Source: a virus
Taxonomy: Duplodnaviria; Caudoviricetes
Length of the DNA: 64,000 nt
Virus record (IMG/VR): IMGVR_UViG_3300020120_000046
Coordinates: 720-64,719 of that record
Direction: 5' to 3' (one strand)
The translations under genes were made by a program, and so were the position numbers. The notes beneath the pieces are model-generated. The model did no database searches. It was not told where the DNA came from and worked only from the letters and a program-made list of their open reading frames with translations. Below are positions 1-64,000 of the stretch, piece after piece (position 1 is the stretch's first letter; each line of letters opens with the position of its first letter).

Positions 1-1
1 C

Positions 2-403
2 GTCATTCTCTGCCCCGGAGGATGGGGCTTTACCGTATTCGGGCTCAACATCGACAACGCCTTGTGGTGCGGGAATTTCGACCCAGCGCTCCATACCTTC
101 GCGGACGATGCGGAGCTAGCCCGGAACGGCATTGCCCGTGGGCTTATCTGGCGGATGCACTGCGACGTCTGGATCGAGCAGATGAACAACCGCTACGATC
201 CGGGCGGCATGAACTCCCTCTTTGGCGAGGACGTAGATAAGCGGCGCGAGTCTGAGAAGGACAACCTGACCCTCCTCTACTCGCGCTGGCCCGACTACGT
301 TGCTCCTCCAGACAAGAAATACCGGATGTCCTGGAGCAAGATGCTAACCGACTACATCCCGGACTGGAAGGCCCGGAGCGCTCTCCACGGAGGCTCGCTA
401 TGA
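2..403 (+). CDS. 5'-truncated ORF, probable C-terminus of a GT2-like glycosyltransferase
   Basis: Frame open from nt 2 (VILCPGGWGFTVFGLNIDNALWCGNFDPALHTFADDAELARNG). GNFDP..F.DD.EL resembles the GT-A 'GGFDE.F..ED.DL' segment. Confidence 0.45.
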   Translation, partial: VILCPGGWGFTVFGLNIDNALWCGNFDPALHTFADDAELARNGIARGLIWRMHCDVWIEQMNNRYDPGGMNSLFGEDVDKRRESEKDNLTLLYSRWPDYVAPPDKKYRMSWSKMLTDYIPDWKARSALHGGSL

Positions 404-540
404 CCGACTGGACCGGAGGCCCGGACCCGGAGTACAACCAGGAGCTGAACTCAGACTGGGGACCGGATGAGGTCCGGGATGCGGATGAGCGCGGGAGCCG
501 CGCGCCGGATCACCGCGTCAACGTCCCGGAGACGGCCTAG
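400..540 (+). CDS. small acidic hypothetical protein (46 aa)
   Basis: ATGA overlap with the upstream stop; MTDWTGGPDPEYNQELNSDW...ETA*. Confidence 0.45.
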   Translation: MTDWTGGPDPEYNQELNSDWGPDEVRDADERGSRAPDHRVNVPETA

Positions 541-551
541 GACGGACTCCG

Positions 552-590
552 GAGCCCGCGCGGCTACCTCGCCTCGCCTCGCGGGCTCCG
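552..590 (+). terminator. GC-rich hairpin whose loop carries CCTCGCCTCGCCT
   Basis: GGAGCCCGCG (552-561) pairs with CGCGGGCTCC (581-590), just after a stop codon. Confidence 0.55.
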
Positions 591-644
591 GCCCGGCTCC
601 GGCCGTCCTAGAGCCCTGCAGAACGGGTAGCCAGCGGTCTCAAT

Positions 645-692
645 CTCGGGTAGACTTGAGACGCAAGGCGAGGCGAGAGGCGAGGCGAAGTG
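645..692 (+). promoter_or_regulatory. sigma70/HrdB-type promoter (GGG-TAGACT) and GGCGAG-repeat leader for the helicase
   Basis: CTCGGG TAGACT TG at 651-656 is identical to the -10 context at 59320; followed by AAGGCGAGGCGAGAGGCGAGGCGAA-GTG. Confidence 0.6.
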
Positions 693-2639
693 GAAGCCGA
701 GATCACCACGGACGGGAAACGGATTCTGGCGCGTATCCCGTATGCGAACGGCTCCGGCCCGAAGTGGGCTAAGAAGGTCCCCGGAGCGCGGGCCGAGTGG
801 GACAAGACCGGGCCCAAGGATGAGTTCAAGGGCTGGAGCTACCCGCTTACGATGGACACCTGCCGGGGATTCCGGAAGGTCTTTGGCGATGAGCTTTCCG
901 TCCTCCCGGCTCTGACCCGCTGGGCCAGGGCTCAGGTTGAGGTAGAGGAGACGGTTGAGGCCGCCCGTGAAGAGCTGATCAGCGAGGCGACCTTTGCGCT
1001 ACTCGCGGACGAGGCTCCGGACCTTATCAAGGCGATGCGTAACCGGCCGTACCAGGTAGCTGGAGCTGCCGCGATGCTCGCGGCGCGGAACTTCATCCTA
1101 GGCGACGATCCCGGACTAGGCAAGACGCTCCAGACGCTCGCCGCGCTAGTCGAGTCAGACTCCAAGACCATTCTGGTCGGCTGCCGGAAGTCCGCTATGC
1201 GGACCGTGTGGGAGCGCGAGACTCTGCGGTGGACTCCCGGAATCGCTACCTTTGTCGTCCAGGGTACCCGCGCGGAGCGCGAGGCGATCATGGAGGAGTT
1301 CGCGAACTTCCCCACGACGATCCCTGGAATCCGCAAGATGCTGATTATCAATATCGAGATGATCCGCGCCAAGCGGCTAGAGATCTGCCCGGACGCTAAG
1401 GCGGATGGGAAATGCCCCTACAATCAGTGGACCCGGCCGCGCGACCATAAGCACTCATTCGAGTTTGACGCTTTGTGGCCCCAGCTATTCGAGCAGACCT
1501 GGGATGCGATCGTCCTTGACGAAAGCCATAACCTCCTCGCGTCAACCGCGAACTACCAGTCCAAGCGGATTACCCAGGGCCGGTACGGAGCCGTTATGCT
1601 CCAGATGCGGTGCCTCCGGGAAGGCGGCCTGACGCTCGCGCTCTCCGGGACTCCGTTCCGCTCTAAGCTTGAGAAGGCGTGGGGAACGCTTAACTGGGTC
1701 CGCCGTGACGTATTCGGCTCGTACTGGAAATGGGCGGACATTCACTTCGGAGTCGAGCAGGGCCAGTACTCCAAGATTGTCGGAGGCGGCGCAAAGGTCC
1801 TCAAGCCAAAGGACGAGGAAGCCTGGGACCGGATGCTCCGTCCGCATTACCTCAAGCGGACCAAGGCCGTAGCGGCTCCGGACCTCCCGCCCATTATGTA
1901 CGCGGGTACTCCGCTAGCGGACAACCCGGACGGCGGGAACTACGTCCAGCTAGAGATGGACGAGGAGCAGGCCCGGATCTACAAAGAGATGGAGGAAGAG
2001 GCCGAGGCAGAGCTGGAAGGCCGGACGATCACGGCGACGGGTACGCTCCCGGAGATCACCCGGCTCCGCCAGTTCGCGAACGCGGCCGGGCGAGTAGGCG
2101 ACGGCCGGGAAGTCCTCCCGGCTCTCCCATCGAACAAGCTGGAGTGGCTCGTAGAGTTTATGCAGGAGCGGGAGGGTACCGGGGCTAAGGTCGTGGTGGC
2201 CAGCTCGTTTACGGCGATCGTAGAGCTTGCCGCTGCTACTCTCCGGAAGGAAGGCTTTGAGGTCCTGACGCTAACCGGTGCGACTAAGGACCGGGACCGG
2301 GCGGACCTCGTGGCGAGGTTCCAGGACCCCAATGACTCGCTCCAGGTAGTCTGCCTAAACCGGATGGCCGGAGGCGAGTCGATTACCCTTGACGCGGCCG
2401 ATGAGATGGTCGTTATCGACCAGCCCTGGATCTCCGACCAGGATGAGCAGCTTGAGGCGCGTATCCACCGCGTCTCGCGGATTCACCAGGTTACCGTTTA
2501 CCGGCTGATCTCGCTGGGGACGGTTGATGAGTGGATGGCCTCCCTGACGACGGAGCAGCGCGCGGTAGTCGCGACGGCGAGCCCGCGTAAGCTCTCAGAG
2601 CTAATGCGCGAGGCCCGGACGGAAAGGAAGGCGGCATGA
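690..2639 (+). CDS. SNF2-family (SF2) DNA helicase
   Basis: LGDDPGLGKT (motif I), IVLDESH (DExH), ALSGTP, GGESITLDAAD and EQLEARIHR (motifs V/VI). Confidence 0.92.
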   Translation: MEAEITTDGKRILARIPYANGSGPKWAKKVPGARAEWDKTGPKDEFKGWSYPLTMDTCRGFRKVFGDELSVLPALTRWARAQVEVEETVEAAREELISEATFALLADEAPDLIKAMRNRPYQVAGAAAMLAARNFILGDDPGLGKTLQTLAALVESDSKTILVGCRKSAMRTVWERETLRWTPGIATFVVQGTRAEREAIMEEFANFPTTIPGIRKMLIINIEMIRAKRLEICPDAKADGKCPYNQWTRPRDHKHSFEFDALWPQLFEQTWDAIVLDESHNLLASTANYQSKRITQGRYGAVMLQMRCLREGGLTLALSGTPFRSKLEKAWGTLNWVRRDVFGSYWKWADIHFGVEQGQYSKIVGGGAKVLKPKDEEAWDRMLRPHYLKRTKAVAAPDLPPIMYAGTPLADNPDGGNYVQLEMDEEQARIYKEMEEEAEAELEGRTITATGTLPEITRLRQFANAAGRVGDGREVLPALPSNKLEWLVEFMQEREGTGAKVVVASSFTAIVELAAATLRKEGFEVLTLTGATKDRDRADLVARFQDPNDSLQVVCLNRMAGGESITLDAADEMVVIDQPWISDQDEQLEARIHRVSRIHQVTVYRLISLGTVDEWMASLTTEQRAVVATASPRKLSELMREARTERKAA

Positions 2640-2851
2640 TAAGCACGCCCCGGATCTGCCAGATGTGCGGGGAGTTCCTCCCGCACTACTGCGCCGCTAC
2701 CGTCCGGATAACGATTGTCCGGCTCCGGCCGAGCCAGGGCCAGCGGACCCGCTGGAGGAAGACCATAATTATCCAGGATCGGATGCCGCCATACCGGGAG
2801 GCCCGGAGTACGCTAATAACAACGACCAGGAGAGGCTGGGAGATATCATGA
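2636..2851 (+). CDS. hypothetical protein with CxxC
   Basis: ATGA overlap with the helicase stop; CQMC...HYC. Confidence 0.5.
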   Translation: MISTPRICQMCGEFLPHYCAATVRITIVRLRPSQGQRTRWRKTIIIQDRMPPYREARSTLITTTRRGWEIS

Positions 2852-3159
2852 GTGAGTGGGCGGAATTCGCGCGGCACCGGGACCGTATCCGGCAGGGCGA
2901 GCGGATCAGGGGCAAGGTAGGGCTTACCACAGAACAAGAGTGGGACTGGTATGATTCCGTGGGGCTCGCGCTCCGGATTATCGGCCGGGACTGGCGCGAC
3001 GATCTTACAGACGAGGAGGACGCTTTTGTCCTCGCGTTCGCGGACGAGATAGGACCCAGGCCGGAATGCGAACTTCCCTGTGGTCCTTGCTCCTCCGCTG
3101 CGGGCGAGGAGATTTACCACGGAGCCCTAGGCTGTCCTAGGCCGGAGCGCGAGCGATGA
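2848..3159 (+). CDS. hypothetical protein
   Basis: ATGA overlap start MSEWAEFARH; C-terminal C/H cluster CELPCGPC...H...C. Confidence 0.55.
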   Translation: MSEWAEFARHRDRIRQGERIRGKVGLTTEQEWDWYDSVGLALRIIGRDWRDDLTDEEDAFVLAFADEIGPRPECELPCGPCSSAAGEEIYHGALGCPRPERER

Positions 3160-3269
3160 GAGGCCAGAAGAGCCCGTGGGGCCAGAGCGTTGTCGTATTC
3201 GTCGCCTTCTGGCTCGCGGCGGCACTCCTCTGTATCGGGCTCCCGCTTTACCTAACCAGGGGCCACTAA
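3156..3269 (+). CDS. small single-TM protein (37 aa)
   Basis: ATGA and TAATG overlaps on the two sides; VVVFVAFWLAAALLCIGLPLYL. Confidence 0.5.
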   Translation: MRGQKSPWGQSVVVFVAFWLAAALLCIGLPLYLTRGH

Positions 3270-4144
3270 TGCCGTGGGGCGGGATGCGGACGGTAACGAA
3301 CGCTCCGCGTCATCCTCGCGAGGTCCGGGAGCGAATGGAGGTTGAGGGAGTTATGATCCCGCTAACCGGCGAGCAGGCCCTGCTCCGGCTAACCCTGGAC
3401 TGCCGGTTCCCGGAGGAGAAGGCGCGACGGCTCCTGAATATCGCCTGGGAGTTCGGCCAGAAAGCGGAGCCGTATCCTGGGGGCTATGTTCATATCTGGT
3501 ACCACGGACAGGAGGATACCACCCATATTTTCTCGGTGATAGAGCACTTCGGGAATTCGCAGCCGGGAAAAGTAGCGCCGAAGAATGCCCCGCGCTATAA
3601 TCAGAGTAGGACTAAAACGCCACGCCGGGAATCCGGGACGGCGGAACCACCCAAACCGAAGGGAAAAACTGCTATGCCTCCGACCAAGAGGACCCGCCAG
3701 GCCGCTGCCCCGGAGCCGGAGCCGACCGACGAGGTTGACTTCACCAAGTACGTCGCCAAGGAATTCAGCCCGACCATGAAGGACTACATCGAGTGGTTCG
3801 AGCAGAACGTGGCCAGCCTGGACGACCTGGAGGTGGACCGGATTCTGGTCCTGGGCGTCTCGATGTACTCCCACTTCCAGAAGTCCGACTTCAACATCGA
3901 CCGGCGCGAAGCGCGGCGCGCGGAGCGTGCCCAGGCCGGGGACGCGGAGGCGGACGCTAAGCCTCCGGCCCGGACCCGTACAGGCTCCGCGTCCGCGAAG
4001 CCCGCTCCGGCCCGTACGGCTCGTGCCGGTGCTGCTTCCGGCCGCGCGGCCGGCAACGGGAAGCCTCCGGCCCGCTCCGGCAAGACCACCAAGACCCGCG
4101 CAGCGGCCGGAGCGGCTGCCGCTGGCGGTGACGCTCCCTTCTAA
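3269..4144 (+). CDS. hypothetical protein with basic Ala/Arg/Lys tail ending DAPF; probable internal start at 3674
   Basis: TAATG-coupled start; internal TATAAT (3596-3601) and GAAGGGA RBS before in-frame ATG 3674. Confidence 0.7.
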   Translation: MPWGGMRTVTNAPRHPREVRERMEVEGVMIPLTGEQALLRLTLDCRFPEEKARRLLNIAWEFGQKAEPYPGGYVHIWYHGQEDTTHIFSVIEHFGNSQPGKVAPKNAPRYNQSRTKTPRRESGTAEPPKPKGKTAMPPTKRTRQAAAPEPEPTDEVDFTKYVAKEFSPTMKDYIEWFEQNVASLDDLEVDRILVLGVSMYSHFQKSDFNIDRREARRAERAQAGDAEADAKPPARTRTGSASAKPAPARTARAGAASGRAAGNGKPPARSGKTTKTRAAAGAAAAGGDAPF

Positions 4145-4163
4145 CCCTCGCTCCCCAGAGACG

Positions 4164-4205
4164 CCAGGCCCGGTCCGGTATCCACCCCCCACCGACCGGG
4201 CCTGG
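4164..4205 (+). terminator. intrinsic terminator-like hairpin
   Basis: CCAGGCCCGGTC (4164-4175) / GACCGGGCCTGG (4194-4205), followed by CCCTTCT. Confidence 0.6.
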
Positions 4206-4307
4206 CCCTTCTGGTCCCTACCCGGAAGGGTAAAACCGCGAAAGCCTCCCTGAACATACAGGGGAAGTCCGGGTAGGGTCCAGAGGGTAAACGAGAGAGG
4301 CGAGGAA

Positions 4308-5456
4308 ATGACGGCGATAGATCTAGGGCTCCCTACAATCCGTACCTCGGAGCGCGCGGCCGCAAAGCGGTGCCCCTGGCGATGGTGGCAGGAATACCGG
4401 GAAGGCTGGCAGCCGCGCTATAGGCAAGCCGACGCACTCTGGTTCGGAATCGGCATTCACGAGGCCCTATCCCAGTGGTACCTAAAGGGCAAGCGGCGAG
4501 GCCCGCATCCGGCCGAGACGTTTGAGGCCTGGTGCGGCGACGAGATAGCCTATGCGAAGTCCTGGCTGGACGATAACTTTGAGGAGCCCGTCTGGTACGA
4601 GGCCAAGGACCTCGGAGTGACGATGCTAGAGGGATATGTGGACCTCTGGGGCAAGGACCCCCAGTGGTCCATCATTGCGACGGAGCAGCCATTCGCCGTT
4701 ACCATTACGAGCCATGGCCGGCCTGTGGCTATCTTCCGCTCGCGCTGGGATGGAGTATTCCGGGACCTCCGAAACGGTAAGGTCTACCTGCTCGAAACCA
4801 AGACGGCCTCATCCATCGATACGGCCTACCTTGAGCTTGACGATCAGGCCGGGAGTTACTGGGCCGTCGCAACCCTCCTCCTCCGCAAGGCCGGAGTCCT
4901 CAAGAAGGGCGAGGAGATTGAGGGCATCCAGTATAACTTCCTCCGCAAGAAGATGCCGGATGAGCGGCCGGTAAACGCTGACGGCCTCGCGACGAATACG
5001 CCGACAAAAGAGCATTACCTGGAAGCGCTCCAGCTAGCCGGTATCCGGTTTGTCGAGCAGTCGAGTCCAAAGAGCGGTCCGATCGCCATCGAGAAGGCCA
5101 AGGTTGGCGATCTCAAGGTAGCCGCTAACTTTGCCGGGCTTGAGGTATTCGGAGAGGTAAGCAAAGTCCAGCCCACTCCGCTATTTGAGCGGCCAGAGCC
5201 AATCCTCCGGTCAGGTCCGGAATGCGCCACTCAGCTCCAGCGGATTGCGGACGAAGTAGAGGTCATGAATGCCTACCGTCGCGGTGACCTCCCGCTCATA
5301 AAGACTCCGGCAAAAGACTGCCCGCGCTGTCCCTTGTGGGGTCCCTGCCGGCTCCACGAGCGCGGTAGCGATTCGTACCTGTCCGTACTAGAATCGAATT
5401 ACGTCCGGGTTGATCCCTATAAGGATGACCTGAAGAGCGCGAGCGGATACGCCTAA
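4308..5456 (+). CDS. Cas4/RecB-like PD-(D/E)XK exonuclease
   Basis: N-terminal KRCPWRW, DGVFRD...LLETKT catalytic motif, C-terminal CPRCPLWGPC (1+3 Cys Fe-S pattern). Confidence 0.85.
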   Translation: MTAIDLGLPTIRTSERAAAKRCPWRWWQEYREGWQPRYRQADALWFGIGIHEALSQWYLKGKRRGPHPAETFEAWCGDEIAYAKSWLDDNFEEPVWYEAKDLGVTMLEGYVDLWGKDPQWSIIATEQPFAVTITSHGRPVAIFRSRWDGVFRDLRNGKVYLLETKTASSIDTAYLELDDQAGSYWAVATLLLRKAGVLKKGEEIEGIQYNFLRKKMPDERPVNADGLATNTPTKEHYLEALQLAGIRFVEQSSPKSGPIAIEKAKVGDLKVAANFAGLEVFGEVSKVQPTPLFERPEPILRSGPECATQLQRIADEVEVMNAYRRGDLPLIKTPAKDCPRCPLWGPCRLHERGSDSYLSVLESNYVRVDPYKDDLKSASGYA

Positions 5457-5471
5457 ACGGAAGGCAAGGAA

Positions 5472-6410
5472 ATGCCCCCAGCGAGGACCCCAGCATCTAC
5501 CCGTCCCAAGGCCGTCCAGCAGCGCCAGCGGCGGCAGACCGCGAAGCAGGAGGCGGAAGCTCCCCAGATGCTAATGGAGGCGACCGTTGAGATAACGGAA
5601 GTCCCCCTGGCTTATCACCAGCCTCCGGTCAAGATCCTCCTCTATGGCCCGCCCGGAGTCGGCAAAACCCGGCTAGCGGGTGGCGCGCCGCGAGCGGTAT
5701 TCCTCTCGACGGAGATTGAGGGTGCCGTCTCCGCAAAGGTAGCGGGCTCGCAAGCCCGGCTCTGGCCCGCGCCAACGTGGGAGCACGCCGTGGCCGGCGT
5801 CAAGAAGGGAGTCAAAGAGCTAGGCGAGGACGACTGGCTGATCGTGGACTCCGGAACGCGCATGCAGGAAATGTATATGCGCTGGATCCTCAAGACGATC
5901 AACGCCAAGAACCCGGCTCGCGACCTCGACATCCCGGCCATCAAGGACCACCAGAAGTACCAGAACGGATTCAAGCGCTGGGTCGATATGCTTATCGACG
6001 GCCCCATGAACGTCATCTTTATTTGCAACTCGATGAATGCGGAGGACGCGGAAGGCGAACCGCGCGTAATCCCCTTGCTGCTCGGCAAGAAGGGCGAGAT
6101 ATCCGACTACATTTCGGCTCAGTTCGGTATCGCGCTATATTACTCCGTAGCGCGTGAGTCGCGGGAGGCGGATGCGATAGGGCCGGAGATCGTCCGGCGA
6201 GTCCTAGCCCAGCCGTTCCCTCCGTGGTTCGCCAAGGACCGCTATGACGCTCTCGGAGCCTATCAGGACGTAGGCTACAAGGACGACACGGCGATGGCCC
6301 GGATGATTGACGACATCCAGAAAGCCCGGAAGGAAATTGGAAACCTCCCTGACCGTTCTAGCCGACCCAGACGTCCAGCCGGACGGGTGGCTGGTAAAAC
6401 ACGTCGGTAA
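5472..6410 (+). CDS. Sak4-like/AAA_24 RecA-fold ATPase (single-strand annealing)
   Basis: LLYGPPGVGKT Walker A, LIVDS Walker B; lies between an exonuclease and an SSB-like gene. Confidence 0.8.
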   Translation: MPPARTPASTRPKAVQQRQRRQTAKQEAEAPQMLMEATVEITEVPLAYHQPPVKILLYGPPGVGKTRLAGGAPRAVFLSTEIEGAVSAKVAGSQARLWPAPTWEHAVAGVKKGVKELGEDDWLIVDSGTRMQEMYMRWILKTINAKNPARDLDIPAIKDHQKYQNGFKRWVDMLIDGPMNVIFICNSMNAEDAEGEPRVIPLLLGKKGEISDYISAQFGIALYYSVARESREADAIGPEIVRRVLAQPFPPWFAKDRYDALGAYQDVGYKDDTAMARMIDDIQKARKEIGNLPDRSSRPRRPAGRVAGKTRR

Positions 6411-6509
6411 GCGGCATCCGTATCTGCGGTACGTAACGAGAGGAGAGCATGCGGCGGATCATCGGCTCAATCCCGAAAGGCAAGACCACGAACACGAAAG
6501 GCGATAGGA

Positions 6510-7403
6510 ATGCCAAAGCTACGCGATACTGCTGATCTCGACGTTGATGCCCTTGAGGCAGTCGAGTATTCCACTGAGCGCTATTCCGACTACGCGGGCG
6601 AGATCCCGCCCATCGGCCTGGAGCTTTCCGGCTACGTCAAGAAGATCTGGTGGACCCGGAGCGCCAACGACGATCCCATGCTCAAGGTCCTCTGGATCGC
6701 GGACGGAAACGAGGGTGACGCGGAGGAGTACAACGGCTGCCCGTTCTGGCTCAACGCCGCGCTCATCCCTGGCGCCAAGTTCCGCTGGGACCCGTTCCTC
6801 CTCGCGTACGGCCTCACGCTCCTGGAGGTCAAGACCAAAACGTACGTCGCGAAGGAAGAGGACTCCAAGGGATTCATCATCGAACGGATCGGCACCTGGA
6901 AGCCCGGAGCCGACCGGGACGAGGCCTGGTGCCGGATCATCACCGGCCAGGAGCCCTACAACGGCTCCATTCAGGCCATCGCAGAAGAATGGCTCCCCTG
7001 GGATTACGAGCCGGACGATGAGGAGCCGGATGATGTGGAGGACGAGGCCGACCCGGACGAGGACGAGCCAGAGGATGAGGAGCCGGACGAGGACGAGCCG
7101 GACGAGGACGAGGACGATGATGAGGACGAGCCGGACGAGGCTCCGGCCGTAACTCCGGCGCGAGCCCGCAGGGCTTCTGGCCGGGCGGCCGGTAGCGCTC
7201 GCGCTGCCCAGCCCGCTCGCGCCGCTAGGACGGCCTCTAAGCCCGCGAACGCGAAGACCGGGACGCGGACCCGCGCGAGCGCGGCTAAGGCCGCTCCGGC
7301 GCGTACGGCCCGCGCTAGCGCTACCTCCGGCCGGGCGGCCAAGACTCCGGCGCGGTCCACCCGGACTAAAAGGCGCGCAACCGACAACGACCCGCCATTC
7401 TGA
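6510..7403 (+). CDS. ssDNA-binding protein-like (DUF669-type position) with acidic tract and basic tail
   Basis: Follows Sak4-like gene; beta-rich N-domain, EPDE/D-rich tract, Ala/Arg tail, C-terminal DNDPPF resembling SSB tips. Confidence 0.65.
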   Translation: MPKLRDTADLDVDALEAVEYSTERYSDYAGEIPPIGLELSGYVKKIWWTRSANDDPMLKVLWIADGNEGDAEEYNGCPFWLNAALIPGAKFRWDPFLLAYGLTLLEVKTKTYVAKEEDSKGFIIERIGTWKPGADRDEAWCRIITGQEPYNGSIQAIAEEWLPWDYEPDDEEPDDVEDEADPDEDEPEDEEPDEDEPDEDEDDDEDEPDEAPAVTPARARRASGRAAGSARAAQPARAARTASKPANAKTGTRTRASAAKAAPARTARASATSGRAAKTPARSTRTKRRATDNDPPF

Positions 7404-7504
7404 GGATCTGGCGGCAACCGTCAAGCGGCTCCGTGAGGAGCTACATCAGGAGCTAATGGCCCAATCCTGGTCGGGAAAACGGCCAGGCTACTAGACGAGG
7501 AACC

Positions 7505-7648
7505 ATGACCGACTTCTCCAACCCGAACGGCGAGGATGGCGCAATGCCGAGCGTCGAGACTCTTGACCCATTCCTCTCCCGGCAGCCCAGCTCCATCGGG
7601 TTCTGCTCCTCGCCTCTCCCGAACAAGCACCAGATAGGCGATATCTAG
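7505..7648 (+). CDS. small hypothetical protein (47 aa)
   Basis: GAGGAACC-ATG; fills the gap before the oxidoreductase. Confidence 0.35.
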   Translation: MTDFSNPNGEDGAMPSVETLDPFLSRQPSSIGFCSSPLPNKHQIGDI

Positions 7649-7660
7649 GGAGGACCCGCC

Positions 7661-8482
7661 ATGTCCCGAGTAGTCATACTGGGATGTGGCCCGGCCGGAC
7701 TGGCGGCGGCTGCGGCCGCCGTCAGCTCCGGCCACGAGGCCATTATCATAAGCAATACTGACAAGCCATCGACGCAGTACGGAGCCCAGTACCTTCACGC
7801 TCCGGTTCCTGGATACGAGGACGTTCCCAAGGTCCGCGTTACCTACTCACTCAACGGTACGCCGGAGGAATACCGCAAGAAGGTCTACGGCGGACTGTGG
7901 ACCGGGAAGGTAAGCCCGGAGGACTTCGCCGGAGATCACGACGCCTGGGACATCCGCGCGACGTACGTGCGGCTCTGGGCCGACCTCATTAGCGGGCTCC
8001 GGGCCGGTCTCATCCAGAGGCAGATCAAGAATGGCGGCATCCCGTTTATCCGGAGCCTCCGGCCCGATCTAATCGTCTCAACCATTCCGGCTAAGGCCCT
8101 GTGCCAGAATCCGGGCCACGAGTTCCGGAGCCACGTGATCTACGCGGACGGCTCTACGTCATCCGTGACTATGCCGGACGATACGGTTATCTGTGACGGG
8201 ACGGAGGAGAATGCCTGGTACCGGATCAGTAGCGTGTTCGGGTACCGGACGACAGAATGGCCTGCCCGTCGCGTCCCTAGGCATTCCGGTGCAGTCCAGG
8301 TAGTCAAGCCGCTCTGGACCAACTGTAACTGCCACCCGGAAGTCCTCCGGGCCGGACGCTACGGGGCCTGGGAGAAAGCCCGGCTAGTCCACGAGGTATA
8401 CCCGGCCGTCCGCGAGGCCCTAGACGTCTGGAAGCATAAGGCCGGTACGGACCCGGAGGAGGAACGTCAGTGGAGGATGTAG
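7661..8482 (+). CDS. FAD-dependent oxidoreductase, UDP-galactopyranose-mutase/protoporphyrinogen-oxidase-like
   Basis: VVILGCGPAGL Rossmann motif, GAQYLH, C-terminal AGRYGAW. Confidence 0.7.
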   Translation: MSRVVILGCGPAGLAAAAAAVSSGHEAIIISNTDKPSTQYGAQYLHAPVPGYEDVPKVRVTYSLNGTPEEYRKKVYGGLWTGKVSPEDFAGDHDAWDIRATYVRLWADLISGLRAGLIQRQIKNGGIPFIRSLRPDLIVSTIPAKALCQNPGHEFRSHVIYADGSTSSVTMPDDTVICDGTEENAWYRISSVFGYRTTEWPARRVPRHSGAVQVVKPLWTNCNCHPEVLRAGRYGAWEKARLVHEVYPAVREALDVWKHKAGTDPEEERQWRM

Positions 8483-9141
8483 GGCCTTTCCGCTCGCGGG
8501 CTGACGCTCCGGTCGTGGCGCTTGACATCGACGGCACGATGGGGAACTATCACGCGCATTTCCTCTGGTTCGCCACCCACTGGTTTGGCCGGGAGTTCCC
8601 GCATCCCGAGGAGGTCAACCCCGGAATCCGGCTCTCCACCTTTATGGGGATTACCCACCGGGAGTACCGTGAGTGTAAGCTCGCCTACCGCCAGGGCGGC
8701 CTGAAGCGGTTTATGCCGGCGTACGAGGGAGCCGACCGGGTAACCCGGAGGATACGGAAGGCCGGAGCGCAGGTCTGGATCTGTACTACCCGGCCGTACC
8801 TCCGGCTAGACAACATTGACCCTGACACTCGCGAGTGGCTACGGCGGAACGGGATTCAGTATGACGCCGTGATCTGGGAAGGGATAGACGAGGACGATCC
8901 GACCAAGTATGCCGACCTCATTAATCAAGTCGGTACTGACCGGATCGTCGCCGTAGTTGAGGACCTCCCGGAGCAGATAGCCGACGCCCACAAGAACGGC
9001 ATTCAGACGGTCTATATGATGGACCAGCCGTATAACCGGGAGCCCGCGACTCCGGACGCATACCGCATTAGGGACCTAGATGAACTGTGGGGTAACCTAG
9101 AGGTAGACCTCAGTATCTGGTACGAGAACCACGGAGGCTAG
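8470..9141 (+). CDS. HAD-superfamily phosphatase (5'-nucleotidase/PNK-phosphatase-like)
   Basis: VVALDIDGT (DxD motif I), ICTTRP (motif II), VVEDLPEQI (motif IV). Confidence 0.8.
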   Translation: MEDVGPFRSRADAPVVALDIDGTMGNYHAHFLWFATHWFGREFPHPEEVNPGIRLSTFMGITHREYRECKLAYRQGGLKRFMPAYEGADRVTRRIRKAGAQVWICTTRPYLRLDNIDPDTREWLRRNGIQYDAVIWEGIDEDDPTKYADLINQVGTDRIVAVVEDLPEQIADAHKNGIQTVYMMDQPYNREPATPDAYRIRDLDELWGNLEVDLSIWYENHGG

Positions 9142-9142
9142 A

Positions 9143-9382
9143 ATGACAATGAAGGCAACGCTCCAGGAGCAAGCTGAGCTAATGGAAGAGGAGATAGCTC
9201 ATCTCCAGGATGAACTCCAAAAGGCTCGCGAGGAGCACGACAAGTTCGTCAACGAGTGCCTGGAGCGAATTCCGGAGAGCTACGACTGCGACGATGCCGG
9301 TGAGGCGATCGTCCTCAAGTTCATAGGGGACATGGATACGCTTGGCGGCCTCATCGCTAAGCTAACCTCTGGATTCCGCTAA
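9143..9382 (+). CDS. coiled-coil hypothetical protein
   Basis: ORF tightly packed between neighbours; heptad-like N-terminus. Confidence 0.55.
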   Translation: MTMKATLQEQAELMEEEIAHLQDELQKAREEHDKFVNECLERIPESYDCDDAGEAIVLKFIGDMDTLGGLIAKLTSGFR

Positions 9383-9386
9383 TCCC

Positions 9387-9578
9387 ATGCCTGCCCATTG
9401 CCCGTCCTGCGGCTCGCCGGAGCCCAGGCTCCATCCGGCCCTAGGTCCGGACGGCGAGGTAACCCGGATCTGCCAGGACAAGTTCCACGATGAGGAGCCA
9501 AGGCTCCGGCTAAGCCCGCACCTTGGCCTTTACCTCCATATACCAAAGAAGGCGAGACTAGACAATGACGAATCATGA
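9387..9578 (+). CDS. small CxxC hypothetical protein
   Basis: CPSC...C...H; packed between neighbours. Confidence 0.5.
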   Translation: MPAHCPSCGSPEPRLHPALGPDGEVTRICQDKFHDEEPRLRLSPHLGLYLHIPKKARLDNDES

Positions 9579-10572
9579 CCCGGAATCCTGCCCGTTCGGC
9601 CACATCGATGGAATGTGCGCCGGAGAGGAACTCCGGCTAACAACCGGCCGTACCGAAAGCAATGCCGAGTTCGATAACTGGCCCCAGGATGAAGCGGCTA
9701 CTGACCTGGTCCGGTGGGCCGACCGGGCGATGTTCCGGGCACAGCCGCTCGCGGAGGACGGCGAGCAGGTTCAGATATCCGTCTCCGTGGTCGATATGAC
9801 CCGGAACCCGCTCAAGGTAATGGCCGCTCCGTGGCTTGGCTACCGGGGACGTTTCGTCCTCCCGGATCAGGTGACGGACGAGGAAGCCCGCGCATTCGCG
9901 GCCGATGCCCTGAAGAGCAAGATTGCGGCCCCACTCGAATGGTGTCAGGTCGCGCTCCTGATCCAGGGAGTCTCCCGCGACTTTACCCATCAGATCGTCC
10001 GGCAGAGGACGGCGACATTCGTTCAGGAGTCGATGCGGTTCGCGGTAAAGGACCGGGCGGCCGACGAGGTACCGGAGCCGATCTCGATAGCCGGGCTCGC
10101 TGAGGATGACCCGCTCGCGAGGATCTGGCACGACCACGTGGCCCGGACCGGATGGGTCTACAACGCTCTCGTCCACGGCGGCATCCCGGCTGAGGACGCG
10201 AGGAAGGGCCTCCTGATCGGGACCACGACCCAGCTCCATTACCGGACGAATCTCCGGGACCTCATTAACCATGCCGGGCTCCGGCTCTGCTCCCAGGCCC
10301 AGGCCGAATGGAAGGAGGTCTGGAAGCTAATCGCCAAGGCCATCGGCAGCTACGGCCCGGAGGAGGACCGCTGGCAGCAGCAGGCGATCGTCAGGCTATT
10401 CAAGCCGGTCTGCTATTCGACCGGGAAATGCGAGTTCATGGGCGAGGCCGACCGCTGGTGCGTAATCCGCGACCGGGTAGAAGCGCATCACCGGAACGGC
10501 GACCGGCCGGAGGACTGGAACGACATCAATCCCCTGGAGCCGCTCCACCCGGAGTCCGCCCGTCGTGCCTGA
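9565..10572 (+). CDS. thyX: flavin-dependent thymidylate synthase (ThyX-like)
   Basis: THQIVRQRTATFVQESMRF (variant RHRx7S motif), NLRDL...LRLCSQAQAEW. Confidence 0.85.
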   Translation: MTNHDPESCPFGHIDGMCAGEELRLTTGRTESNAEFDNWPQDEAATDLVRWADRAMFRAQPLAEDGEQVQISVSVVDMTRNPLKVMAAPWLGYRGRFVLPDQVTDEEARAFAADALKSKIAAPLEWCQVALLIQGVSRDFTHQIVRQRTATFVQESMRFAVKDRAADEVPEPISIAGLAEDDPLARIWHDHVARTGWVYNALVHGGIPAEDARKGLLIGTTTQLHYRTNLRDLINHAGLRLCSQAQAEWKEVWKLIAKAIGSYGPEEDRWQQQAIVRLFKPVCYSTGKCEFMGEADRWCVIRDRVEAHHRNGDRPEDWNDINPLEPLHPESARRA

Positions 10573-10792
10573 TGCGGAGGAAGGCCCACGGGATATCTAC
10601 GGGAAGAGGCCTGCCATTACTATGTCCCAATGGGCCATCGAGACGCAAGCGGCGAGAGCCCGCCTAGAACGGGCCATTAAGCTCCATAAGTTCCTCGTCA
10701 AGGAAAGGGAAGCAAATGAGCGAAACCCCAGCCGGAAGCCAAGACCATTCCCAGTCAGTTACGGACCAGGAACCTTTGGTCCCTCTGGATAG
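10565..10792 (+). CDS. hypothetical protein
   Basis: ORF overlapping the thyX stop. Confidence 0.45.
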   Translation: MPDAEEGPRDIYGKRPAITMSQWAIETQAARARLERAIKLHKFLVKEREANERNPSRKPRPFPVSYGPGTFGPSG

Positions 10793-11051
10793 CCCAATCG
10801 TATTCGCCCACGTCGTGGCGGAGGCGATCCGGGAACTCATTGAGGAGTCCCACCTTCACGAGTGGGAAATCCTCGGCGTATATAATCCTCCTAGCCGTCC
10901 GGTAATCCACCCCCTGGCCCCGATGGCTGTCCCATCCACCTTTGTCCTAATCCGCTGCGGTTACTGTAACCTCCCGCAGTCGATTGAGCTAGAGGGAGTC
11001 TGGACGGAGGAACAGGTCATGAAGAAGATCATCAAGAACGAGGAACAGTAA
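10716..11051 (+). CDS. hypothetical protein with CxxC
   Basis: GGAAG RBS; LIRCGYCNLP. Confidence 0.55.
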   Translation: MSETPAGSQDHSQSVTDQEPLVPLDSPIVFAHVVAEAIRELIEESHLHEWEILGVYNPPSRPVIHPLAPMAVPSTFVLIRCGYCNLPQSIELEGVWTEEQVMKKIIKNEEQ

Positions 11052-11052
11052 A

Positions 11053-11412
11053 ATGGAATCGAACGAGAGCCACCGTGACGCCGCTTACGACTTCCTTAAG
11101 TCGGTCGGCCTAGAACCGAACCCGGACGCGGTAGGACAGCTCTCCGGCCCGTTTACGGACGCTCTAGCGATCATCTGTGAGCGCGGCTATACCCGGCCGG
11201 ACGAGGACGGCTCGTCATTCTTCTGGCAGCGGCGCGGATGGAAGGGCCTCGTCCACGACATCCTTGACAACGCCTTCCGGCTCCAGCTGTTCTCCTGGAA
11301 GCAGAATGAGTACTATGAGAATGGCGCAGTCGACCTCATCAACTTCGCTGGCTTCTATATGCGGCTCCGGAACAAGGGCTCAAAGTGGGGCGACATGGGA
11401 GAGCCCGGATGA
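11053..11412 (+). CDS. Nmad1/DUF1599-like all-alpha NTP-pyrophosphatase-fold protein
   Basis: ICERGY...GWKGLVHDILDNAFRL...GAVDLINFAGFY matches the DUF1599 pattern (DYG...RL...DL.NY). Confidence 0.55.
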   Translation: MESNESHRDAAYDFLKSVGLEPNPDAVGQLSGPFTDALAIICERGYTRPDEDGSSFFWQRRGWKGLVHDILDNAFRLQLFSWKQNEYYENGAVDLINFAGFYMRLRNKGSKWGDMGEPG

Positions 11413-11777
11413 CTGACGGCAACGGATTCACAGACAAGCTCCCGCCCCACAAAGACCCACGGCTCCCGGCCGCAGCCATCCTTATCGGCCGGACCGGCGC
11501 AACGGAGTTCGGGCTCCGCTACTGCGACGAGGAGCAGCCAACGGTCTGGATCGCCTATGGCAAATGGCACGACATCTGGGAATGCGCGGCCGGGATGGAT
11601 GCCCTTGTGGCGACCTTCCGGCTCTGTGATCAGGTCATCGACGGCGGCAAATGTACGCACTGCGGCCGTCCGACCGGGTTTATCAGCGACTATGATGCCC
11701 GGCCTCCGTTCCAGCTCGTGTGCTGGTATGCGTACGACCGGAGGAAGAAAGAGTTCGTACGAGGCTGCGGCGGATAG
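11409..11777 (+). CDS. hypothetical protein with CxxC
   Basis: ATGA overlap; GKCTHCGRPT. Confidence 0.6.
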   Translation: MTDGNGFTDKLPPHKDPRLPAAAILIGRTGATEFGLRYCDEEQPTVWIAYGKWHDIWECAAGMDALVATFRLCDQVIDGGKCTHCGRPTGFISDYDARPPFQLVCWYAYDRRKKEFVRGCGG

Positions 11778-11786
11778 GCGACCCTA

Positions 11787-12725
11787 ATGGCGATGCGTTT
11801 CGTTAACCTCCACCATCATACGACGTTCAGTTTCGGGGACGGCTTTGGGCCGGTAGCCGATCATGTGGCGCGAGCGGTGGAGCTTGGCTATTACGCAATC
11901 GCCGCGACGGAGCACGGGAACGTCTCCTCGCACTTCCAGCTGGAGGCTCACGCGCTCCGGGCCGGTATAAAGCCGCTGTTCGGCCTTGAGGCTTATACCG
12001 GCCCGTTAGACGAGGGACGCCGCTCTCAGTGTAAGTATCACCTAACCATAATCGCGGAGAATACCCATGGCTATCAGAACCTCAACCGGATCGTCAGCCA
12101 GTCCTACCTTGACAGTTATTACCATCCAACCGTCTCCGGCGAGTCTCTTGCCGCGAATGCGGATGGGCTTGTGGTCATGTCAGGGTGTACCGGAAGCCTT
12201 CTTGCCTGCTCGCTCGTTGGCGGGAAGGGCATCCCAGAACCGGCCTCCCGCGACGGCTACGCCTGGGATGACGCGCGCCTCGTTATCTCGCGCTTCCTCC
12301 GGCTATTCGGGAGTGAGCGGTTCTTTCTGGAAGTCCAGCCATTCTGGGAGCTAGAGAAATCCCGCGCAATCAATACGGCCTATGCGAAGCTCGCCCGCGA
12401 GTTCGGCATTCGTATGGTCGTAACGAATGACGTCCATTACCCGCATCCGGATGACTCTGAAATGCAGGCAATCCTCCACGCGGTCCGGCGCGGTAAGCAT
12501 ACCGTTGAGGAGGCAATGCGGGAATGGAATTATGAGGTCCCGATGACGCTCCCGGAGTCCGACCGGGCTCTAGGCGAGCGGCTCCTGAAGACCGGCCTGA
12601 CACGGGACGAGGCCTGGGGAGCAATCTGCGCCTCGCGCGACATAGCGGAAATGTGTACGGTAAAGCTACCAAAGGCGGAACGACTCCGCTACCCAATAAG
12701 CCCGGAAGACCTCAAGCCATGGTAG
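11787..12725 (+). CDS. dnaE: DNA polymerase III alpha, stand-alone PHP domain (N-terminal piece)
   Basis: LHHHTTFSFGDG, ATEHG, GLEAY, YHL, SGC, TNDVHY; ends just after the PHP (KLPKAERLRYP). Confidence 0.92.
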   Translation: MAMRFVNLHHHTTFSFGDGFGPVADHVARAVELGYYAIAATEHGNVSSHFQLEAHALRAGIKPLFGLEAYTGPLDEGRRSQCKYHLTIIAENTHGYQNLNRIVSQSYLDSYYHPTVSGESLAANADGLVVMSGCTGSLLACSLVGGKGIPEPASRDGYAWDDARLVISRFLRLFGSERFFLEVQPFWELEKSRAINTAYAKLAREFGIRMVVTNDVHYPHPDDSEMQAILHAVRRGKHTVEEAMREWNYEVPMTLPESDRALGERLLKTGLTRDEAWGAICASRDIAEMCTVKLPKAERLRYPISPEDLKPW

Positions 12726-12964
12726 ACCGGCTGCGCTATGACGGCCCTAAAGGCCAGAGCTATTCAGAGCTGATGAGCGGGAAGAGGCTACGGGCAAACG
12801 CTCTAGACCTCGCGAGCGGGATGCTTGTAACGCTAGCTGGGTATGACGAGGAGTCGGCCTGGCCGCTGATTGAATGGACCGATGGGAGCGGGTCGGCCCG
12901 GATCACGACAATAGACCCAGTAATGTTCGCGGAATTCTTCGCCCCAGTAATAGAGGAGTGGTAA
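12719..12964 (+). CDS. small beta-rich protein, paralog of 34886-35155
   Basis: ATG overlaps the PHP stop; ALDL..G..V...W.L..W.D..G..RIT.IDP..FA..F..V shared with the head-module gene. Confidence 0.65.
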   Translation: MVDRLRYDGPKGQSYSELMSGKRLRANALDLASGMLVTLAGYDEESAWPLIEWTDGSGSARITTIDPVMFAEFFAPVIEEW

Positions 12965-13476
12965 TGACTCAGTGGGATCACCCATACAACCTGATCGGCA
13001 TGCTAAGGCTCGGAGCCGACCGGCCGCTAGTCGCGGACTGGATCCCGGACGGAGACGGCCTTACGCTTAACCTCGGAGCCGGGAACAAGCTGATCCGGAA
13101 TTCCGTGGCCCTAGACCTCCCGAAGTGGGATGCGGACATCGACCCCATCCCCTACCGCGACGGAGCCGTCACGACGATCTACGCGCTCCACTTCTTCGAG
13201 CACGTCAGGCATCCGATCAATCTCCTGCGCGAATGCCAGCGGGTCCTTAAGCCCGGAGGCCATCTCAACATCGTGGTCCCCCACTGGAATACCCAGCTCG
13301 CGCATTCCGACCTCGACCACAAGAGCTTCTGGGACGAGGAAACCTGGAGCCGAATCCTCGCCAACGACTACTATGAGAAGAACCACGACGGCTGGGAATT
13401 CCATATCGGGACGAACGTCCTTATGGGAATTGCCGCCCGGAACCTCCTAATCGTCACCCAGCTGATTAGGGACTAG
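12964..13476 (+). CDS. class I SAM-dependent methyltransferase (Methyltransf_11-like)
   Basis: LNLGAG, IPYRDGAVTTIYALHFFEHV, LLRECQRVLKPGG.L.IVVP. Confidence 0.85.
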   Translation: MTQWDHPYNLIGMLRLGADRPLVADWIPDGDGLTLNLGAGNKLIRNSVALDLPKWDADIDPIPYRDGAVTTIYALHFFEHVRHPINLLRECQRVLKPGGHLNIVVPHWNTQLAHSDLDHKSFWDEETWSRILANDYYEKNHDGWEFHIGTNVLMGIAARNLLIVTQLIRD

Positions 13477-13478
13477 CC

Positions 13479-13718
13479 GTGAATGACCGCGATACCGGAT
13501 TCTGGATCCAGGACAAGGAAGGGCTCTGGTGGCAGCTAATGCCGGCCGGACCCTACCCGGAGCCGCGCGAGCTTAGCCAGGAAGAGCGGGCCACTGCCGC
13601 CTGGAGCTATATGCGATCTAGGCTCGCGCCGAAGATCGATCAGATATACATCCAGGCCGGGAAATATGAGACGTATATCCGCAATAGCCCGGAGGACTAT
13701 TCCGAAGGCATGACGTAA
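13479..13718 (+). CDS. hypothetical protein
   Basis: ORF packed after the methyltransferase. Confidence 0.55.
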   Translation: MNDRDTGFWIQDKEGLWWQLMPAGPYPEPRELSQEERATAAWSYMRSRLAPKIDQIYIQAGKYETYIRNSPEDYSEGMT

Positions 13719-13734
13719 AGGATAATGGCCGGGG

Positions 13735-13992
13735 ATGAACAAGATACGCACGAGGCTCCTGGAGCTATTTATGGAAGAGCTACGGCTCCGTGAACAGCTT
13801 ACCGGGAGGGATAGACTTACCCTCTATCATCAGTTCAGGGAAGTCCTAGAGCAGCCAGAAGGGAATGGGCCTGATGCCGACACCGTACCTGAGATACCAG
13901 TCCCGTGTGAGATTCCCTCCGCGCGTGTGGGGTCCTATACCGACCCGGTCGCAGCCGCTCTCTACCAGTCTTCAGATCACCGCCATTCCTGA
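13735..13992 (+). CDS. hypothetical protein
   Basis: ORF with GGGGA RBS directly before the DnaE core gene. Confidence 0.5.
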   Translation: MNKIRTRLLELFMEELRLREQLTGRDRLTLYHQFREVLEQPEGNGPDADTVPEIPVPCEIPSARVGSYTDPVAAALYQSSDHRHS

Positions 13993-14006
13993 TAGGGGAT
14001 CGCACT

Positions 14007-16307
14007 ATGCGTAACGTCCTCGCGGATACCTCGGAGATAGCGGCCGAGGAACTCCTGTGGCGCTGGTGCCGGTATGGCTGGAACTTCCGCCAGATCGGAA
14101 AGAAGCCACAGGCGGTCCAGGACTGGCACGGAGCCCGGATCAAGCGCGAGATGGATATGATCCTCGGCAAGAAGCTCCCTGACTTCTTTCTGTTTACCTC
14201 GGATACGATCCGCTGGGCCAAGGACAACGGCGTGGTTATCGGTCCGGGCCGTGGGTCGACTGCGGCTAGTGACGTCGCGTACCTAACCCGGATTACGGAG
14301 GTAGACCCGCATAAGTACCCAAGCATGATCTTTGAGCGCTTCCTTGACGTTACCCGGCACGACCCGCCCGACATTGATGTCGACTGCTCGGACGAGCAGC
14401 GCTATATGGTCCGGGATTACCTCGCCTATAAGTATGGCGCGGCCTGCGTAGGCCATATCGGGAACTTCATCAAGTACAAGGCTAAGAACTCGCTCAAGGA
14501 TATCGGCCGGGTATACCAGATACCGATGTGGGCCATAGAGACGATCGCTAACCTTGCGATTGAGCGGAGCGGTGGCGACTCGCGGGCCGACGCTACGCTG
14601 ACGGATACCTTTGAGATGTTCCCGTCCGCTCGCGAGGTTCTAGAGCAGTTCCCGGACATCCTAAAGGCCGCGCGGCTTGAAGGCAATTACCGGGGCCTGT
14701 CGATCCACGCCTGTGGCCTTATGGTAGCGAACTCCCCGCTGACCGACGTCTGTGCGGTCTATACCGGGAAGGACGGCGAGCAGGTAGCCTCCATTGATAA
14801 GATTGACGCGGAGTACATTGAGGCGCTCAAGCTTGACTTCCTAGGGCTCTCGACTCTAGGCATTATTGCCCGCTGCCTCCGGATGGCCGGCCTAACGCTC
14901 GCAGACCTCTATGCGATCCCGGATACGGACGAGAGCGCGCTCAACGTATTCCGGAAGAATGACCTTGTCGGCATCTTCCAGTTTGCCGGCCGCGCTACCC
15001 GTCTCGTTAACCGGGACGTAGCGCCGGAGGACTTCTGGCATATCGTCTGTATTAATGCGCTCAGCCGTCCGGGTCCTCTGTTCTCCGGGCAGACGGCGGA
15101 ATTCATAGAGGTCCGGCACGGCCGGGCCATCCCGACCTCGCTCCACCCGATTGTGGATGAGATCACCAAGGACACGTACGGCCAGATGATCTTTCAGGAG
15201 CATATCCTCCGGTGTCTCAAAGAGATCGGTAATCTTGACTGGACTAACGTCCATCATATCCGTCGCATTATCGCGAAGAAATCCGGCCAGGCGGCATTCC
15301 AGCAGAACTTCGATGCCTTCGCTCAGGGAGCGGCCGACCTCCACGGAATCGAGCACGAGCTAGCCGACCAGATCTGGCACCGCCTCGTAACGGCCGGGAC
15401 CTATGCCTTCAACGTAGCGCACGCCGTCAGCTATTCCCTCCTCGCGTTCTGGACCGCCTGGCTCAAAGCCCACTACCCGCTAGAGTTCTATGCGGCCTGC
15501 CTCCAGAAGGCGACCGGCGACAAGGAACTGACATTCCGGCTCCAGCGCGATGCGCTCGCGCACTCGATTGATATCAAGCCGCCGCAGCTAGGGATTAGCA
15601 CTCAGACCTGGACGCCGCATTACGAGATCAACGACAAGCGGCCGGAGCTAAGCCGCATGGAGCTGGTTGCGGGCTGGTCGGCCGTTCCGGGGATCGGAGC
15701 GGCTAAGGCTCCCGCGCTCGCGGAGCGCGCCGCTACGGCCCTAGAGTGGAAGGACCTAACGGAGGTCCCCGGCATCGGTGACAAGACCGTAGAGACGATC
15801 CGGCGTTTCTCCGGAGCCCGTGACCCGTTCGGGCTCTACCGGACGGAGCGCAAGCTAAAGGCCGTCCACCGCTGGCTGAAGGCCCAGAAGGCCATCCCGC
15901 TCCCGACCCACGACGGAAACGCGCTAGCCATTATGAAGGTCCCGGACTGGAGGCAGAACGGAGGCCGGTTTACCCCTGGCCCGCTCGTGGTTTACTTTGG
16001 GGTAGTAAGGCGAGTCGAGTACAAGGACGTCATAGAGGACGAGCGGAGCCGGACGGGCGAGGAGATAGAGGAGATCATCAAGAGGCTTAAGCGCCCGGAC
16101 CTCGCGAAGCGCGCAACGCTTCATATGTACGACACCAGCGATGAGGAGGTTTACGCCCGTGTTAACAGATGGCGTTTCCCAGAGCTAGTAAGTACGCTAG
16201 AGCGAATCCGCATCAACAATGATGTAGTGGTAATCCTGGGGAACCGTATAGCCGGGTTTGGTACCCCAATCCGAACCGAACGAATTTGGGTAATAGACCC
16301 AGCCTAG
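14007..16307 (+). CDS. dnaE: DNA polymerase III alpha catalytic core (palm/thumb/fingers/HhH/OB; C-terminal piece)
   Basis: GPGRGSTAAS, FERFL, PPDIDVD, IHACG, KLDFLGL, GIFQF, YAFNVAHAVSY, KAHYPLEFY. Confidence 0.95.
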   Translation: MRNVLADTSEIAAEELLWRWCRYGWNFRQIGKKPQAVQDWHGARIKREMDMILGKKLPDFFLFTSDTIRWAKDNGVVIGPGRGSTAASDVAYLTRITEVDPHKYPSMIFERFLDVTRHDPPDIDVDCSDEQRYMVRDYLAYKYGAACVGHIGNFIKYKAKNSLKDIGRVYQIPMWAIETIANLAIERSGGDSRADATLTDTFEMFPSAREVLEQFPDILKAARLEGNYRGLSIHACGLMVANSPLTDVCAVYTGKDGEQVASIDKIDAEYIEALKLDFLGLSTLGIIARCLRMAGLTLADLYAIPDTDESALNVFRKNDLVGIFQFAGRATRLVNRDVAPEDFWHIVCINALSRPGPLFSGQTAEFIEVRHGRAIPTSLHPIVDEITKDTYGQMIFQEHILRCLKEIGNLDWTNVHHIRRIIAKKSGQAAFQQNFDAFAQGAADLHGIEHELADQIWHRLVTAGTYAFNVAHAVSYSLLAFWTAWLKAHYPLEFYAACLQKATGDKELTFRLQRDALAHSIDIKPPQLGISTQTWTPHYEINDKRPELSRMELVAGWSAVPGIGAAKAPALAERAATALEWKDLTEVPGIGDKTVETIRRFSGARDPFGLYRTERKLKAVHRWLKAQKAIPLPTHDGNALAIMKVPDWRQNGGRFTPGPLVVYFGVVRRVEYKDVIEDERSRTGEEIEEIIKRLKRPDLAKRATLHMYDTSDEEVYARVNRWRFPELVSTLERIRINNDVVVILGNRIAGFGTPIRTERIWVIDPA

Positions 16308-16318
16308 GGAGAAAAGCG

Positions 16319-16600
16319 ATGACTACAGTTCAGGACCACAACGCTCCGGTAAAGCCTGAGCCGGAGATTGCCCGCGTACCGCATCCAGATGACATGGATC
16401 TGGAACTATTCATCAAGCACTTTGCGGCGAGGCACGCGGACTCTCTCCCAGAGGACTACCGGCTATCATCAGTCAACATGACTCCGTACGTGGAGGACTG
16501 CTGGCGACGTTTTCACGAGCGGCTCCACCGGCTCCGGACGGGGCCCAACGGCGGGTACGAGCACGAGCACAAGATCCCGACTTCAAGGGGCAAGAAATGA
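16319..16600 (+). CDS. hypothetical protein
   Basis: GGGAGAAAAGCG-ATG. Confidence 0.6.
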   Translation: MTTVQDHNAPVKPEPEIARVPHPDDMDLELFIKHFAARHADSLPEDYRLSSVNMTPYVEDCWRRFHERLHRLRTGPNGGYEHEHKIPTSRGKK

Positions 16601-16848
16601 CTGAGGAAGAGGATGCCCTAGCCCGGCTCGCGGCAGGCTACAAGGCCCAGCGCGCGGACGGCGACCCTACCCGGACAGAGTACGGATTCATGATAATCCT
16701 TACCTGCCCGAATACGATGGACCGGGAGGCTGTGGAGCGCGACCTCCGTAGCTCCCTCGGGTTTGGCCAGCCGGTCATCGCGCTCCTGTACGATGTCCCG
16801 GCTCCGCGCCCCATAGAGGTGGCCAGGACCACCGGCGCGCGGCTCTAG
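16597..16848 (+). CDS. hypothetical protein
   Basis: ATGA overlap. Confidence 0.55.
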   Translation: MTEEEDALARLAAGYKAQRADGDPTRTEYGFMIILTCPNTMDREAVERDLRSSLGFGQPVIALLYDVPAPRPIEVARTTGARL

Positions 16849-16865
16849 GAAGCTCCCTAGCCCGT

Positions 16866-16905
16866 CCGGGCTCCGGACCCTAGTCCTAGGCCGTCCGGAG
16901 CCCGG
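16866..16905 (+). terminator. GC-rich hairpin ending the replication operon
   Basis: CCGGGCTCCGGAC / GTCCGGAGCCCGG 13-bp stem. Confidence 0.55.
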
Positions 16906-17065
16906 AGAGGCCCGGAGGATCGCTCTCCGCTCGCTCGCGGGCTCTCCGGGCCGGATTCGCCGTCCGCGACCGTCCCGGATCGCTGCTGCCCCTAGCGTTT
17001 CCCTCCATTCCGGGCTAGGGTCAGCCCCGTCAGCGGGAGGCTCGCCAGGCGACGGAGGCGAGATA

Positions 17066-17527
17066 ATGACCAGAGGTAATCACTCCGACCTCATATCAGA
17101 TACTGGCCCGTGGTATAACCCGCGAGGCCGCGACACCCTTAGCCCATCAATCCTTAGCAGACCGGCTCCAGGCCATCAGCCCGGACGCCATAGACGTAAC
17201 GGAGTCCCAGAGGTAATCGACATACCACAGCCCGCGAGGAAGATTCGGCCAAAGTACATCGTAGCCGCAACGCTGACGGCACTCCTCGCGGTTCCTGCTT
17301 TCTGGATGGCGGACTACATAGCGACGCACGACGGACCGGGAACGGTCCCGGAGGTAACCCGGACGGCCTACCTGCCGATGACCCTCTACGGGAACGGACT
17401 GCAGGAACCAATCTGCGTATTCATCACGCAGTCCGGGAAGGCCTGGAAAGCCTGGGCGGTCAACTCACCCTGCGAAGTGGCATTGGGACAAGCGGGTCCG
17501 GCCCATCTGCCGTCCGCTGGATCATAG
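17066..17527 (+). CDS. single-TM membrane protein (start uncertain)
   Basis: YIVAATLTALLAVPAFWMA hydrophobic segment; converges on the late operon. Confidence 0.45.
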   Translation: MTRGNHSDLISDTGPWYNPRGRDTLSPSILSRPAPGHQPGRHRRNGVPEVIDIPQPARKIRPKYIVAATLTALLAVPAFWMADYIATHDGPGTVPEVTRTAYLPMTLYGNGLQEPICVFITQSGKAWKAWAVNSPCEVALGQAGPAHLPSAGS

Positions 17528-18086
17528 CCCCATAGACCGGCCCTGGCTTCCGGCCGGGCTTCTGCCAGACTCCCCGGAACGGAGCCCGGTAATAGCAGGT
17601 CCACTGATAGGGCTTGACGGCCGCATATGCGGAGACAAGGACGGCCCTAGGACGCATCCGTGCCATAACCTCATTCTCCCACTGAACCTCGTACTCGTCA
17701 TCCTTGAACGGCCGGGCCGTATAGACAATGTCCGCGTCCTCCCAGGGCGGGTGCGATTCCCGGAGGTCCCACTCAATCGCATTTACGCCCAGCGCGAGTG
17801 CCATGGCTAGGTAGTCCTTATTGATCTCATAGCCGTACTCGCTCATCCCGAAGTGATAGCGGGCGAGGTATTCCTTTGTGCCGATGCCACTTCCGGCCTC
17901 CATAAGCGTCAGCCTACGGAGGCCGTCCATGGCGAGCGAGCGCGCGACCTCCAGCATCCGCGCGAACTCTGCTATCTCAAGCGGGCTCCAGCGCCACATT
18001 TCCGGGTCCGGCTCCGATAGCTCCCGCTCTTTGGCGAGCTGAGCCATCTCAAGTTTGTGAAGCTCCGGGAGAGATAGCATTCCCAC
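17460..18086 (-). CDS. class I SAM-dependent methyltransferase
   Basis: LMEAGSGIG (motif I), YGYEIN (motif II), DIVYTARPF (motif IV-like). Confidence 0.7.
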   Translation of the reverse strand: MGMLSLPELHKLEMAQLAKERELSEPDPEMWRWSPLEIAEFARMLEVARSLAMDGLRRLTLMEAGSGIGTKEYLARYHFGMSEYGYEINKDYLAMALALGVNAIEWDLRESHPPWEDADIVYTARPFKDDEYEVQWENEVMARMRPRAVLVSAYAAVKPYQWTCYYRAPFRGVWQKPGRKPGPVYGAMIQRTADGPDPLVPMPLRRVS

Positions 18087-18094
18087 AGTAGTTC

Positions 18095-18253
18095 CTAATT
18101 GTTCTCGACGGTTACGTCACCGACCGTGACATTGACGGTTGAGCCGCTCGCGTCGGTATAGGTGACCTGGCCGGCCGCGCGGATATCGTCTGCGGTCTTT
18201 GCTGCCTCCTCTAGGCTCTCGAACCTATGAAGGGTCAGTTTTACCTCCGGCAC
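18095..18253 (-). CDS. small hypothetical protein (52 aa)
   Basis: GAAAGGCAGGAAAG-GTG; MPEVKLTLHRFESLEEAAKTADDIRAAG...ENN*. Confidence 0.55.
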   Translation of the reverse strand: MPEVKLTLHRFESLEEAAKTADDIRAAGQVTYTDASGSTVNVTVGDVTVENN

Positions 18254-18349
18254 CTTTCCTGCCTTTCCGTACCGGCTCCGGTAGCTCTATCTCTACCTGG
18301 ACCGGATAGCGCTGGCCGCCGACGAGGACGGCTCCGGTAATCGTGACGG

Positions 18350-18628
18350 TCACGGCACTACGGCGGTGAACTCCGCATCGCTACCGCCCTGCTGGAAGGT
18401 AAGGCCGTCGCAGGTAGGAGTCTCGAATGTGACATCCGCAGCCGGAGTTCCCGGAAGCGTAACACTGGTCGAGACGTTGTAGGCCGTGCCGCCGACCACG
18501 ACCTGTCCCCGGATCGTCGCGCCGCTGGGGTCCAGGGGATCATTCCCATCGACGGAGTAGGTGACGGTAATGGTATCACCGTGGGCCGGAGTCGCATTGT
18601 CGATGTTGATATCGCAGCTGACGGCCAT
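18350..18628 (-). CDS. small beta-sandwich-like protein downstream of the lysin
   Basis: TAATG coupling to the lysin; Thr/Val-rich beta pattern. Confidence 0.6.
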   Translation of the reverse strand: MAVSCDINIDNATPAHGDTITVTYSVDGNDPLDPSGATIRGQVVVGGTAYNVSTSVTLPGTPAADVTFETPTCDGLTFQQGGSDAEFTAVVP

Positions 18629-19461
18629 TACTTCGCGTCTCCCTTCTTGCTCGACCAGCTCCAGTTACTGCCGCCGCTAGCCGGACGCCGGTACGTACAG
18701 ACGTCGCCGGACGAGTTGACGTAGGTGATTACGAGCGTGTCATTGCCGGGACTGTAGGCAATGTCGGCTCCGCTCCGGACGCTGTTGGGATTCTGCGTCG
18801 GATCGCAGGCCGCCCAGGCCTGGGCTCCCGGAGCGAGGAAGTTGATCTTGCCGTCCGTCCACACACAGGCCGACCACTCCCGGTCATTGCCATCGAACGT
18901 AGTTGCTGCGGTCATAAGGATTCCTCCTGTCGCCGGAGCGGTGCCGCCGCCTCCGCTCTTTGCCTTGTCGATGACTACGTCCATCGGGAATCCGGTGCCG
19001 CAGTCGTGGTGCCCGGAGCCCCAGGAGCCGAAGTTAACGTGCTCGCAGATTCCGCGCACATTCGGGTCCTGGGCCTGATAGTCGTTTAGGACCTTCCATG
19101 GAATGCCGTACTTGTCGACGCAGTAGCGGACCCATTCCGCCGCGTTGTCGAGTAGGACGGCCTTGTCGTTGAGCCAGGTACTCCGCGTCCACGAGGCGTA
19201 GTCTCACATCTCCAGGCTCAGGCAGTAGCCATTCGCGTTGCCCTGAGTCCAGGCCGAATAGTTCTCATAGACGTACGCGCCGAATACGCCGCGCTCATAG
19301 TTGTCCGCGCCGTGATGGCTCGAACACTGGGCTCCGGGATTCTGGAACCAGGCCCCAAGGTCCCGGATCTTCATCGCGCCTTCTGTGGTATGAAGGACGA
19401 TCTTGTTGTACGGGCCTCGCGAGGTCGAATAGTGCGGGGATGGGATCCAGACTTCTCTCAC
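18628..19461 (-). CDS. endolysin, N-acetylmuramoyl-L-alanine amidase (Amidase_2), interrupted by an in-frame TGA at 19204-19206
   Basis: IVLHTT, SSHH, SLEM*DYASWTRSTWL, ICEHVNF, HHDCG; both halves in one frame (834 nt). Confidence 0.85.
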
Positions 19462-19676
19462 TTGTAGTCCTCCGTCTCCAGTCCCTCCAGGAACTCCCGG
19501 TAAGCCCGGAGCCGGTCCCGGAACCGGGGATCATCCTCCAGCCTTGTGCCCCAGGGTTCCGCCTGGTCCTTCTCTGGGGGCTCCGGGAGCGGGTCCACTC
19601 GCTCTAGCTCTACCTCGCCTCTGTCGAGTTCTTCTGAGGTAAAGAGTTCGCCGGAGCGGACCAATCTCTTGTTCAT
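19458..19676 (-). CDS. hypothetical protein in the lysis cassette
   Basis: AGGAGGAGG RBS; GTGA overlap with the lysin. Confidence 0.6.
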   Translation of the reverse strand: MNKRLVRSGELFTSEELDRGEVELERVDPLPEPPEKDQAEPWGTRLEDDPRFRDRLRAYREFLEGLETEDYK

Positions 19677-19710
19677 GTCCACCTCCTCCTCATTCCTATT
19701 TTACGCCAGG

Positions 19711-19959
19711 CTATTTCTTGGAGCGGTTTAGCCCGATATATGCGCCAAGCAATCCGGTAAGTCCTCCGGTCCCGGCTATCAGAACTTGAGTGGCATTCTC
19801 GGATAGCTTGACTTGTGGGAAGCTGCCGTTTACGATCTGGACCGTACTGGCTACCAGAATGAGAACGATGGTGACTCCGAGCGCGAGCGCGAGTACCATG
19901 GCCACCCAGTCGACTGGACGCCACTTCTTGTCGTTGCGGGGCTCATCAGGCTCCGTCAT
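19711..19959 (-). CDS. putative holin (2 TM)
   Basis: Two hydrophobic segments, basic C-terminus, next to the endolysin. Confidence 0.65.
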   Translation of the reverse strand: MTEPDEPRNDKKWRPVDWVAMVLALALGVTIVLILVASTVQIVNGSFPQVKLSENATQVLIAGTGGLTGLLGAYIGLNRSKK

Positions 19960-19967
19960 TATTCTCC

Positions 19968-20780
19968 CTAGAAGTCGAGCGGGTAACTGGCTCCGTCGAT
20001 ATAGCAGACGCCACCGTTAATGGCGCCAGGGAATCCCTCTAGCTTGACCGTTCCATCGGTCCCGATATGCATCCTCGGGATGCCGGGTGAGGTAGAGCTA
20101 TTGCCATAGTCCGGCGACTGGGACATACTGACAATCGGAATGAACTTGTCGCCCTGCGGCCGGTAGATAGGAGGCATAGTCGCGATCGTAACGTTGTTGT
20201 ATGACCCGGAGGTCGCGAGCTGGATCAGGCCGCCGAAGATAACCATCCGGTCCGGAGTCATCTTGTAGTTGACGGCTCCGGTAAACGGGCCTGGAGTGTT
20301 GATCGTATGCCATACGTCGTTCAGGATCGTCTCCCGGTTATCGGTAAGGGCCGAGAGCGCGCCGGACGAGGCCGAAGTCCAGTAGCAGATAGGCAGGTCC
20401 CAGATCCCCGTAGGAGTCCGCTGAAGGACGGGCAGGACCGGCGAGCCGGACGGGCTCCCCTGGATGATCCAGGGCGCAACGACGGTTGGCGAGGTTGTGG
20501 CCCCACGAGTCAGCCGGAGGACGAGACGGTCAATCCGGTTCTGTGCGGACGCAGCCGGAATCGCCGTGCTAAAGCTCGCGTCTGCGCGCCAGAGCTGGCC
20601 CCTGATAACCGCATTCCCGGCCGCAGCGACAATGTTCCGGCCCGGAACGTCGAATGAGGCGGTAAAGGCCCCAGGCCCGTCTACTGCGTCCTTGGCCCCG
20701 ACGCACGAATGGAAATACTCCCATTCTGACGTTGTCGATAGCTGAGTGAATGAGCTAGGCCGTGCGTCGTATGTAACCAT
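19968..20780 (-). CDS. minor tail protein / tail fibre-baseplate protein
   Basis: NRIDRLVLRL...GIWDLP motif typical of actinophage tail proteins; C-terminal ATMPPIYRP. Confidence 0.75.
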   Translation of the reverse strand: MVTYDARPSSFTQLSTTSEWEYFHSCVGAKDAVDGPGAFTASFDVPGRNIVAAAGNAVIRGQLWRADASFSTAIPAASAQNRIDRLVLRLTRGATTSPTVVAPWIIQGSPSGSPVLPVLQRTPTGIWDLPICYWTSASSGALSALTDNRETILNDVWHTINTPGPFTGAVNYKMTPDRMVIFGGLIQLATSGSYNNVTIATMPPIYRPQGDKFIPIVSMSQSPDYGNSSTSPGIPRMHIGTDGTVKLEGFPGAINGGVCYIDGASYPLDF

Positions 20781-20786
20781 GATCCC

Positions 20787-22064
20787 TCACTTAGTCGCTA
20801 GCTTCTTCTCCAGAGCGCGGATTCGCGCGGTCAGCTGGCCGATAACCTTCTGGTCCGTCGCCGTCGCGTTCGCAGAGTTCCCAATGCTTGGGACAACGGA
20901 GTAAACCGGGTCGGCTGATGGGTCAGCCGTCAGCGTCACAGAGCTAATGACGTCCTGATAGGTAACTCCAGGCCGGACCTCTACCGTTACTATGTCGCCT
21001 AGGTAATAGTCGCGGCCGAACGTCAGGAACGGGATATCAGCTACGGTCGCGTCAATGCTTGGGCCGAAGCCTCCGGCCGCAAGCGCTTGCTGGGCTGTGG
21101 CATTCAGGTTGTTCGCGTCCGTCTCTCCGGAGCTATCCGTATAAGCCTCAATAGCATTTAGGACCGTCCGCGCGGTCGCAGTCTTCTGGATGAACGTACT
21201 GGAGCCCCGCACAAGCGAGTCTGTGAGCGTCGGGTCGGTCAGGGAAAGACTGACGGCCGTCAGGTTGCCAAGGTCCCGGCTAAACCAGGCCTTGCCGGAA
21301 AGATTGCGCGGCACATAGACGTCAAACTTAAGCCGCTTACCGGAACGGTAGACCTGGACTCCCATAGCGGAGCCCGCCTGGGCTATTAGCGCCCGGATCA
21401 CATCCATTAGATTGAGACTTAGATCCTGGAGGAACTTGACTGTGTAGCTAACGAGGTTACCGCGCGAGGAGTCGGCCACTATATCCAGGAGTGAGTTCTT
21501 CCGGGCCGCAATAGCGCCCGGCCCAAGGTTGAGGTTAACATAGTGCTTAATAGCCGTCTCTAGCCGGACGGAGCTTACCGGGTCCGTTGCCCCGGCCGTC
21601 TGCGCGCTCCAGGCGACGGCCGGATTAGGATAAGCAATCCGGTTCGCGACGAGGCCGAGGTAATCGGCTCCGCTCAGCGTAATGAACGGGCCGTTGACGG
21701 AGCCGGACCCGCTCCGCGAGCCTGGTATGGAATCCGTATAGCCGGGCTGCTCGCATTTACCGCCGAATACAAAGAGGCCGCGCCAGTTGACCTCTACGAT
21801 AAAGTCACCCGCCATCATCTGAGCCCACAAGGCATCTGAATAGGGCACGACCATCGACCAGGAGCCGACCGCGTTGTAATAGAGCTGAGCCGTCAGGGTG
21901 ACAAACTGGAGCGGGCCAAGCGCCACAAGCGAGCTATTGTAGAACTGGACGAGGACGGATTCCTGCGATCCTGCCTGCGGAGGAGTATACGGGAGCGGAG
22001 GATTGAGTGCCCCGCTCGCGGCGGATGGGTTCTGGGTCCAGGCATCGACCGGGATGATTGCCAT
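20787..22064 (-). CDS. minor tail (hub, ReqiPepy6 gp37-like) protein
   Basis: YNAVGSWSM, FGRDYYLGDIVTV, C-terminal coiled coil; TAATG coupling. Confidence 0.8.
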   Translation of the reverse strand: MAIIPVDAWTQNPSAASGALNPPLPYTPPQAGSQESVLVQFYNSSLVALGPLQFVTLTAQLYYNAVGSWSMVVPYSDALWAQMMAGDFIVEVNWRGLFVFGGKCEQPGYTDSIPGSRSGSGSVNGPFITLSGADYLGLVANRIAYPNPAVAWSAQTAGATDPVSSVRLETAIKHYVNLNLGPGAIAARKNSLLDIVADSSRGNLVSYTVKFLQDLSLNLMDVIRALIAQAGSAMGVQVYRSGKRLKFDVYVPRNLSGKAWFSRDLGNLTAVSLSLTDPTLTDSLVRGSSTFIQKTATARTVLNAIEAYTDSSGETDANNLNATAQQALAAGGFGPSIDATVADIPFLTFGRDYYLGDIVTVEVRPGVTYQDVISSVTLTADPSADPVYSVVPSIGNSANATATDQKVIGQLTARIRALEKKLATK

Positions 22065-22957
22065 TATGCCCGCAGCCACCTATTCGTCCAGGTTACCGAT
22101 ATGCTGGTATTTACTGTAGAGCCCGCCATAGTGATGTTAATCCGGTTGTCGCCGGCCATAAGGCTCCAGAGGTCCCGGAGCGTCGATAGCACAAGCTGGT
22201 CCCAGACGTTCGCGCTCGTTGTCAGGTTTACCGCGTACTGGGTTCCGGGCTTGGTCGTTACCTGAACTACCTGCCCGGCCGGGATGGAGGTATTCAGGGC
22301 CCATTGCCGGCCAGTCGTCAGGTTCTTAATTGTTGGGGTTCCGGGTCCGGTAATGTTCCAGATAGGCCAGGCCTGTGAGTTCCCCTGGTTCGTGATAACC
22401 GCATCGCCAAGGATCGTCCCGCCCGTAATCGCGACCGGGAGGACCGGCAGGATTCCGGTCGCATTGTTGAGTGAGTAGACGAGGTTATTGGCGGCTAGGT
22501 CACTCCAGTATGGGTCCGGAGTCTGGAGCGTAAATGAGTAGAGGCAGGAGAACAATCCAACGTCCGGCGTATTCATCCCAGACGTACAATAGACCGGAAT
22601 CTGCCGCGTGGAGCCGTCCGGCCTCTGGACCTGAATATAGCCCGGAGCCGGGAGCCCGTTCCGCCTATTGAAGAAGGCGCGCGTTAGCCGGTCCAGTATG
22701 TCATAATAATCGTCCTGCGAGTCCGAGGCCGGGTAACCCACTCCAATAGCCAGCGCTATTGCGCCTGGCTGCGGCAGGACAAGGTTCGCATAAGCCGTCC
22801 CGTCAAGCATCGGAATGACCTGGAGCGCAGTCGGTAGTCCCTCAATACCAGCAATACCCGCGCAGGCATAGCCATTCGTCATTGACATGTCATTAAGGTC
22901 CCAGGTATTCCCGTCTGGGTCAATGTAGTAAATCCCGAGTGGGGTGACATCGCCCAT
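22064..22957 (-). CDS. distal tail protein (Dit)
   Basis: Follows TMP; LQTPDPYW, ITNQGNSQAWP.W.ITGPG. Confidence 0.8.
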   Translation of the reverse strand: MGDVTPLGIYYIDPDGNTWDLNDMSMTNGYACAGIAGIEGLPTALQVIPMLDGTAYANLVLPQPGAIALAIGVGYPASDSQDDYYDILDRLTRAFFNRRNGLPAPGYIQVQRPDGSTRQIPVYCTSGMNTPDVGLFSCLYSFTLQTPDPYWSDLAANNLVYSLNNATGILPVLPVAITGGTILGDAVITNQGNSQAWPIWNITGPGTPTIKNLTTGRQWALNTSIPAGQVVQVTTKPGTQYAVNLTTSANVWDQLVLSTLRDLWSLMAGDNRINITMAGSTVNTSISVTWTNRWLRA

Positions 22958-25662
22958 TAGGACCTCCGTCCCTGACGCTGTAGGCTGCCGTCCGTAATCG
23001 CCATAGCGGTAAAGGCCGACCGGACATGGCTCTCTATGGCGGCTCCGGTCAGGCCATCGAAGTGAGCGTGATAGGCCACTGCGGAGCCGTCGCCTCCGCG
23101 TGGCCGGCCTCCAGGACTGACCCATTCCGGCCCGCGCTCGCCAAACCTATACATTAGGCCGGTACCTAGGCCGAACCCGACGATGGGCTCTGTAACCGGG
23201 CCTCCGTCCGCGTAGCCGTGGCCGGAGCCTAGGGCTCCGAGTCCTGGCCCATAGACGTGCCTCGCGTAGTTAATGGCGGCTGCGATATTCGCGAGCGGGT
23301 CATAGATATTCCAGCTTGTGCCTGGTACGTGATAAGCGGCAAAGGTAGAGCCGATTACCTGCATAAGTCCCTTGGACGGGTCGCCTCGCTTAGCGTTTAT
23401 ATCCCACAGGTTAATGGCATTCGCATTGCCACCGCTCTCCGTTTGCATCTGATAAAGGACCCGGCCAAGAAGAGCCTGGGACATACCAAGCATTGACAGA
23501 GCCTGGGACGCGACTCCGGACCAGCGTGAGACTCCGCTACCGCCACCGCCTCCGATAAGGTGACTAAAGAAGCTGCCGAGAGAATGCCAAGCGGAGCTAA
23601 CAAAGCTCGTTAGCTGACTCAGTACCGACTTATGAATGCCGGCCGCACTCGGGATATGGAGCCCTGGGATAAGTCCTCCGGCCGCGAATCGCTTGGTCCG
23701 GATGGCCTCCATGAAATCAATCCCGTAATGGCTAACGGAATCAGCAGGCTGCATGAACTCACCGCGAGAGGCCCATATGGGTACATCGTCCGCGCGAGGT
23801 CCGGAGCCCCAGGGAATCAGGCCTCCTGATGCCTTCCCGTACTGGGACCGGAAAGCGGGCGAGGCTATTGACTGCTGGGCCGGTGCCATCTTGACGCCGA
23901 CATTGATTGTGCGGTCATGGATTCCCGCGAGCGAGCCGTTCACATTATCCCGGAAGCCATTGAACTTATTGGAGGCATCCCGGAGCTTGCCGCCGATACC
24001 GGGAATCCAGCCGAACGCCCAGGAGGCCGCCTGGAGTATCTTGCCGAATACCGTATGGACGACATCCCACATGCCATTGATGGCATTCTTGATAAAGGTC
24101 ATCCCGCTATGCCAGAGCCCGGTAATGAAGTTGATCGTATTGCTCCAGGCCTTGTGGATAGAGCCACAGACGGAGTTCCAGACGGACTCGATCTGATGCC
24201 CGACCGCTACCCAGAAGTTGATAAACGCGCTCCACGCTCTATGAAGGAAGTTGACTGTGGCCGACCACGCATTATGAATAGCTCCGCAGGTCCGGTTCCA
24301 GGCCGCCTCCATCTGGTGGCCGGCGATTACCCAGAAGTTGATAAAGGCCGACCAGGCCCGGTGAATCGAATTCGTCATTACGGTCCAGGCCGTTGCCATC
24401 CCGTGCGTTACATTGTTCCAGGTAACGGCCATCGAATGGATGTTCTGGCTAAAGCGCCCGGTCATATAGGCCGCAAGCTCCGTCAGGACCGCGAGCGCCC
24501 GGAGCACAAAGACAATCAGCTGGACGAAAAAGTTAACCAGCTTCGCGAAGGCTTGTGGGTGCTGCGAGATCGTTGTGGCTATCTGGGTAATAGCGTCCGC
24601 GATCTCGCGCATCCAGCTTGACACCTGGGGTGTGATAGCATTAAGCATGGCCGCAAAGGCGACGGCGATTGCCTGAATGGATGACTGGACGGCGGGCTGG
24701 CCGAAGCTCCGGATAAACGTATCGGCAAACTGCCGGAACGGCCCGGCAATCGTACTGGCCGCGTGCTCGAATACCGGCGTCAGCTTATCCATGGTCTGGC
24801 GCGCGGTATTGAGGATACTCTCTAGGACGTTAACCCACGACTGCCCGATTATCTCAAGGTCCTCCATAACGCGGTCCTTGAGCGTGTGGAACGTCGCCAC
24901 GACCTCCGGGTTGCGGGCTGCGCCGATAGCCGCCATCCCGCCTATCATGCCGCCGAATCCCGCGACGATAAGCCCGCTTGTGGCTTCCGCGATAAACGGG
25001 AGCGCGAGCAGGCCCAGGGCTCCGGCGACGGCCATAGCCATCGGGCTCCCGGTAATCCCGCTCGCGGCCTGGCCGCCTGATCCTCCGGCTCCCGACCCAA
25101 CCATCCCGATAGCACCCAGCATGCGGGTGGCGAGGCCGAGCCCGGCCTGGTCGCCAGTTTGATTGGCCTCGTGCTTCAGGAGCGCCAGCTGAGCGCGGGC
25201 CTCCACCGTATTGAACCGGACATCAATATTGCCGGCCTTCCGGGAGACAACGTCAAGCTCTTTCTCCAGGACTGCGATTTCCTTTAGCGCGGCATCCGAC
25301 TTAATGTCAATGCCGATCTGCTTCTGGGATAGCGCGACTAGCTTAAGGCGGATCGCCTCCACCTTGCGGTCAACCGGGGAGGAGTCGCCGTCCAGCTTGA
25401 CCTTTGGAAGCGTCTTGATAGCGGCCTCAATACGCTTCTTGAATGTGTCCGCGAATGCGCCTCCGGACCTCGCTCCCTCTGCGGCCATCTCCGGCCGCTT
25501 ACGGCCCATCTCATCGACAATGCCCTTGGAGAGCCTCTGGCCGTATTCCTTCCCGATCGCATCAGAGGACGGAATGAGGTCAGCCGCAAGCTTGCGGTTC
25601 CAGCCGCGAGCGTCCGGGACTACACCAACGGCGACGGAGCCTACAAAAATCTCGTCAGCCAT
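22957..25662 (-). CDS. tape measure protein with C-terminal lytic transglycosylase (SLT) domain
   Basis: Long helical region with W/F-spaced repeats; QTESGGN.NAIN.WD.N...G.PSKGLMQ...DPLANI.AAINY. Confidence 0.92.
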   Translation of the reverse strand: MADEIFVGSVAVGVVPDARGWNRKLAADLIPSSDAIGKEYGQRLSKGIVDEMGRKRPEMAAEGARSGGAFADTFKKRIEAAIKTLPKVKLDGDSSPVDRKVEAIRLKLVALSQKQIGIDIKSDAALKEIAVLEKELDVVSRKAGNIDVRFNTVEARAQLALLKHEANQTGDQAGLGLATRMLGAIGMVGSGAGGSGGQAASGITGSPMAMAVAGALGLLALPFIAEATSGLIVAGFGGMIGGMAAIGAARNPEVVATFHTLKDRVMEDLEIIGQSWVNVLESILNTARQTMDKLTPVFEHAASTIAGPFRQFADTFIRSFGQPAVQSSIQAIAVAFAAMLNAITPQVSSWMREIADAITQIATTISQHPQAFAKLVNFFVQLIVFVLRALAVLTELAAYMTGRFSQNIHSMAVTWNNVTHGMATAWTVMTNSIHRAWSAFINFWVIAGHQMEAAWNRTCGAIHNAWSATVNFLHRAWSAFINFWVAVGHQIESVWNSVCGSIHKAWSNTINFITGLWHSGMTFIKNAINGMWDVVHTVFGKILQAASWAFGWIPGIGGKLRDASNKFNGFRDNVNGSLAGIHDRTINVGVKMAPAQQSIASPAFRSQYGKASGGLIPWGSGPRADDVPIWASRGEFMQPADSVSHYGIDFMEAIRTKRFAAGGLIPGLHIPSAAGIHKSVLSQLTSFVSSAWHSLGSFFSHLIGGGGGSGVSRWSGVASQALSMLGMSQALLGRVLYQMQTESGGNANAINLWDINAKRGDPSKGLMQVIGSTFAAYHVPGTSWNIYDPLANIAAAINYARHVYGPGLGALGSGHGYADGGPVTEPIVGFGLGTGLMYRFGERGPEWVSPGGRPRGGDGSAVAYHAHFDGLTGAAIESHVRSAFTAMAITDGSLQRQGRRS

Positions 25663-26472
25663 TTCCTCTTCCCGTCATCCGGTCTAGCACGTCCTGTACG
25701 TCCTCGTCCGGGACATCGCGCAGCCTAGGGTCTAGGGTCCGTACGATATCCAGGTTCAGGACCCTAGCGGGCTTCCTACGGCTCGCTCCGGGCCTCCGGA
25801 CCGGCTCCGGCCTAGGGACCTTAGAGTCTGACCGGCTCTGTACCTGGACCCAGGTAAGGTTGCGCACCTCGTCTATGAGTAGGGCCAGTAGGGACTCCAC
25901 GCTGGACCACGATGCGCGCTCCGGCTCGAACTCCCTGGAGAATAGCTCATCCTCCGGGATTGAATTCCGCATCGCGGTTGCCAAGGCACTCTCCGGTGGA
26001 AGATGATCTACAAGGACCAGAAGCCGTCGCCACGATAGCCCGGCTCCCAGCTCGCGGAAGTCGGTGCCGTAGTAGCGCTGGAGATCTGCTTCTATCTCCT
26101 CCGGGAACGCCTGCGCGAGTTGCCAGGCCTGGATGATTTTCCCATTGTCATCCGGGCCTTGTGGCCGCAGGTCTGGAAGATCGCCTCAATCTGGAAGTTC
26201 TCCAGATCGGCATCGACCCACGCGCCGAACTCCTCTTTGTCCGCGATTACCTCCTGGGCCCATTGTTCCCAGTCGCCGGTAGAGGCCGCGCGCATAGCCG
26301 TACTCGACCAGGAGGCCGCGTGGCTAATGTGAATAACCACGCCGTCAATCCGGACCGATGTAGGCTCGCCCACGCGTTCCGCGCGGAGCTTATCGCCCAC
26401 GAGGTCTAGGTCAAGGTCTACTTCCTCCGGGCCGTCATCCTCTAGCTCGCTGCCGAGCCCATCGACGCTCAC
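25655..26472 (-). CDS. tail assembly chaperone, long form via -1 frameshift
   Basis: The -1 frame after GGGAAAA reads IIQAWQLAQAFPEEIEADLQRYYG...LSWRRLLVLVDHLPPES and runs into ORF 25655-25984. Confidence 0.85.
26092..26472 (-). CDS. tail assembly chaperone, short form
   Basis: GTGA overlap with the major tail stop; sits between MTP and TMP. Confidence 0.8.
   Translation of the reverse strand: MSVDGLGSELEDDGPEEVDLDLDLVGDKLRAERVGEPTSVRIDGVVIHISHAASWSSTAMRAASTGDWEQWAQEVIADKEEFGAWVDADLENFQIEAIFQTCGHKARMTMGKSSRPGNSRRRSRRR
26137..26143 (-). other. -1 programmed ribosomal frameshift site G GGA AAA
   Basis: Canonical actinophage slippery heptamer in the expected phase. Confidence 0.85.
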
Positions 26473-27143
26473 GTGAAGTATCCCGTCATGTCCTTGCCGT
26501 AATCGATCCACCGCTTGGCGACGTAGATAGAGCCCGCGACGTTACCGGGATACATCGTGACGGTTAGGTCCGTCCCGGTAACGTCGGCCTGCTGAATCTG
26601 GTCGTTGCCGCGAGCGGTGACCTTGACGTTGGGCGCGTACAGGCGCATCTTCTTCAGGCCGTCGAATGAGTCCCAGATCATGGCGTAGCGGTTGTCCGCT
26701 GGCGGGTCCGGGATCGTGTAGCTGGCGATGAACGGCGTGACTGTGGCGGCCTTGAGCGGCGAGGTCGCGACCGGGAATACCGGCACGTCATCGTAAAGGC
26801 TCCGGACGTATGGGTTGAGGTACTCCAGGCAGGTCATCTGAACGCTCTTGGAGCCTCCGGTCAGGATCGTCCGGATAGGCGTCAGGGTCCCGGCCGCCGG
26901 AATGTCCTTGACCGTCTCGTCCAGCTTGAAGATGTAGCCGGAGGTATCGATCCACCCCATACAGTAGTAGCCGGTCAGGGTAGTGATATCCTCAAACCCG
27001 GTAACCGGGCCTGCGGTATTCTGAACCGCGAGCCAGGCAATTACGTCTCCGGCCGCGTAGAGGAGTGAGTTGTCCTTCTGCTTTCCTGGCCCTGCGACGA
27101 GAGGGTTTACAGCGTCGAATTCTTCGACCTCGTTTGACACCAT
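26469..27143 (-). CDS. major tail protein
   Basis: MGWIDTSG, SVQMTCLE, RLYAPNVKVTARG; synteny. Confidence 0.85.
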   Translation of the reverse strand: MVSNEVEEFDAVNPLVAGPGKQKDNSLLYAAGDVIAWLAVQNTAGPVTGFEDITTLTGYYCMGWIDTSGYIFKLDETVKDIPAAGTLTPIRTILTGGSKSVQMTCLEYLNPYVRSLYDDVPVFPVATSPLKAATVTPFIASYTIPDPPADNRYAMIWDSFDGLKKMRLYAPNVKVTARGNDQIQQADVTGTDLTVTMYPGNVAGSIYVAKRWIDYGKDMTGYFT

Positions 27144-27148
27144 TCCTC

Positions 27149-27541
27149 CTAGGAATGTATCTGGATCTCATAGGTTGCGGAATAACGGACGTAGGCTGGG
27201 TTCACCTCCGGGACAGGTCTTGGGCCGCTAATGACGGACGTATTCTGTATCACCCCATTCGGTACTATCTGGCTCATGAATCCCATTACATGGGCCTGGA
27301 TCCTCCGCGCCGCAGAAGAGATATTCCCCTGTTCGGACTTAGGGCCGAACAGGTCAACGTCAACAATAGCCCGGTCGATATAGATATCACGGTTAGCTCC
27401 GGAGATCCGGTGGACCCGGCATATGATTGTGTCAGAATCCCCGGCCGGGAGGACCGTGACAAAGCGGATGTCGGGCTCTAGTGGCACAAGCGCATAGAGC
27501 AGAGCTGACTCCGCGTCCGGAAACGCACTAACAATACTCAC
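27149..27541 (-). CDS. tail terminator
   Basis: FPDAE..L, VHRISG, VDVDLFG; synteny. Confidence 0.75.
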   Translation of the reverse strand: MSIVSAFPDAESALLYALVPLEPDIRFVTVLPAGDSDTIICRVHRISGANRDIYIDRAIVDVDLFGPKSEQGNISSAARRIQAHVMGFMSQIVPNGVIQNTSVISGPRPVPEVNPAYVRYSATYEIQIHS

Positions 27542-27867
27542 CGGAGCCTCCTGAATGCGGCAAGCCGCAGAATGTGAATAGGCTCGCGTCCTCGGTGCCC
27601 GAACTCTACCCAGTAGGCTTCCGGCGAGTCATTGAATACAATGGCCTCCGCACGGTCATTCGTCGCGCCTCCGTGCGTATGGCTCCGGACGTGGAAGCTC
27701 GCCTTATAGCGTCCCCGGTGCGGGTCCTTCGCATCGTGGCTTACTGGGGCTGCCGCCTCCGCGCGAGCCCGTATGCGCTCCGCTACGCTCACCATAGCCG
27801 TTTCCATAAACGGAGCCCGGAGCATACGGCCGACTCCGATGTGGTCCGGGTCATAGCGCGCGGTCAC
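27538..27867 (-). CDS. HK97 gp10-like neck protein
   Basis: AYWVEFG motif; synteny. Confidence 0.75.
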   Translation of the reverse strand: MTARYDPDHIGVGRMLRAPFMETAMVSVAERIRARAEAAAPVSHDAKDPHRGRYKASFHVRSHTHGGATNDRAEAIVFNDSPEAYWVEFGHRGREPIHILRLAAFRRLR

Positions 27868-28205
27868 GACGAGACTCCGGTGACCTTTGACGCGCTTACC
27901 TGGACCGGCGCGGTATTCCCAGAGAATGGCGACTGCCAGGCCTGCGGGACTCCCCGGACCTCGTACTCAATATCATCCACGACGATGGCATCGACGTAGC
28001 TGATATCGGTACCGGGCGGGAGGAACACAGTAATGTCACTAGTCAGCCGGTCGGCAAACTGGAGTTCCTCGCCGCTCCCTCCGGGCTGTACCGCGCAGGG
28101 AGAGATATTCTCCTCCACAAATGCGTAGGTATCGTTGCCGTAGCCGTCCTGACCGGAGACGGATCGTCTCCGGAGCGTGACCGTCTGGCCGTAGGTAAAC
28201 GGCAT
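27864..28205 (-). CDS. head-to-tail stopper/closure protein
   Basis: DGYGN, CAVQP, YEVRGVP; synteny. Confidence 0.75.
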   Translation of the reverse strand: MPFTYGQTVTLRRRSVSGQDGYGNDTYAFVEENISPCAVQPGGSGEELQFADRLTSDITVFLPPGTDISYVDAIVVDDIEYEVRGVPQAWQSPFSGNTAPVQVSASKVTGVSS

Positions 28206-28849
28206 AACATCCTGACCTTGATCGTTCCCTGCGTCTTACGGTAATCCGACAGGGAGGTCTTCATGCCGGCATCCACAAGCGCAGCGCTAAGCCCGGCTCC
28301 GCTTGTCCGGCGCATCGAGTAGCTATAGGCTCCAATCGATTCTGACGCGAGCGTGGCTGACATTGTCGGTGTCGATAGCTCCGAGATAATGGCAGTACAG
28401 AGGACGGCCACAACGTCATCCGGGGATTCGACATAGCCGTGCGATCCCACAACCCGGAAGGACCCGCCCCACCAGAGCGTTTCCTCGTACCAGAATTCAG
28501 GCAGGTTAATGATCCCGGACTGGGACGGGTTCATTACGGTGATTGTATCAATGTCATCGAAGTGATACCAGGTAACCGGGATATCAGGAATCCCAGGGAC
28601 CCCAGAGAGCGCGAGGACGGAATCCACAGAAGCCACGGGCCTCCAGGGAAGGACAATGATGCCGCCGTCCGCGTGAATGGTAATTGTGTCGGCACTGTAC
28701 CAGGTAAAGTCCTCGCGGCAGTAGCGCCGGATGATTGCTGAGCCGTCGCGGAGGAGTGCGTCAACGCGCGCCATTTCCGTCTGGTTCAGGTTGCGGCCTA
28801 GCCTCGCCACGATATCATCCGGCGAGGCGAGGCTAGGCAGCGAGCCCAT
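28043..28849 (-). CDS. head-to-tail adaptor (reads ~54 codons into the next gene)
   Basis: LASPDDIVARLGR.L...E..RV..LL.D.S, ESIGAYSYS; no stop at the ATGTTATGCC junction. Confidence 0.8.
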   Translation of the reverse strand: MGSLPSLASPDDIVARLGRNLNQTEMARVDALLRDGSAIIRRYCREDFTWYSADTITIHADGGIIVLPWRPVASVDSVLALSGVPGIPDIPVTWYHFDDIDTITVMNPSQSGIINLPEFWYEETLWWGGSFRVVGSHGYVESPDDVVAVLCTAIISELSTPTMSATLASESIGAYSYSMRRTSGAGLSAALVDAGMKTSLSDYRKTQGTIKVRMLCRLPTARRSRSGDDPSPVRTATATIPTHLWRRISLPARYSPEGAARNSSLPTG

Positions 28850-28858
28850 GAGACCTCC

Positions 28859-30046
28859 CTACTTGGTAGACCGGCCGGAGGACCTGCGGCTGGAGCCGGA
28901 GTCGTCCTCGTCATCGGAACTGGAGGCGACGGCCTGACGTTCCTCTTCTGCCTTCTGCCTTTCTTCAAGAATGGTCCGCTCCCAATCCGATCGCGTCATG
29001 ACGACCTCACCGCCTTCAGCTGACGCGAGAGCCGGAGTTGAGGTCGGGTAGGCCTGCTTGACGTCAATGGCGCCCGTAGCCGGAGGCGTGGTGCCGACGC
29101 CAAGGACCGCGCCGAACGGCCAGCGGGCCGTAATCGCGGAGCCGGGCTGCATGACTGTGACCGGGTTGACGGTCGCGTAGGCGAGGCGCATCGTCATCCG
29201 CATCGCCACGGAGTCCTGCTGCATCAGGTTGAGGATAACGACTCCGGCGTCATTCGAGATCACGCCCTGGTCGAACATCTTGAAGCTGATGTCGCGCCGG
29301 ACGCCGATGATCGACTTGGAGAAGTCGCCACCGAGCATGATTGCGCCCGTGGTCGGCATAACCCACGAGCCGTTCTTGATCTCCGGGAGCGGGTAGCCGT
29401 AGAGCGTCCCGCCCGGCCCACCGGACATATCCGGCTGGTAGATCGGGATGCCCTGCGCGGAGCGGAGGCCGGAGAGCTTCCACTTCATCCCCGGCATAGC
29501 CGCGAAGCCATCCAGGGTGTAGCCGGACTGGGACATCGTCAGGCCGAGCGCGGAAACGTCCTGGCCCAGGTCCACGCCTGTGCCTTCGATCACAGAGTGG
29601 CCGGACTTGGTTGCGCCGACGAATACCGACTCACCCCAGGTAGAAGGCTTGTTGATGCCCCACAAGACGGCCGAGTCGATAAGCGCGCCCACGGCCTCCG
29701 TAATGCGGGGCTTGACCTGTTCCCACAGCGGCACGTCCGCGTCGTCCAGGTACGCCTCCGGGATCGGGACGATACAGGCCAGCTCTTCCACGACCATGAC
29801 GACGTTCTTCCACGCCTGGTTGGAAGTCTGCTTCATGCCGGTGTCGCCGCCAACCCAGTAGGCGACCGGAAGAACGTCAAGAACCGGGAGCCGCTGGGTG
29901 TGGGATGAAAGGATGGTACGCCCCATGAGGGAGAGCGCGGCCGAAGCCTGGGGCGCTTCCTGAATGATCTCCGATGCGAGCGGCTGCGGGACAAGCGGGT
30001 CAACTCCGGCCGCTGTGCGGACGATGCCCGTATTGTAAGTCGGCAC
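28859..30046 (-). CDS. major capsid protein (HK97 fold) with ~75 aa C-terminal extension
   Basis: PVAYWVG, EELACIVPIPE, GDFSK...GVRRDI, NLMQQD.VA.R. Confidence 0.92.
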   Translation of the reverse strand: MPTYNTGIVRTAAGVDPLVPQPLASEIIQEAPQASAALSLMGRTILSSHTQRLPVLDVLPVAYWVGGDTGMKQTSNQAWKNVVMVVEELACIVPIPEAYLDDADVPLWEQVKPRITEAVGALIDSAVLWGINKPSTWGESVFVGATKSGHSVIEGTGVDLGQDVSALGLTMSQSGYTLDGFAAMPGMKWKLSGLRSAQGIPIYQPDMSGGPGGTLYGYPLPEIKNGSWVMPTTGAIMLGGDFSKSIIGVRRDISFKMFDQGVISNDAGVVILNLMQQDSVAMRMTMRLAYATVNPVTVMQPGSAITARWPFGAVLGVGTTPPATGAIDVKQAYPTSTPALASAEGGEVVMTRSDWERTILEERQKAEEERQAVASSSDDEDDSGSSRRSSGRSTK

Positions 30047-30117
30047 TAAATGCCTTTCCGCGCAAGCGCGGGATTAAGCGCCTGCGGCTAGTCTCTCTGA
30101 TAGAGGGACCGGAACCA

Positions 30118-30699
30118 CTAATCAGAGGTCCGGGGCTCTTGCGTCCCGGACGGAGCGGAACCAGCTCTCATGGACTCAACCGGGCGTGCACCGTTCCGGC
30201 CCGTGCCTGGCTGCTGGAGAGACTGTTCAGTCCGCTCCCGTACGATCTGATCGGCTAGCTCTGTGGCTCTCGTTTCGATCGCCGCAGCAATAGCGGCTGC
30301 CCTGTCATTGATCTCCTCGTCCGTTCCGGTCCCGAGGAAATCAATAAGCTCTGTAGGCAGGTCATTCGTAGCGGCGGCCATAATCCGCGCGTGGTCGGCT
30401 CGCGCCTCGTCCCGCTCGCGCTTGGCCTCGTCCCGTTCGGCCTGGGCTTTCTCCAGGTCGGTCATTCCTTGCTTCTTCAGTTCCGCGAGTTCCTTTGCGG
30501 CCCTGGAATTCTCCCGCGCCCGGCTCTCATTCTTCCGGGCCATTTCCTTCCAGTGAGCTAGCTCAGCGGCGGTATCCGCGCCACCCTCATCCGTTCCGGT
30601 CAGGGTGTCTGAGCCTTCTGGGTCCGTTCCGGTCCCCTGGCTTCCATCATCGAGCTGTGCCGTTCCGGCTCCAGTCGATTCTGGGGCTGCCTCACTCAT
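30118..30699 (-). CDS. capsid scaffolding protein
   Basis: WKEMARKNE.RA.EN, LTDLEKA, LDFLGTGT.EEI; a further WFRSLYQRD follows the TAG. Confidence 0.85.
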   Translation of the reverse strand: MSEAAPESTGAGTAQLDDGSQGTGTDPEGSDTLTGTDEGGADTAAELAHWKEMARKNESRARENSRAAKELAELKKQGMTDLEKAQAERDEAKRERDEARADHARIMAAATNDLPTELIDFLGTGTDEEINDRAAAIAAAIETRATELADQIVRERTEQSLQQPGTGRNGARPVESMRAGSAPSGTQEPRTSD

Positions 30700-30727
30700 C
30701 CGAATTCTCCTTGTACATCTACGCGCG

Positions 30728-30733
30728 ATTATA
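30728..30733 (-). promoter_or_regulatory. -10 box TATAAT upstream of the scaffold/capsid operon
   Basis: GGTG-TATAAT 29 nt upstream of the scaffold ATG. Confidence 0.55.
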
Positions 30734-30759
30734 CACCTTATCCGGGCCGTTAGGAAGCC

Positions 30760-31026
30760 CTACCCTTTGTGCTTCGCTTTAGCGGCTGCCTCCTCTACGC
30801 CTGGAGCGTGCCCCGGCCGGGCTCCGGTCGCGCGCTGGTGAAGGTTGGAGCAGAGTCCCTTGACGATTCCGGGACTCACGTATTTGCCAAGCTCCACGAC
30901 GCACCGGTCAAAGTCTCCGGGTACGCCCCAGCGGATCTTTGCGGCTCCGGCTCCGTGGGCCCAGTACTCCATGAGCCTATTGGTGTTCTTGACATCCTTG
31001 GGAGTCGCTTCCCGTCCGGCCGCCAT
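30760..31026 (-). CDS. small conserved actinophage head-associated protein
   Basis: LMEYWAHGAGAAKIRWGVPGDFDRCV.ELGKY...GLCSNLH motif, recalled from actinophage head modules. Confidence 0.65.
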   Translation of the reverse strand: MAAGREATPKDVKNTNRLMEYWAHGAGAAKIRWGVPGDFDRCVVELGKYVSPGIVKGLCSNLHQRATGARPGHAPGVEEAAAKAKHKG

Positions 31027-31352
31027 TATACTGCCTCCACTAGGAGCGGGCCGCAGTTAGCGGTCCGGCGTTTATTGAGGACATCCACACAGTCGACTCG
31101 CCACCAGAATGCCCCGGTAACTCCGGTATCGCCCGCTGGGATATCGAACTGGGCCAATGTCTGGCCCGCGTTGTCAGGGTCCGTCACGATATCAGATTCA
31201 TAGACCTGAACGGACGGGTCCGTGTCCGGTGTAGCCCGGCTGGGCTTTGTATAGAATTCTGAGATCATCCCGGTCCCATCACTGATATCCGGGAACTGGG
31301 CGGTTACGACTACGTCATTCCCACGCGGGAATACGAGGCCGGTCTGATCCAT
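31026..31352 (-). CDS. small beta-rich structural protein (BppU-N-like)
   Basis: FPRGNDVVV..QF, FWWRVD..D...RRT...GPL; TAATG-coupled. Confidence 0.55.
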   Translation of the reverse strand: MDQTGLVFPRGNDVVVTAQFPDISDGTGMISEFYTKPSRATPDTDPSVQVYESDIVTDPDNAGQTLAQFDIPAGDTGVTGAFWWRVDCVDVLNKRRTANCGPLLVEAV

Positions 31353-34126
31353 TAGGTCACCTCCGCGTGGAGACTATCTGTCGTTACTCCTCCGGCCGTC
31401 CGGTCTGTACCGACTCCGGCCGGAGCCGTCCTAACCTTGATACTGGCAGAAATACGGGACACGCCTACCGTGACCCGAGGACCGCTGACAACGAATACGA
31501 TGGCGGTGATCTTGTCCGGTAGGGCTCCGGCGACGAATGCCGTAACGGACCCGTCCGCCTGAGACACGGCGACGGCGAGCCCGGAGAGGATGCTCAGGAC
31601 GGCCACATGGCCATCGGCGCTGGAAGCCGAGAGGCCGGAGCCCGCGAGGACGAACACGGTGGAAACGGCACCTGACGCCGCTGAGCGGGCCGTAGCGGCT
31701 CCGGAGAGGCTTCCGGCGAGTACGACCCTACCGGAGCCGGCAGAGGCCGTTAGGGAGCTTCCAGCGAGGACTCCAGTCAGCCCCATCGTCCCGGCCGCGA
31801 GCGAGGCCACGACGGACGAGCCAGCCAGCGGCCAGGTTATCGCTCCGGTCTGGATTGCTACCGCGCCGGACCCGGCCGAGGACGAGGCCGCAGAGCCCGC
31901 AATAACTGCCGTCCGGGTTATGGCCCCGGACGCAGAAGCCTGGGCCGTAGCGGAGCCGGAGACGGCTTCCCTGAGCGCTACGGTCCCGGCCGCAGAAGAG
32001 GCCGATGACGCTGAGCCGGCCAGGGCTCCGTTGAGGCTCAGCGTCCCAGAGGCGGATGAGACCGGCAGGGAGGTCCCAGCCACTGGGTAGGTCTGGGCTC
32101 CGCTAACGATCGCGAGCGAGCCGGACCCTTGAGACGTGGTGGCGGATGCTCCCACCATTTGGGAGACGGTGCCCAGCGTTCCTGTAGCTGAGCTAGCCGA
32201 GGCAGAGGAACCCGCCACCACGCCGATCTGTCCCACAGCGCCATTAGCCGCTGAGGAAGCAATTGAGGAACCCGATATCAGGGCCGTCCGGGCAATGGTA
32301 CCATTAGCCGCAGACGCGGACGGAGCCGAACCCGCAACGATCCCGTTGAGGCCCATCGTGCCGTTCGCGGACGAGGCGGACGGAGCAGAAGCCGTAACCA
32401 CCATTGTCTGGACGATGGCCCCGGAGGCCGGAGCCGAATTCAGCGCGAGGCTTGATATCAGGGCCGTCCGGGTTACCGTCCCGGCCGCACTAGACGAGGA
32501 CGCTCCGGAGCCCGTCACGACCAGCGGGCTGAAGTTGCCCGTGGCCGAGGAGGACGCAGGAGCCGAGCCCGCAATTATGGCGGTCCGGGTAATGGTCCCG
32601 TTCCCGGCCGACGCGGACGGAGCCGAGCCCGCGATGACCGTGTTCCAGGTAATCGTCCCAGAGCCGGACGAGGACGAGGGAGCCGAGCCCACAAGCGCGC
32701 CAAGGGTGCTGAGCGTCCCGCTCGCCGTCGCGGCCGATGCGCCGGAGCCCGACAGCTGGATTGTCTGCTGAATCAGGACGCCAAGCGTATGGCTTGTGAC
32801 GGACGAGAAACAGGTCATATTCGGAGCCGTACCCATAAGCCCGGACGCCATTCCCGACCCATACATAAACGGGTTGGCATTCGAGTCCATAATGCCGTCA
32901 AAGCCAGCCGGTACAAATACTTTGTATGGGGCTCCGGCCGGCACACGAGCCCGGCCGAGGAATATGTCATTGGCAAGAGAGGCCGTCAGGGCATTCCAGC
33001 TAATGGCCGTGGAGGCCGTCGTATTGTTCTTGCTTGACTGCTGGGTGCCGTCCCGCGCGAACGTCGATGGATAGCCATTGTAGAATTCAGCAAAGGTCGT
33101 GTCACAGCTAGTGGAGCCAATAGCAGCGCTATAGGTAAAGTTGAGGGTTGTTGCCCCGGTCCCGGTCGATACGCCAATCCAGATATCCTGGGTATGCGGA
33201 GTGCCATTCGTGTCCGTATAGGGACCGGCGACCTTAGTCCAGCCGGAGGTAATCGCAGCCGTATCCGACACGCCGCTCATATTGATCGTACCGCTAGCGG
33301 TCTTATGCGCGACGGCCAGGAGCGAGCCGACGTTGCCTACCTGGACCCCAAGCGTTCCCTGACCGGAGGACCGCGAGACAGAATATGGGTAAGCGACAGG
33401 ACTAATCAGTCCGGCCGGAGGAGTCGTGGACCCGCTCTTCCAGCCCATTATGACGCCGCAGTAAACAATGTTAGACGGGAAGGTACAGCTTGAGGTATCA
33501 GTAAAGACTCCGGCCGTCGAGACTCCGGTGCCATTTGTGGTTGGCGTCAGGTGAGAGGATACAAAGTGCTGGCTCTGGGAGAAGAATGTATCCGACTGGC
33601 CTATGCCAGTCATATTGGAACTCTTGCTGAAGGTACAGGTTCCGGCCGTAGTCATCCAGGTCGCATAGGCCGAGATAATTACTTCATTGGCATCGGTTGG
33701 GGCGGCTGTAGTCGCGACGGACAGCGAGGTCTTACTGGCCGCCGTAGTCCCGCCGCTAAGCGTCCCGCTGATCTCGGGTATCTCGGAGGCCGCGTTGAAT
33801 ATCTCATAGACGATCGTCTGGCCGGTCCAGCTCGCATTGTAGGTAAAGCTGGGAGCGGGCTCAGAGGCTCCGGCTATCTTGGTCCAGACCGCAAGCCCGA
33901 TCGTACTGGCCGTATTGGCCGCATCATTGCCGACCTGGAAACGGCGGGTCCAGCCGGAGGTCCCGGCGTTCTGAGCCGTGTTAAAAGCTCCGGACGTACC
34001 AAAGCCGGCCATTACGATTGCTACCAGCAGATTACCTGCGGTTGGGGATGGGCCATAGTTGACCGATCCAGGGCTTGTTCCTCGCGCCCCAGCACCCCAG
34101 CCGATAACCTGCTGATAGTAGACCAT
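31352..34126 (-). CDS. 924 aa Ser/Ala/Gly/Thr-rich fibre-like virion protein in the head module
   Basis: Two lectin-like N-terminal domains followed by about 20 copies of a 20-aa repeat. Confidence 0.7.
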   Translation of the reverse strand: MVYYQQVIGWGAGARGTSPGSVNYGPSPTAGNLLVAIVMAGFGTSGAFNTAQNAGTSGWTRRFQVGNDAANTASTIGLAVWTKIAGASEPAPSFTYNASWTGQTIVYEIFNAASEIPEISGTLSGGTTAASKTSLSVATTAAPTDANEVIISAYATWMTTAGTCTFSKSSNMTGIGQSDTFFSQSQHFVSSHLTPTTNGTGVSTAGVFTDTSSCTFPSNIVYCGVIMGWKSGSTTPPAGLISPVAYPYSVSRSSGQGTLGVQVGNVGSLLAVAHKTASGTINMSGVSDTAAITSGWTKVAGPYTDTNGTPHTQDIWIGVSTGTGATTLNFTYSAAIGSTSCDTTFAEFYNGYPSTFARDGTQQSSKNNTTASTAISWNALTASLANDIFLGRARVPAGAPYKVFVPAGFDGIMDSNANPFMYGSGMASGLMGTAPNMTCFSSVTSHTLGVLIQQTIQLSGSGASAATASGTLSTLGALVGSAPSSSSGSGTITWNTVIAGSAPSASAGNGTITRTAIIAGSAPASSSATGNFSPLVVTGSGASSSSAAGTVTRTALISSLALNSAPASGAIVQTMVVTASAPSASSANGTMGLNGIVAGSAPSASAANGTIARTALISGSSIASSAANGAVGQIGVVAGSSASASSATGTLGTVSQMVGASATTSQGSGSLAIVSGAQTYPVAGTSLPVSSASGTLSLNGALAGSASSASSAAGTVALREAVSGSATAQASASGAITRTAVIAGSAASSSAGSGAVAIQTGAITWPLAGSSVVASLAAGTMGLTGVLAGSSLTASAGSGRVVLAGSLSGAATARSAASGAVSTVFVLAGSGLSASSADGHVAVLSILSGLAVAVSQADGSVTAFVAGALPDKITAIVFVVSGPRVTVGVSRISASIKVRTAPAGVGTDRTAGGVTTDSLHAEVT
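31530..32765 (-). repeat. 20-aa protein tandem repeat ([LIV]xGSxxSxSxAxG[TS][LIV]xxxxx) x ~20
   Basis: e.g. IAGSAPSASAGNGTITRTAI / VAGSAPSASAANGTIARTAL / IAGSAASSSAGSGAVAIQTG. Confidence 0.8.
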
Positions 34127-34410
34127 TAGGCCAGCCTAAGCGGAGTCCAGTCAATCCGCCTGATCCGGGCCTGGGAGACTCCTCCCCGGCGAGCGCAGTC
34201 GTGACAGGTAGCTCCCCCGCAGGCGACGATCGCCGCGTGAATGCCACAGAGCCAGATCTCCCTGGCGTGGCTCGGAATGCCACAGCTCCGCTCATAGAGG
34301 CTCGCCGGAGTCGCGCCGCAGACCGTCTCGTCCTTTCCATTCAAGGCCCCACAGGGATGCGCGCGAGCCACCCGGAGGTCCGGGACAAGCGGACTTATGG
34401 GGTGATCCAT
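34126..34410 (-). CDS. Cys/His-rich small protein
   Basis: Start 1 nt after the upstream stop; 7 Cys including CHDC and WLCGIH. Confidence 0.55.
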   Translation of the reverse strand: MDHPISPLVPDLRVARAHPCGALNGKDETVCGATPASLYERSCGIPSHAREIWLCGIHAAIVACGGATCHDCARRGGVSQARIRRIDWTPLRLA

Positions 34411-34411
34411 C

Positions 34412-34876
34412 TCACACCTGGCAGAGGAACCCGATACCAGCCGACCCAGTACCAGCTGCCGCCTGGAGGCTGTCACCGATGGCCGGAGTCCGCGAGGACG
34501 CGAGGAGGAACGCCGCAATCGCATTTGCGGACGTACCAGAGGCTGCGTCACAGACGATCCCCCAGTTACAGGTTCCGGGAGCGCTCGTGAATGGGCCCCA
34601 GGTAAGCTGGGCCGAATTGTAGATGACGGATGGTGAGGCCGAGGTCGCGAGCGACGGCCCATAAGACTGGCGCGCGTAGCCGGAAGCCGTTGCGTACTCA
34701 TTGATAGACGTACCGGCCATAGTCAGGTCCGTCGAATTGAGGACCCCAGATGTGGCGGCTGTCGAGAGCGCCATGTAGACGGCGGCTGCGGCCGGGCTCT
34801 GCGTCTTACGGAATACGGCTTCAAGAGCCTGCTTCTCTCCGTACTGCATAAGCTGGCCGGCTGAGAGTAGTGGCAT
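34412..34876 (-). CDS. virion structural protein, 'GYARQ' fibre-base-like family
   Basis: YMALST...NEYATASGYARQ...N...TWGP...GT..WG.VCDA.SG...GDSL. Confidence 0.65.
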   Translation of the reverse strand: MPLLSAGQLMQYGEKQALEAVFRKTQSPAAAAVYMALSTAATSGVLNSTDLTMAGTSINEYATASGYARQSYGPSLATSASPSVIYNSAQLTWGPFTSAPGTCNWGIVCDAASGTSANAIAAFLLASSRTPAIGDSLQAAAGTGSAGIGFLCQV

Positions 34877-34885
34877 TGTCTCCTC

Positions 34886-35155
34886 CTAGACTCGCGTGAA
34901 ATTCGACGCGAAGTAATCCGGGTCTATCGCGGTAATGCGGCCGATGCCTAGGTCATCGACCCAGGCGACAAGATGCCAGCCGGCATCGTCATCTTCCATG
35001 TACTGGACCACAGCTCCGTTCTTAAGGTCTAGCGCATGCATTTCAGCCGATAGCTCCTCACCCTTAGCCGCATGACCGTAGCCGGTCCCGGCCGGGTTAT
35101 CGTGCATGAACTCGTCTCCGGGCTCTACGGCCGGAGCTTGTGGCTCTTCAGTCAT
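34886..35155 (-). CDS. small protein, paralog of 12719-12964
   Basis: HALDLKNGAVV...WHLVAWVDDLGIGRITAIDPDYFASNFTRV. Confidence 0.65.
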   Translation of the reverse strand: MTEEPQAPAVEPGDEFMHDNPAGTGYGHAAKGEELSAEMHALDLKNGAVVQYMEDDDAGWHLVAWVDDLGIGRITAIDPDYFASNFTRV

Positions 35156-35162
35156 AATGCGC

Positions 35163-35420
35163 TCACTTCCAGCTATCTGGGATATCAGCCATCCATCCAC
35201 GGGCCTTAGCAACCCGCTTTATGTAGGCGCGTATCTTCGCGTGCTCCTCTTCAGTATTGGGCCGGGCTCGCCCGACGGCCTTGATTGCCGATGCTAGTGA
35301 GTTATCTCCAGTCCTCCTCTCAATGGGGAATCGCGGTGCGTCCGACTGGTTCTGACTTGACGGAGGGAGTGCCCGGCCTTGCCGCTGGAGCCGCTTCCTC
35401 TTTTCCAGGTCCGTTGCCAT
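35163..35420 (-). CDS. DUF6582-like small head-associated protein
   Basis: FPI....L..AI.AVGRA...IR.YI.R.A...G....IPDSW. Confidence 0.6.
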   Translation of the reverse strand: MATDLEKRKRLQRQGRALPPSSQNQSDAPRFPIERRTGDNSLASAIKAVGRARPNTEEEHAKIRAYIKRVAKARGWMADIPDSWK

Positions 35421-36162
35421 TCTGGCTCTCCCAGTACTTGTTCCATTGAGCTACTGCGGCCTTGCCACGGAATCCTCGCGTCTCACGGCCCCAGGCATCA
35501 GACAATTCCGCGTTGATAGACGTCTGCCCCCGGAATACCGGCCGCGCGACGCACCGGCAATGATCGTGCGCCCGGAACCCCACAGAGGCTTCTGTATAGA
35601 CTCCTCCGCGCCCGGCCAGCATAGCGCAGAAGCCACAGGAGCCCGGAGTCAGGACCCGCTCCCAGCCGGTCGCCTCTGGGTCCTGCGTCGCGGCCCTGGT
35701 AATCGTCTCGCGCCCACCGAGCAGGACCATCCGGGTACCGGCTCCCCGGAGCCCATCCCGCGCCATCCCTGAAGCCTGGGCGGGCTCCGCGTCCTTAAGG
35801 TAATGGTGATACATCCCGGAGCCCATTGAGCCAACTACGCGAGCGAGGTACTCAGGGTCCAGGTCCGCGCCCGGAACCGGAGCGGGACGGAATCCCGCCA
35901 CGAGCCGGGCAGCCCCATAATACTGCGCGGCCTCCGCAGCCGTCATATCATAGTGGGTGGCAATAACTCCCTGGACTAGCGGGTTAAGCGCATTCCAGGA
36001 TTCCGCAAACTGCTCCGGGGCAATATAGCGGTTCCATAGGTTTACGATCGCCATGGCCGCCCGGACCGCAATAGCCTCCTGACGCTGCCGGTAGCGCGAC
36101 AGGAGGAGTCCGCTGGCCGCCTTGCGGGGAACCGGGAGGCCCGGAATCAGAGGCGTGCTCAC
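35320..36162 (-). CDS. MuF-like minor capsid / 'capsid maturation' protein
   Basis: GWERV....SCGFCAMLAGRGGVY, FRAHDHCRC..RPVF; follows the portal. Confidence 0.8.
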   Translation of the reverse strand: MSTPLIPGLPVPRKAASGLLLSRYRQRQEAIAVRAAMAIVNLWNRYIAPEQFAESWNALNPLVQGVIATHYDMTAAEAAQYYGAARLVAGFRPAPVPGADLDPEYLARVVGSMGSGMYHHYLKDAEPAQASGMARDGLRGAGTRMVLLGGRETITRAATQDPEATGWERVLTPGSCGFCAMLAGRGGVYTEASVGFRAHDHCRCVARPVFRGQTSINAELSDAWGRETRGFRGKAAVAQWNKYWESQNGNGPGKEEAAPAARPGTPSVKSEPVGRTAIPH

Positions 36163-37715
36163 GGCGGGCTCGCCGGAGCCGGGATGGCCGGCCTCGCCGG
36201 AGCCCTAGGAAGCCCGGAGGCGGCCGGAGCGGGTCCGGGGTTACCCGGAGTCCCGGAACCGGGCGGGAGGCCCGGAGCGGGCTCCTGGCTCGCGGCTACG
36301 GCCTGCTGAACGAGTGCCCGTGCCTCCTCGCGCTGTTTCGCGAGCCGCCAGGCCGCTACGTCGTCAGCGGTCACTCCCGGAATGCGGGCCCATAGCTCCT
36401 GCTCCGGGACCCCAAGCATCTGGGCAGCCTTAGTGAGTCCGTCTATCGTAGCACCGAATGCCCTGGCGCTCGTGTCCCGCCAGAGGACCGTCCCGAACAA
36501 GTCATTCCAGCCTTCCTTGTCACCCTGGGCGAGCGAGGCTAGCCGGAACACATTCCGCCAGGGATCGGTCAGGAGTGCCTGGAGTTCTTCAATCTTCCGG
36601 TCTAGGCCATCGCGGGCAGCGGCTAGGGCCTCCGCGCTTAGGTTGGCGATCTGGCCGAGGAGGTGATATGGCGGGACCTGGGAGATTGTCGACATATGCC
36701 GGATACCGTCCTCGCGGACAGCCGAGTATGGCGCGAGCGCGGTCTCACCGAATTCGCCAAACTTAGTCCCGGCATCCTCAGCCGCCCAGACCCGGTCAAT
36801 ACCCGGCCGGAACGGGGCCTGCTCGCGGCCTTCCTCATCGACTGGCGCCATACCGGATACCCAGCGCTGCCGGAACGCGGCGAACTGCTCCGAGATCATT
36901 AGGTTGAACGTAGTCGAGTTAATCTGATCCTGGAGCGGCATTAGTGGCTCGACTTCCCCAGAGCAGTCGTCCTCGCCGTCAAGGTCGGCCTCATAGAGGA
37001 ACCGGACCACAGGACAGATACCAAGGTCGTGCGAGCTAACCGGAGCCTGGCCGCTTAGAAGCGGGTCCTCCGGGTCCGCTAGCTCCAGGTTAAGCTGGGT
37101 CCTTCCTCCGGCCTGGCTTGACAGGATATAGCGCTTGTTCTCGTCATAGACGGAAACGTATACCATTGACTTCTGACGCGGGAGGTCTACCATCCGGACC
37201 TCTATTGCGAACTGCGGCCATTCGTCATCCACATCATCCGCATAGAAGGCCGTCATCCGCCGTGGGCTTACGGGCCGGATTACCGGGACGCTGTCACCCT
37301 GGCGTTCCTCGTCCGTCGCCATCTGGCCCGGAAGCACAACCGCGTACGCGGAGCCGTACTTGATAACGGAGCGGTGGACTCCGTGCTGACGGCTTATCAT
37401 CCGGTTCGCACGGAAGGCATCCCATTCGGGCTCCGGCCTCTGCGGGCCCAGGGCCTGGTTCGCCGTTGAGCCAGTCGGCCGGTACCCGTCCACATGAAGG
37501 TTCTGACTCACAACTGAGATTACAAGCCGGAGGAAGTTCCGCTTGGCCTTCTTAGCAATCCACCTGTACTCTGCGTTAACTCCCTTGGGCGTATAGGGCC
37601 GGTCCTGCTTGCCCCTGACGTAGTCGCTGATCCGCTCCAGACGACGCTGCTCCTGCTCCCGCTCAAGCATGGCCGAGGTCGCGAGCTGAGTTAGTTCACC
37701 CTGATTGATTATCAA
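36159..37715 (-). CDS. portal protein (SPP1 gp6-like)
   Basis: NFLRLVI..VSQNL.VDGY, AFRQRWVSG, GEFGET, NLSAEAL; follows TerL. Confidence 0.9.
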   Translation of the reverse strand: MIINQGELTQLATSAMLEREQEQRRLERISDYVRGKQDRPYTPKGVNAEYRWIAKKAKRNFLRLVISVVSQNLHVDGYRPTGSTANQALGPQRPEPEWDAFRANRMISRQHGVHRSVIKYGSAYAVVLPGQMATDEERQGDSVPVIRPVSPRRMTAFYADDVDDEWPQFAIEVRMVDLPRQKSMVYVSVYDENKRYILSSQAGGRTQLNLELADPEDPLLSGQAPVSSHDLGICPVVRFLYEADLDGEDDCSGEVEPLMPLQDQINSTTFNLMISEQFAAFRQRWVSGMAPVDEEGREQAPFRPGIDRVWAAEDAGTKFGEFGETALAPYSAVREDGIRHMSTISQVPPYHLLGQIANLSAEALAAARDGLDRKIEELQALLTDPWRNVFRLASLAQGDKEGWNDLFGTVLWRDTSARAFGATIDGLTKAAQMLGVPEQELWARIPGVTADDVAAWRLAKQREEARALVQQAVAASQEPAPGLPPGSGTPGNPGPAPAASGLPRAPARPAIPAPASPP

Positions 37716-39370
37716 CTGAAACTCCAGACTCGCGCTCCGGCCTTCTTCACTTCTGCTTCCTTGCGTTCCTTGTACTGCTTTGACGCGAGGACGAGCCTCC
37801 GCGCGTGCCGGGAAATAATCATCGCCACGCAGCCGTCAATCTTCTTAGGACTCTTGGGTGATTCCTTGCCAATCGAGATTCCCCAGCGGTTCGGCCTCCG
37901 GCGTGAGTTCAGGACGTGCCGGCCCATTACTCCGTCGCCGTCGTGGCTAAAGGCCGGAGGTTCCGCCTCAATCTCTGACAGTACCATTTCTGCGGCCTGG
38001 GTAAACTCGCCCACGTGGCTCCGCATATCCCAGGCGACCGGCTGGGGGTCGCGTCCTCCGGGAACGGCCCATACGTCAAGCTCATACTCGTCCGTGAATA
38101 GCTTGCGCCAGAGAATCTTGGTCGTCTCTTCCCATTCCTTTACGTCCGCAAAGAACGCACAGATATGGAACCGCTTCTTTGCCTGCTCGACTGCCGCGAG
38201 TACCTCCTCAACCGGAATGTAGCGCGTTCCGCGCGGCTCCCAGATACCAAGGCTAAACGTCCATCCTGACTGAATGTGACATCCAATCAGGGCCGTAGCA
38301 TCCTCGACTCGCGAGCCGTCGAATCCAACCGCTATGTCGTCGCCGTCCTCAATGTAGAAATTCGGCTCCGCGAGCCGGGCCCATAGCTGCTGGGTCGTCC
38401 AGGCATCCTCCGGGCTCTCCGGCCAGTTCAGGTAAAACCGCTTGCTGACATCAAGTGGCGTAAGCGGGCTCAGAATCCGGTTGTCAACAATGTTCTCCGT
38501 ATTGACCCAGTGAGCGTCCCCGTAGGCGAATTCGACGGCCTTGCGTATTGAGCCGATATCCTCAAAGTCAACGTCAGGCGGTGCCACGCGGGCATCATAG
38601 AGGATCTTGCCCTTGCCCCGGAGCTTTCCCTCCTCCTGATCACACCAGGCCTCAAAGGTCGCCTCCGCTACGGATTCGGCTCCGGGCTCCCAGGCATTGC
38701 TCGTCTCGATAATCCGCGAGCCGGACTTACCCACATTCCGGTTCATTACCTCTGCGAGGTCTACGCCGCCATTCGTCGGGTAGAAGGATTCCGTCTGGTC
38801 CAGGATCGCAAATGTCGTTAGCGCGCCTTCCTCTGTGGTCGGACTGGAGGTAATTACCATTAGCTGGCCGCCACCCGGAATGTGGAAGATTGTCTTCCCG
38901 GCCTCAACGTCGTAATCCTTCAAAATTCTCGAGTTTTTCGGCAATAGCGCGCGGACCATCCGCATGGTATTGATATTGGCCTGGTCGTGCGAGGTCGCGC
39001 CAATCTGAACGAGCGGCATCCCGACCTTCCGGCCCACACAGCCGCCAATCACATCCGAGTCAAAGCGGGCGAGCCGGACCGGCGCGAGGAGTTCGATCAT
39101 GGAGAGGACAGCGGCGAACGGCGACTTACCGGCTCCCTTGGCCCAGCGCCGGACTCCGTGATAGTAAAGCCAGCGCCCGGATTCATCAAGCGCATACCAC
39201 CAGAGGATAAAGCGAACCTGAGATTCAATAAACGCCCAGCGCTTGCCCGCATTCGGGCCGTCCGGCTGCCTCAGGTATTTCGTGGCCCAGTGAATTCCCT
39301 CCCACCCCAGTGTCAATTCTGGGATTCCATCCGGGAGGGTAATCAGCCTATCCCTGGGCGCTACAAGCAC
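37712..39370 (-). CDS. terminase large subunit
   Basis: RRWAKGAGKSP Walker A, FAILDQTE Walker B variant, GFDGS and KIDG nuclease motifs. Confidence 0.92.
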   Translation of the reverse strand: MLVAPRDRLITLPDGIPELTLGWEGIHWATKYLRQPDGPNAGKRWAFIESQVRFILWWYALDESGRWLYYHGVRRWAKGAGKSPFAAVLSMIELLAPVRLARFDSDVIGGCVGRKVGMPLVQIGATSHDQANINTMRMVRALLPKNSRILKDYDVEAGKTIFHIPGGGQLMVITSSPTTEEGALTTFAILDQTESFYPTNGGVDLAEVMNRNVGKSGSRIIETSNAWEPGAESVAEATFEAWCDQEEGKLRGKGKILYDARVAPPDVDFEDIGSIRKAVEFAYGDAHWVNTENIVDNRILSPLTPLDVSKRFYLNWPESPEDAWTTQQLWARLAEPNFYIEDGDDIAVGFDGSRVEDATALIGCHIQSGWTFSLGIWEPRGTRYIPVEEVLAAVEQAKKRFHICAFFADVKEWEETTKILWRKLFTDEYELDVWAVPGGRDPQPVAWDMRSHVGEFTQAAEMVLSEIEAEPPAFSHDGDGVMGRHVLNSRRRPNRWGISIGKESPKSPKKIDGCVAMIISRHARRLVLASKQYKERKEAEVKKAGARVWSFS

Positions 39371-40641
39371 TAATACCTTCCCCTGACGTAACTCTGACGC
39401 TGCTGCCTTCTGACGCGGTTCGCTAGCTCCTGCGCTACGTCGCGGGGAATACTGACCTCGGAGCCGGACGGGACCTTGATTGTAATAACCCTGTCCTTAG
39501 AACCAAGATCCCGGAGGACCGAATCTAGGCGAGTCGCCACAAGGTCCTGCGGCGAGTAGCTAATGCCACTCTCGGCAAACTGAGACTCAACGCTCGCTAT
39601 CTTGGACTCCATACTTCCCGGAGCCGGGCGGCCGGCATTCGCCTGGGCCGTCCGCCGCGCGGCTAGCTCGCGCTCCGCGCCTTTCCAGTTGTAGCCTCGC
39701 CGGTCCACCATTCGCTTGAGGTCAGAATCGCTCATCTTCTGGAGCGCGGGCGAGGAGGATAGCGGCGGTGCGGCCCCACCGGCCAGATTGGGTCCGGAAG
39801 CTCCGCCCATCGGCTTGTCATAAACCTGCGTGCTGCCCTGCGGGAACCTTCGCTTGTTCTCTGCTTCAACGCGGGCTTTCTCGCCCGCGAGCATCCGGTC
39901 CATCAGCTCCTTTGTGGCGGCCTGGTTCCCTCCACGGCTCACCATATCGCGGAGCGCGGCTTCTGGCGTATTGGCGTATGGCCTCTCGTCTCCGGCCGGA
40001 GCCCCAGATGGGGCTTCCTTGTGAACCCGGAACTTGGCATTGTTGGATACCTCGTATTTGCCGCCCGCGTGATGAACATGAGTAGAGGCCGTATTGTAAA
40101 TGCCGTGGCTGGAGCGCACGCCTCCGCTCCGGCTCCCGGCTCCCGACTTCTCCAGCTTGGTGATCTCGTGAGGTCCTTTGGGAGCCTGCCAGTGGTCGGT
40201 GCTTACCGTCATTCCAGGCTTAAGCTCTCCGGCCCGGATTGAGCGGACGCTTGAGGATGCCCTGGCCGCGCTCGCCCGTTCCCTAGCGGCCTGGTTCTGG
40301 GCCTTGATCTCTGCCTGGCGGGCTCCGGGAGCGGCTGGAGCGCTCGCGCTATGCGAGTCGGAATGGACGGCCCTAGCGGCCTCCTCCGCGCTCGCATAGA
40401 CCTTTGTATCCCGCTTGCCCTTATCGCCCGTCTTGAGCTTGACACGGTATCTGCCGCCTTCGCTCGCCGGACGGTCTACCCAGTGGCCCTTGATATTCTT
40501 GCCGCCGCCCGGCTCAATCCCCTTGACCTTGGCGGTAACGGCCTCGTGCGCCATGCGGCTAAGGGCCTGGCCGCCTTTGGTCCATTTGCCAGAGTGGGGC
40601 TCGCGTAGCTCATGGCTTACGTCGTGACTAGCCATGGCCAT
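39370..40641 (-). CDS. large basic hypothetical protein between TerS and TerL
   Basis: 423 aa ORF; N-terminal HELREPHSGKWTKGG. Confidence 0.65.
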   Translation of the reverse strand: MAMASHDVSHELREPHSGKWTKGGQALSRMAHEAVTAKVKGIEPGGGKNIKGHWVDRPASEGGRYRVKLKTGDKGKRDTKVYASAEEAARAVHSDSHSASAPAAPGARQAEIKAQNQAARERASAARASSSVRSIRAGELKPGMTVSTDHWQAPKGPHEITKLEKSGAGSRSGGVRSSHGIYNTASTHVHHAGGKYEVSNNAKFRVHKEAPSGAPAGDERPYANTPEAALRDMVSRGGNQAATKELMDRMLAGEKARVEAENKRRFPQGSTQVYDKPMGGASGPNLAGGAAPPLSSSPALQKMSDSDLKRMVDRRGYNWKGAERELAARRTAQANAGRPAPGSMESKIASVESQFAESGISYSPQDLVATRLDSVLRDLGSKDRVITIKVPSGSEVSIPRDVAQELANRVRRQQRQSYVRGRY

Positions 40642-41128
40642 AGGCGGCCGGAGCCGCAGTAGTTGGCTTTCCGATCACGACCATTTCCTTTTTCTGCTGG
40701 GCCGTCAGGGTTGTAGACTTCTTTGTAGTGGTCTTCTTGTTGCTGTTCTTCTTATTGCCGGCCTTCTGATTCCCTACCTTCTTGAGGTATCCCTGCTTCC
40801 TCCGGCCTTCCGACTGCCCCCTAAGCGCAGCCGTTGTCTTTGGCCCCACAAGGCCATCGGTCTTTAGGCCATACCGGCGCTGGAGCGCCCGGACAGCCGC
40901 GAGCGTAGCCGGTCCGAACTGGCCGTCAACCGCGAGGTGAGCGCCCATCGCATTTAGCCGGGCCTGGAGGTCCTTGACCCGCTGGCTCCGCTCGCCCATC
41001 CCGACTGGGTTGGCATTCGTGGGAGTCGGCCGGGAGGCTCCGGCCTTGGCGCCACCTCCACCGCCTCCACCGCCCGGTGCGAACTGGCCTCCCTTGGCGC
41101 TTCCCTTGGGCTGATGCGTAACGGGCAC
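40628..41128 (-). CDS. peptidoglycan-binding domain (PG_binding_1) protein with no catalytic domain
   Basis: VKDLQARLN..G..L.VDG.FGPAT..AVRALQRRYGL..DGLVGPKT..AL; Lys-rich tail. Confidence 0.85.
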   Translation of the reverse strand: MPVTHQPKGSAKGGQFAPGGGGGGGGAKAGASRPTPTNANPVGMGERSQRVKDLQARLNAMGAHLAVDGQFGPATLAAVRALQRRYGLKTDGLVGPKTTAALRGQSEGRRKQGYLKKVGNQKAGNKKNSNKKTTTKKSTTLTAQQKKEMVVIGKPTTAAPAAYGHG

Positions 41129-41136
41129 GACTCCTC

Positions 41137-41433
41137 CTAGCCGGAGACAAAGGAACAGTAGGCCGTAATGTTCCCGGAGGCGAGCCTACTGACGTAGGCC
41201 CGCACATACTGGACCACTTCCTCGTCAACCGCAATCTGGCCGGAGCCGGTAACCTGGCCCATTCCAAAGAAGTTGACATTGTCGAGCGAGCCCTGGAGCA
41301 TAACCTGCGAGGCCGGGTCTGCTGTAGAGATTACCTGCATGGTAAGGCTCCGCGCCATTACCGCGAGGTCCTGTGAGGCGACGGCTCCGGTCACAGTCAC
41401 GCCGGTCGCGAGTGTCTTAGCCAGGATAGCCAC
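41137..41433 (-). CDS. small beta-rich virion-like protein
   Basis: VMLQGSLDNVNF...YVRAYV. Confidence 0.6.
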   Translation of the reverse strand: MAILAKTLATGVTVTGAVASQDLAVMARSLTMQVISTADPASQVMLQGSLDNVNFFGMGQVTGSGQIAVDEEVVQYVRAYVSRLASGNITAYCSFVSG

Positions 41434-41441
41434 GATCAGCC

Positions 41442-41945
41442 TCAGTAATAGGAGATTGTGGCAGAGACGGGCGGCGTGCCAGTCCCCAGGCTAATGACGT
41501 TGGCTCTGGCATACCTCCTCGTGTGGTTAGAGCCGGCATAGCACCAGGCTCCGAATGGGCCTCCGGTAACGCGGGCCTGCTCCGTCCAGGTTGTGCCGTC
41601 CGGGCTCGTCTCTAGGGCCACTACGGAGTCGTTAGCGGCCGACTGGGCCCGGAGCGAGAACTGCCGGTTTGTCTTGCCGGCTCCCGCGTCGGAGGTTGAG
41701 GCGACCGTCACAGAAACGGTGCCTGTAGCCGTCGCGTTGGCTGACATGGTAAAGCTGACACCTGGGTTCACGCCAATGATAGTGGACCCGGCCGGGATAC
41801 CCGTCCCACTAACTGGCTTGCCGGCATCATTGATGGTAATTGCGGCGTCAGTCACCACAGGGCTCGTATTGGTTGTGCCACAGCTCGCATCCACACGGGC
41901 TGCGGGCGCTCCGGTCGCGCTCGCGGCAAAGTTCCTGCTTGCCAT
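41442..41945 (-). CDS. beta-rich virion-like protein
   Basis: VSGTGIPAGSTI...TMSANAT repeat unit plus VALETSPDGTTW...YARANV domain. Confidence 0.65.
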   Translation of the reverse strand: MASRNFAASATGAPAARVDASCGTTNTSPVVTDAAITINDAGKPVSGTGIPAGSTIIGVNPGVSFTMSANATATGTVSVTVASTSDAGAGKTNRQFSLRAQSAANDSVVALETSPDGTTWTEQARVTGGPFGAWCYAGSNHTRRYARANVISLGTGTPPVSATISYY

Positions 41946-41957
41946 TTGATTCCTTTC

Positions 41958-42317
41958 CTATTTGACTAGCCTTAGCTGCCAGTCCTTGACAGCATTGTCT
42001 GCGGCGTCCTCGTCCGCGTCGGATACCTCCGGCCCTTCAAGCTCCAGGCCACTCCGTCGCCGGTCGGTAATGGTCGCGCCTAGCCGCTCCGACAGGCGCA
42101 CGAACTGGGACAGGATTCCCGGACTGTGGGTCCGCAGGAATATGTCATAAGCCTGAGCCGCCGCCACAGCTGTGGCCCAGTCGCTCGCCTCATAGTATGC
42201 CGACTGGCCGCTAAGCCCAAGCGAGTTATACCAGGATCGGGCCTGTGGCCTCCAGTCCGGCGAGGCTGTGGGTACTGGGCCGGTATAGGCCGACTTCTGC
42301 GATTCCTGCTTCTTCAT
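41958..42317 (-). CDS. terminase small subunit
   Basis: W.P.AR.WY.SL..SGQ..YY.ASDWA...LGAT..DRRR actinophage TerS pattern. Confidence 0.8.
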   Translation of the reverse strand: MKKQESQKSAYTGPVPTASPDWRPQARSWYNSLGLSGQSAYYEASDWATAVAAAQAYDIFLRTHSPGILSQFVRLSERLGATITDRRRSGLELEGPEVSDADEDAADNAVKDWQLRLVK

Positions 42318-42322
42318 CCGCG

Positions 42323-42502
42323 TCAGGCCCTTGGCGCGGCTGGGCCAGGGAAGGTCCAGGCCGCGAGCCCGGCCGCGATCGCAGCGACAGCGGCCCAGCC
42401 GAACCACGACGCGAGGCCGCCAACCCCAGAGTCGCGGAGCGCGGCCAGAAATCCCAGGATGGCCCCAATCAGGAATAGGACCCAGGCAAACTTGCTAGGC
42501 AT
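42323..42502 (-). CDS. small 2-TM membrane protein
   Basis: MPSKFAWVLFLIGAILGFLAAL...WAAVAAIAAGLAAW. Confidence 0.55.
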   Translation of the reverse strand: MPSKFAWVLFLIGAILGFLAALRDSGVGGLASWFGWAAVAAIAAGLAAWTFPGPAAPRA

Positions 42503-42920
42503 AATGACAGCCACCTTCCATGATAGAGCTGTATTGCGACCCATACGTAAAGGCCATTGATAGCGGGAAAGGCACAGACGATAAGGCATTCCTCAAGAAA
42601 GGACATAAATGACCTCCTCGTCTGCACATGAAACACCAGGAACAGCGCGCACTGGGCCAGAGCCTATGCGTCCCGGTCGCCATGATGTGCGCGGCGGGGG
42701 GTCCTCCCCCACCCCCGCTCGGGCCGGCCCGCTCCGGGTCCTCCGGCGCGCGGCTCGATGGCCATGGGCCGTCGCGAGGCCGGGCAAGGATGGCCTTAGG
42801 CAGCCAAGGGATTCCCTATAGCAAAGGGATTCCCTTATGTATCGCATTAGAGCGTCAAAGGAATGCCCCTGCTTATCATAGAGATGCCCTGCCCCTAGAG
42901 CATAGGGTCCTCCTGCTGCC

Positions 42921-43265
42921 CTACGCATTACGGCCTTCTATGACGCTCGCTTCTTTTTCCGGGAGCACGTATCCGGGATGCCTATCCGGAGCCCTATAGC
43001 GGAGGGAGCGGATACGCGAGCGCGCCGCATTTGCCTGACCGGAGGTACGTTTCTGGTGATGCGTTTGGCATATGCCCCGGAGTACCTCTAGCCTGTGGTC
43101 GGAGGGATCGCCCATATGATCGACCTCCGTCGAGTCCTGCCCGCAGGGTCCTTCCTCGCCCGGAAGGATTCCCCACCTACAGACCGGGTCACGGGCAATA
43201 ACCCGGTAGGCAATGCTGCCCCAGCCCGGAGGCAGGGGAATGGTACGCCTACCGGAATATGGCAA
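42921..43265 (-). CDS. HNH endonuclease (terminase-associated)
   Basis: RD..C.W......C...STEVDH....DH..E.LRGIC..HH..RT. Confidence 0.85.
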   Translation of the reverse strand: MPYSGRRTIPLPPGWGSIAYRVIARDPVCRWGILPGEEGPCGQDSTEVDHMGDPSDHRLEVLRGICQTHHQKRTSGQANAARSRIRSLRYRAPDRHPGYVLPEKEASVIEGRNA

Positions 43266-43303
43266 GACGGGCTCCGGCGAGAGTCCTGGACACGTTAACC
43301 CGG

Positions 43304-43309
43304 ATTATA
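43304..43309 (-). promoter_or_regulatory. -10 box TATAAT for the late operon
   Basis: GGCG-TATAAT 39 nt upstream of the HNH ATG. Confidence 0.55.
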
Positions 43310-43462
43310 CGCCATGGGCATCCGGCCGTAACTGACCATCTACTCCGCGTAGTCTTGAGAGTAAGCTAGGGACCGGCGAGGCCGGAACCCATCATCCGCG
43401 TCCGGTTGCGACCGGGTAGCGCTTAACGATGCGCTGGACTTCCGGTCTTGCCCTTCATACGC

Positions 43463-43468
43463 TATAAT
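43463..43468 (+). promoter_or_regulatory. -10 box TATAAT, divergent rightward promoter
   Basis: ACGC-TATAAT-TGAG directly upstream of a structured non-coding region. Confidence 0.55.
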
Positions 43469-43477
43469 TGAGCTAGT

Positions 43478-43730
43478 CCGGTTCCGTGAGGACCAGGGGA
43501 CGCTCCGGCCGTTAGGTTCGGCCGGATGCCGGGAAGCGTGAGCCGACCGGGTTGACCGTCCCGCGTAAGTGCCCCTGTTGTAGAGCCCTAGCGGGTGGGG
43601 GAGATACTCCTCACGGTTCCGGGCTCCGGAGGCCGCGACCCGCGACTAGAGGCAGCTAGCGGCCTCCGGCCCCACAGACGGGAAACCCGCTCCCAGCGCT
43701 GCGGCCGTTAGGGAGCGGGTTTCTCCATAG
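43478..43730 (+). ncRNA. candidate structured RNA / long 5' leader
   Basis: CCGG-TT-CCGTGAGGA pairs with TCCTCACGG-TT-CCGG (43484/43608); internal hairpin CCGGCCG/CGGCCGG; then GGAGGCCGC/GCGGCCTCC and GAAACCCGCTCCC/GGGAGCGGGTTTC; no ORF. Confidence 0.5.
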
Positions 43731-43738
43731 GAGGACTA

Positions 43739-43894
43739 ATGCGAGTTGCCTACCCGTTCCGCATAACGGACAAGTACATCTGGGCCTGGACTTTCCGCCG
43801 TGACGCATATGGAGGTCCCATTCTCCATACGCTCCGGCTCCGTCGCTTCCCGAACCGCATCATCCTGCTAGAGCACATAGAGCGGGAGGACTAA
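43739..43894 (+). CDS. small hypothetical protein (51 aa)
   Basis: AGGAGGACTA-ATG RBS; TAATG coupling. Confidence 0.6.
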   Translation: MRVAYPFRITDKYIWAWTFRRDAYGGPILHTLRLRRFPNRIILLEHIERED

Positions 43895-44127
43895 TGCCAC
43901 GGGTTCAGGCTGATTCGCCATTTATCAAGTGGACGGGCCAGGGGAAGCGGACCAGGACAATGGCCCCATCCGAGAATACACTCCGCGAGCGCAAGGCATC
44001 CACCCATGACGACTTGTGCGTTACGATCTCCGGCCTCAGCTATTGCTGGTGTAAATGTACGCAATGCTGGGACGCTCTAGCGCGCCATTGTATCTGCGTC
44101 GCCTGCCGGTGCCGTAGGACGCTCTAG
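43894..44127 (+). CDS. Cys-rich small protein
   Basis: CWCKCTQC...CICVACRC. Confidence 0.6.
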   Translation: MPRVQADSPFIKWTGQGKRTRTMAPSENTLRERKASTHDDLCVTISGLSYCWCKCTQCWDALARHCICVACRCRRTL

Positions 44128-44196
44128 CGCGAGCCCTAGGCCGGAGCCCGGCCGGAGCGCTCCGGGCCGTCTCCGGCCGTCTCCGTCGCGGGCAGG

Positions 44197-44475
44197 CTAT
44201 GGCATTCTCCGGCAGTCGTTTACCGCTCGCGTCATCTTGATGCGGATTTCCTTGCCGACCAGGAAGTCCGGGGCCAGTAGCACTGGGTCCAGTAGCAGCA
44301 GCATTGGCATCTTGGTCGCCGGAGTTAGCCCGGCCGTCGCGAGGTCCTCAAGCGTGTATGCGGGCTCGCCGTTTTCATTGAAGACCACTCCGGCCGCGAA
44401 GTCGAGTTTACATGATTCGTGTATGATAAGCCAGTCGAGATTCGCGAGGACTAGCCTTGTTTCGTCGCTTAGCAT
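44197..44475 (-). CDS. hypothetical protein
   Basis: AGGAAAGAG RBS; 92 aa. Confidence 0.6.
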   Translation of the reverse strand: MLSDETRLVLANLDWLIIHESCKLDFAAGVVFNENGEPAYTLEDLATAGLTPATKMPMLLLLDPVLLAPDFLVGKEIRIKMTRAVNDCRRMP

Positions 44476-44504
44476 TGCAACTCTTTCCTATAGGTAATTC
44501 GTGA

Positions 44505-44670
44505 CCTTTTCTGAGGGTATTTTCAGGGGGTATATTTTCAGGGGGTATATACCCCCTGACCCGCCCGATCGCCCTATATCTTAGGTATGTTTACCTTTAC
44601 TTTTATATATAGCAGGGCTCCGGAGGGACCGGCCCAGGGGGTATATATACCCCCTGGGCTTACCCCCTGG
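44505..44670. repeat. putative replication origin: CAGGGGGTATA iterons, two perfect palindromes and an AT-rich spacer
   Basis: TTTTCAGGGGGTATA x2 (44520, 44535); palindromes 44538-44559 (22 bp) and 44632-44659 (28 bp); abuts the primase-helicase 3' end. Confidence 0.65.
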
Positions 44671-46882
44671 ATTTCTTGCTATACCATTCTGCTGGCTGTC
44701 CCTGGTATTCACCTCTCTCGACGGCTATAATTCCTGCCTTTATCATATCATTCAGGGCTACGCGAAGCTCTGGTAGACGGCCTTTGAATTTCTTGCCTAG
44801 GGCTCCGCGAGATATCCGGCCATCCTTTGGTATATGACTAAGAACAGTCTTCCATAGTCGCTGATTCTCTGTCCTAGCCTTGACATCCTCAGAGGCGATA
44901 TCCCGGTAGCCTGACATACGGCCTTCCTCGCGGGCTCCGGCGAGCTTCTGCCTCCGTAGCGCAGCCCTACAAGCCTCCCGGAGCCTATCTGAACGCTCCA
45001 TGGCGTAGGCGGCCAGACGCCAGTCCTCGTCTGTAACTTCTGTGCGGCGCGCGAGGAGTGCGAGCCCGGCCGCAAACTTCTCCTGGGCGTAAAGGTGATG
45101 GCTCTTGAATCGGTCGCCCTGTCCCTTAATGGCAAGGTCCCGCGTTTCCTGAATCTCGGAAGCGGCCTCGTCGCAGATGATAAAGTACTCAGTAGGCTCT
45201 CCGCGCGCGCAGGCTTCCTCGTCCACACTTATGCCGTTCGGCAGAGACCATTTAATCCGGTCGGGCTTAGGCGGCTTGACGTCCGGGGCCCATGGGTCGA
45301 TTGCGTCTAGGAATATCCACCGCTGGGCGAATCCGGAGCCTGTGTCACTGACGATGACGCTAGAGCGCTCCGGCTGTACTCCGGCGACGAATACGCCACG
45401 GTAGGTAAAGGCCGGGACCATTACCCGCGAGGCCGGATTACTATAGCCAAAGCCAAGCTGTTCGCCGGAGAACAGATAGCGGAGCTGGGAGGTAAGCGTC
45501 TCACTACTCCGGCCGACCATCGCGCTGAGCGTGTCAATCTCATACGCCGTGATAATGGAGGTATGCGAAACGAGCTGCTGAATGCCTCCGGCCCGGAATG
45601 CGTAGTTCTTGACCAGTCCTTCACCGGAGCCGACCGGAATGCGGTCAGGCCTCATGAACGGGTTAATCTCCCGGCCGTCCGCGCTCGCCTTTGGCTCCTC
45701 AATGTCTAGGGCCATACGCGCGACGGCAGCAGCCCCACCCTTGCCGGCTCCGGAGTCGCCGGTAATAGCCAGGAGCATATTGAGGGTGCCGGGTCCGACG
45801 ATAATATCAGGAAGGGCATAATTCGGCGGGACGCGGGCGACAATCTCTGCCAGGACCTCTCCGAGCAGAGCCCACGGGGCAACCCTCTGCGCCTGAGCCC
45901 ATTGCCGGATTGTCGTAAGCTCCTCGCGGCTATTCCAGAACCATTCCTCGCCGTCCTCTCCGGCGAGGTGCGGAGTCATAGCGGCGATGTCGGCCAGTAG
46001 CCGTTCCTCCTCTGCCGTCGTGACTACCGTCTGGGAGGAACCCAGAAGCTCCTGGAGCCCTTCTATGGTCCACGGGTCACGCTCGTCATAGGCCGGTAGG
46101 GCTTTAGCTAGGAACGGCAGGAAGGCTCCATTAATCGCCTCGCGCGAGGCTTCCCGCTCTAGCGCGTTCAGGAGCATCAGGACGGCCTCATGCTGCTCGC
46201 CAGACCTCGCGGCTAGGGTCCTCGCCATAAGATCGCCTATGTAGCCCGGAGAGGCCGCTAGTGCGGATGGAGTCCGCCGTGACCTGTACTCCGCGAGCGA
46301 GCGGATCAGCTCCAGCGAGCCGCGCGCTAGCTCCCTCCGCGAGCTAATGACGCGGTAGAGCCGGCCACTAGGGTGGCGAGAGCCCGGAGCCCCAACAAAC
46401 CCATTCGTCTTGAGGGTGCCTCCAGGGATGTCGCCCTGGCGCGGCCACTCCTCTACAGGAACGGAGGCCCGGAGCGAGCGGCAGTCCAGGTAAAGGTGAT
46501 ACCCGCCTTCCCGGCCGGTCGCCACCCGGACCGTATCCGGGACAATATGACTTAGCTCCCAGTCATCGAATTCAGCCGGGTCGTCAACGTCAATAGCAAT
46601 AAGGCCGGTCCGCCACGAGCAGGCGAATCCTACCTGCCACCTATTCGCCCAGAGCGCAATATCTTCAGCCGACTCCACGACCTCCGGGCCATTAAAGTGG
46701 AATTCTGCTCCGGAGCCGTCGCGCCGCTTGCCTCGCGCGCTGATCTTAGTCCTGGTCCGGATCCAGGGGTGAACCGGGAGCCCACATTCCTCGTACAGCC
46801 ACGCCATTTCCTTTTGCGTATCGCACTCGGTTATGTCGGGAACGATTAGCTTTCCCTTAGCGGGAAAGTCCGCTATACTCAT
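44660..46882 (-). CDS. bifunctional primase-polymerase fused to a P-loop helicase-like (DUF3987-type) domain
   Basis: LIAIDVDD, VATGREGGYHLY, VGAPGSRHPSG..Y; AITGDSGAGKG. Confidence 0.85.
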   Translation of the reverse strand: MSIADFPAKGKLIVPDITECDTQKEMAWLYEECGLPVHPWIRTRTKISARGKRRDGSGAEFHFNGPEVVESAEDIALWANRWQVGFACSWRTGLIAIDVDDPAEFDDWELSHIVPDTVRVATGREGGYHLYLDCRSLRASVPVEEWPRQGDIPGGTLKTNGFVGAPGSRHPSGRLYRVISSRRELARGSLELIRSLAEYRSRRTPSALAASPGYIGDLMARTLAARSGEQHEAVLMLLNALEREASREAINGAFLPFLAKALPAYDERDPWTIEGLQELLGSSQTVVTTAEEERLLADIAAMTPHLAGEDGEEWFWNSREELTTIRQWAQAQRVAPWALLGEVLAEIVARVPPNYALPDIIVGPGTLNMLLAITGDSGAGKGGAAAVARMALDIEEPKASADGREINPFMRPDRIPVGSGEGLVKNYAFRAGGIQQLVSHTSIITAYEIDTLSAMVGRSSETLTSQLRYLFSGEQLGFGYSNPASRVMVPAFTYRGVFVAGVQPERSSVIVSDTGSGFAQRWIFLDAIDPWAPDVKPPKPDRIKWSLPNGISVDEEACARGEPTEYFIICDEAASEIQETRDLAIKGQGDRFKSHHLYAQEKFAAGLALLARRTEVTDEDWRLAAYAMERSDRLREACRAALRRQKLAGAREEGRMSGYRDIASEDVKARTENQRLWKTVLSHIPKDGRISRGALGKKFKGRLPELRVALNDMIKAGIIAVERGEYQGQPAEWYSKKSRG

Positions 46883-46922
46883 AACTGTCGCCTTTCGGGT
46901 AACGGCTTAAGGCAGATAAGTG

Positions 46923-46960
46923 GGGCTCCCGGTCACCGCCGTACCGGGAGCCCTATTTTA
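46923..46960 (+). terminator. hairpin with T-tract
   Basis: GGGCTCCCGGT / ACCGGGAGCCC followed by TATTTTA. Confidence 0.55.
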
Positions 46961-47192
46961 CGCCTGTATCAATCCTCATTACTAGACTCGCCTCCCTCTA
47001 TTATACGCTCCACAGAACACGCCAGTGGCTGGGCTTTACGGCTCCGGCCCGATCGGGTACCCTTCTAGATGAGCGCGCTGTCGAGCGTCCCAGGCCTCTC
47101 GTTCGGGTATTCCTTGCCTACCTGGGGATTGCGCGTAGGGCCGGCCATAGCTTCGCCTCTATGGCCGGCCTTCCTCATCAATAGGGAGCAAA

Positions 47193-47735
47193 ATGACGAC
47201 GCCAACGCTACACGTCCTCGGGATAGACCCTGGCGGGACGACTGGATGGGTACTGCTGACCGTCTCGCGGCTCGCTATCTTTGCGGGCGAGGCTCCGGAG
47301 ATCCTTGAGTGGGACTACGGCGAGCTGACCGGCCCGGAGCCGCGACAGGCGACTGAGATAGCCCAGATGTGCCGCGAGATACAGGGACTCGACTACAAGA
47401 CCGGACCGGCCGTCATGTCGGAGGCCTGGACGGCCGACCCCACCTTTCATTCGACGGACCAGGAGCAGTATAGCCCTATCCGGATTAATGCCCAGCTTGA
47501 GCTTCTTCACTTTCAGGGCAAGATGGGTGACTCGACGCTCCACTTCCAGCCCCGGACGATTAAGGCCGGCAAGGGAGTCCGCGACGACAAGCTCAAGCGG
47601 CTCGGCATTTATGTCCCCGGCTCCCAGCATATTCAGGACGGGGCCAAGCACGCGCTCAATACGCTCCGGCGAGCCCGCGAGTCCTTTGACTTCGCTCTTG
47701 AGCTTTGGCCCTATCCGGCCAGCGGCCTGCCCTAG
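47193..47735 (+). CDS. RuvC-like Holliday junction resolvase
   Basis: VLGIDPGGTTG, VMSE, HIQDGAKH. Confidence 0.75.
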   Translation: MTTPTLHVLGIDPGGTTGWVLLTVSRLAIFAGEAPEILEWDYGELTGPEPRQATEIAQMCREIQGLDYKTGPAVMSEAWTADPTFHSTDQEQYSPIRINAQLELLHFQGKMGDSTLHFQPRTIKAGKGVRDDKLKRLGIYVPGSQHIQDGAKHALNTLRRARESFDFALELWPYPASGLP

Positions 47736-47836
47736 ATTCCGTTACCGTATCGTTATCGTCCTCCGGTAACCCATTCATGGTCATAGCGCGTCCCCTAGAT
47801 AGCGCGGAACGTCCGCGCCGATAGGGAGGGACATTC

Positions 47837-48529
47837 ATGTCCATTCGTAGGCTCGTAGTAATCGGCCTCGCGACGGCTGGCCTTGTGGCCGGTTCCGCGA
47901 CAGCCGCATTCGCCGGAGGAGTGCCTACGCCCACTCCACAGTTCGGCGGACACGTCAGGGTCCATCCGGTGAACTGGCAGTTCGACCTGGAGCAGGCTCA
48001 GATCGGGCTCCACAACCTAGCGCTCGTGGAAGGCTCCGGCGCTATCCCCATGACTGACTGGACCGATACCCAGCTCACTCCAAACGTCGACAAGTTCTCC
48101 CTGGGCCCGAATTCCGTGACCCTGTGGCACGACGCACTCCCGGTCCCGCGCATCGACCTCAAGACCTGTACGGTTCTGTTCGACCAGAACGGGCGCTTCC
48201 GGGTCCTCAACGGAACCGGGACCGGAGCGGGATTCCAGAGCGTCAACGGGACATTCGAGCTTCAGGCCCTGTTCTCGTTCGCGGAGCGCGCGAGGTCCGG
48301 CCACTACGGCCACTCCAGCGCGGTCTGCCCGCTACCGGCGAACCCGTTCCTGGTCCGTCATCTCATCCTTATCGGATCTGGGCTTCCGGCTCCGGTGTTC
48401 TCCAACGTCTCCGTCCAGGGTGAGGCCCTGCTCTTCCGGGTCCTCCAGCTTCCGAAGGTGTTCGCGCCTACCGCGAGCCCGTCTGACTACGTCACTCCGT
48501 CCGCCACCGATACCACGACCGCTCCCTAG
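47837..48529 (+). CDS. secreted protein with Sec signal peptide and S/T/P-rich tail
   Basis: MSIRRLVVIGLATAGLVAGSATAAFA|GG; C-terminal PTASPSDYVTPSATDTTTAP. Confidence 0.7.
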   Translation: MSIRRLVVIGLATAGLVAGSATAAFAGGVPTPTPQFGGHVRVHPVNWQFDLEQAQIGLHNLALVEGSGAIPMTDWTDTQLTPNVDKFSLGPNSVTLWHDALPVPRIDLKTCTVLFDQNGRFRVLNGTGTGAGFQSVNGTFELQALFSFAERARSGHYGHSSAVCPLPANPFLVRHLILIGSGLPAPVFSNVSVQGEALLFRVLQLPKVFAPTASPSDYVTPSATDTTTAP

Positions 48530-48623
48530 GCCCTGGACGGCCAGCCCGCCATGGCCGTCCCTCCGCGAGCCCGGCCGGATGTCCGCTGTCCGGCCGGGCT
48601 CCCTGTGTCAGGAGGACATTACT

Positions 48624-48725
48624 GTGAAACGCTTCCGGGCCTTCCTCCGCGCGGTAAGATTCCGGTACCGCAAGGAACTCAGCCGATACGAGAGGACGGA
48701 GCCTATGCCCAAGGCTGAAGTCTAG
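48624..48725 (+). CDS. small basic peptide (33 aa)
   Basis: AGGAGGA RBS + GTG. Confidence 0.4.
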   Translation: MKRFRAFLRAVRFRYRKELSRYERTEPMPKAEV

Positions 48726-48768
48726 ACATTCGTTACCAGCCTCATGCCGGGGCAAGAGAGAGGCGAAA

Positions 48769-49383
48769 GTGAATTACGCAAGTTACCAAATCAATGTTCC
48801 GGGGACCTTCCTGGGCGACCAGACGGCCTACCTGGATATTGAGACGCGGAAAGTACCTTGCGAATGGTCCTTCCCGAATGGCACTCCCCTCAGCCGCCGC
48901 TGGATGGCGTTTATCGCCGGAGTCGCGGTGAAGGGCAAGATCACGATAATCGAGTCGGCCGGAGACGAGCACAGTTTCCTGTCCGGCGTGCGGATGGCGA
49001 TCGGAGAGGCCGACACCATCATCTACCGGGCCACGAACAAGTTCGATGAGGGAGTACTCAAGGGACGCTATACCTACGCGCGGCGAGGACTCGCGGAGGT
49101 GGCCTTCTACCCGGCTATGCCGGACGCGGAGGAACTGACCTGGGACCGGAGGCGCGACCTCGGAGCCCTGGAGGGAGTCCGCGAGCGGGAGCTAGACAGC
49201 CGCTACGTCTCCGTGACGTACGAGCGGAACCCTGGCCTCGTCCTCGTCCACAACCTCCGGGACGTGGTGGAACTCATCCTCGCGTACGGCGAGCCGGACG
49301 CGGAGGCCGACACCTGGGGCCGTAAGGTCCTGACGGACCTGGATTTTGCGGACGCGGAGCTGTTCGGTCCGTCCGGAGTTTGA
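48769..49383 (+). CDS. RNase H-fold (DEDD/YprB-like) nuclease-like protein
   Basis: AYLDIET, NKFDE, HNLRDV. Confidence 0.5.
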   Translation: MNYASYQINVPGTFLGDQTAYLDIETRKVPCEWSFPNGTPLSRRWMAFIAGVAVKGKITIIESAGDEHSFLSGVRMAIGEADTIIYRATNKFDEGVLKGRYTYARRGLAEVAFYPAMPDAEELTWDRRRDLGALEGVRERELDSRYVSVTYERNPGLVLVHNLRDVVELILAYGEPDAEADTWGRKVLTDLDFADAELFGPSGV

Positions 49384-49420
49384 CCCTTACTGGTGCGGAC
49401 CAGGTAGTTCGCAGCTCGCC

Positions 49421-49528
49421 GGAAAAACTTCAAGAAAACTTGGCCCGGACGGCTCCAAACCGTCCGGGACCGGGTATAGTTGCCCTAGCGGCCGGACGAG
49501 ACGGCCGGAGGCGAAAGGCGAGAAAATG
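49421..49528 (+). promoter_or_regulatory. early promoter cassette (A/T box, hairpin, GGG-TATAGT, GGCGAG leader)
   Basis: AAAAACTTCAAGAAAACTT; CCCGGACGG/CCGTCCGGG; TATAGT 49475-49480. Confidence 0.7.
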
Positions 49529-50191
49529 TCCGAACTGAACGCGAACGAACTGAAGACCCACCTCCGCGACTGGATGCGGAAGCCCACCCCCGAACTGGCG
49601 GCTCACCTCCGCGAGGACCACGGGGTTGAGGGAACGATCTCCACCCAGAAGACTGCGGTCGTGAAGCTCCACGCCGACCACCACGGTTCGGCTCCCCTGA
49701 CCGGCGCGGACGCGGTAGGCGCGACCGTCGCGCCGGAGCCCGCGAAGCGTCCGGCCGCGAAGCCCGCGACCAAGCCCGCTCCCGCGAAGCCCGCGACCAA
49801 GGCTCCGGCCCGGAAGGCTCCCGCGACGGCGAAGCCCGCGACGGCGAAGCCCGCTGTTAAGGCTCCGGCCCGGAGGACCGCTCCGGCTAAGGCCGCTCCG
49901 GCTAAGGCCGCTCCGAAGCCCGCGACCAAGGCTCCCGCGAACGGTGCGGCCGCGAACGGCTCCGCTCCGGCCGCGACGGCGAACGCGACCAAGCACGATC
50001 TGGCAAAGCGCCTGATCGACATGGTGGCCCGCGAGTTCGCCGGAGAGACGGACGAGAACAAGGCCAAGCTCTCCTACTGGCTCCACGGCCTTCCGACCGG
50101 CTACCCGAACGGTGGCGGTGGAGGCTACCTCCGCTACTGGCCGGAAGGGCTCCCGCGTCCGACCACGGCCGGATGGCGCAAGCCGGAATAG
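49526..50191 (+). CDS. histone H1/AlgP-like AKPA-repeat protein with conserved C-terminal domain
   Basis: PAAKPATKPAPAKPATKAPARKAPATAKPA...; C-domain paralogous to 56855-57382. Confidence 0.8.
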   Translation: MSELNANELKTHLRDWMRKPTPELAAHLREDHGVEGTISTQKTAVVKLHADHHGSAPLTGADAVGATVAPEPAKRPAAKPATKPAPAKPATKAPARKAPATAKPATAKPAVKAPARRTAPAKAAPAKAAPKPATKAPANGAAANGSAPAATANATKHDLAKRLIDMVAREFAGETDENKAKLSYWLHGLPTGYPNGGGGGYLRYWPEGLPRPTTAGWRKPE

Positions 50192-50201
50192 GACCGCGAG
50201 C

Positions 50202-50233
50202 GCGAGCCCGGCTCCGTACGGAGCCGGGCTCGC
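50202..50233. terminator. perfect 32-bp palindrome / terminator
   Basis: GCGAGCCCGGCTCCGT|ACGGAGCCGGGCTCGC. Confidence 0.65.
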
Positions 50234-50257
50234 TCGCGCTTAGGCGAGGAAAGTGAT

Positions 50258-50497
50258 ATGAGCGGACTTTACGGCAAGACTCCTACCGACCGGAGCCGGA
50301 GGCCAGGATACCTCCGGAGCCTCCGTCAGTTTAAGCGAGAGGCCCGGAAGCGCTACCGGCTAGCGCGGGTCCTCCGGCGACTCCTCTGGGCCGCTATGGC
50401 CTTCCTAGCGCTTGTCATTGCTATGGGTATCATCGGCTCCGTCTCGGACCACGGCCCGCAGGGCAGCCGGACGAGTATCACTAAGCAGGCCGGGTGA
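50258..50497 (+). CDS. single-TM protein
   Basis: Basic N-terminus + LLWAAMAFLALVIAMGIIG. Confidence 0.6.
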   Translation: MSGLYGKTPTDRSRRPGYLRSLRQFKREARKRYRLARVLRRLLWAAMAFLALVIAMGIIGSVSDHGPQGSRTSITKQAG

Positions 50498-50727
50498 ACA
50501 GCGGCTGGGCTTCCTCACGGGATGAGACCACGCTGATCGAGTACGCGACGGAGCCGACTCACCGGAGGCCCGTTCCGCTCCCTCCGCATCCGCCTAGGCG
50601 ACGTACGCGCCGCGAACGTCGCCGGAGCCGTCGCGGGACCGGAGCCCCAAGCCGGGCCGTTACGGTGGCTCTCGTCGCCTTCTGCGCTCTCCTCCTCGCG
50701 CTGATCATGGTCGTGGGGAACCTGTAG
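50494..50727 (+). CDS. C-terminal TM protein
   Basis: GTGA overlap; VTVALVAFCALLLALIMVV. Confidence 0.55.
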   Translation: MNSGWASSRDETTLIEYATEPTHRRPVPLPPHPPRRRTRRERRRSRRGTGAPSRAVTVALVAFCALLLALIMVVGNL

Positions 50728-50963
50728 GAAAAATCTCAAGAAACTGCGCCGCGAGGTCTAGACGTACCCGGCTGCGCGGCGTAGCCTTGAGCTATAAGTA
50801 AAGAGGTAGGGCACGAACCGGGATCTAGGCCCTGAGTGACCAGGGGACGGATAAGACCGACATGCTAACGGAGTCGCGGGTGATGGGCTCCGGCCGGAGG
50901 TAAGTCCCTCCGGTTGGGACGGGCAGGTGCGCCTCTTTACTACTAAGGCGAAAGGCAAGGAAA

Positions 50964-51197
50964 ATGAAGGTCTTCCAGGCGAATGTGAAGGCGATTGTAA
51001 TTGTCGGGATCGTCCTGACGTTTCTCGCCAAGGTCCAGGTCCGGGCGAACGTCGCCGGAGCCTCCTGCTCGTTCAGCGTGCTGTCGCTGATCGCCGGAGT
51101 CGTGGCCTTCCTCGTCCTCGTGGGGATTGCGGTCCTTGTCTACCTGATCACCCGTTCGTTCCGGGCCGGAATCTACCAGCCCCGGCACGCGAGCTAA
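50964..51197 (+). CDS. 2-TM membrane protein
   Basis: AAGGCAAGGAAA-ATG; two hydrophobic segments. Confidence 0.65.
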   Translation: MKVFQANVKAIVIVGIVLTFLAKVQVRANVAGASCSFSVLSLIAGVVAFLVLVGIAVLVYLITRSFRAGIYQPRHAS

Positions 51198-51206
51198 GGA
51201 CCCGAG

Positions 51207-51491
51207 ATGAATGGCGAGCTTGAGCCTGATGCCCTAACCGGGACCGTCCGGCCTCCGCGCGAGGCGTGGACCGTAGCCAAGAAGAATGAGATCATCGGAT
51301 ACATAATCGATACCCAGTCGGCCAACCAGAATGACGAGGAGTCCGGAGAGAAGCACCTAGCCAATCCGTATTACGCGCTGGAGGCGATTGAGGCCGTCCT
51401 CGCGGATAACCGGAACAACGGAGCGCTTCGCCAGTTCCTTGAGGCTCCGGCTCGCGCGGAGGCCGGACACGAACTGGAGGAATGGCGATGA
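51207..51491 (+). CDS. hypothetical protein
   Basis: Packed ORF. Confidence 0.6.
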   Translation: MNGELEPDALTGTVRPPREAWTVAKKNEIIGYIIDTQSANQNDEESGEKHLANPYYALEAIEAVLADNRNNGALRQFLEAPARAEAGHELEEWR

Positions 51492-51808
51492 GCCACTCTA
51501 GGGGATTCCTCCGGGGAACCTGCCCCGGTACGCTCCGGAAGTCCGGCCGGGCCCACGACGGGATCCAGCAGTGGAAATGCGGACGCTGCGGAGCCATCTA
51601 TAACAAGAAGGTCCGGGCCTGCTGGCGACACCAGTTCGAGAACTCCGGCGATCCCGACCACGGCCGCCAGAAGCAGAAGTGCGCTAAGTGCGGCCGGAGG
51701 ACTACGGCCCAGGTAAGCGCCTGCGGATTCCTCCAGCGATGCCGTTACCATCGATGCGACAAGGTGACCGGACTTCATTGCCGCCGCTGCGGGAGAGGAC
51801 GAGGCTAA
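51482..51808 (+). CDS. Cys-rich multi-zinc-finger protein
   Basis: CGRC, CAKC, CQRC, CRRC. Confidence 0.6.
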   Translation: MAMSHSRGFLRGTCPGTLRKSGRAHDGIQQWKCGRCGAIYNKKVRACWRHQFENSGDPDHGRQKQKCAKCGRRTTAQVSACGFLQRCRYHRCDKVTGLHCRRCGRGRG

Positions 51809-51924
51809 TGAGCGACTACTTTGTTCTGTGCCTTAGCTGCTACTACAAGGGCCTGATAATCGCCTGGCTCTTTGCGCAGGGGAGGTTTATGGAAGCTGCT
51901 ATTCTCCTCCTCGCGCCGGAGTAA
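51808..51924 (+). CDS. small hydrophobic peptide (38 aa)
   Basis: TAATG coupling. Confidence 0.4.
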   Translation: MSDYFVLCLSCYYKGLIIAWLFAQGRFMEAAILLLAPE

Positions 51925-52142
51925 GCTAGGGGAGCCGTAACTGGCGGAGAAGGGAGGGAGCCTATGAGGCAGGAGAAATAGCGCGAGCATGAAGCAGCAG
52001 AGCCCGGCCGACTGGAAGCGGCCGGGCTCTCCAGCATTAGCGGGCTGGCGCTCCGGGATTGATTACCAGGAGCGCGACGAATGCCGCAACGATAAGCGCG
52101 AGGAGGATAAGCCCCAGGACGGACTTCCAGACCGCTGGTTCC

Positions 52143-52691
52143 TTACCGTGGCGCACCGGACTCGCCCCACTCGAACCGGGCCATCCTCGCGGCCTCCAGC
52201 CCGTCCTCAGCCCACGGAGGGAACCCGAACGGGAAGCCCGTGATAAGCTTCTGGGCCATGAACTCCGTAGGCTCTACGGCGACCCTAGGCCGTTGCAGGG
52301 GGCACCCTGGCTCGGACGGGTCCCACGGTACGGCCCAGAGCTGGTTATGGAAGTGAAGCTGAACAGGCCAGAGGATGGACCGGGCGCGCGGGACCTCGCC
52401 CAGGACCACGACATCGTTGCCGGAGCCGCAGGCCGCGAGCGCGGAGGCGATAGCGCAGAGACGCTCAACCGACTCCATATTGAGAATGCCCTTGACCTCT
52501 ACCCACTGGCCGGCCTCCAGCCAGAAGTCCGGGAGGTAATTGTAGCGTCTGCCCGGCGTGTCGATCCGGAAGCCTTCTACCTCATAATGCCACTTTAGTC
52601 CGACCTCGTCAAAGAACACTGCCCAGCGTGCCTCAAGGCGGGACCGGAAACGGTACCCGCCATAACGAGTCTCTATCGCGCTAATAGCCAT
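52143..52691 (-). CDS. PD-(D/E)XK nuclease-family protein
   Basis: ETRY.GYRFRSRLEARWAVFF...W.YE.EGF, YLPDFWL, WVEVKG. Confidence 0.8.
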   Translation of the reverse strand: MAISAIETRYGGYRFRSRLEARWAVFFDEVGLKWHYEVEGFRIDTPGRRYNYLPDFWLEAGQWVEVKGILNMESVERLCAIASALAACGSGNDVVVLGEVPRARSILWPVQLHFHNQLWAVPWDPSEPGCPLQRPRVAVEPTEFMAQKLITGFPFGFPPWAEDGLEAARMARFEWGESGAPR

Positions 52692-52761
52692 ACCCTAAGC
52701 TTACGCTTTCCTGGACCAGAGAGTAAGATTAACTAAGGAAATCGACCGGGAAGGATGGGCC

Positions 52762-53286
52762 ATGCCTCAGGACCTAATGGGAAAGATCAAGCACCACATA
52801 AAGCTCGCGGACGAGGCCGAAGGTACGGCCTCTGAGAATAACTGGGCAGCCGCCCGGTATGTCTGGGAGGCCGTCCGGGAAGGAATCGTCCAGAAGGACA
52901 TCGCAGAGGAAACCGGCAAGTCGCAGGCCCATATTACCCGGCTCAAGAAGTGCTGGGAAATCCGCGTCGTCAGCCAGGGCCTCCGGCGTCCGGTCTACGC
53001 AGAGCTAGGCAACTTCTACCAGTTCTACAATTCGCCAGAGGTCCGGGGAGAGCCGTCCGACCGGAGCGGCTCCGGCTCTGGCTCCGGCCGCGACGGCGAC
53101 CGGGACGGCGAGCGTGGCGACTACTCGACAAGCGGCCTCGTATTCCGGGCGCGTTCTGCGGTCGATGCGCTTTACCGGAACCCTGCTCACATCGATTCGA
53201 TTACGGACGAGGACGTGGATGCTCTGCGGGAAATTCAGGGCCGAATCCGCGAAATCCTCCGCCAGCTCCGCTTACGCAGCGTATAG
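52762..53286 (+). CDS. helix-turn-helix DNA-binding protein
   Basis: GIVQKDIAEETGKSQAHITRL HTH. Confidence 0.7.
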   Translation: MPQDLMGKIKHHIKLADEAEGTASENNWAAARYVWEAVREGIVQKDIAEETGKSQAHITRLKKCWEIRVVSQGLRRPVYAELGNFYQFYNSPEVRGEPSDRSGSGSGSGRDGDRDGERGDYSTSGLVFRARSAVDALYRNPAHIDSITDEDVDALREIQGRIREILRQLRLRSV

Positions 53287-53410
53287 CAGCGTAATCGACT
53301 CCGCGTAATCATATCCAATTACTCCGCGTATTCCCGGCCGCTTATGCCGCGAATCCGCTTTATCACCGCCAATTACGCAGCGTATTCTGCCTAGCGCTTT
53401 CCGCGAATAC
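53272..53410. repeat. cluster of short direct repeats (core GCG[TA]A[TA])
   Basis: TTACGCAGCGTAT x2, CAATTAC(T/G)C(C/A)GCGTATTC x2, ACTCCGCGTA x2, CCGCGAAT x2. Confidence 0.7.
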
Positions 53411-53491
53411 GAGCTAGCCTCTCGACTAAGCGGCTCCGGCCGGAGGGTGGGCCTCCGCGCCGGAGCCTAGGAACCTAACGGGAGGCTCCCT

Positions 53492-54406
53492 ATGCCGGAC
53501 TCTAACGCGAAGGCACCGCGTATGGCGAGGCTGAGCCGCTTTATCGCGACCGCCACGAGCCGCTTTATCTGGCTGCTCGTACTCGCTCCTATCCTGGGGC
53601 TTTCCGCGTACAGCCTATACTGGGTCGGCCGCTATTTCGCGGTACCGCCGCTTATCGCGGCAACGATCTCTACCTGCTTTGACGGGGCTGCGCTTAAGTC
53701 GGCCGACTATTCGCTGAAGTACGCGCAGAAGGGCCTAAGCGGTACGCTGCCACGGACCTTTACGCGCATCCTTGCGGTCACCTCAGCTTTCCTCCAGACG
53801 TTTCACGCCCGGCTCGCGGGCGAGCCTCCGGGAGCCTGGATCCTGTGGGCGAGCCTCCCGATCATTGCTACAATCCTCTATGAGATCCATTTGCGTCTGG
53901 AGCGCTACCGGGCTCTGGCCCGGACCGGCAACATTTACCCGGCTCCGCTCCCGCAGTGGGGCCTGGCGTCCTGGTGCCTGTTCCCGTTCCGGACGCTCAA
54001 TGACTTCCGGGAGATCGTCCAGGCCCGGAGTAACGCGCTTAAGCAGGGCGGCCTCACGGTCATTGCGGACTTCACGACGGAGGTTTCCCGGCTCCGGCAT
54101 ACCCGTGAGCGGATTGACGCGCTACCGCGTCCGCAGGCCCCGGAGCGCGAGCAGGAGGCTGATGTAGCGGCTCCGGAGGTTATGGAACAGCACCGCGAGC
54201 GGAGGCGGGAGAGCAAGCCTCCGGCGCGCGAGCGCAAGGCTCCGGCCCGTGGCTCCTGGGCTGAGCGGCATAGCCCGGAGATCCGTATGCGGGAATGGGC
54301 CCTACAGCAGTCGGCCTTCCGCGCTCGCGTGGGCCAGCGTGGCCGGCTCCCGGCCGACATCAAGGAAGCCTATTACGTGGCGTTCCCGGAGGAGAGGCCG
54401 GCATAA
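53492..54406 (+). CDS. DUF2637/SpdA-like multi-TM protein fused to an Lsr2-type DNA-binding domain
   Basis: 4 N-terminal TM segments (LSAYSLYWV, STCFDGAAL); C-terminal IRMREWALQQ...VGQRGRLPADIKEAY. Confidence 0.75.
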   Translation: MPDSNAKAPRMARLSRFIATATSRFIWLLVLAPILGLSAYSLYWVGRYFAVPPLIAATISTCFDGAALKSADYSLKYAQKGLSGTLPRTFTRILAVTSAFLQTFHARLAGEPPGAWILWASLPIIATILYEIHLRLERYRALARTGNIYPAPLPQWGLASWCLFPFRTLNDFREIVQARSNALKQGGLTVIADFTTEVSRLRHTRERIDALPRPQAPEREQEADVAAPEVMEQHRERRRESKPPARERKAPARGSWAERHSPEIRMREWALQQSAFRARVGQRGRLPADIKEAYYVAFPEERPA

Positions 54407-56082
54407 TGATTGGCGAGCTGCTCCGCGCGACCCACGCTCCGGCCTGGGTGGTCTTTGCGGTCGTGTTCGGGCTCTATATCGGTACGGTCGGCTGGTGGCT
54501 CATTAACGGGTATACCCGCGAGCTATTCGGCAGCCCGCTCCCGCATATGGGCCGGATCCATCACGTTGTCTTCAACTTCCATACCGGGCTCCCGGTTAGC
54601 CGCAAGAGCCACGGCGATGAGCGCAAGCTGAAGAAGGCCGCATCCAATTCGCGGGTAGCGACTCCAGACGGCCTTATGGTCTATTTCCATCCGTGGCCGC
54701 GCTGGGCTAGGGCTCTCCGGAATAACCTCATCATTATGACCTGGCTCCTCGCGTCCTGCGGAATGGCCCTTAATCCATCCGCAACGGTCCGGACGATGAC
54801 GCTGCTCTTCCTCGCGCTGATCGTCCTCTGGGTGTGGCGCTTTGTCGCGAGGAAGCGCGCCAAGTTCCTCCAGTCGCATCCCGTCTCGCGTCCGGCCGCA
54901 ACCCGGAGCGCCAAGGCCAAGATCATCCTCAGGAGCGATGACACGACCGTAGGCGAGACGGCGAAGCTTGAGGACGAGACGAGGCCGCAGCTAGAGGGAG
55001 TCCCACAGACGGTCCTCGCTAACCTCCTCGCGCCAAAGATGGGGTGCTCGACGGATGAGCTACTGCGCCGCCTGACGATGACGGCCGACCGGGGAGAGAT
55101 CCGGCTACCGGATTCTTACTCAGCCGTCAAGCGGACCCGCGAGGAAGTAGAGGAGGTCATTGAGGCCCATACGCGCGGCAAGGTCCGGTTCGAGTGGAAG
55201 ACCACTGACACTCCCCGGACGCTCGCCTGGCTTCCTGTGGTTGTGCCGAAGCTCCCGACTACGGTATCAATCCTGGAGTACCTGGACCAGATAGAGAAGC
55301 TAGGCCCGCGCCAGACCGGCCTTGGAGTCCGGGCCGACCGGACAATGTATGTCCAGAGTCACCAGGGCGACCTCCCGTGGTGGTGTGACTTTATGGGCTC
55401 CGGCTGCGGGAAGTCCACCAAGCATCTCGTCAAGGCCGCGCAGATAGCGCACAAGGACCCGCTAGCCCGGATCCACTGCTTTGATACCAAGCAGGTTAGC
55501 TTTGAGGCTCTCCACGGGATTCCGGGGATCTACATCTATGACAACTCCGTCACCGGAATGGAAGAGATCTGGGGCGGGCTCTACTCGCTCGCGAAGCTAG
55601 TTGAGTCCCGGTACACGGCTGTGCGGGAAAAGCGGGCGAGGCTCGCGGACTTCCACGACGAATGGGTTCTTGTCGATGAGGGGAACCATCTAGGCGGCAA
55701 GCTCAAGAACTACTGGGCCAAGACCCTGGGTGAGACCTCCGCGAGCCCGGCCATATGGGCCGACGCCATCGCCCCCATTCTCCAGACCGGCCGACAGGCG
55801 AACGTAATTGGCGAGTGGATGTTCCAGGACCTAACCGACCGGGCGATGGGAGGCCAGTCCCTCAAGTTCGCCTTTAGCGCGTTCTGTGCGGCTGGGTTCC
55901 TCCCGAACCAGTTTGCCCGGACGATTGGGACTCCGGCTGAGGAGTGTATAGAGGGACCGGGTAAGATACTAGTGTGTCAAGGCAATAAGCGGGTCTGGAC
56001 CCAGGGCTTCCACGGTGACGAGCAATGGCTTCACGACTACGCGCTAGAGAACAGGAAGGGCAGGAGTTATGAGGCAGCGTAA
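54406..56082 (+). CDS. FtsK/SpoIIIE (TraB-like) membrane ATPase
   Basis: N-terminal TMs; MGSGCGKST Walker A, FDTKQVS, VLVDEGNH Walker B, QTGRQANV; TAATG-coupled to the upstream gene. Confidence 0.8.
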   Translation: MIGELLRATHAPAWVVFAVVFGLYIGTVGWWLINGYTRELFGSPLPHMGRIHHVVFNFHTGLPVSRKSHGDERKLKKAASNSRVATPDGLMVYFHPWPRWARALRNNLIIMTWLLASCGMALNPSATVRTMTLLFLALIVLWVWRFVARKRAKFLQSHPVSRPAATRSAKAKIILRSDDTTVGETAKLEDETRPQLEGVPQTVLANLLAPKMGCSTDELLRRLTMTADRGEIRLPDSYSAVKRTREEVEEVIEAHTRGKVRFEWKTTDTPRTLAWLPVVVPKLPTTVSILEYLDQIEKLGPRQTGLGVRADRTMYVQSHQGDLPWWCDFMGSGCGKSTKHLVKAAQIAHKDPLARIHCFDTKQVSFEALHGIPGIYIYDNSVTGMEEIWGGLYSLAKLVESRYTAVREKRARLADFHDEWVLVDEGNHLGGKLKNYWAKTLGETSASPAIWADAIAPILQTGRQANVIGEWMFQDLTDRAMGGQSLKFAFSAFCAAGFLPNQFARTIGTPAEECIEGPGKILVCQGNKRVWTQGFHGDEQWLHDYALENRKGRSYEAA

Positions 56083-56497
56083 GGAAAGGGACACGTGGAC
56101 CAAGCGCTACGGCGACTGGTGCCGGAGGCAGGGCCGGACGGCCCAGTGCTCTCCGGCCCTGGGGGTCCTCGGGATGATCGTCGTATTCGCGGGAGTGATC
56201 TACGTTTACCGTCAGATCATCCTGACGACGATCATGACCGCCGTCCTCGCCGCGCTGGGCGTGGCGCTCATGGTCGGAGCCGTCGCGCTCACGGTCAACA
56301 CGATCCGCTGGTACCGGAAGCGCGAGCGCGCCATGGCCCTGGACCCGTCCGCGTCTGCGGCCCTGGACTACCTCCCGGACCGGGACCTGGACCGGGAGAC
56401 TCTCAGGCGGGAAGTCGACTGGCTAGCCGATGCAGGTTCGGAACTGGTTTTCGACAGCGACGGCAATCTGCACGCCAAGCACGGAACTGATTCCTGA
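56069..56497 (+). CDS. 2-TM membrane protein (Spd-like?)
   Basis: Two long hydrophobic segments; overlaps the ATPase stop. Confidence 0.65.
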   Translation: MRQRKERDTWTKRYGDWCRRQGRTAQCSPALGVLGMIVVFAGVIYVYRQIILTTIMTAVLAALGVALMVGAVALTVNTIRWYRKRERAMALDPSASAALDYLPDRDLDRETLRREVDWLADAGSELVFDSDGNLHAKHGTDS

Positions 56498-56736
56498 TGA
56501 TCCGGCTGGCTCTCGTCCTTGGGCTCCTGGCCGTACCGGCCGGGCATCAGATCGTGAGCCACCGGGTCCTCGCCAGGACGCTCCGGGCCGTGACACCGCT
56601 CCACGGCCCGGAGCCCGCTCCTACCGCCCACGAGCTAGCCCACCGGGCGCGGAGCCGGAGGCTCCGGCTCCTGGCCGACTCCGGCTGGCTCGCTTACCTC
56701 GCGGGTGTCCTCGTCCTCGCGCTGATCCTGCGCTAG
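56497..56736 (+). CDS. small membrane protein
   Basis: TGATG coupling; hydrophobic termini. Confidence 0.6.
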   Translation: MIRLALVLGLLAVPAGHQIVSHRVLARTLRAVTPLHGPEPAPTAHELAHRARSRRLRLLADSGWLAYLAGVLVLALILR

Positions 56737-56765
56737 CCAGATTTTGTCGAAAACAATTTAGACTT

Positions 56766-56857
56766 CAAAGTTTCTCAAACTTTTTCTGGCAAACCGTTCG
56801 CTCCGGCCCTGGCATCGGGTAGAGTTGCCCTAGGCGAACGAGAGAAGCGAGAAAATG
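56766..56857 (+). promoter_or_regulatory. early promoter cassette
   Basis: CAAAGTTTCTCAAACTTTTTCTGGCAAACCGTTC; GGG-TAGAGT 56820-56825; TAGGCGAACGAGAG leader. Confidence 0.75.
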
Positions 56858-57382
56858 ACTAAGATCACGGTTCTGAAGAGGAACGGCCAGGAAGAGATCC
56901 ACCGGCCCGGATGTAAGGACCTCAAAAACCGGCGAGGCTTCGCGCACGACTCCGATGCGTGGACCCTGGAAGTCGAGACTCTGGAAGACCTCTACCGCGA
57001 GTACTGGGACTGTATCGCCGATGAGCAGCTTGGCGAAGGTCAGTATGACACGCTGGAGCAGGTCTGGTGGGCCTGGCGGAGCGAGTTCAAGCTAATGCCG
57101 TGTGCCGGCCCGGTCCCGGAGATGCCGGAGCCCGGCTCCGTAAAGCCCGCTAAGCCGTCGCGGAGCGAGGCTAAGGCCGACCTAGCGCGCCGGATGATCC
57201 TGGCCGTCTCCGAGGTTCTCAAGAGCGCGGACGGGTCCGAGTGCTTCCGGGCCGGGATGACAGAGGACGAGGCCCGTCAGATAGCGGCGAACTGGATGGC
57301 CCACCTCCCGGCCGGTCGCGACGGCGACAAGCCCTGGTGGCCGGAGAGCCTCCCGGAGCCGACCGCAAAGCGCTGGGGCTGA
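56855..57382 (+). CDS. hypothetical protein, C-domain paralogous to 49526-50191
   Basis: KADLARRMI...NWMAHLPAG...WWPESLPEPT..RW. Confidence 0.75.
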   Translation: MTKITVLKRNGQEEIHRPGCKDLKNRRGFAHDSDAWTLEVETLEDLYREYWDCIADEQLGEGQYDTLEQVWWAWRSEFKLMPCAGPVPEMPEPGSVKPAKPSRSEAKADLARRMILAVSEVLKSADGSECFRAGMTEDEARQIAANWMAHLPAGRDGDKPWWPESLPEPTAKRWG

Positions 57383-57442
57383 GTCCCCGGACGAGGCCCG
57401 GAGCCGTCCGGCTCCGGGCCGGACCTAATGAGAGGATGAACG

Positions 57443-57565
57443 ATGGGCGTCAAGGAACTGGAAGCCGCGCTCGCGGAGCAGGAACGCCGCGACAACGAGG
57501 ACAAGCTAGCGCGCGACGCACGCCACCGCTGGGAGGAGACTCACCCGGACCTCCGCGACGAGTAG
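57443..57565 (+). CDS. small hypothetical protein (40 aa)
   Basis: GAGGA RBS; flanked by hairpins. Confidence 0.45.
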   Translation: MGVKELEAALAEQERRDNEDKLARDARHRWEETHPDLRDE

Positions 57566-57606
57566 ACGGCCGGAGCCCGGAGCCCGGAGCCCTAGGCTCC
57601 GGGCTC

Positions 57607-57698
57607 CAAAGTTTCTCAAAGTTTTTCTGGGAAACCGTTCCGTTCGCGCGGTTCACAGGGTAGGCTTGCCGTAGGCGAGCGAGAGGAACGGGAAGATG
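57607..57698 (+). promoter_or_regulatory. early promoter cassette
   Basis: CAAAGTTTCTCAAAGTTTTTCTGGGAAACCGTTC (2 mismatches vs 56766); GGG-TAGGCT 57661-57666. Confidence 0.75.
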
Positions 57699-57818
57699 AA
57701 GGAAAGCCCGGAAGCGATTGAGCTTTCGCCGGAGGAGCTTGAGGCGGCGCGTGAGCTTGCGGCCGCGATCGGTGCTCCGGTCCTCGTCCTTGAGGTTACC
57801 TCCGTTGAGGTAGTCTAG
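57696..57818 (+). CDS. small acidic protein (40 aa)
   Basis: Directly downstream of a cassette; MKESPEAIELSPEELEAARE... Confidence 0.55.
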   Translation: MKESPEAIELSPEELEAARELAAAIGAPVLVLEVTSVEVV

Positions 57819-57882
57819 TAAGACCGTCCCGCCGCACGGGACGTTAATTGGTGCGCCGGACCCGAACGAACGAGAGGCGAAA

Positions 57883-58134
57883 ATGTCTGACAAGGACCTA
57901 ACCCCCGTAGAGCGCGAGCTATCCGAGACGGCCTTCAAGCTCGCGAACGCGGTAGCGTCGCACGGAGAGCTTGCCGGCTACTGGGCTGAGGAGCTGATCC
58001 CTCCGATGTCTGAGGATGAAGTCCTCTCGTCCGGGCTCTACCCGCGCCTGGGCTCTCCGATCCCGCGCGCCGGATTCACCCTCCACCACGGCGACAAGGC
58101 GTACCGCGTCATCGTCGTGGAGTACGAGGACTAG
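57883..58134 (+). CDS. hypothetical protein
   Basis: CGAACGAACGAGAGGCGAAA-ATG leader. Confidence 0.7.
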   Translation: MSDKDLTPVERELSETAFKLANAVASHGELAGYWAEELIPPMSEDEVLSSGLYPRLGSPIPRAGFTLHHGDKAYRVIVVEYED

Positions 58135-58194
58135 ACGGCCGGGCTGCCTTTGACGCCGCAGCCCGAACGAGGCCGGAGCCCTAGCGGCTCCGGC

Positions 58195-58306
58195 CTCAAA
58201 CTTTTTCCACGAAAGTTCAAGATTCTGGCAACTTTTGTCTTCTTTTGCCTCAAACCTCGGGTACGATTGCCGTAGGCGAACGAACGAGGTAGGCGAGGAC
58301 GAGATG
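58195..58306 (+). promoter_or_regulatory. early promoter cassette
   Basis: CAAACTTTTTCC...CAAGATTCTGGCAAC; CCTCGGG-TACGAT 58262-58267. Confidence 0.7.
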
Positions 58307-58654
58307 GCGGAACGAGCGGGTGGCGATAAGCGCGGGAGCGCTGCGAGCCGTCGCGCCAGGAAGAACTGGCTGCTCGGTGCGGTTGAGGACCGGAACCTGG
58401 GATGGGCTCCGTTCGGCGGTAACGGGACTACGGTCCCCTGCGTTTTCTGCCGCGAGCCGCTGACCTTCGCGACCGTTGAGGCTGACCGGATCGTTCCGGG
58501 CGGGTCCTACCGGCGTGAGAACGTTCAGCCGGCCTGCCGGAGCTGTAACCTCGCGAGGTCCGATGACGGCGACCTCTCGATTGACGAGATCGCGGAGCGA
58601 GTGCTCCTGACCGTCGCGCGGACCGGCCGTAAGGTCCCGGCTCTAGCCGTCTGA
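58304..58654 (+). CDS. HNH-like endonuclease (DR-for-DH variant)
   Basis: CVFC, EADRIVPGGSYRRENVQPACRSCN. Confidence 0.75.
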   Translation: MAERAGGDKRGSAASRRARKNWLLGAVEDRNLGWAPFGGNGTTVPCVFCREPLTFATVEADRIVPGGSYRRENVQPACRSCNLARSDDGDLSIDEIAERVLLTVARTGRKVPALAV

Positions 58655-58742
58655 AACTTATCAAACTTTTTCTGGCAAACCGGAAGGTTCCGGCCTCCGG
58701 TGGCGTTATACTTGACGTAGGCGAACGAGCGAACGAGAGATG
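58654..58742 (+). promoter_or_regulatory. early promoter cassette
   Basis: AAACTTATCAAACTTTTTCTGGCAAACC; TATACT 58707-58712; TAGGCGAACGAGCGAACGAG. Confidence 0.75.
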
Positions 58743-59267
58743 ACGATGACTGAGATGACCGTAGGCGAGGCGCGAGCCCGGAAGTATGCGGCCCTAGCGG
58801 AGCGCTACCGGCTGACTGCTGAGGTCAAGGTTGAAGAGAAGCCAGCGGAGTACTGGGACAATGGTGACCTGATGTACCCGGCCTCCGTTATCGCCTCCGT
58901 CTCGATTCGCGAGGACTGCCTGTTTGGCGACTACTTGACGTACGCCTGGCGCTCCGTCCTCCCGTCTCAGGACCGGAAGGCGACTACTCGCGGGCTCCCT
59001 GGGATCAAGATCAGGGGAGCGGCCGTGAAGCGTAAGAGCGTCGTCAAGTTCGGGAATGAGGCTGACTTCCGCCGCGCGCTCTCGTCCTATGAGTACCGCG
59101 AGGACTCCCCGTACAACGTCCTCCGTCGCGTCAGGTACCGTCAGGAGCACGGTCAGGACCTTGAAGGCTTCCGGCCGGAGGAACTGGCCGTGGTTGAGCA
59201 GCTCGTTGAGTCCGGGAAGATCGTCCGCGACGGCGACGGCTACCGGGTCACGGTCAAGCTCTACTGA
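58740..59267 (+). CDS. hypothetical protein
   Basis: 175 aa ORF downstream of a cassette. Confidence 0.7.
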   Translation: MTMTEMTVGEARARKYAALAERYRLTAEVKVEEKPAEYWDNGDLMYPASVIASVSIREDCLFGDYLTYAWRSVLPSQDRKATTRGLPGIKIRGAAVKRKSVVKFGNEADFRRALSSYEYREDSPYNVLRRVRYRQEHGQDLEGFRPEELAVVEQLVESGKIVRDGDGYRVTVKLY

Positions 59268-59360
59268 AAATTTTCCAGGAAAGTTTGGCCTAGATGCTCG
59301 TTTTAGGTCAAACCTCGGGTAGACTTGCCCTGTAGGCGAACGAGAGGCGAGGACGAGATG
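59267..59360 (+). promoter_or_regulatory. early promoter cassette
   Basis: AAAATTTTCCAGGAAAGTTT; CCTCGGG-TAGACT 59320-59325. Confidence 0.7.
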
Positions 59361-59825
59361 AGCGAGCTGACCGACTGGGCGACGGAGCCGTGCGAGAAGC
59401 ACTGGATGACCTCCTGCGCCGACTGCCTGAAGCAGAGCGGGATGCGGCGCGAGGAGTCCGGTACCCTCCGTTACGAGAATGACTGCGGAGTCGATACCTT
59501 CGCGGAGATCACCGGAGTCGATTACGACTTTGCGGCTGAGGTCCTCCGCGAGGCCGGAGCGAAGCTAGGGAACGGGACGCGGGTTAGCGTCCTCGCGGAA
59601 GCGTTCGCGAGCGTCGGCCTAAATGCGGTCCACCGTCCGGGCCTCCGGCTAGAGGACGCGGAGGCCGCGAGCGCGGACGGCTCGCGCGACTTCTACGTCT
59701 GCGGATTCACCCGGACCAAGACCCCCAGGGGTCACGCCTGGACGATCCAGAACGGGAAGCCCGCGCGAGACTACTTCCGGTATAACCGGATCATTTACCG
59801 GATCTACGAGGTTACGGCCGGGTAG
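59358..59825 (+). CDS. hypothetical protein with possible papain/C39-like Cys-His dyad
   Basis: NDCGVDTFAEITG..Y..A...L and GHAWTIQNG. Confidence 0.6.
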   Translation: MSELTDWATEPCEKHWMTSCADCLKQSGMRREESGTLRYENDCGVDTFAEITGVDYDFAAEVLREAGAKLGNGTRVSVLAEAFASVGLNAVHRPGLRLEDAEAASADGSRDFYVCGFTRTKTPRGHAWTIQNGKPARDYFRYNRIIYRIYEVTAG

Positions 59826-59895
59826 CGCACGGCGCAACAGACCGGGTATAATTGAGATGCGGCCGGACGAGGCCGCGAGGCGAGAGGCGAGGAAA

Positions 59896-60882
59896 ATGGA
59901 ACTCAGTAAGGCTCTGGAGCGGGTCCGTCAGCTGATCGAGAAGGCGGAAGCCCCAATCGCGGAAGGCGCGACTCCGAAAGAGGCCGAGGCAACCCGGATT
60001 GAGCAAGCGAGCGCGCGGAAGATGGCCGACAAGATCATGGCCGACTACGCGATCCAGGAATGGCAGGCGCTCAAGTCCGGAGGCGCGACTAGCGCCAAGA
60101 CGGACCGTATCAAGATCGACATCGGAGACGGAGGCGACCCGTTCCTGGAGCGGATGGCGGCTCTCGTTAACGTCGTGGCGCTCCACTGCCGCTGCGTCTC
60201 GATCTGGATGAAGGGCTCCGGGATCAAGGACTACCGGAAGGAATACTGCTGGGTCTACGGGTTCCAGTCGGACCTCCGCTATTTCGAGCTTCTGTACACG
60301 ACGCTCCACCTTCATATGGCCGGCGCGCTCCTGCCGTCGCCGGACCCGGCTCTGACGATGAACGAGAATGCTTACACCTTCCGCCAGGCCGGTCTAAACT
60401 GGATTGAGATCGCCGTGGCGTGGGGCTGGTACGAGGTCCCGCGCGAGGAAGGCGAGGCCCGGAACATGTACCGCAACCGCGAGACGGGCGAGCGGGTTTC
60501 CTGGGCCCGTTCGGTCGGCCGGATCAAGAAGGCCGCACTCGCGGAGTACGCGAAGCGCGGCGAGACTCCCCCACGGATTCCTCCGTCGGCTGCGCTCAAC
60601 TTCCGCTACAACGAGATCAACGGCTACATCGCCAAGATCGGCCAGCGGCTCCGCGAGGCCCGGAGCGAAGTTGGATCGGGTGCGGAGATTGTGCTCCGGG
60701 ACCGGAGCCAGAACGTCGCTGCGGCCGTCGCGGAGGACTTCCCCAACCTGAGTTCCGCCAAGGCCGACACCGTCCGGTTTAACCCGGAGGCGTACGCTCG
60801 CGGAACCCGGCACGCCGCGACGGCGAGCCTCAACCCGGAGGCCACGGCCGGGAGCGGGAGCGCTCCGGCCCTAGGCGCGTAG
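59896..60882 (+). CDS. DUF2786-domain protein
   Basis: LERVRQLIEKAE...E...A..MA.K.M..Y.I; GFQSDL...ELLYT.L; promoter GGG-TATAAT at 59847. Confidence 0.75.
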   Translation: MELSKALERVRQLIEKAEAPIAEGATPKEAEATRIEQASARKMADKIMADYAIQEWQALKSGGATSAKTDRIKIDIGDGGDPFLERMAALVNVVALHCRCVSIWMKGSGIKDYRKEYCWVYGFQSDLRYFELLYTTLHLHMAGALLPSPDPALTMNENAYTFRQAGLNWIEIAVAWGWYEVPREEGEARNMYRNRETGERVSWARSVGRIKKAALAEYAKRGETPPRIPPSAALNFRYNEINGYIAKIGQRLREARSEVGSGAEIVLRDRSQNVAAAVAEDFPNLSSAKADTVRFNPEAYARGTRHAATASLNPEATAGSGSAPALGA

Positions 60883-60935
60883 GATCGTAGGCGGCCGGGC
60901 TTCCCACGCCGGAGCCCGGCCGCCACGGAAGGCGA

Positions 60936-61130
60936 ATGATGAAGCGCAATCTGGTAATAACCTGGCTCGTCCTGACGGCCGGAGTCGGCCTGTTCCTTGT
61001 GATCGGCTGGTTCGTCCTACCGACCGGCCTGCCGTTCTGGCGGATGGCGAAGGGCCTTACCTGCGACATAGCATTGATGAGCCCGGCCATCCGCTACCTC
61101 CGGAACAACCCCAGGAAGGCAATCCGATGA
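60936..61130 (+). CDS. small membrane protein
   Basis: Hydrophobic N-terminal half. Confidence 0.55.
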   Translation: MMKRNLVITWLVLTAGVGLFLVIGWFVLPTGLPFWRMAKGLTCDIALMSPAIRYLRNNPRKAIR

Positions 61131-61357
61131 ATGACGAATTCGATAACCGGAGAGCGGACCTTGAGAAGCTCCGGAACTCAATCCCGGAACTGGAGCGGGA
61201 ACACGAGCGGATCAACTCCGAGCGAGCCCGGCTCGCAACGGACCAGCCGGAGGGATGGCGGACCCAGTACCGTGTTCTCCAGAGCGAGATTGAGGAGGTA
61301 TCCCGGAAGCTATCCGTCGCTTATCAGGAACGAGAGCTACACGACCACGGCTGGTAA
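61127..61357 (+). CDS. coiled-coil protein
   Basis: ATGA overlap; heptad pattern. Confidence 0.6.
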   Translation: MNDEFDNRRADLEKLRNSIPELEREHERINSERARLATDQPEGWRTQYRVLQSEIEEVSRKLSVAYQERELHDHGW

Positions 61358-61374
61358 GGCCGGGAAGGAATGTC

Positions 61375-61839
61375 ATGAGTCAGATGGAATACGGGCGCGA
61401 GGCCGACGAGGTGATCAACCTCGCCTTTGAGACCGGCTTCAACAGCGAGCTGCGGCGTCAGCGGGTCGCCAACTTCCTCCGGGAGCTAGTGGCCGCGAGC
61501 CACGCCGGGTGTACCGGCTACGGAGTATCACTAACGAGCCCGGAGAGCGATCCTCCGGCCTCCGGGCTCCTGGCCCGCCCCGGACTCCCCTCCGTCGCGG
61601 ACTGGGCCCGTATCAAGCGTACGATCCCGGAGCGCGAGCCGATCAAGGAGCAGCTGGACGAGGACTGGCCGGAGGCCAGGGAGCCGCGCCACTGGGGAGT
61701 CCGGAGACGCTGGTCTCAGCCGCCCCTGGACCCGTGGCCCGATGGCGGGATCGTGATCGACCCGGCCGACCCTGGATCTACCTCCAGGCCAGACGTCACC
61801 TCCGGGGAGCCGGAGGCCGAGGAAGGGAAGGAATCATGA
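61375..61839 (+). CDS. hypothetical protein
   Basis: GGAAGGA RBS. Confidence 0.55.
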   Translation: MSQMEYGREADEVINLAFETGFNSELRRQRVANFLRELVAASHAGCTGYGVSLTSPESDPPASGLLARPGLPSVADWARIKRTIPEREPIKEQLDEDWPEAREPRHWGVRRRWSQPPLDPWPDGGIVIDPADPGSTSRPDVTSGEPEAEEGKES

Positions 61840-62021
61840 ACAGGAGGGACCGGCTCATCAGGATGGCCCTGGCGAGCCCGCGTGACCGGGCGAGGCTCGC
61901 GGAGGAAGGCCAGCGAGACGAGACGGAGCAGGCCAATGCGGTCCGGGCTCACCAGGCCTCCGTCCGCGCGGAGCGGACCGGCCGGAGCCCGGTCCGGAGG
62001 CGGTGGGGAAGCCCGCCATAA
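61836..62021 (+). CDS. small basic protein
   Basis: ATGA overlap. Confidence 0.45.
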   Translation: MNRRDRLIRMALASPRDRARLAEEGQRDETEQANAVRAHQASVRAERTGRSPVRRRWGSPP

Positions 62022-62132
62022 AATTTCCCAAGATTCTGCGGCCGGAGGTTCCTGCAGCCTCCGGCCGTAGGGTATAGTTGCTCTTGTAGGCCGGGCGAGT
62101 GCCCCGGCCGGGAGAGTAAGGGCAAGGAAATG
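62020..62132 (+). promoter_or_regulatory. early promoter cassette
   Basis: AAAATTTCCCAAGATTCTG; GGCCGGAGG/CCTCCGGCC hairpin; GGG-TATAGT 62073-62078. Confidence 0.7.
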
Positions 62133-62771
62133 GCGAGTATTAAGTGCCGGAACGGCGGAACGGTCCACGTCCACGGAAGCGTCCAGGAAGTCAAGGACTG
62201 CTACGCGGGCCGTAAGGCGAGCGCTCCGGCTCCGGCCTCCGGCCTCCGGACCTTCCGTGAGAACCGCTACGCGGGACCCTGCGCGGTCTGCGGCGCGAGC
62301 GTCCCGGCCGGGACCGGCCGGATTATGCCGAAGGACGGCCGGCAGTCCGGCTATGACGTCCTCCACCTCGTGGGCGAGTGCCCGGCTCCCGTCGCGACGG
62401 AGCGCGACCGGAACGAGTACAACCGGAAGGCGCGCGACCTTAGCCCTAGGCGCGACTACTCAGCCGTCACCGGAGGCTACTACGCGACCGTTAGCGCGTC
62501 CGGGAACAACGACTATGACTTCTGGTACGTCAAGGAAGGCCGGAAGCCCGGCTACCGTTTCGTGAAGCGCTACCTCGGAGGCTGCGGCCCTATCCGGATC
62601 TCTGGCGGCGAGGCTATCCGCGCTCTTGAGGCGATCCTCGCGGAAGGCGTGGAGAAGTGCGGAATCCGGTTCGCGGACGAGCACTGCCGCTGCTGGAAGT
62701 GCGGCCTCCCGCTAACCGATGAGCTTAGCCGCTCGCGCCGGCAGGGTCCGGTCTGCTGGGCCAAGAACTAA
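62130..62771 (+). CDS. DUF6011-domain zinc-binding protein
   Basis: C..H.H.SV.EV..CY; CAVC; C-terminal CWKCGLPLTD..S..R..GPVC. Confidence 0.75.
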   Translation: MASIKCRNGGTVHVHGSVQEVKDCYAGRKASAPAPASGLRTFRENRYAGPCAVCGASVPAGTGRIMPKDGRQSGYDVLHLVGECPAPVATERDRNEYNRKARDLSPRRDYSAVTGGYYATVSASGNNDYDFWYVKEGRKPGYRFVKRYLGGCGPIRISGGEAIRALEAILAEGVEKCGIRFADEHCRCWKCGLPLTDELSRSRRQGPVCWAKN

Positions 62772-62918
62772 GAACGGTCCTAGACGGCCCGGAGCGAGAG
62801 CCTAGCGGCTCCCTCCGGGCCGTCTCGCGTATCCGGACCTCAACCCGGCTCCGGGCTTCCTAGGCCGTCCTAGGCGCGGTATAATTGTGGTAGGCGAACG
62901 AACGGCGAGGCGAGGACA

Positions 62919-63083
62919 ATGACGGACGAGGAACGGCGAGCCCGGAGGCTCGCGACTCACCAGAAGTACAACGCGAGCCTGCTAGGCAAGGCGCGGTACG
63001 CGCGCTATGAGGCGAAGCACCCGGAGCGCGCGGAGGTCCGCTGGGAGCCCGCGCGGAACGCGAAGAGGAGTGACCAGGTATGA
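62919..63083 (+). CDS. small basic protein (54 aa)
   Basis: GG-TATAAT 62880-62885 and TAGGCGAACGAACGGCGAGGCGAGG leader. Confidence 0.6.
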   Translation: MTDEERRARRLATHQKYNASLLGKARYARYEAKHPERAEVRWEPARNAKRSDQV

Positions 63084-63307
63084 GCACGCCGGACCCGGCT
63101 CTGATAGCCGCTTACGATCAGGCAAAAGCTCACGGAGACGAATTCCTGGCTCGTCTGCGAGCGGTGATCAAAGAGAACACGGCCGGTGAGTCTCCGGCTT
63201 CAGCCGCAGCAATCATCAGCATGACCCTGGAAATGTTCCCGGAGCTTACCTTGCGGACCCTACTCCAGGCGGCACTCGTTAAACTGGAGGAATGTGATGG
63301 CGATTAA
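63080..63307 (+). CDS. hypothetical protein
   Basis: ATGA overlap. Confidence 0.6.
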   Translation: MSTPDPALIAAYDQAKAHGDEFLARLRAVIKENTAGESPASAAAIISMTLEMFPELTLRTLLQAALVKLEECDGD

Positions 63308-63611
63308 CCTAGGCTGTCTTCACTCGAAGTTCGCCTACAACCACTGCGGCGAGATGGACTGCCGGAACTACGTCAATAAGTGCCCGGTCCATTCGCTTAC
63401 CTCTACCGCAGGAGCGGTCTGTAACCTGACGCGGGCCTCCGTCCTCTCCGGCCTCTCGGACGAGGCGCGGGAGACTATCGACCGGGCCATCAGCCTAAGC
63501 CCGGCTCTGGAGGAGACGATCCTGCTCATAGTAGAGCTTGTCTTCCGGGACGGCGAGGAAGCCTGTCCTTACGGCTGTATGCCGATGGACCATCACCCTG
63601 ATAACCCATAG
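63294..63611 (+). CDS. Cys/His-rich hypothetical protein
   Basis: GGAGGA RBS; multiple C/H. Confidence 0.6.
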   Translation: MMAINLGCLHSKFAYNHCGEMDCRNYVNKCPVHSLTSTAGAVCNLTRASVLSGLSDEARETIDRAISLSPALEETILLIVELVFRDGEEACPYGCMPMDHHPDNP

Positions 63612-63660
63612 GGTAAGATAGCTCTAGCACAAGGAAGGCAAGCGCGGAAGAGGCGGGATT

Positions 63661-63888
63661 ATGACGACAAGAATGGCAAAGCTAGTTGCCTGGTATCACG
63701 TAAACAAAGACCGCTGTAGGGTCGATACCCTCAAGGGCACTCAATGCGTCAATAGCGCAAGCTTTGTCGCGACCACGAGCCAGAACGGCAGCACCGAGGA
63801 GACTCCGGCCTGTAAGCCACACGCCGACATTCTCCGGCTGAACGGATGGCGGGTCCGGCAGGTCCGGACCCGGAGGATAACACTCTAA
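63661..63888 (+). CDS. hypothetical protein
   Basis: GGG-TAAGAT at 63614; C...C...CKPH. Confidence 0.55.
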   Translation: MTTRMAKLVAWYHVNKDRCRVDTLKGTQCVNSASFVATTSQNGSTEETPACKPHADILRLNGWRVRQVRTRRITL

Positions 63889-63901
63889 GAAGGCGAGAAC
63901 A

Positions 63902-64000
63902 ATGCAACAAGATCACCGGCTGCTTAAGGGAGGCCCGACCAAGGGGCAGAAGGGAGGCCCGCATTCCCTGGATCCGGTCAAGGCGCTGATCGCCCAGACC
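63902..64000 (+). CDS. 3'-truncated ORF
   Basis: AAGGCGAGAACA-ATG; open to the window end. Confidence 0.45.
   Translation, partial: MQQDHRLLKGGPTKGQKGGPHSLDPVKALIAQT

Follow-up and report, generated by a model that had tools for sequence, protein, structure and literature searches.

A possible pyrimidine-nucleotide cassette with an optional DNA sugar transferase in the replication module of a soil actinophage

The region at positions 7661-13476 of the analysed window, a 64,000-nucleotide stretch of a complete soil actinophage genome, represents the part of a DnaE-type replication module that is devoted to nucleotide supply, and contains no self-contained hypermodification operon. The fixed core of this module, found across a large group of actinophages, consists of a flavoprotein, a HAD phosphatase and a non-canonical ThyX. 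As optional extras, this phage carries a SAM methyltransferase in the dnaE gap and a TAGT-family glycosyltransferase (GT) encoded outside the region. We tentatively propose that a pyrimidine-nucleotide cassette is combined here with an optional DNA sugar transferase, resulting in at most partial DNA glycosylation. Given this set of nucleotide enzymes and a GT family of the DNA type, the phage DNA may carry some sugar-tagged bases. Most genes listed in the original prediction of a hypermodification pathway are real, but they do not form one operon. The idea of DNA-linked sugars gains from the presence of a complete TAGT-family GT-A gene, which in relatives lies within the replication module, whereas the specific pathway suggested finds no support.

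Gene content of the replication module

The following features are relevant to the analysis (window coordinates, strand, description):

2-403, +, 3' portion of the gene for a TAGT-family GT-A glycosyltransferase (PF20691, TAGT)
690-2639, +, SNF2 helicase (Pfam)
4308-5456, +, PD-(D/E)XK/Cas4-like nuclease (Pfam)
5472-6410, +, AAA_24 ATPase (Pfam)
7661-8482, +, two-domain FAD protein, 273 aa ('oxidoreductase', phrog_8720; Rossmann matches, AF2 fold)
8470-9141, +, NT5C-type HAD phosphatase (PF06941, phrog_415, DIDGT motif)
9565-10572, +, non-canonical ThyX-like flavoenzyme, 335 aa (PF02511, 96.8 bits)
11053-11412, +, 119-aa protein, possibly Nmad1/DUF1599-like (weak; Atlas lead, hhalign)
11787-12725, +, DnaE PHP-domain ORF, first half of the split polymerase (PF02811, 116 bits)
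12964-13476, +, small class-I SAM methyltransferase of the Methyltransf_11 type, 170 aa (Methyltransf_11, phrog_6636)
14007-16307, +, DnaE catalytic core ORF (PF07733 and PF17657)
17460-18086, -, ORF previously called a second methyltransferase (EAGSGIG motif only)

The order of the helicase, nuclease and ATPase genes matches that in Mycobacterium phage Chill, Streptomyces phage Gibson and 80 IMG/VR loci. The module with the flavoprotein, HAD and ThyX genes recurs in about 80 IMG/VR contigs and, among cultured actinophages, in at least 126 records. In 78 of the 82 loci, the flavoprotein and HAD genes are neighbours, and they invariably lie between the Cas4/AAA_24 genes and DnaE, which in this phage is divided into two ORFs for the PHP domain and the catalytic core. 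The HAD gene is translationally coupled to the flavoprotein gene: its GTG start, preceded by the ribosome-binding site GGAGGAGG, gives a 13-nt overlap with the end of the flavoprotein gene. Its product was correctly recognized as a HAD phosphatase, based on the DIDGT motif and a PF06941 score of 29.4 bits (cut-off 24.8), with 'polynucleotide kinase' (phosphatase domain) as the best PHROG. Since the flavoprotein, HAD and ThyX-like genes are core genes in many phages that lack a GT, they do not represent dedicated sugar suppliers.

The SAM methyltransferase, whose identity is likewise confirmed by its family matches, is encoded in the gap of the split dnaE. Its start is probably located at 12964, because a TAATG overlap and a GAGGAG ribosome-binding site are found there. 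It is a sporadic enzyme of the small-molecule type: 11 of 82 loci carry it, at varying positions, and so do 10 of 36 records, of which four, including Chill, are devoid of a GT. It shows no significant association with the GT (Fisher P=0.14); in one relative, it is adjacent to a divergent GT. The proposed second methyltransferase at 17460 has no match in Pfam, PHROGs or NCBIfam and is not confirmed. Equally weak is the Nmad1/DUF1599 assignment of the 119-aa protein, which is found in 28 of 82 loci: it lacks an HMM/Pfam match, leaving an Atlas lead (score 0.92, 191/256 features in common with DUF1599 clusters) and an hhalign hit (P=0.0064, probability 5.9%; reversed null P=0.97). Searches of the genome for TET/JBP, C5-methylase, ThyA-type hydroxylase or any ThyA-family member, thymidylate kinase, dCMP deaminase and dUTPase genes returned none of them.

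The flavoprotein and the ThyX-like enzyme

The AF2 model of the flavoprotein (pLDDT 94) shows a two-domain flavoprotein fold. Its family, comprising 563 representative clusters at E<1e-30, features four invariant cysteines (C148, C178, C222, C224) besides many further invariant positions occupied by Arg, Lys, Tyr, Trp or His, a wealth of basic and aromatic side chains that would fit a phosphorylated ligand. A pattern scan of one genome per species, covering 185,579 prokaryote species, yielded no convincing cellular homologue, and the family thus appears to be restricted to viruses.

The ThyX-like protein is indeed a divergent member of its family, with RQR instead of RHR in the motif RQRTA..QES.RF and a score of 74.2 bits against TIGR02170 (thyX equivalog), below the cut-off of 87.9. 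It has N- and C-terminal extensions, and its C-terminal tail contains a conserved cluster of three invariant and one near-invariant Cys residues. Throughout the family, Leu or Ile occupies the position of the folate-stacking His53 of T. maritima ThyX, and the dUMP-binding Ser and Arg residues are retained. All 30 flavoprotein-positive records, including all 21 that are at least 90% complete, contain a ThyX-family gene, although nine of the 30 carry a different, weaker-matching subtype; in Microbacterium phage Erudite, it directly adjoins the flavoprotein gene. The His-less type is also found in PB1-like Pseudomonas phages, which lack the flavoprotein, so this type could be no more than a functional thymidylate synthase.

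In the mechanism that we propose, the three proteins would act on pyrimidine deoxynucleotide monophosphates. The ThyX-like enzyme could equip C5 with a one-carbon or oxygen function to yield dTMP or C5-oxidised dUMP/dCMP, with the flavoprotein either supplying it with reducing power or itself oxidising the nucleotide, and the HAD phosphatase may clear an unwanted dNMP. Where present, the GT would then add sugar to the phage DNA after replication at a fraction of sites only, such that glycosylation of the DNA would be partial at most and would not shield it globally against restriction enzymes.

The glycosyltransferase and the avoidance of restriction sites

Inspection of the upstream sequence extended the supposed GT2-like fragment at the window edge to a complete gene (genome positions 301-1122) for a 273-aa GT-A enzyme; it is thus a glycosyltransferase, but of the DNA-type TAGT family. 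Counted from the left genome end, the gene is the second ORF and directly precedes the SNF2 helicase gene; in distant relatives it lies between the SNF2 helicase and Cas4 nuclease genes, inside the replication module. Its product matches the Pfam TAGT model PF20691 with 32.7 bits (cut-off 27.5), within the N-terminal 90 residues, as well as phrog_842 (E 6e-5), and TAGT is matched by 31 of 37 family members, which show a nearly invariant DDD motif and a median pI of 8.6. With the AF2 model (pLDDT 93), the top full-length matches in BFVD are TAGT-domain proteins and a beta-glucosyl-HMC-alpha-glucosyltransferase, and TAGT-type and T-even DNA-type GTs rank above generic GT2 proteins among viral structures. 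The PDB search returned a GT-A fold, with GalNAc-T as the top match (Z 16.7). TAGT is the family that includes the T2/T6 beta-glucosyl-HMC-alpha-glucosyltransferase. In T6-like phages, its members use DNA-linked sugars as substrates (PMC13390438). The gene is optional, being present in 14 of 35 related records and in no cultured phage; none of 50,697 phage records contains a homologue.

The impression that short palindromes are abundant holds for CCGG (1254 copies, O/E 1.32) and GGCC (O/E 1.18), which are mildly enriched. By contrast, CTAG occurs as often as expected, and TCCGGA (72 copies) exceeds the mononucleotide expectation but falls short of the Markov expectation (160). Many sites are strongly avoided (observed/expected: CCCGGG 0/58, CCGCGG 0/58, GAGCTC 0/21, ACCGGT 2/21, ACGCGT 1/21, CTCGAG 1/21, TGCA 26/221), and 6-mer palindromes overall show an O/E of 0.63, compared with 1.01 for non-palindromes. 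Counting thus turns the argument from abundant palindromes into its opposite. This strong avoidance of restriction palindromes rules out that a bulky base fully replaces C or T and argues against wholesale hypermodification. Moreover, it is alike in relatives with and without the GT (0.75 and 0.79, respectively), so nothing indicates that the GT eases the pressure from restriction.

Competing explanations and related systems

The cassette reading is supported by the gene identities, the adjacency of flavoprotein and HAD genes, their 13-nt overlap and the consistent co-occurrence with ThyX, together with a ThyX-like enzyme that lacks both His53 and the RHR histidine, keeps its dUMP-binding residues and fails the equivalog cut-off. 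For the GT, support comes from the TAGT HMM, the structural matches, the position among replication genes and the basic pI. On the other side stand the lack of a known acceptor-making enzyme, the palindrome avoidance irrespective of the GT, the occurrence of the trio in 126 cultured phage records without a GT and the PB1-like phages; furthermore, GT-A enzymes are versatile, so that sequence alone cannot give the acceptor. Many of these points would suit an ordinary nucleotide supply without any non-canonical base, in which the ThyX-like protein is a functional thymidylate synthase variant with intact dUMP-binding residues, of the type also found in PB1-like phages, the flavoprotein an accessory redox enzyme and the HAD protein a salvage or pool-balancing dNMP nucleotidase or, in line with its best PHROG, a polynucleotide 3'-phosphatase, with the GT and methyltransferase as unrelated accessory genes for a protein or small molecule. 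The absence of TET/JBP, ThyA-type enzymes and dNMP kinases and the annotation of the trio in many cultured phages as oxidoreductase, phosphatase and ThyX-like TS agree with it. We nevertheless consider this explanation somewhat unlikely, because HMM and fold place the GT in a family with DNA-acting members, characterised or contextually assigned (PMC13390438), its gene is invariably found among replication genes, the folate-stacking His is missing from the ThyX-like family, which also scores below the equivalog cut-off, and plain dTMP synthesis leaves a virus-only flavoprotein fixed beside a nucleotidase unexplained. Compatible with both this and our preferred reading, and concerning the trio only, is a two-component thymidylate synthase, in which the flavoprotein re-reduces the flavin of a ThyX-like enzyme without NAD(P)H/folate-site histidines of its own (equivalents of His53 and His79), possibly via Cys-bound metal centres in both proteins. 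Their complete co-occurrence in the records searched, their adjacency in Erudite and a close clade and the conserved cysteines on both sides would fit such a system, but PB1-like phages possess the same ThyX type without the flavoprotein, and in nine of 30 records the flavoprotein is accompanied by the other subtype; we regard this arrangement as unlikely.

The pathway originally envisaged, with the flavoprotein as a UDP-sugar pyranose-furanose mutase, the GT placing furanose on a modified pyrimidine and the methyltransferase methylating the sugar, is very improbable. UDP-galactopyranose mutase (UGM) does give the highest structural Z (15.1 and 14.0), viral GLF proteins form the closest named Atlas clusters (0.93, 174/256), low-stringency hhalign pairs YG.QYLH, WYR and GRYG.W with the UGM consensus stretches YGPHIFHT, TR and GRL..Y, GT and methyltransferase genes adjoin in one relative, and a phage mutase has been proposed together with a DNA GT before (bioRxiv 10.1101/2025.06.16.659550). 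However, these Z scores are nearly tied with those of other flavoprotein families, the GLF HMM does not match, and the hhalign result for UGM (83%/47.5), confidently aligned in the Rossmann segment only, remains below those of the PHBH-type (95%/66.3) and amine-oxidase (95%/67.0) controls; the label 'UGM-like' is therefore not upheld. In addition, 21 of the 35 related records searched carry the flavoprotein-HAD pair but no GT, with a completeness of at least 90% in 16 of these 21, and the pair also occurs in the 126 cultured phage records; the methyltransferase shows no significant association with the GT. Marginally less probable still is the glycosylation of virion or other proteins, in which the GT would decorate structural proteins rich in Ser/Thr, a situation known from some mycobacteriophages. 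Protein O-glycosyltransferases, such as the top PDB match, do exist among GT-A enzymes, but the gene lies on the plus strand in the early/replication arm, far from the minus-strand structural genes, and, in relatives, between helicase and nuclease, and the closest viral structures are of the DNA type. Because of this location, the alternative lacks specific support.

Comparison with known systems places the cassette reading in context. UGM (Glf, PF03275) shares an FAD Rossmann and a beta-sheet domain with the flavoprotein, which is nonetheless no closer to it than to PHBH-type or amine-oxidase flavoproteins in profile comparisons and, at 273 aa, lacks the ~100-residue helical uridine-binding domain. 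Canonical ThyX (T. maritima, M. tuberculosis) has in common with the ThyX-like protein the Thy1 domain, the Gln, Arg and Ser-x-Arg residues and two downstream dUMP-binding Arg residues, but the ThyX-like protein has RQR for RHR and Leu/Ile for His53, carries additional N- and C-terminal regions with a Cys cluster and scores below the equivalog cut-off. The T2/T6 beta-glucosyl-HMC-alpha-glucosyltransferase and the TET-associated glycosyltransferases (PF20691) match the same HMM and share the GT-A fold and DDD motif, whereas this genome lacks TET/JBP, C5-methylase and hmC/hoC synthase genes. A similar logic, with nucleotide-level C5 oxidation of a pyrimidine, post-replicative DNA GTs and a proposed phage sugar mutase as the source of a furanose donor, underlies the glycosylated 5-hydroxycytosine pathways of RB69, DLP3 and RL38JI. 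For the Rhizobium phage RL38JI, a DNA GT, a phage sugar mutase and C5-hydroxylated cytosine have been proposed (Lee et al., bioRxiv 10.1101/2025.06.16.659550); the 5hodCMP synthase was also noticed to come with a flavin. These pathways, however, rely on ThyA-superfamily synthases, for which this phage has no homologue, and they replace cytosine completely, rendering the DNA highly restriction-resistant, whereas this genome avoids restriction sites and its flavoprotein is no demonstrable UGM. Counterparts of the module are also found in cultured actinophages, including the Mycobacterium cluster with PBI1, Plot and Chill and phages of Gordonia, Microbacterium (Erudite) and Streptomyces (Gibson). 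Although without a homologue of the GT, they contain the corresponding genes in unchanged order (oxidoreductase, phosphatase, ThyX-like TS and DnaE-like polymerase), with flavoproteins and HAD proteins 40-49% identical to those of this phage and, in Erudite, a dnaE that is split as well.

A fixed gene trio beside a divided dnaE

The virus record (64,719 bp), of which the window covers bases 720-64719, carries direct terminal repeats and has an estimated completeness of 100%; the GC content of the window is ~62%. A near-identity DNA search with positions 7000-17000 against 50,697 phage records returned no match. The plus strand from position 1 to ~17,000 constitutes the replication arm, which includes the following genes.

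Genes of the replication arm (window coordinates, strand, product)
690-2639, +, SNF2 helicase
4308-5456, +, PD-(D/E)XK/Cas4-like nuclease
5472-6410, +, AAA_24 ATPase
7661-8482, +, FAD protein
8470-9141, +, HAD phosphatase
9565-10572, +, ThyX-like protein
between the ThyX-like gene and the DnaE PHP ORF, +, several small ORFs
11787-12725, +, DnaE PHP domain
in the dnaE gap, before the DnaE core, +, small ORF and methyltransferase
14007-16307, +, DnaE core

The dnaE gene (11787-16307) is divided into two ORFs, for the PHP domain and the core, and since neither Rfam nor a tRNA search gave a match in the window, no intron accounts for the gap. The 103-aa ORF within this gap (12653-12964), for which Pfam returned no match, ends in TAATG and has one base in common with the methyltransferase start. 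Five metagenomic relatives (loci L004, L014, L025, L038 and L082) likewise have this small methyltransferase between the dnaE halves. The DnaE of the cultured Microbacterium phage Erudite is also split (gp55/gp56; L085:8287-11635), with a gap of only 10 bp. In the early region, a Pfam scan of ten ORFs (47193-62771) was empty except for a DUF6011 domain at the end of a 213-aa protein (62130-62771; 41.9 bits).

Gene order was compared across 82 loci, comprising 80 IMG/VR loci and the cultured actinophages Chill and Gibson. The HAD phosphatase gene directly follows the flavoprotein gene in 78 of these loci, the remainder being cut by contig ends, and the pair is always located downstream of Cas4/AAA_24 and upstream of DnaE; in this phage, the coding sequences of the pair share 13 nt. 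All 30 flavoprotein-positive records, searched in their entirety, contain a ThyX-family gene. Given this co-occurrence and the adjacency of the HAD gene, the flavoprotein, the phosphatase and the ThyX-like protein form a fixed core. Cultured phages of Mycobacterium, Gordonia, Microbacterium and Streptomyces carry the trio, which, the glycosyltransferase discussed below aside, ranks with the best-conserved gene sets of unexplained role that adjoin the polymerase in DnaE-type actinophages.

Properties of the trio proteins

The original prediction described the first member of the trio as an FAD enzyme resembling UDP-galactopyranose mutase (UGM). It is indeed an FAD enzyme: its N-terminal GxGxxG Rossmann motif (GCGPAG, residues 8-13) is invariant across 46 sequences, and its sequence matches are FAD Rossmann families only. 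An AlphaFold model based on 46 homologues (pLDDT 94) shows the two-domain flavoprotein fold common to UGM, p-hydroxybenzoate-hydroxylase (PHBH)-type monooxygenases, protoporphyrinogen/amine oxidases and D-amino-acid oxidase. In a structure comparison with VIA, UGMs scored highest (Z 15.1, with an rmsd of 3.7 over 256 aligned residues, and 14.0), nearly tied with MHPCO (14.0), PPO (13.4) and DAAO (13.2). The Atlas score of GLF clusters was 0.93.

The narrower assignment to UGM was not singled out. The GLF HMM (PF03275) gave nothing at E<=10 in the whole 64.7-kb genome, while control genomes do match, and GLF is absent among the Pfam matches of the protein. With 273 aa, compared to 364-384 aa in the 11 UGMs fetched, it lacks the helical uridine-binding domain of UGM (~100 residues, inserted in the FAD domain); UGM positions roughly 100-165 stayed unpaired in hhalign, and VIA aligned 240 of 365 residues. 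An hhalign comparison with a profile of 11 bacterial UGMs (82.9%, score 47.5, with three suggestive motif pairings) looked supportive of UGM specificity, which was dropped because the PHBH-type (95.3%, 66.3) and amine oxidase (95.3%, 67.0) controls scored higher; with all three profiles, the confident part comprised only the first 35-40 residues. A UGM-like protein is thus one of several equal possibilities.

The PHROG of the flavoprotein, phrog_8720, has no known function, and PDB sequence searches with the single sequence and a profile matched the Rossmann segment alone. The family is large and virus-only, with at least 563 clusters at 50% identity: a profile search of 1.84 billion representatives returned 563 representative clusters at E<1e-30, its output being filled by family members, with remote relatives outside its view. 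A pattern scan of 185,579 prokaryote species, one genome per species, found no convincing cellular homologue; of the two loci that it gave, the first was a MAG contig of short length and the second, a PAS histidine kinase, was a false positive. Among cultured phages, the protein is encoded in 126 records (Gordonia, Microbacterium, Mycobacterium, Streptomyces, Arthrobacter and Nocardia). It has conserved cysteines at C148, C178, C222 and C224.

The predicted HAD phosphatase and divergent ThyX were both borne out. The former matches PF06941 (NT5C) at 29.4 bits (cut-off 24.8) and contains the DxDxT nucleophile motif (D19-I-D21-G-T23, DIDGT); its best PHROG is a polynucleotide kinase/phosphatase family, and no sequence relative was found in the PDB. 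The ThyX-like protein contains a Thy1 domain (PF02511; 96.8 bits, cut-off 24.8) and falls below the NCBIfam thyX equivalog cut-off (TIGR02170; 74.2 vs 87.9 bits). When a profile of 25 family sequences was aligned to Thermotoga maritima ThyX, the consensus RQRTA[TVA], with RQR for RHR, took the place of the ThyX motif RHRxxS, and Leu or Ile occupied the position of the folate-stacking His53. Among the 56 loci checked, 47 display the pattern R-x-R...S-x-R[Y/F/W], with RQR in all but three of them and RHR in none. The dUMP-binding residues S156, R158, R213 and R240, aligned with T. maritima S88, R90, R147 and R174, are invariant, as are C283, C289 and C299 in a C-terminal extension, with C242 nearly so. 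To judge from their conservation, the cysteines of this tail and those of the flavoprotein could be ligands of Zn or an Fe-S cluster.

Optional genes, missing enzymes and avoided palindromes

What had been taken for a GT2-like fragment at 2-403 is a glycosyltransferase gene, which in the full record (L083:301-1122) extends beyond the window and encodes a whole 273-aa protein of the TAGT (TET-associated glycosyltransferase) family. The protein matches PF20691 at 32.7 bits (gathering score 27.5) over residues 7-96 only, and also phrog_842, 'beta-glucosyl-HMC-alpha-glucosyltransferase'. Of its relatives, 31 out of 37 have a TAGT match and only 5 a GT2 match as well. The predicted structure (pLDDT 93) has a GT-A fold, with residues D94, D95 and D96 of the DxD motif invariant or nearly so, and its best viral full-length structural matches are TAGT-domain proteins and a T-even-type beta-glucosyl-HMC-alpha-glucosyltransferase; the BFVD matches to TAGT proteins reach TM 0.58-0.68 over ~300 columns. 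The T6-type second glucosyltransferase has been placed in the TAGT Pfam family (PMC13390438). This assignment is the best argument for the original idea, and it concerns a gene outside the coordinates given there.

The glycosyltransferase is optional. Of 35 related records, 14 carry it; it is lacking in 16 relatives with a completeness of at least 90% as well as in Chill and Gibson, and tblastn against cultured phages returned no match. Where present, the gene is without exception part of the replication arm; distant relatives carry it between the SNF2 helicase and the Cas4 nuclease. One related locus (L019:436-2054) carries two tandem copies, each ~49% identical to the enzyme of this phage.

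Also optional is the methyltransferase (12964-13476): 10 of 36 records have it, and four of these lack the glycosyltransferase; the association of the two genes is not significant (P=0.14). Its likely start at 12964 is marked by the TAATG overlap and a preceding GAGGAG. The predicted SAM methyltransferase stood as a small enzyme of the Methyltransf_11 type (matching Methyltransf_11/23/12/25, and nearest to UbiE and sterol methyltransferases), not as one of the DNA-methylase type. In a single related record, G004 (C1:60860-62235; the record of locus L032), only 39 bp separate a divergent TAGT-type glycosyltransferase (E 1e-36) from a homologue of the small methyltransferase; nowhere else do the two optional genes adjoin.

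Two further assignments were weak or unconfirmed. The 119-aa protein at 11053-11412, proposed to be Nmad1/DUF1599-like, has no match to the corresponding HMM (PF07659) at E<=10; the protein-language-model lead from Atlas points to DUF1599 (0.92, 191/256), and hhalign of a 29-sequence alignment against 13 Bacteroidota DUF1599 proteins gave a weak match (score 25, P=0.0064, probability 5.9%; reversed null P=0.97). The proposed second methyltransferase (17460-18086, minus strand) has no family match in Pfam, PHROGs or NCBIfam. This 208-aa ORF lies at the end of the minus-strand late genes and contains an EAGSGIG stretch resembling SAM-binding motif I.

Known nucleotide-level pathways (T-even hmC, SPO1 hmU, RB69 hoC) combine a ThyA-superfamily hydroxymethylase or hydroxylase, the source of hmC, hmU and hoC, with a dedicated dNMP kinase and enzymes that exclude canonical dNTPs. 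The complete genome yielded no match for the ThyA family (PF00303), TET/JBP (PF12851), C5 DNA methylases (PF00145), thymidylate kinase (PF02223), dCMP deaminase (PF00383) or dUTPase (PF00692).

The noted abundance of short palindromes is true of 4-mers only (O/E in the whole window: CCGG 1.32, GGCC 1.18, CTAG 1.05). As a protection signal, the abundance of CCGG and GGCC was dropped, as it is a composition effect (62% GC, O/E 1.2-1.3) and 6-mers containing these sites are absent. All 64 six-base palindromes together have an O/E of 0.63, as opposed to 1.01 for non-palindromic 6-mers, and several are absent or nearly so.

Observed and expected counts of avoided palindromes
CCCGGG: observed 0, expected 58
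CCGCGG: observed 0, expected 58
GAGCTC: observed 0, expected 21
ACCGGT: observed 2, expected 21
ACGCGT: observed 1, expected 21
CTCGAG: observed 1, expected 21
TGCA (4-mer): observed 26, expected 221

The avoided sites include both GC-only and T-containing sequences, which makes it very unlikely that a bulky base has taken the place of all C or all T; partial or site-limited modification is possible and compatible with the counts. In the 20-kb loci of relatives, avoidance is alike with (O/E 0.75 +/- 0.08) and without (0.79 +/- 0.07) the glycosyltransferase, which gives no sign of easing restriction pressure. Relatives avoid overlapping sets of sites (CCGCGG, GGGCCC, GCCGGC, GGCGCC). The avoided sites hint at the restriction enzymes of the host. 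A glycosyltransferase of a DNA-modifying family should not by itself be equated with restriction-proof DNA, because this genome behaves as if under full restriction pressure.

Possible roles and relation to known systems

The trio may act on pyrimidine dNMPs: the ThyX-like enzyme retains the nucleotide-binding residues and has lost the histidines that handle folate/NADPH and flavin, the invariant basic and aromatic residues of the flavoprotein would fit a phosphorylated ligand, and the phosphatase is of the deoxynucleotidase type. Its product would be either ordinary dTMP or a C5-oxidised nucleotide. The flavoprotein could, in addition, serve as the reductase partner of the ThyX-like enzyme. 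The two genes directly adjoin in Erudite, and His-less ThyX proteins also occur in PB1-like Pseudomonas phages, which do not have the flavoprotein; we regard such a partnership, which is not exclusive of the other readings, as unlikely.

The family of the glycosyltransferase and its invariable location among replication genes suggest that it most likely acts on DNA, where it would do so at limited density. Our tentative preference, held at somewhat below even confidence, is that the DNA of this phage carries a glycosylated base. Virion glycosylation would also employ a sugar transferase, and the same family and position speak for DNA as its target, so that we consider it highly improbable. Scarcely more credible is the furanosyl or methylated pyrimidine originally proposed, for which UGMs lead the structural ranking, with the helical domain of UGM missing and the methyltransferase not significantly associated with the glycosyltransferase. 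A genome with no non-canonical base at all, which would agree with the palindrome avoidance and a trio making dTMP, and would leave the glycosyltransferase without a DNA substrate, is doubtful, yet carries real weight.

If the DNA is glycosylated, the TAGT-type sugar transferase would work on it with neither TET/JBP nor a ThyA-type synthase, which would point to a new way of making the acceptor base. It is tempting to speculate that the trio yields a C5-oxidised (hydroxy- or hydroxymethyl-) pyrimidine deoxynucleotide with no enzyme of the ThyA superfamily, and that the TET-less TAGT enzyme then attaches a sugar to this base in DNA. We rate this full scheme as rather improbable; if true, a modified base would have gone unrecognised in hundreds of actinophages, among them phages of Mycobacterium smegmatis that are easy to grow.

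Literature searches yielded no account of what the actinophage oxidoreductase/ThyX-like pair does, and nothing on Nmad1. Among described systems, the closest are DNA glycosyltransferases of the TAGT/T6 type and the pathways for glycosylated 5-hydroxycytosine; these pathways include a proposed phage UDP-galactofuranose mutase in Pootjesviridae (bioRxiv 10.1101/2025.06.16.659550). Unlike these systems, the present locus has neither a ThyA-type synthase nor TET, contains an unassignable flavoprotein and belongs to a genome that avoids restriction sites.

Follow-up and report, generated by a model that had tools for sequence, protein, structure and literature searches.

Organization of the locus

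The 64-kb stretch of DNA analysed here (the window) comes from a complete tailed phage with direct terminal repeats, whose putative host is a soil actinomycete. The block at 52762-56736 lies in the early-gene region of the phage genome and has five genes, all on the + strand (Table 1). The last four are translationally coupled: the membrane-protein and ATPase genes overlap in TAATG (stop/start at 54404-54408), the ATPase and 142-aa genes by 14 nt at 56069, and the 142-aa and 79-aa genes in TGATG at 56495-56499. These ORFs and overlaps confirm the coupled operon described in the first-pass annotation, comprising a four-TM protein with an Lsr2 motif, an FtsK-type ATPase and two small membrane proteins. 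The operon is related to the machinery by which Streptomyces plasmids pump double-stranded DNA between hyphal cells. The module is kept across a family of ~62-67 kb phage genomes, down to 39% ATPase identity. Next to the module, a gene for a Holliday-junction-resolvase-like endonuclease is also conserved.

The GC content of the window is 62%, probably below that of the host. The phage was searched for integrase, resolvase and ParA genes and none were found. It looks virulent because it has no detected integrase or ParA, and, given that resolvase was not found either, it probably kills its cell.

Table 1. Features of the block and the evidence by which each was identified.
Feature	Position	Strand	Evidence
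Probable HTH-type DNA-binding protein, 174 aa, first gene of the block	52762..53286	+	ORF, weak profile matches
Repeat array, seven copies of a 9-bp motif (CCGCGTAAT-like) in one orientation	53247..53412	+	Motif count
Strong GC-rich hairpin, immediately 5' of the membrane-protein gene ribosome-binding site	53432..53467	+	RNA fold
SpdB/DUF2637-type four-helix membrane protein, 304 aa	53492..54406	+	AF2 model, profiles, homologues
Membrane-anchored FtsK-fold P-loop ATPase, 558 aa, alpha-like and RecA-like domains	54406..56082	+	AF2 model, Foldseek, VIA, homologues
Small membrane protein, 142 aa (g142), coupled to ATPase gene	56069..56497	+	Hydropathy, homologues
Small protein, 79 aa (g79), two hydrophobic segments, TGATG-coupled	56497..56736	+	Hydropathy

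The position of an HTH gene ahead of the operon is as first described, and related phages have a gene of about 180-187 aa in the same place; its HTH identity is weakly supported, by matches to phrog_6831 'transcriptional regulator' (E 6e-4), Trp_repressor (E 0.015) and MarR-type chains (E about 1). The direct-repeat cluster reported with it is clear. The + strand of the window contains 11 copies of the 9-mer [CG][CA]GCG[TA]A[AT][TA], seven of them within 53247-53409, and none of the nine reverse-strand copies in the window falls in that interval. The copies are embedded in longer ~17-bp units (TTACGCAGCGTAT-like), and the array, whose region has a GC content of 53% compared with 62% for the window, overlaps the 3' end of the HTH gene and extends into the intergenic region. 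Analogous ATTACTGCGAGTAT-type repeats are present at the equivalent place in the related phage L004. Regulation of the operon most likely falls to the HTH protein encoded upstream, together with its repeat array. The hairpin (RNA fold of 53425-53475) has a 15-bp stem and a predicted energy of -34.5 kcal/mol, and its arms GGCTCCGGC/GCCGGAGCC are kept in L004. Similar hairpins stand ahead of repeated promoter/leader cassettes downstream.

Both small products have hydrophobic segments, in agreement with their original description as membrane proteins. In the 142-aa protein a hydrophobic hairpin comes after an N-terminal Cys...Cys stretch; the hairpin appears as two segments at a hydropathy threshold of 1.6 and as one merged peak in a later scan. 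Its homologues (n = 24) are all within the phage family, and its HMM picks up the positional counterparts in L004 (E 4e-43) and L003 (E 4e-14). The place of the 79-aa gene is occupied by a gene of about 76-80 aa in L004, L005 and an NCBI contig, and by a longer one in L003.

The membrane protein

The 304-aa protein is predicted to consist of four helices (residues 9-48, 53-79, 85-108 and 115-144 of the AF2 model, matching the four TM helices first proposed), a long cytoplasmic helix, a disordered linker and a C-terminal Lsr2-type DNA-binding domain. Its alignment with pIJ101 SpdB (hhalign 89.5%, E 2e-6) bears out its assignment as an Spd-type protein, and it also matches phrog_10376 (E 1e-28). 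In HMM searches the phage protein itself falls below both family cut-offs (DUF2637, 15.5 bits against 22.8; Pfam Lsr2_DNA-bd, E 8e-4), but its relatives exceed that of DUF2637, and its C-terminal 60 aa match the solved Lsr2 DNA-binding domains 2KNG, 6QKP and 6QKQ (E 0.0017-0.0036, 2KNG at 0.0017) with the RGR motif, located at QRGRLP, aligned. The Lsr2-type motif noted at the end of this protein is thus upheld. Many of the 52 homologues are annotated PF10935 and/or PF23359 in precomputed annotation.

DUF2637 proteins are carried by 90 cultured Streptomyces phages, which tblastn of the 304-aa protein recovers, and by the satellite MiniFlayer. FtsK-like ATPases were looked for in the Wofford and MiniFlayer genomes and found in neither, so the membrane protein has a role in phages that is independent of a phage-borne pump.

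The ATPase and its relatives

The ATPase gene starts at ATG 54406 rather than 54295, since the lengths and alignment of relatives agree on that start. Its conserved sites (558-aa numbering) are Walker A G335/K336, Walker B E425/N427, R463 and Q474, and the catalytic motifs are intact across 39-100% identity. The AF2 model (pLDDT 82.7) matches the FtsK motor (Foldseek E 5e-12), with VIA Z scores of 26.9 for FtsK, 25.4 for TcpA, 24.8 for EccC and 15-17 for HerA/VirB4/TrwB; the FtsK and TcpA matches include the alpha-like domain (model 186-280). Hydrophobic helices are found near the N-terminus at about 15-33, 104-126 and 130-148. The fold and the membrane anchor claimed for an FtsK/SpoIIIE ATPase with N-terminal TMs therefore stand, but Pfam FtsK_SpoIIIE gives only E 0.052 and the family is nearly invisible to Pfam. 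The chain stops 8 residues past the last core helix of the model and so has no C-terminal domain, which agrees with the winged-helix reported as missing. The family profile matches E. coli FtsK at E 4e-12 and the plasmid TraBs tested at 1e-4 to 1e-5. By profile score the family is thus nearer to chromosomal FtsK than to these canonical TraBs, and membership of the ATPase, first labelled TraB/FtsK, in the canonical TraB clade is not demonstrable.

The ATPase has 49 close homologues, and the wider family has 658 representatives. A conserved C-terminal tail is present in 48 of 63 sampled members. The ATPases without the tail, those of the phage clade among them, group in a single clade (15 rows, SH-aLRT 99) nested among tail-bearing relatives. 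Gene context could be read for four tail-less lineages (the phage clade, P0117, P0132 and P0105), and in every one a DUF2637-type and/or Lsr2-domain gene lies directly upstream. This pattern supports DNA binding in trans, and the proposal that the TM-Lsr2 protein supplies DNA recognition, while still putative, gains comparative support. The DNA-binding part of the module would then be on the membrane partner and not on the ATPase.

Phylogenetic reconstruction, which had been suggested as a comparison with TraB, yields only three deep groups that cannot be polarised; the rooting, and with it any reading that the tail was lost, depends on just two FtsK sequences. Outside phages, the nearest relatives (hhalign 99.7%, E 2.6e-26) are found in small Streptomyces and Planobispora plasmids, each with no other FtsK-like gene; these include the 18-kb Streptomyces plasmid NZ_CP108050 and Planobispora pPR2, the latter with a DUF2637 gene just upstream. 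Streptomyces accounts for 39 of the 41 plasmid matches. These relatives adjoin 'conjugal transfer protein' genes, in plasmid transfer contexts, and one large-plasmid relative has a TcpC-like gene and another ATPase next to it. In small Streptomyces plasmids the FtsK-like Tra gene comes with a DUF2637 gene; p7, NBC_00138 and pIJ101 each have an FtsK-like Tra gene, a small gene and a DUF2637 gene.

Comparison with known systems

The module resembles the TraB-SpdB2 apparatus of pSVH1 and pIJ101 in its membrane-anchored FtsK-like ATPase, four-TM SpdB/DUF2637 protein, small membrane proteins, coupled operon, and upstream regulator gene and repeats. SpdB2 is a pore-forming 4-TM oligomer that binds dsDNA non-specifically, binds and co-purifies with TraB, and is required for intramycelial spread (PMC4447253). 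Unlike that apparatus, the phage module is on a virulent-looking phage, its gene order is reversed (Spd-like gene first), its ATPase shows no more than remote similarity to the TraBs of pIJ101 and p7 and lacks the clt-reading C-terminal winged-helix, and its membrane partner bears an Lsr2 domain instead. The ATPases of NZ_CP108050, pPR2 and 'pRL2-11', each without a second FtsK-like gene on its plasmid, belong to the same family as the phage ATPase, but are longer, with N- and C-terminal extensions including the conserved tail; their transfer role is putative. Structurally, FtsK/SpoIIIE is the closest match, over the alpha and beta motor domains, and it is also the best by profile; the phage ATPase differs in having no gamma domain, another N-terminal membrane part, a phage-borne gene and a DUF2637-Lsr2 partner.

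The N-terminal membrane domain is shared with proteins of phiC31, VWB, the cluster BE phages (Wofford gp31) and MiniFlayer (gp19), although in Wofford and MiniFlayer, which lack the ATPase, the C-terminal domains of the DUF2637 proteins are not Lsr2. The Lsr2 C-terminal RGR domain has also been grafted onto an unrelated DNA-handling protein in the Ku-Lsr2 fusions of cluster J mycobacteriophages, with another carrier and another function, end joining; the survey describing these does not mention membrane or FtsK-linked Lsr2 fusions (PMC8612146).

Possible functions of the module

The favoured interpretation, held tentatively and at somewhat less than even probability, is that the block encodes a plasmid-derived, membrane-embedded dsDNA-handling machine that moves phage DNA into neighbouring hyphal compartments or cells. 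The ATPase would form a ring-shaped pump at the membrane, like FtsK and TraB. The minor-groove RGR-type Lsr2 domain of the partner, on its flexible cytoplasmic tail, would catch DNA of relatively high AT content, for instance that of the phage itself, and pass it to the pump; recognition in trans would thereby replace the clt/winged-helix pair. The complex would then move the DNA across the membrane or septal cross-wall, as TraB-Spd does for plasmids. Such spread between cells or across septa is purely conjectural. It has precedents in the actinophage SpdB2 homologues (phiC31, VWB), which Thoma et al. speculated to help phage DNA spread (PMC4447253), and in the Streptomyces plasmid-phage pZL12/ZL12, a tailed-phage genome with a tra gene, as far as a 2010 study is cited in PMC3583192. 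pZL12 is kept as a plasmid prophage, whereas maintenance and integration genes were not found in the present phage.

Transfer is favoured by the gene content, which matches the Streptomyces Tra/Spd set (p7, NBC_00138, pIJ101), by the SpdB alignment, FtsK motor fold, plasmid ATPase kin and Lsr2 RGR domain, by the tail-less clade with its upstream DUF2637/Lsr2 gene, by conservation down to 39% identity, and by the published SpdB2 biochemistry (PMC4447253). Several observations count against it. Particle-free spread is a less obvious gain for a phage that probably kills its cell than for a plasmid-prophage, profile scores favour chromosomal FtsK over the plasmid TraBs tested, and the tree is rooted on two FtsK sequences only. 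The DUF2637 proteins of the pump-less phages checked also weigh against transfer, and they fit a general DNA-at-membrane role. The same machine may thus act within one cell, tethering replicating or packaging DNA, pulling in the remainder of the genome after first-step injection, or moving or clearing host DNA. This is an unlikely but serious alternative, consistent with an early-gene module in a virulent-looking phage, with its resolvase-like neighbour, and with the affinity of Lsr2 domains for AT-rich DNA in a phage of 62% GC, probably under its host's. Tethering, however, needs less than an energy-driven, membrane-anchored FtsK-type ring, and the closest non-phage relatives are those beside 'conjugal transfer protein' genes.

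Less probable again is a competition device, which would exclude superinfecting phages or, inside the infected hypha, block or hijack the transfer of conjugative plasmids or AICEs. Exclusion of rivals is a common task of early phage membrane proteins, the small membrane proteins are confined to the phage family, and the components, being homologues of plasmid transfer proteins, could poison these or compete with them; yet a conserved 558-aa ATPase whose catalytic motifs are intact is seldom required for exclusion, and the recurrence of the in-trans arrangement in distant lineages argues for a DNA substrate and not a simple blocker. The core of the ATPase is matched by TcpA and EccC nearly as closely as by FtsK. 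This is a further point against DNA transfer of the TraB-Spd kind, and each of the two matches suggests a reading of its own. Type VII-like protein export by an EccC/EssC-like ATPase, in which the small membrane proteins would be cargo or belong to the channel, would fit the near-equal match of EccC and EssC domains to the core but is improbable: the ATPase has one such domain, not three, the FtsK and TcpA matches also cover its alpha-like domain, the block shows no EccB/D/E or WXG genes, and the obligate neighbour is a predicted DNA-binding protein. Least probable is that the ATPase serves as a TcpA-like type IV coupling protein in single-strand conjugation; pCW3 TcpA is structurally near-tied and the large-plasmid relative noted above has a TcpC-like gene and another ATPase beside it, but searches of the module and a scan of large genes turned up no VirB4-type ATPase or T4SS channel gene.

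Organization of the five-gene module

What is new in this phage is that three features occur together: the genome is without lysogeny genes, its FtsK-like ATPase belongs to a tail-less branch, invisible to Pfam, of a family that is unannotated, and the partner is a DUF2637-Lsr2 protein. The term tail is used here for the conserved C-terminal extension of other members of the ATPase family, and tail-less proteins are those that end where the phage ATPase ends. The span 52762-56736 is exactly filled by five plus-strand ORFs, and the last four form the coupled operon proposed in the first-pass annotation. The SpdB-like membrane protein gene overlaps the start of the ATPase gene (TAATG), the 142-aa gene overlaps the end of the ATPase gene by 14 nt, and a TGATG connects the 142-aa and 79-aa genes. 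The ATG chosen as the ATPase start fits both the length of 49 homologs, about 555 aa, and the way they align. The first gene had been described as an HTH gene; its product is HTH-like, but weakly so, as its profile and domain matches are weak.

Features of the module, its surroundings and related loci. Positions are those of the window unless a locus of a relative is named.
Feature	Position	Description
Endonuclease I / Holliday-junction-resolvase-like gene	52143-52691 (-)	Pfam Phage_endo_I E 2e-7; phrog_21138 E 2e-32
HTH gene	52762-53286 (+)	174 aa
Direct-repeat cluster	53247-53409	9-bp motif, seven copies, one orientation; 53% GC
Membrane protein gene	53492-54406 (+)	304 aa, SpdB/DUF2637-type
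ATPase gene	54406-56082 (+)	558 aa, FtsK fold
Conserved ATPase loop	54530-54710	residues about 44-100
142-aa gene	56069-56497 (+)	
N-terminal part of 142-aa protein	56069-56200	two cysteines, hydrophobic hairpin
79-aa gene	56497-56736 (+)	
Promoter/leader cassettes	56760-56857, 57607-57700, 58195-58240, 58661-58730	heads of successive early genes; further copies
142-aa-type small-protein layout	L004 11662-11760; L009 3058-3150	
DUF2637-type membrane proteins	L014 4947-5816; L015 14392-15336; L002 5990-7051; L035 2044-2892	exchangeable small C-terminal domains
Family ATPase of Planobispora pPR2	L002/W04 8559-10321	two consecutive frames

The cluster of direct repeats noted before the membrane protein gene is present. 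Across the window its 9-bp motif has 11 copies on the plus strand and nine on the reverse strand, and the latter all fall outside the cluster. A related phage, whose ATPase is 55% identical, has repeats at the equivalent place with a related but altered sequence. Such a change is what would be expected of an array bound by a protein with which it evolves in step. Immediately 5' of the ribosome-binding site of the membrane protein gene is a hairpin (-34.5 kcal/mol in the window) that is shared with this related phage.

Successive early genes downstream of the module are headed by a repeated promoter/leader cassette with the pattern CAAAGTTTCTCAAA.TTTTTCTGG.AAACCGTTC ... GGGTAG..TTGCC.TAGGCGA.CGAGAG ... 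ATG; in many cases a GGAGCC/GGCTCC hairpin lies in front of it. No such cassette separates the HTH gene from the membrane protein gene, and the five genes may therefore be one transcription unit with an internal hairpin. A scan for promoter and terminator consensus sequences gave matches at chance level only.

The two small proteins have no family in PHROGs or NCBIfam. At the start of the 142-aa protein are two cysteines 7-8 residues apart, and after them comes a hydrophobic hairpin of two helices. The 134-aa gene that follows P0118, a distant relative of the ATPase, has a comparable layout with N-terminal cysteines 2-3 residues apart.

Structure of the ATPase

The assignment to the FtsK-type ATPases is borne out by the AF2 model (pLDDT 82.7), which matches the FtsK motor with a Foldseek E-value of 5e-12. 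VIA aligned 339 residues of the model (within 186-559) to the FtsK alpha+beta motor with a Z-score of 26.9; TcpA (25.4) and EccC (24.8) score close to this value, and HerA, VirB4 and TrwB are far lower, at 15-17. The P-loop core is RecA-like, with Walker A residues G335 and K336, Walker B residues E425 and N427, R463 and also Q474 invariant in 13-31 aligned relatives. Hydrophobic helices at about residues 15-33, 104-126 and 130-148 correspond to the predicted N-terminal transmembrane segments. The chain stops 8 residues past the last core helix and has no C-terminal winged-helix of the gamma, clt-reading kind, as the first-pass annotation had stated. Sequence-based recognition is poor. Pfam PF01580 (FtsK_SpoIIIE) reaches 13.4 bits (E 0.052), under the cut-off of 24, and sequence and profile searches returned no family in PHROGs or NCBIfam and no significant match in the PDB.

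The loop between the first and second hydrophobic helices is strongly conserved and probably extracytoplasmic. It contains H, G and D residues that are invariant and a motif resembling 'ATPEG'. A counterpart of this motif is seen in the consensus of the wider family.

The ATPase family and its relationship to TraB and FtsK

A profile search of 1.84 billion representatives yielded 658 relatives of the ATPase, and PF01580 is detected at E≤1e-3 in 20 of 63 sampled family members. No relative was found in GTDB genomes scanned with the profile of the phage clade, and nothing was found in viral contigs scanned with single proteins. The plasmid relatives are from Streptomyces in 39 of 41 records. Two plasmids, one from Streptomyces (18 kb) and the other Planobispora pPR2, have a family member as their sole FtsK-like gene; its neighbor is a 'conjugal transfer protein' gene in the former and a DUF2637 gene in the latter. 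The pPR2 ATPase is annotated as two genes and is thus split or frameshifted, with the profile matching 17-397 in one frame and 369-564 in the next and a TGA between them. Neither the 18-kb plasmid's 369-aa 'conjugal transfer protein' nor the 342-aa gene upstream of P0118 is related to DUF2637, and a partial 167-aa gene after the relative P0136, DUF2637-like by eye, was dropped, Pfam giving nothing.

The phage ATPase had been described as a TraB/FtsK ATPase in a dsDNA transfer module like those of actinomycete plasmids. It shares with TraB a membrane anchor, an FtsK-like motor and an adjacent SpdB/DUF2637 gene, but lacks the clt-reading C-terminal winged-helix. In small Streptomyces plasmids a DUF2637 protein is encoded two genes downstream of an FtsK-like Tra gene, which is the Tra/Spd arrangement. 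With FtsK/SpoIIIE the protein has the fold of the alpha+beta motor in common, but not the gamma domain. Comparisons by hhalign gave E-values of 4e-12 for E. coli FtsK, 1.4e-5 for the TraB of plasmid p7 and 1e-4 for pIJ101 Tra, in which a MarR-like segment lies at 594-631. A maximum likelihood tree of 76 rows (four TraB, two FtsK and 70 members of the ATPase family, with no further outgroup) reveals three deep branches, FtsK, canonical TraB and the ATPase family (SH-aLRT 100), whose order cannot be polarized. Membership in TraB is not demonstrable from hhalign or the tree.

The membrane protein

The AF2 model of the membrane protein (pLDDT 75.8) begins with four long helices, which lead into a long cytoplasmic helix; a disordered linker then connects to a helix-loop-helix at residues 262-297, at the end of the protein. 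The four helices, at 9-48, 53-79, 85-108 and 115-144, agree with the four transmembrane segments predicted earlier. No PDB entry matched this model in Foldseek with E≤0.001. The N-terminal domain has matches in phrog_10376 (E 1e-28) and in DUF2637 proteins from 90 cultured phages of Streptomyces as well as from the satellite MiniFlayer. Compared with pIJ101 SpdB, hhalign gave a probability of 89.5% and an E-value of 2e-6; matches to the DUF2637 proteins of pPR2 and p7 were weak. The Pfam DUF2637 model scores 15.5 bits, under its cut-off of 22.8, and Wofford gp31, which is 31% identical, lies over the cut-off with 30.4 bits. Relatives of the protein also exceed the cut-off and are annotated PF10935, and some carry PF27080.

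The C-terminus is of the Lsr2 type, as first noted. Its last 60 residues match Lsr2 DNA-binding domains of known structure, and the AT-hook-like RGR motif falls in the aligned part; in the match to 2KNG (E 0.0017), TRGRIPADVIDAY of the membrane protein is aligned to QRGRLPADIKEAY. The match extends over residues 267-295 with Pfam and 233-298 with phrog_1223. Unlike Lsr2 proteins, which share the C-terminal RGR domain, the membrane protein has no N-terminal oligomerization domain, its N-terminus being the four-helix membrane domain in the AF2 model. The predicted Lsr2 domain suggests that the protein may bind dsDNA. Ku-Lsr2 fusions are described in a published survey of Lsr2 proteins from phages, in which no membrane or FtsK-linked fusions appear (PMC8612146).

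Several loci encode DUF2637-type membrane proteins with exchangeable small C-terminal domains. The domain is Lsr2-type in this phage and helix-rich with a 'GVTIT' sequence in pPR2 and L035, a distant locus; Wofford gp31 and MiniFlayer gp19 have other helix-rich ends. The interchangeability of these domains hints at a general design in which a membrane anchor is combined with a DNA-binding C-terminus.

Tail-less ATPases and DNA recognition

Most sampled family members (48 of 63) run 64-214 residues past the end of the phage protein, and these tails have a common conserved motif. The consensus in the wider family (P0118-P0249) is L..AA..lG...afRkaR.R..FPg..G..p.Yt...L.aW. The tail has no Pfam model at E≤1 and no similarity to the C-termini of TraB or to the FtsK gamma domain; by eye only, it resembles an excisionase/MerR-type HTH. 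The tail-less proteins form a clade of 15 rows, nine tail-less proteins plus the six-row phage clade (SH-aLRT 99), which is nested among tail-bearing proteins when the tree is rooted with the two FtsK sequences that set its root.

In all four readable tail-less lineages the gene directly upstream of the ATPase encodes a DUF2637-type membrane domain, an Lsr2 domain or both. Both are present in the phage clade and in the 253-aa gene (DUF2637 plus Lsr2_DNA-bd) upstream of P0117, an ATPase with 26% identity; a 140-aa gene follows P0117. P0132 is preceded by a 282-aa gene whose product matches the phage membrane domain with an hhalign probability of 99.8% and whose small C-terminal domain differs, and P0105 by an Lsr2-domain gene. 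Besides the phage clade, two of these three lineages (P0117 and P0105) have a partner whose DNA-binding domain is Lsr2-type. The first-pass proposal that DNA recognition is supplied in trans by the membrane-anchored Lsr2 protein finds its best support in these four contexts, and its evolutionary side, loss of the tail, depends on a root of two FtsK sequences. The pairing of a tail-less pump with a DUF2637 protein bearing a DNA-binding domain would amount to a natural experiment on how FtsK-type motors come by their DNA specificity.

Possible role in the spread of the phage

The passage of phage infections along compartmented hyphae is not well understood. We consider it possible, though rather unlikely, that this phage spreads its genome without virions through the mycelium of a soil actinomycete, by a TraB-like pump that has no sequence-reading domain and is fed by a membrane-anchored Lsr2 domain choosing AT-rich DNA, not clt. 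That the host is mycelial is suggested only by the preponderance of Streptomyces among the relatives. SpdB2 of pSVH1 offers a plasmid parallel: this oligomer with four TM segments binds dsDNA non-specifically and forms pores, it co-purifies with TraB, and intramycelial spread requires it (Thoma et al., PMC4447253). The plasmid-phage pZL12 has a tra gene needed for conjugal transfer (Zhong et al. 2010, as cited in PMC3583192), and several Streptomyces phage genome papers list FtsK-like genes without study. The Wofford and MiniFlayer genomes, the two from cultured phages that were checked, encode a DUF2637 protein and no FtsK-like ATPase; the membrane protein therefore has a role for which no phage pump is required. 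If the module does carry phage DNA through cross-walls, then in Streptomyces-like bacteria both plaque growth and containment would hinge on a conjugation-type pump in addition to virions. The 658 representatives of the ATPase family, mostly Pfam-invisible, and their conserved tail are unannotated, and describing them would improve the annotation of Actinomycetota plasmids and phages.

The phage genome

The window is nearly the whole of a 64,719-bp IMG/VR record that has direct terminal repeats and is rated complete by CheckV; its GC content is 62%. Among the phage genes are those for a tape-measure protein, portal, large terminase, major head protein, DnaE-type polymerase, primase and helicase. 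Searches for a tyrosine integrase, a serine recombinase and ParA were negative, and for this reason the phage looks virulent. Its proteins have matches only in phages of Actinomycetota, at identities of 45% or less, and cultured phages gave no match to the module or the ATPase by megablast or tblastn. Near-identical DNA is present in soil and rhizosphere metagenomes of several studies, with no RNA dataset among the matches listed in the sequencing-run search.

The endonuclease I-like gene, which is divergent from the module, is a neighbor kept in related phages, and an Endonuclease_7 gene occupies the equivalent relative position at L035. The JGI contig L005 (133,532 bp), which carries the ATPase relative P0028, is almost exactly twice the length of the related phage contig L004 (66,874 bp), with which it agrees in gene order; probably the assembly joined copies of a terminally redundant genome into a concatemer.
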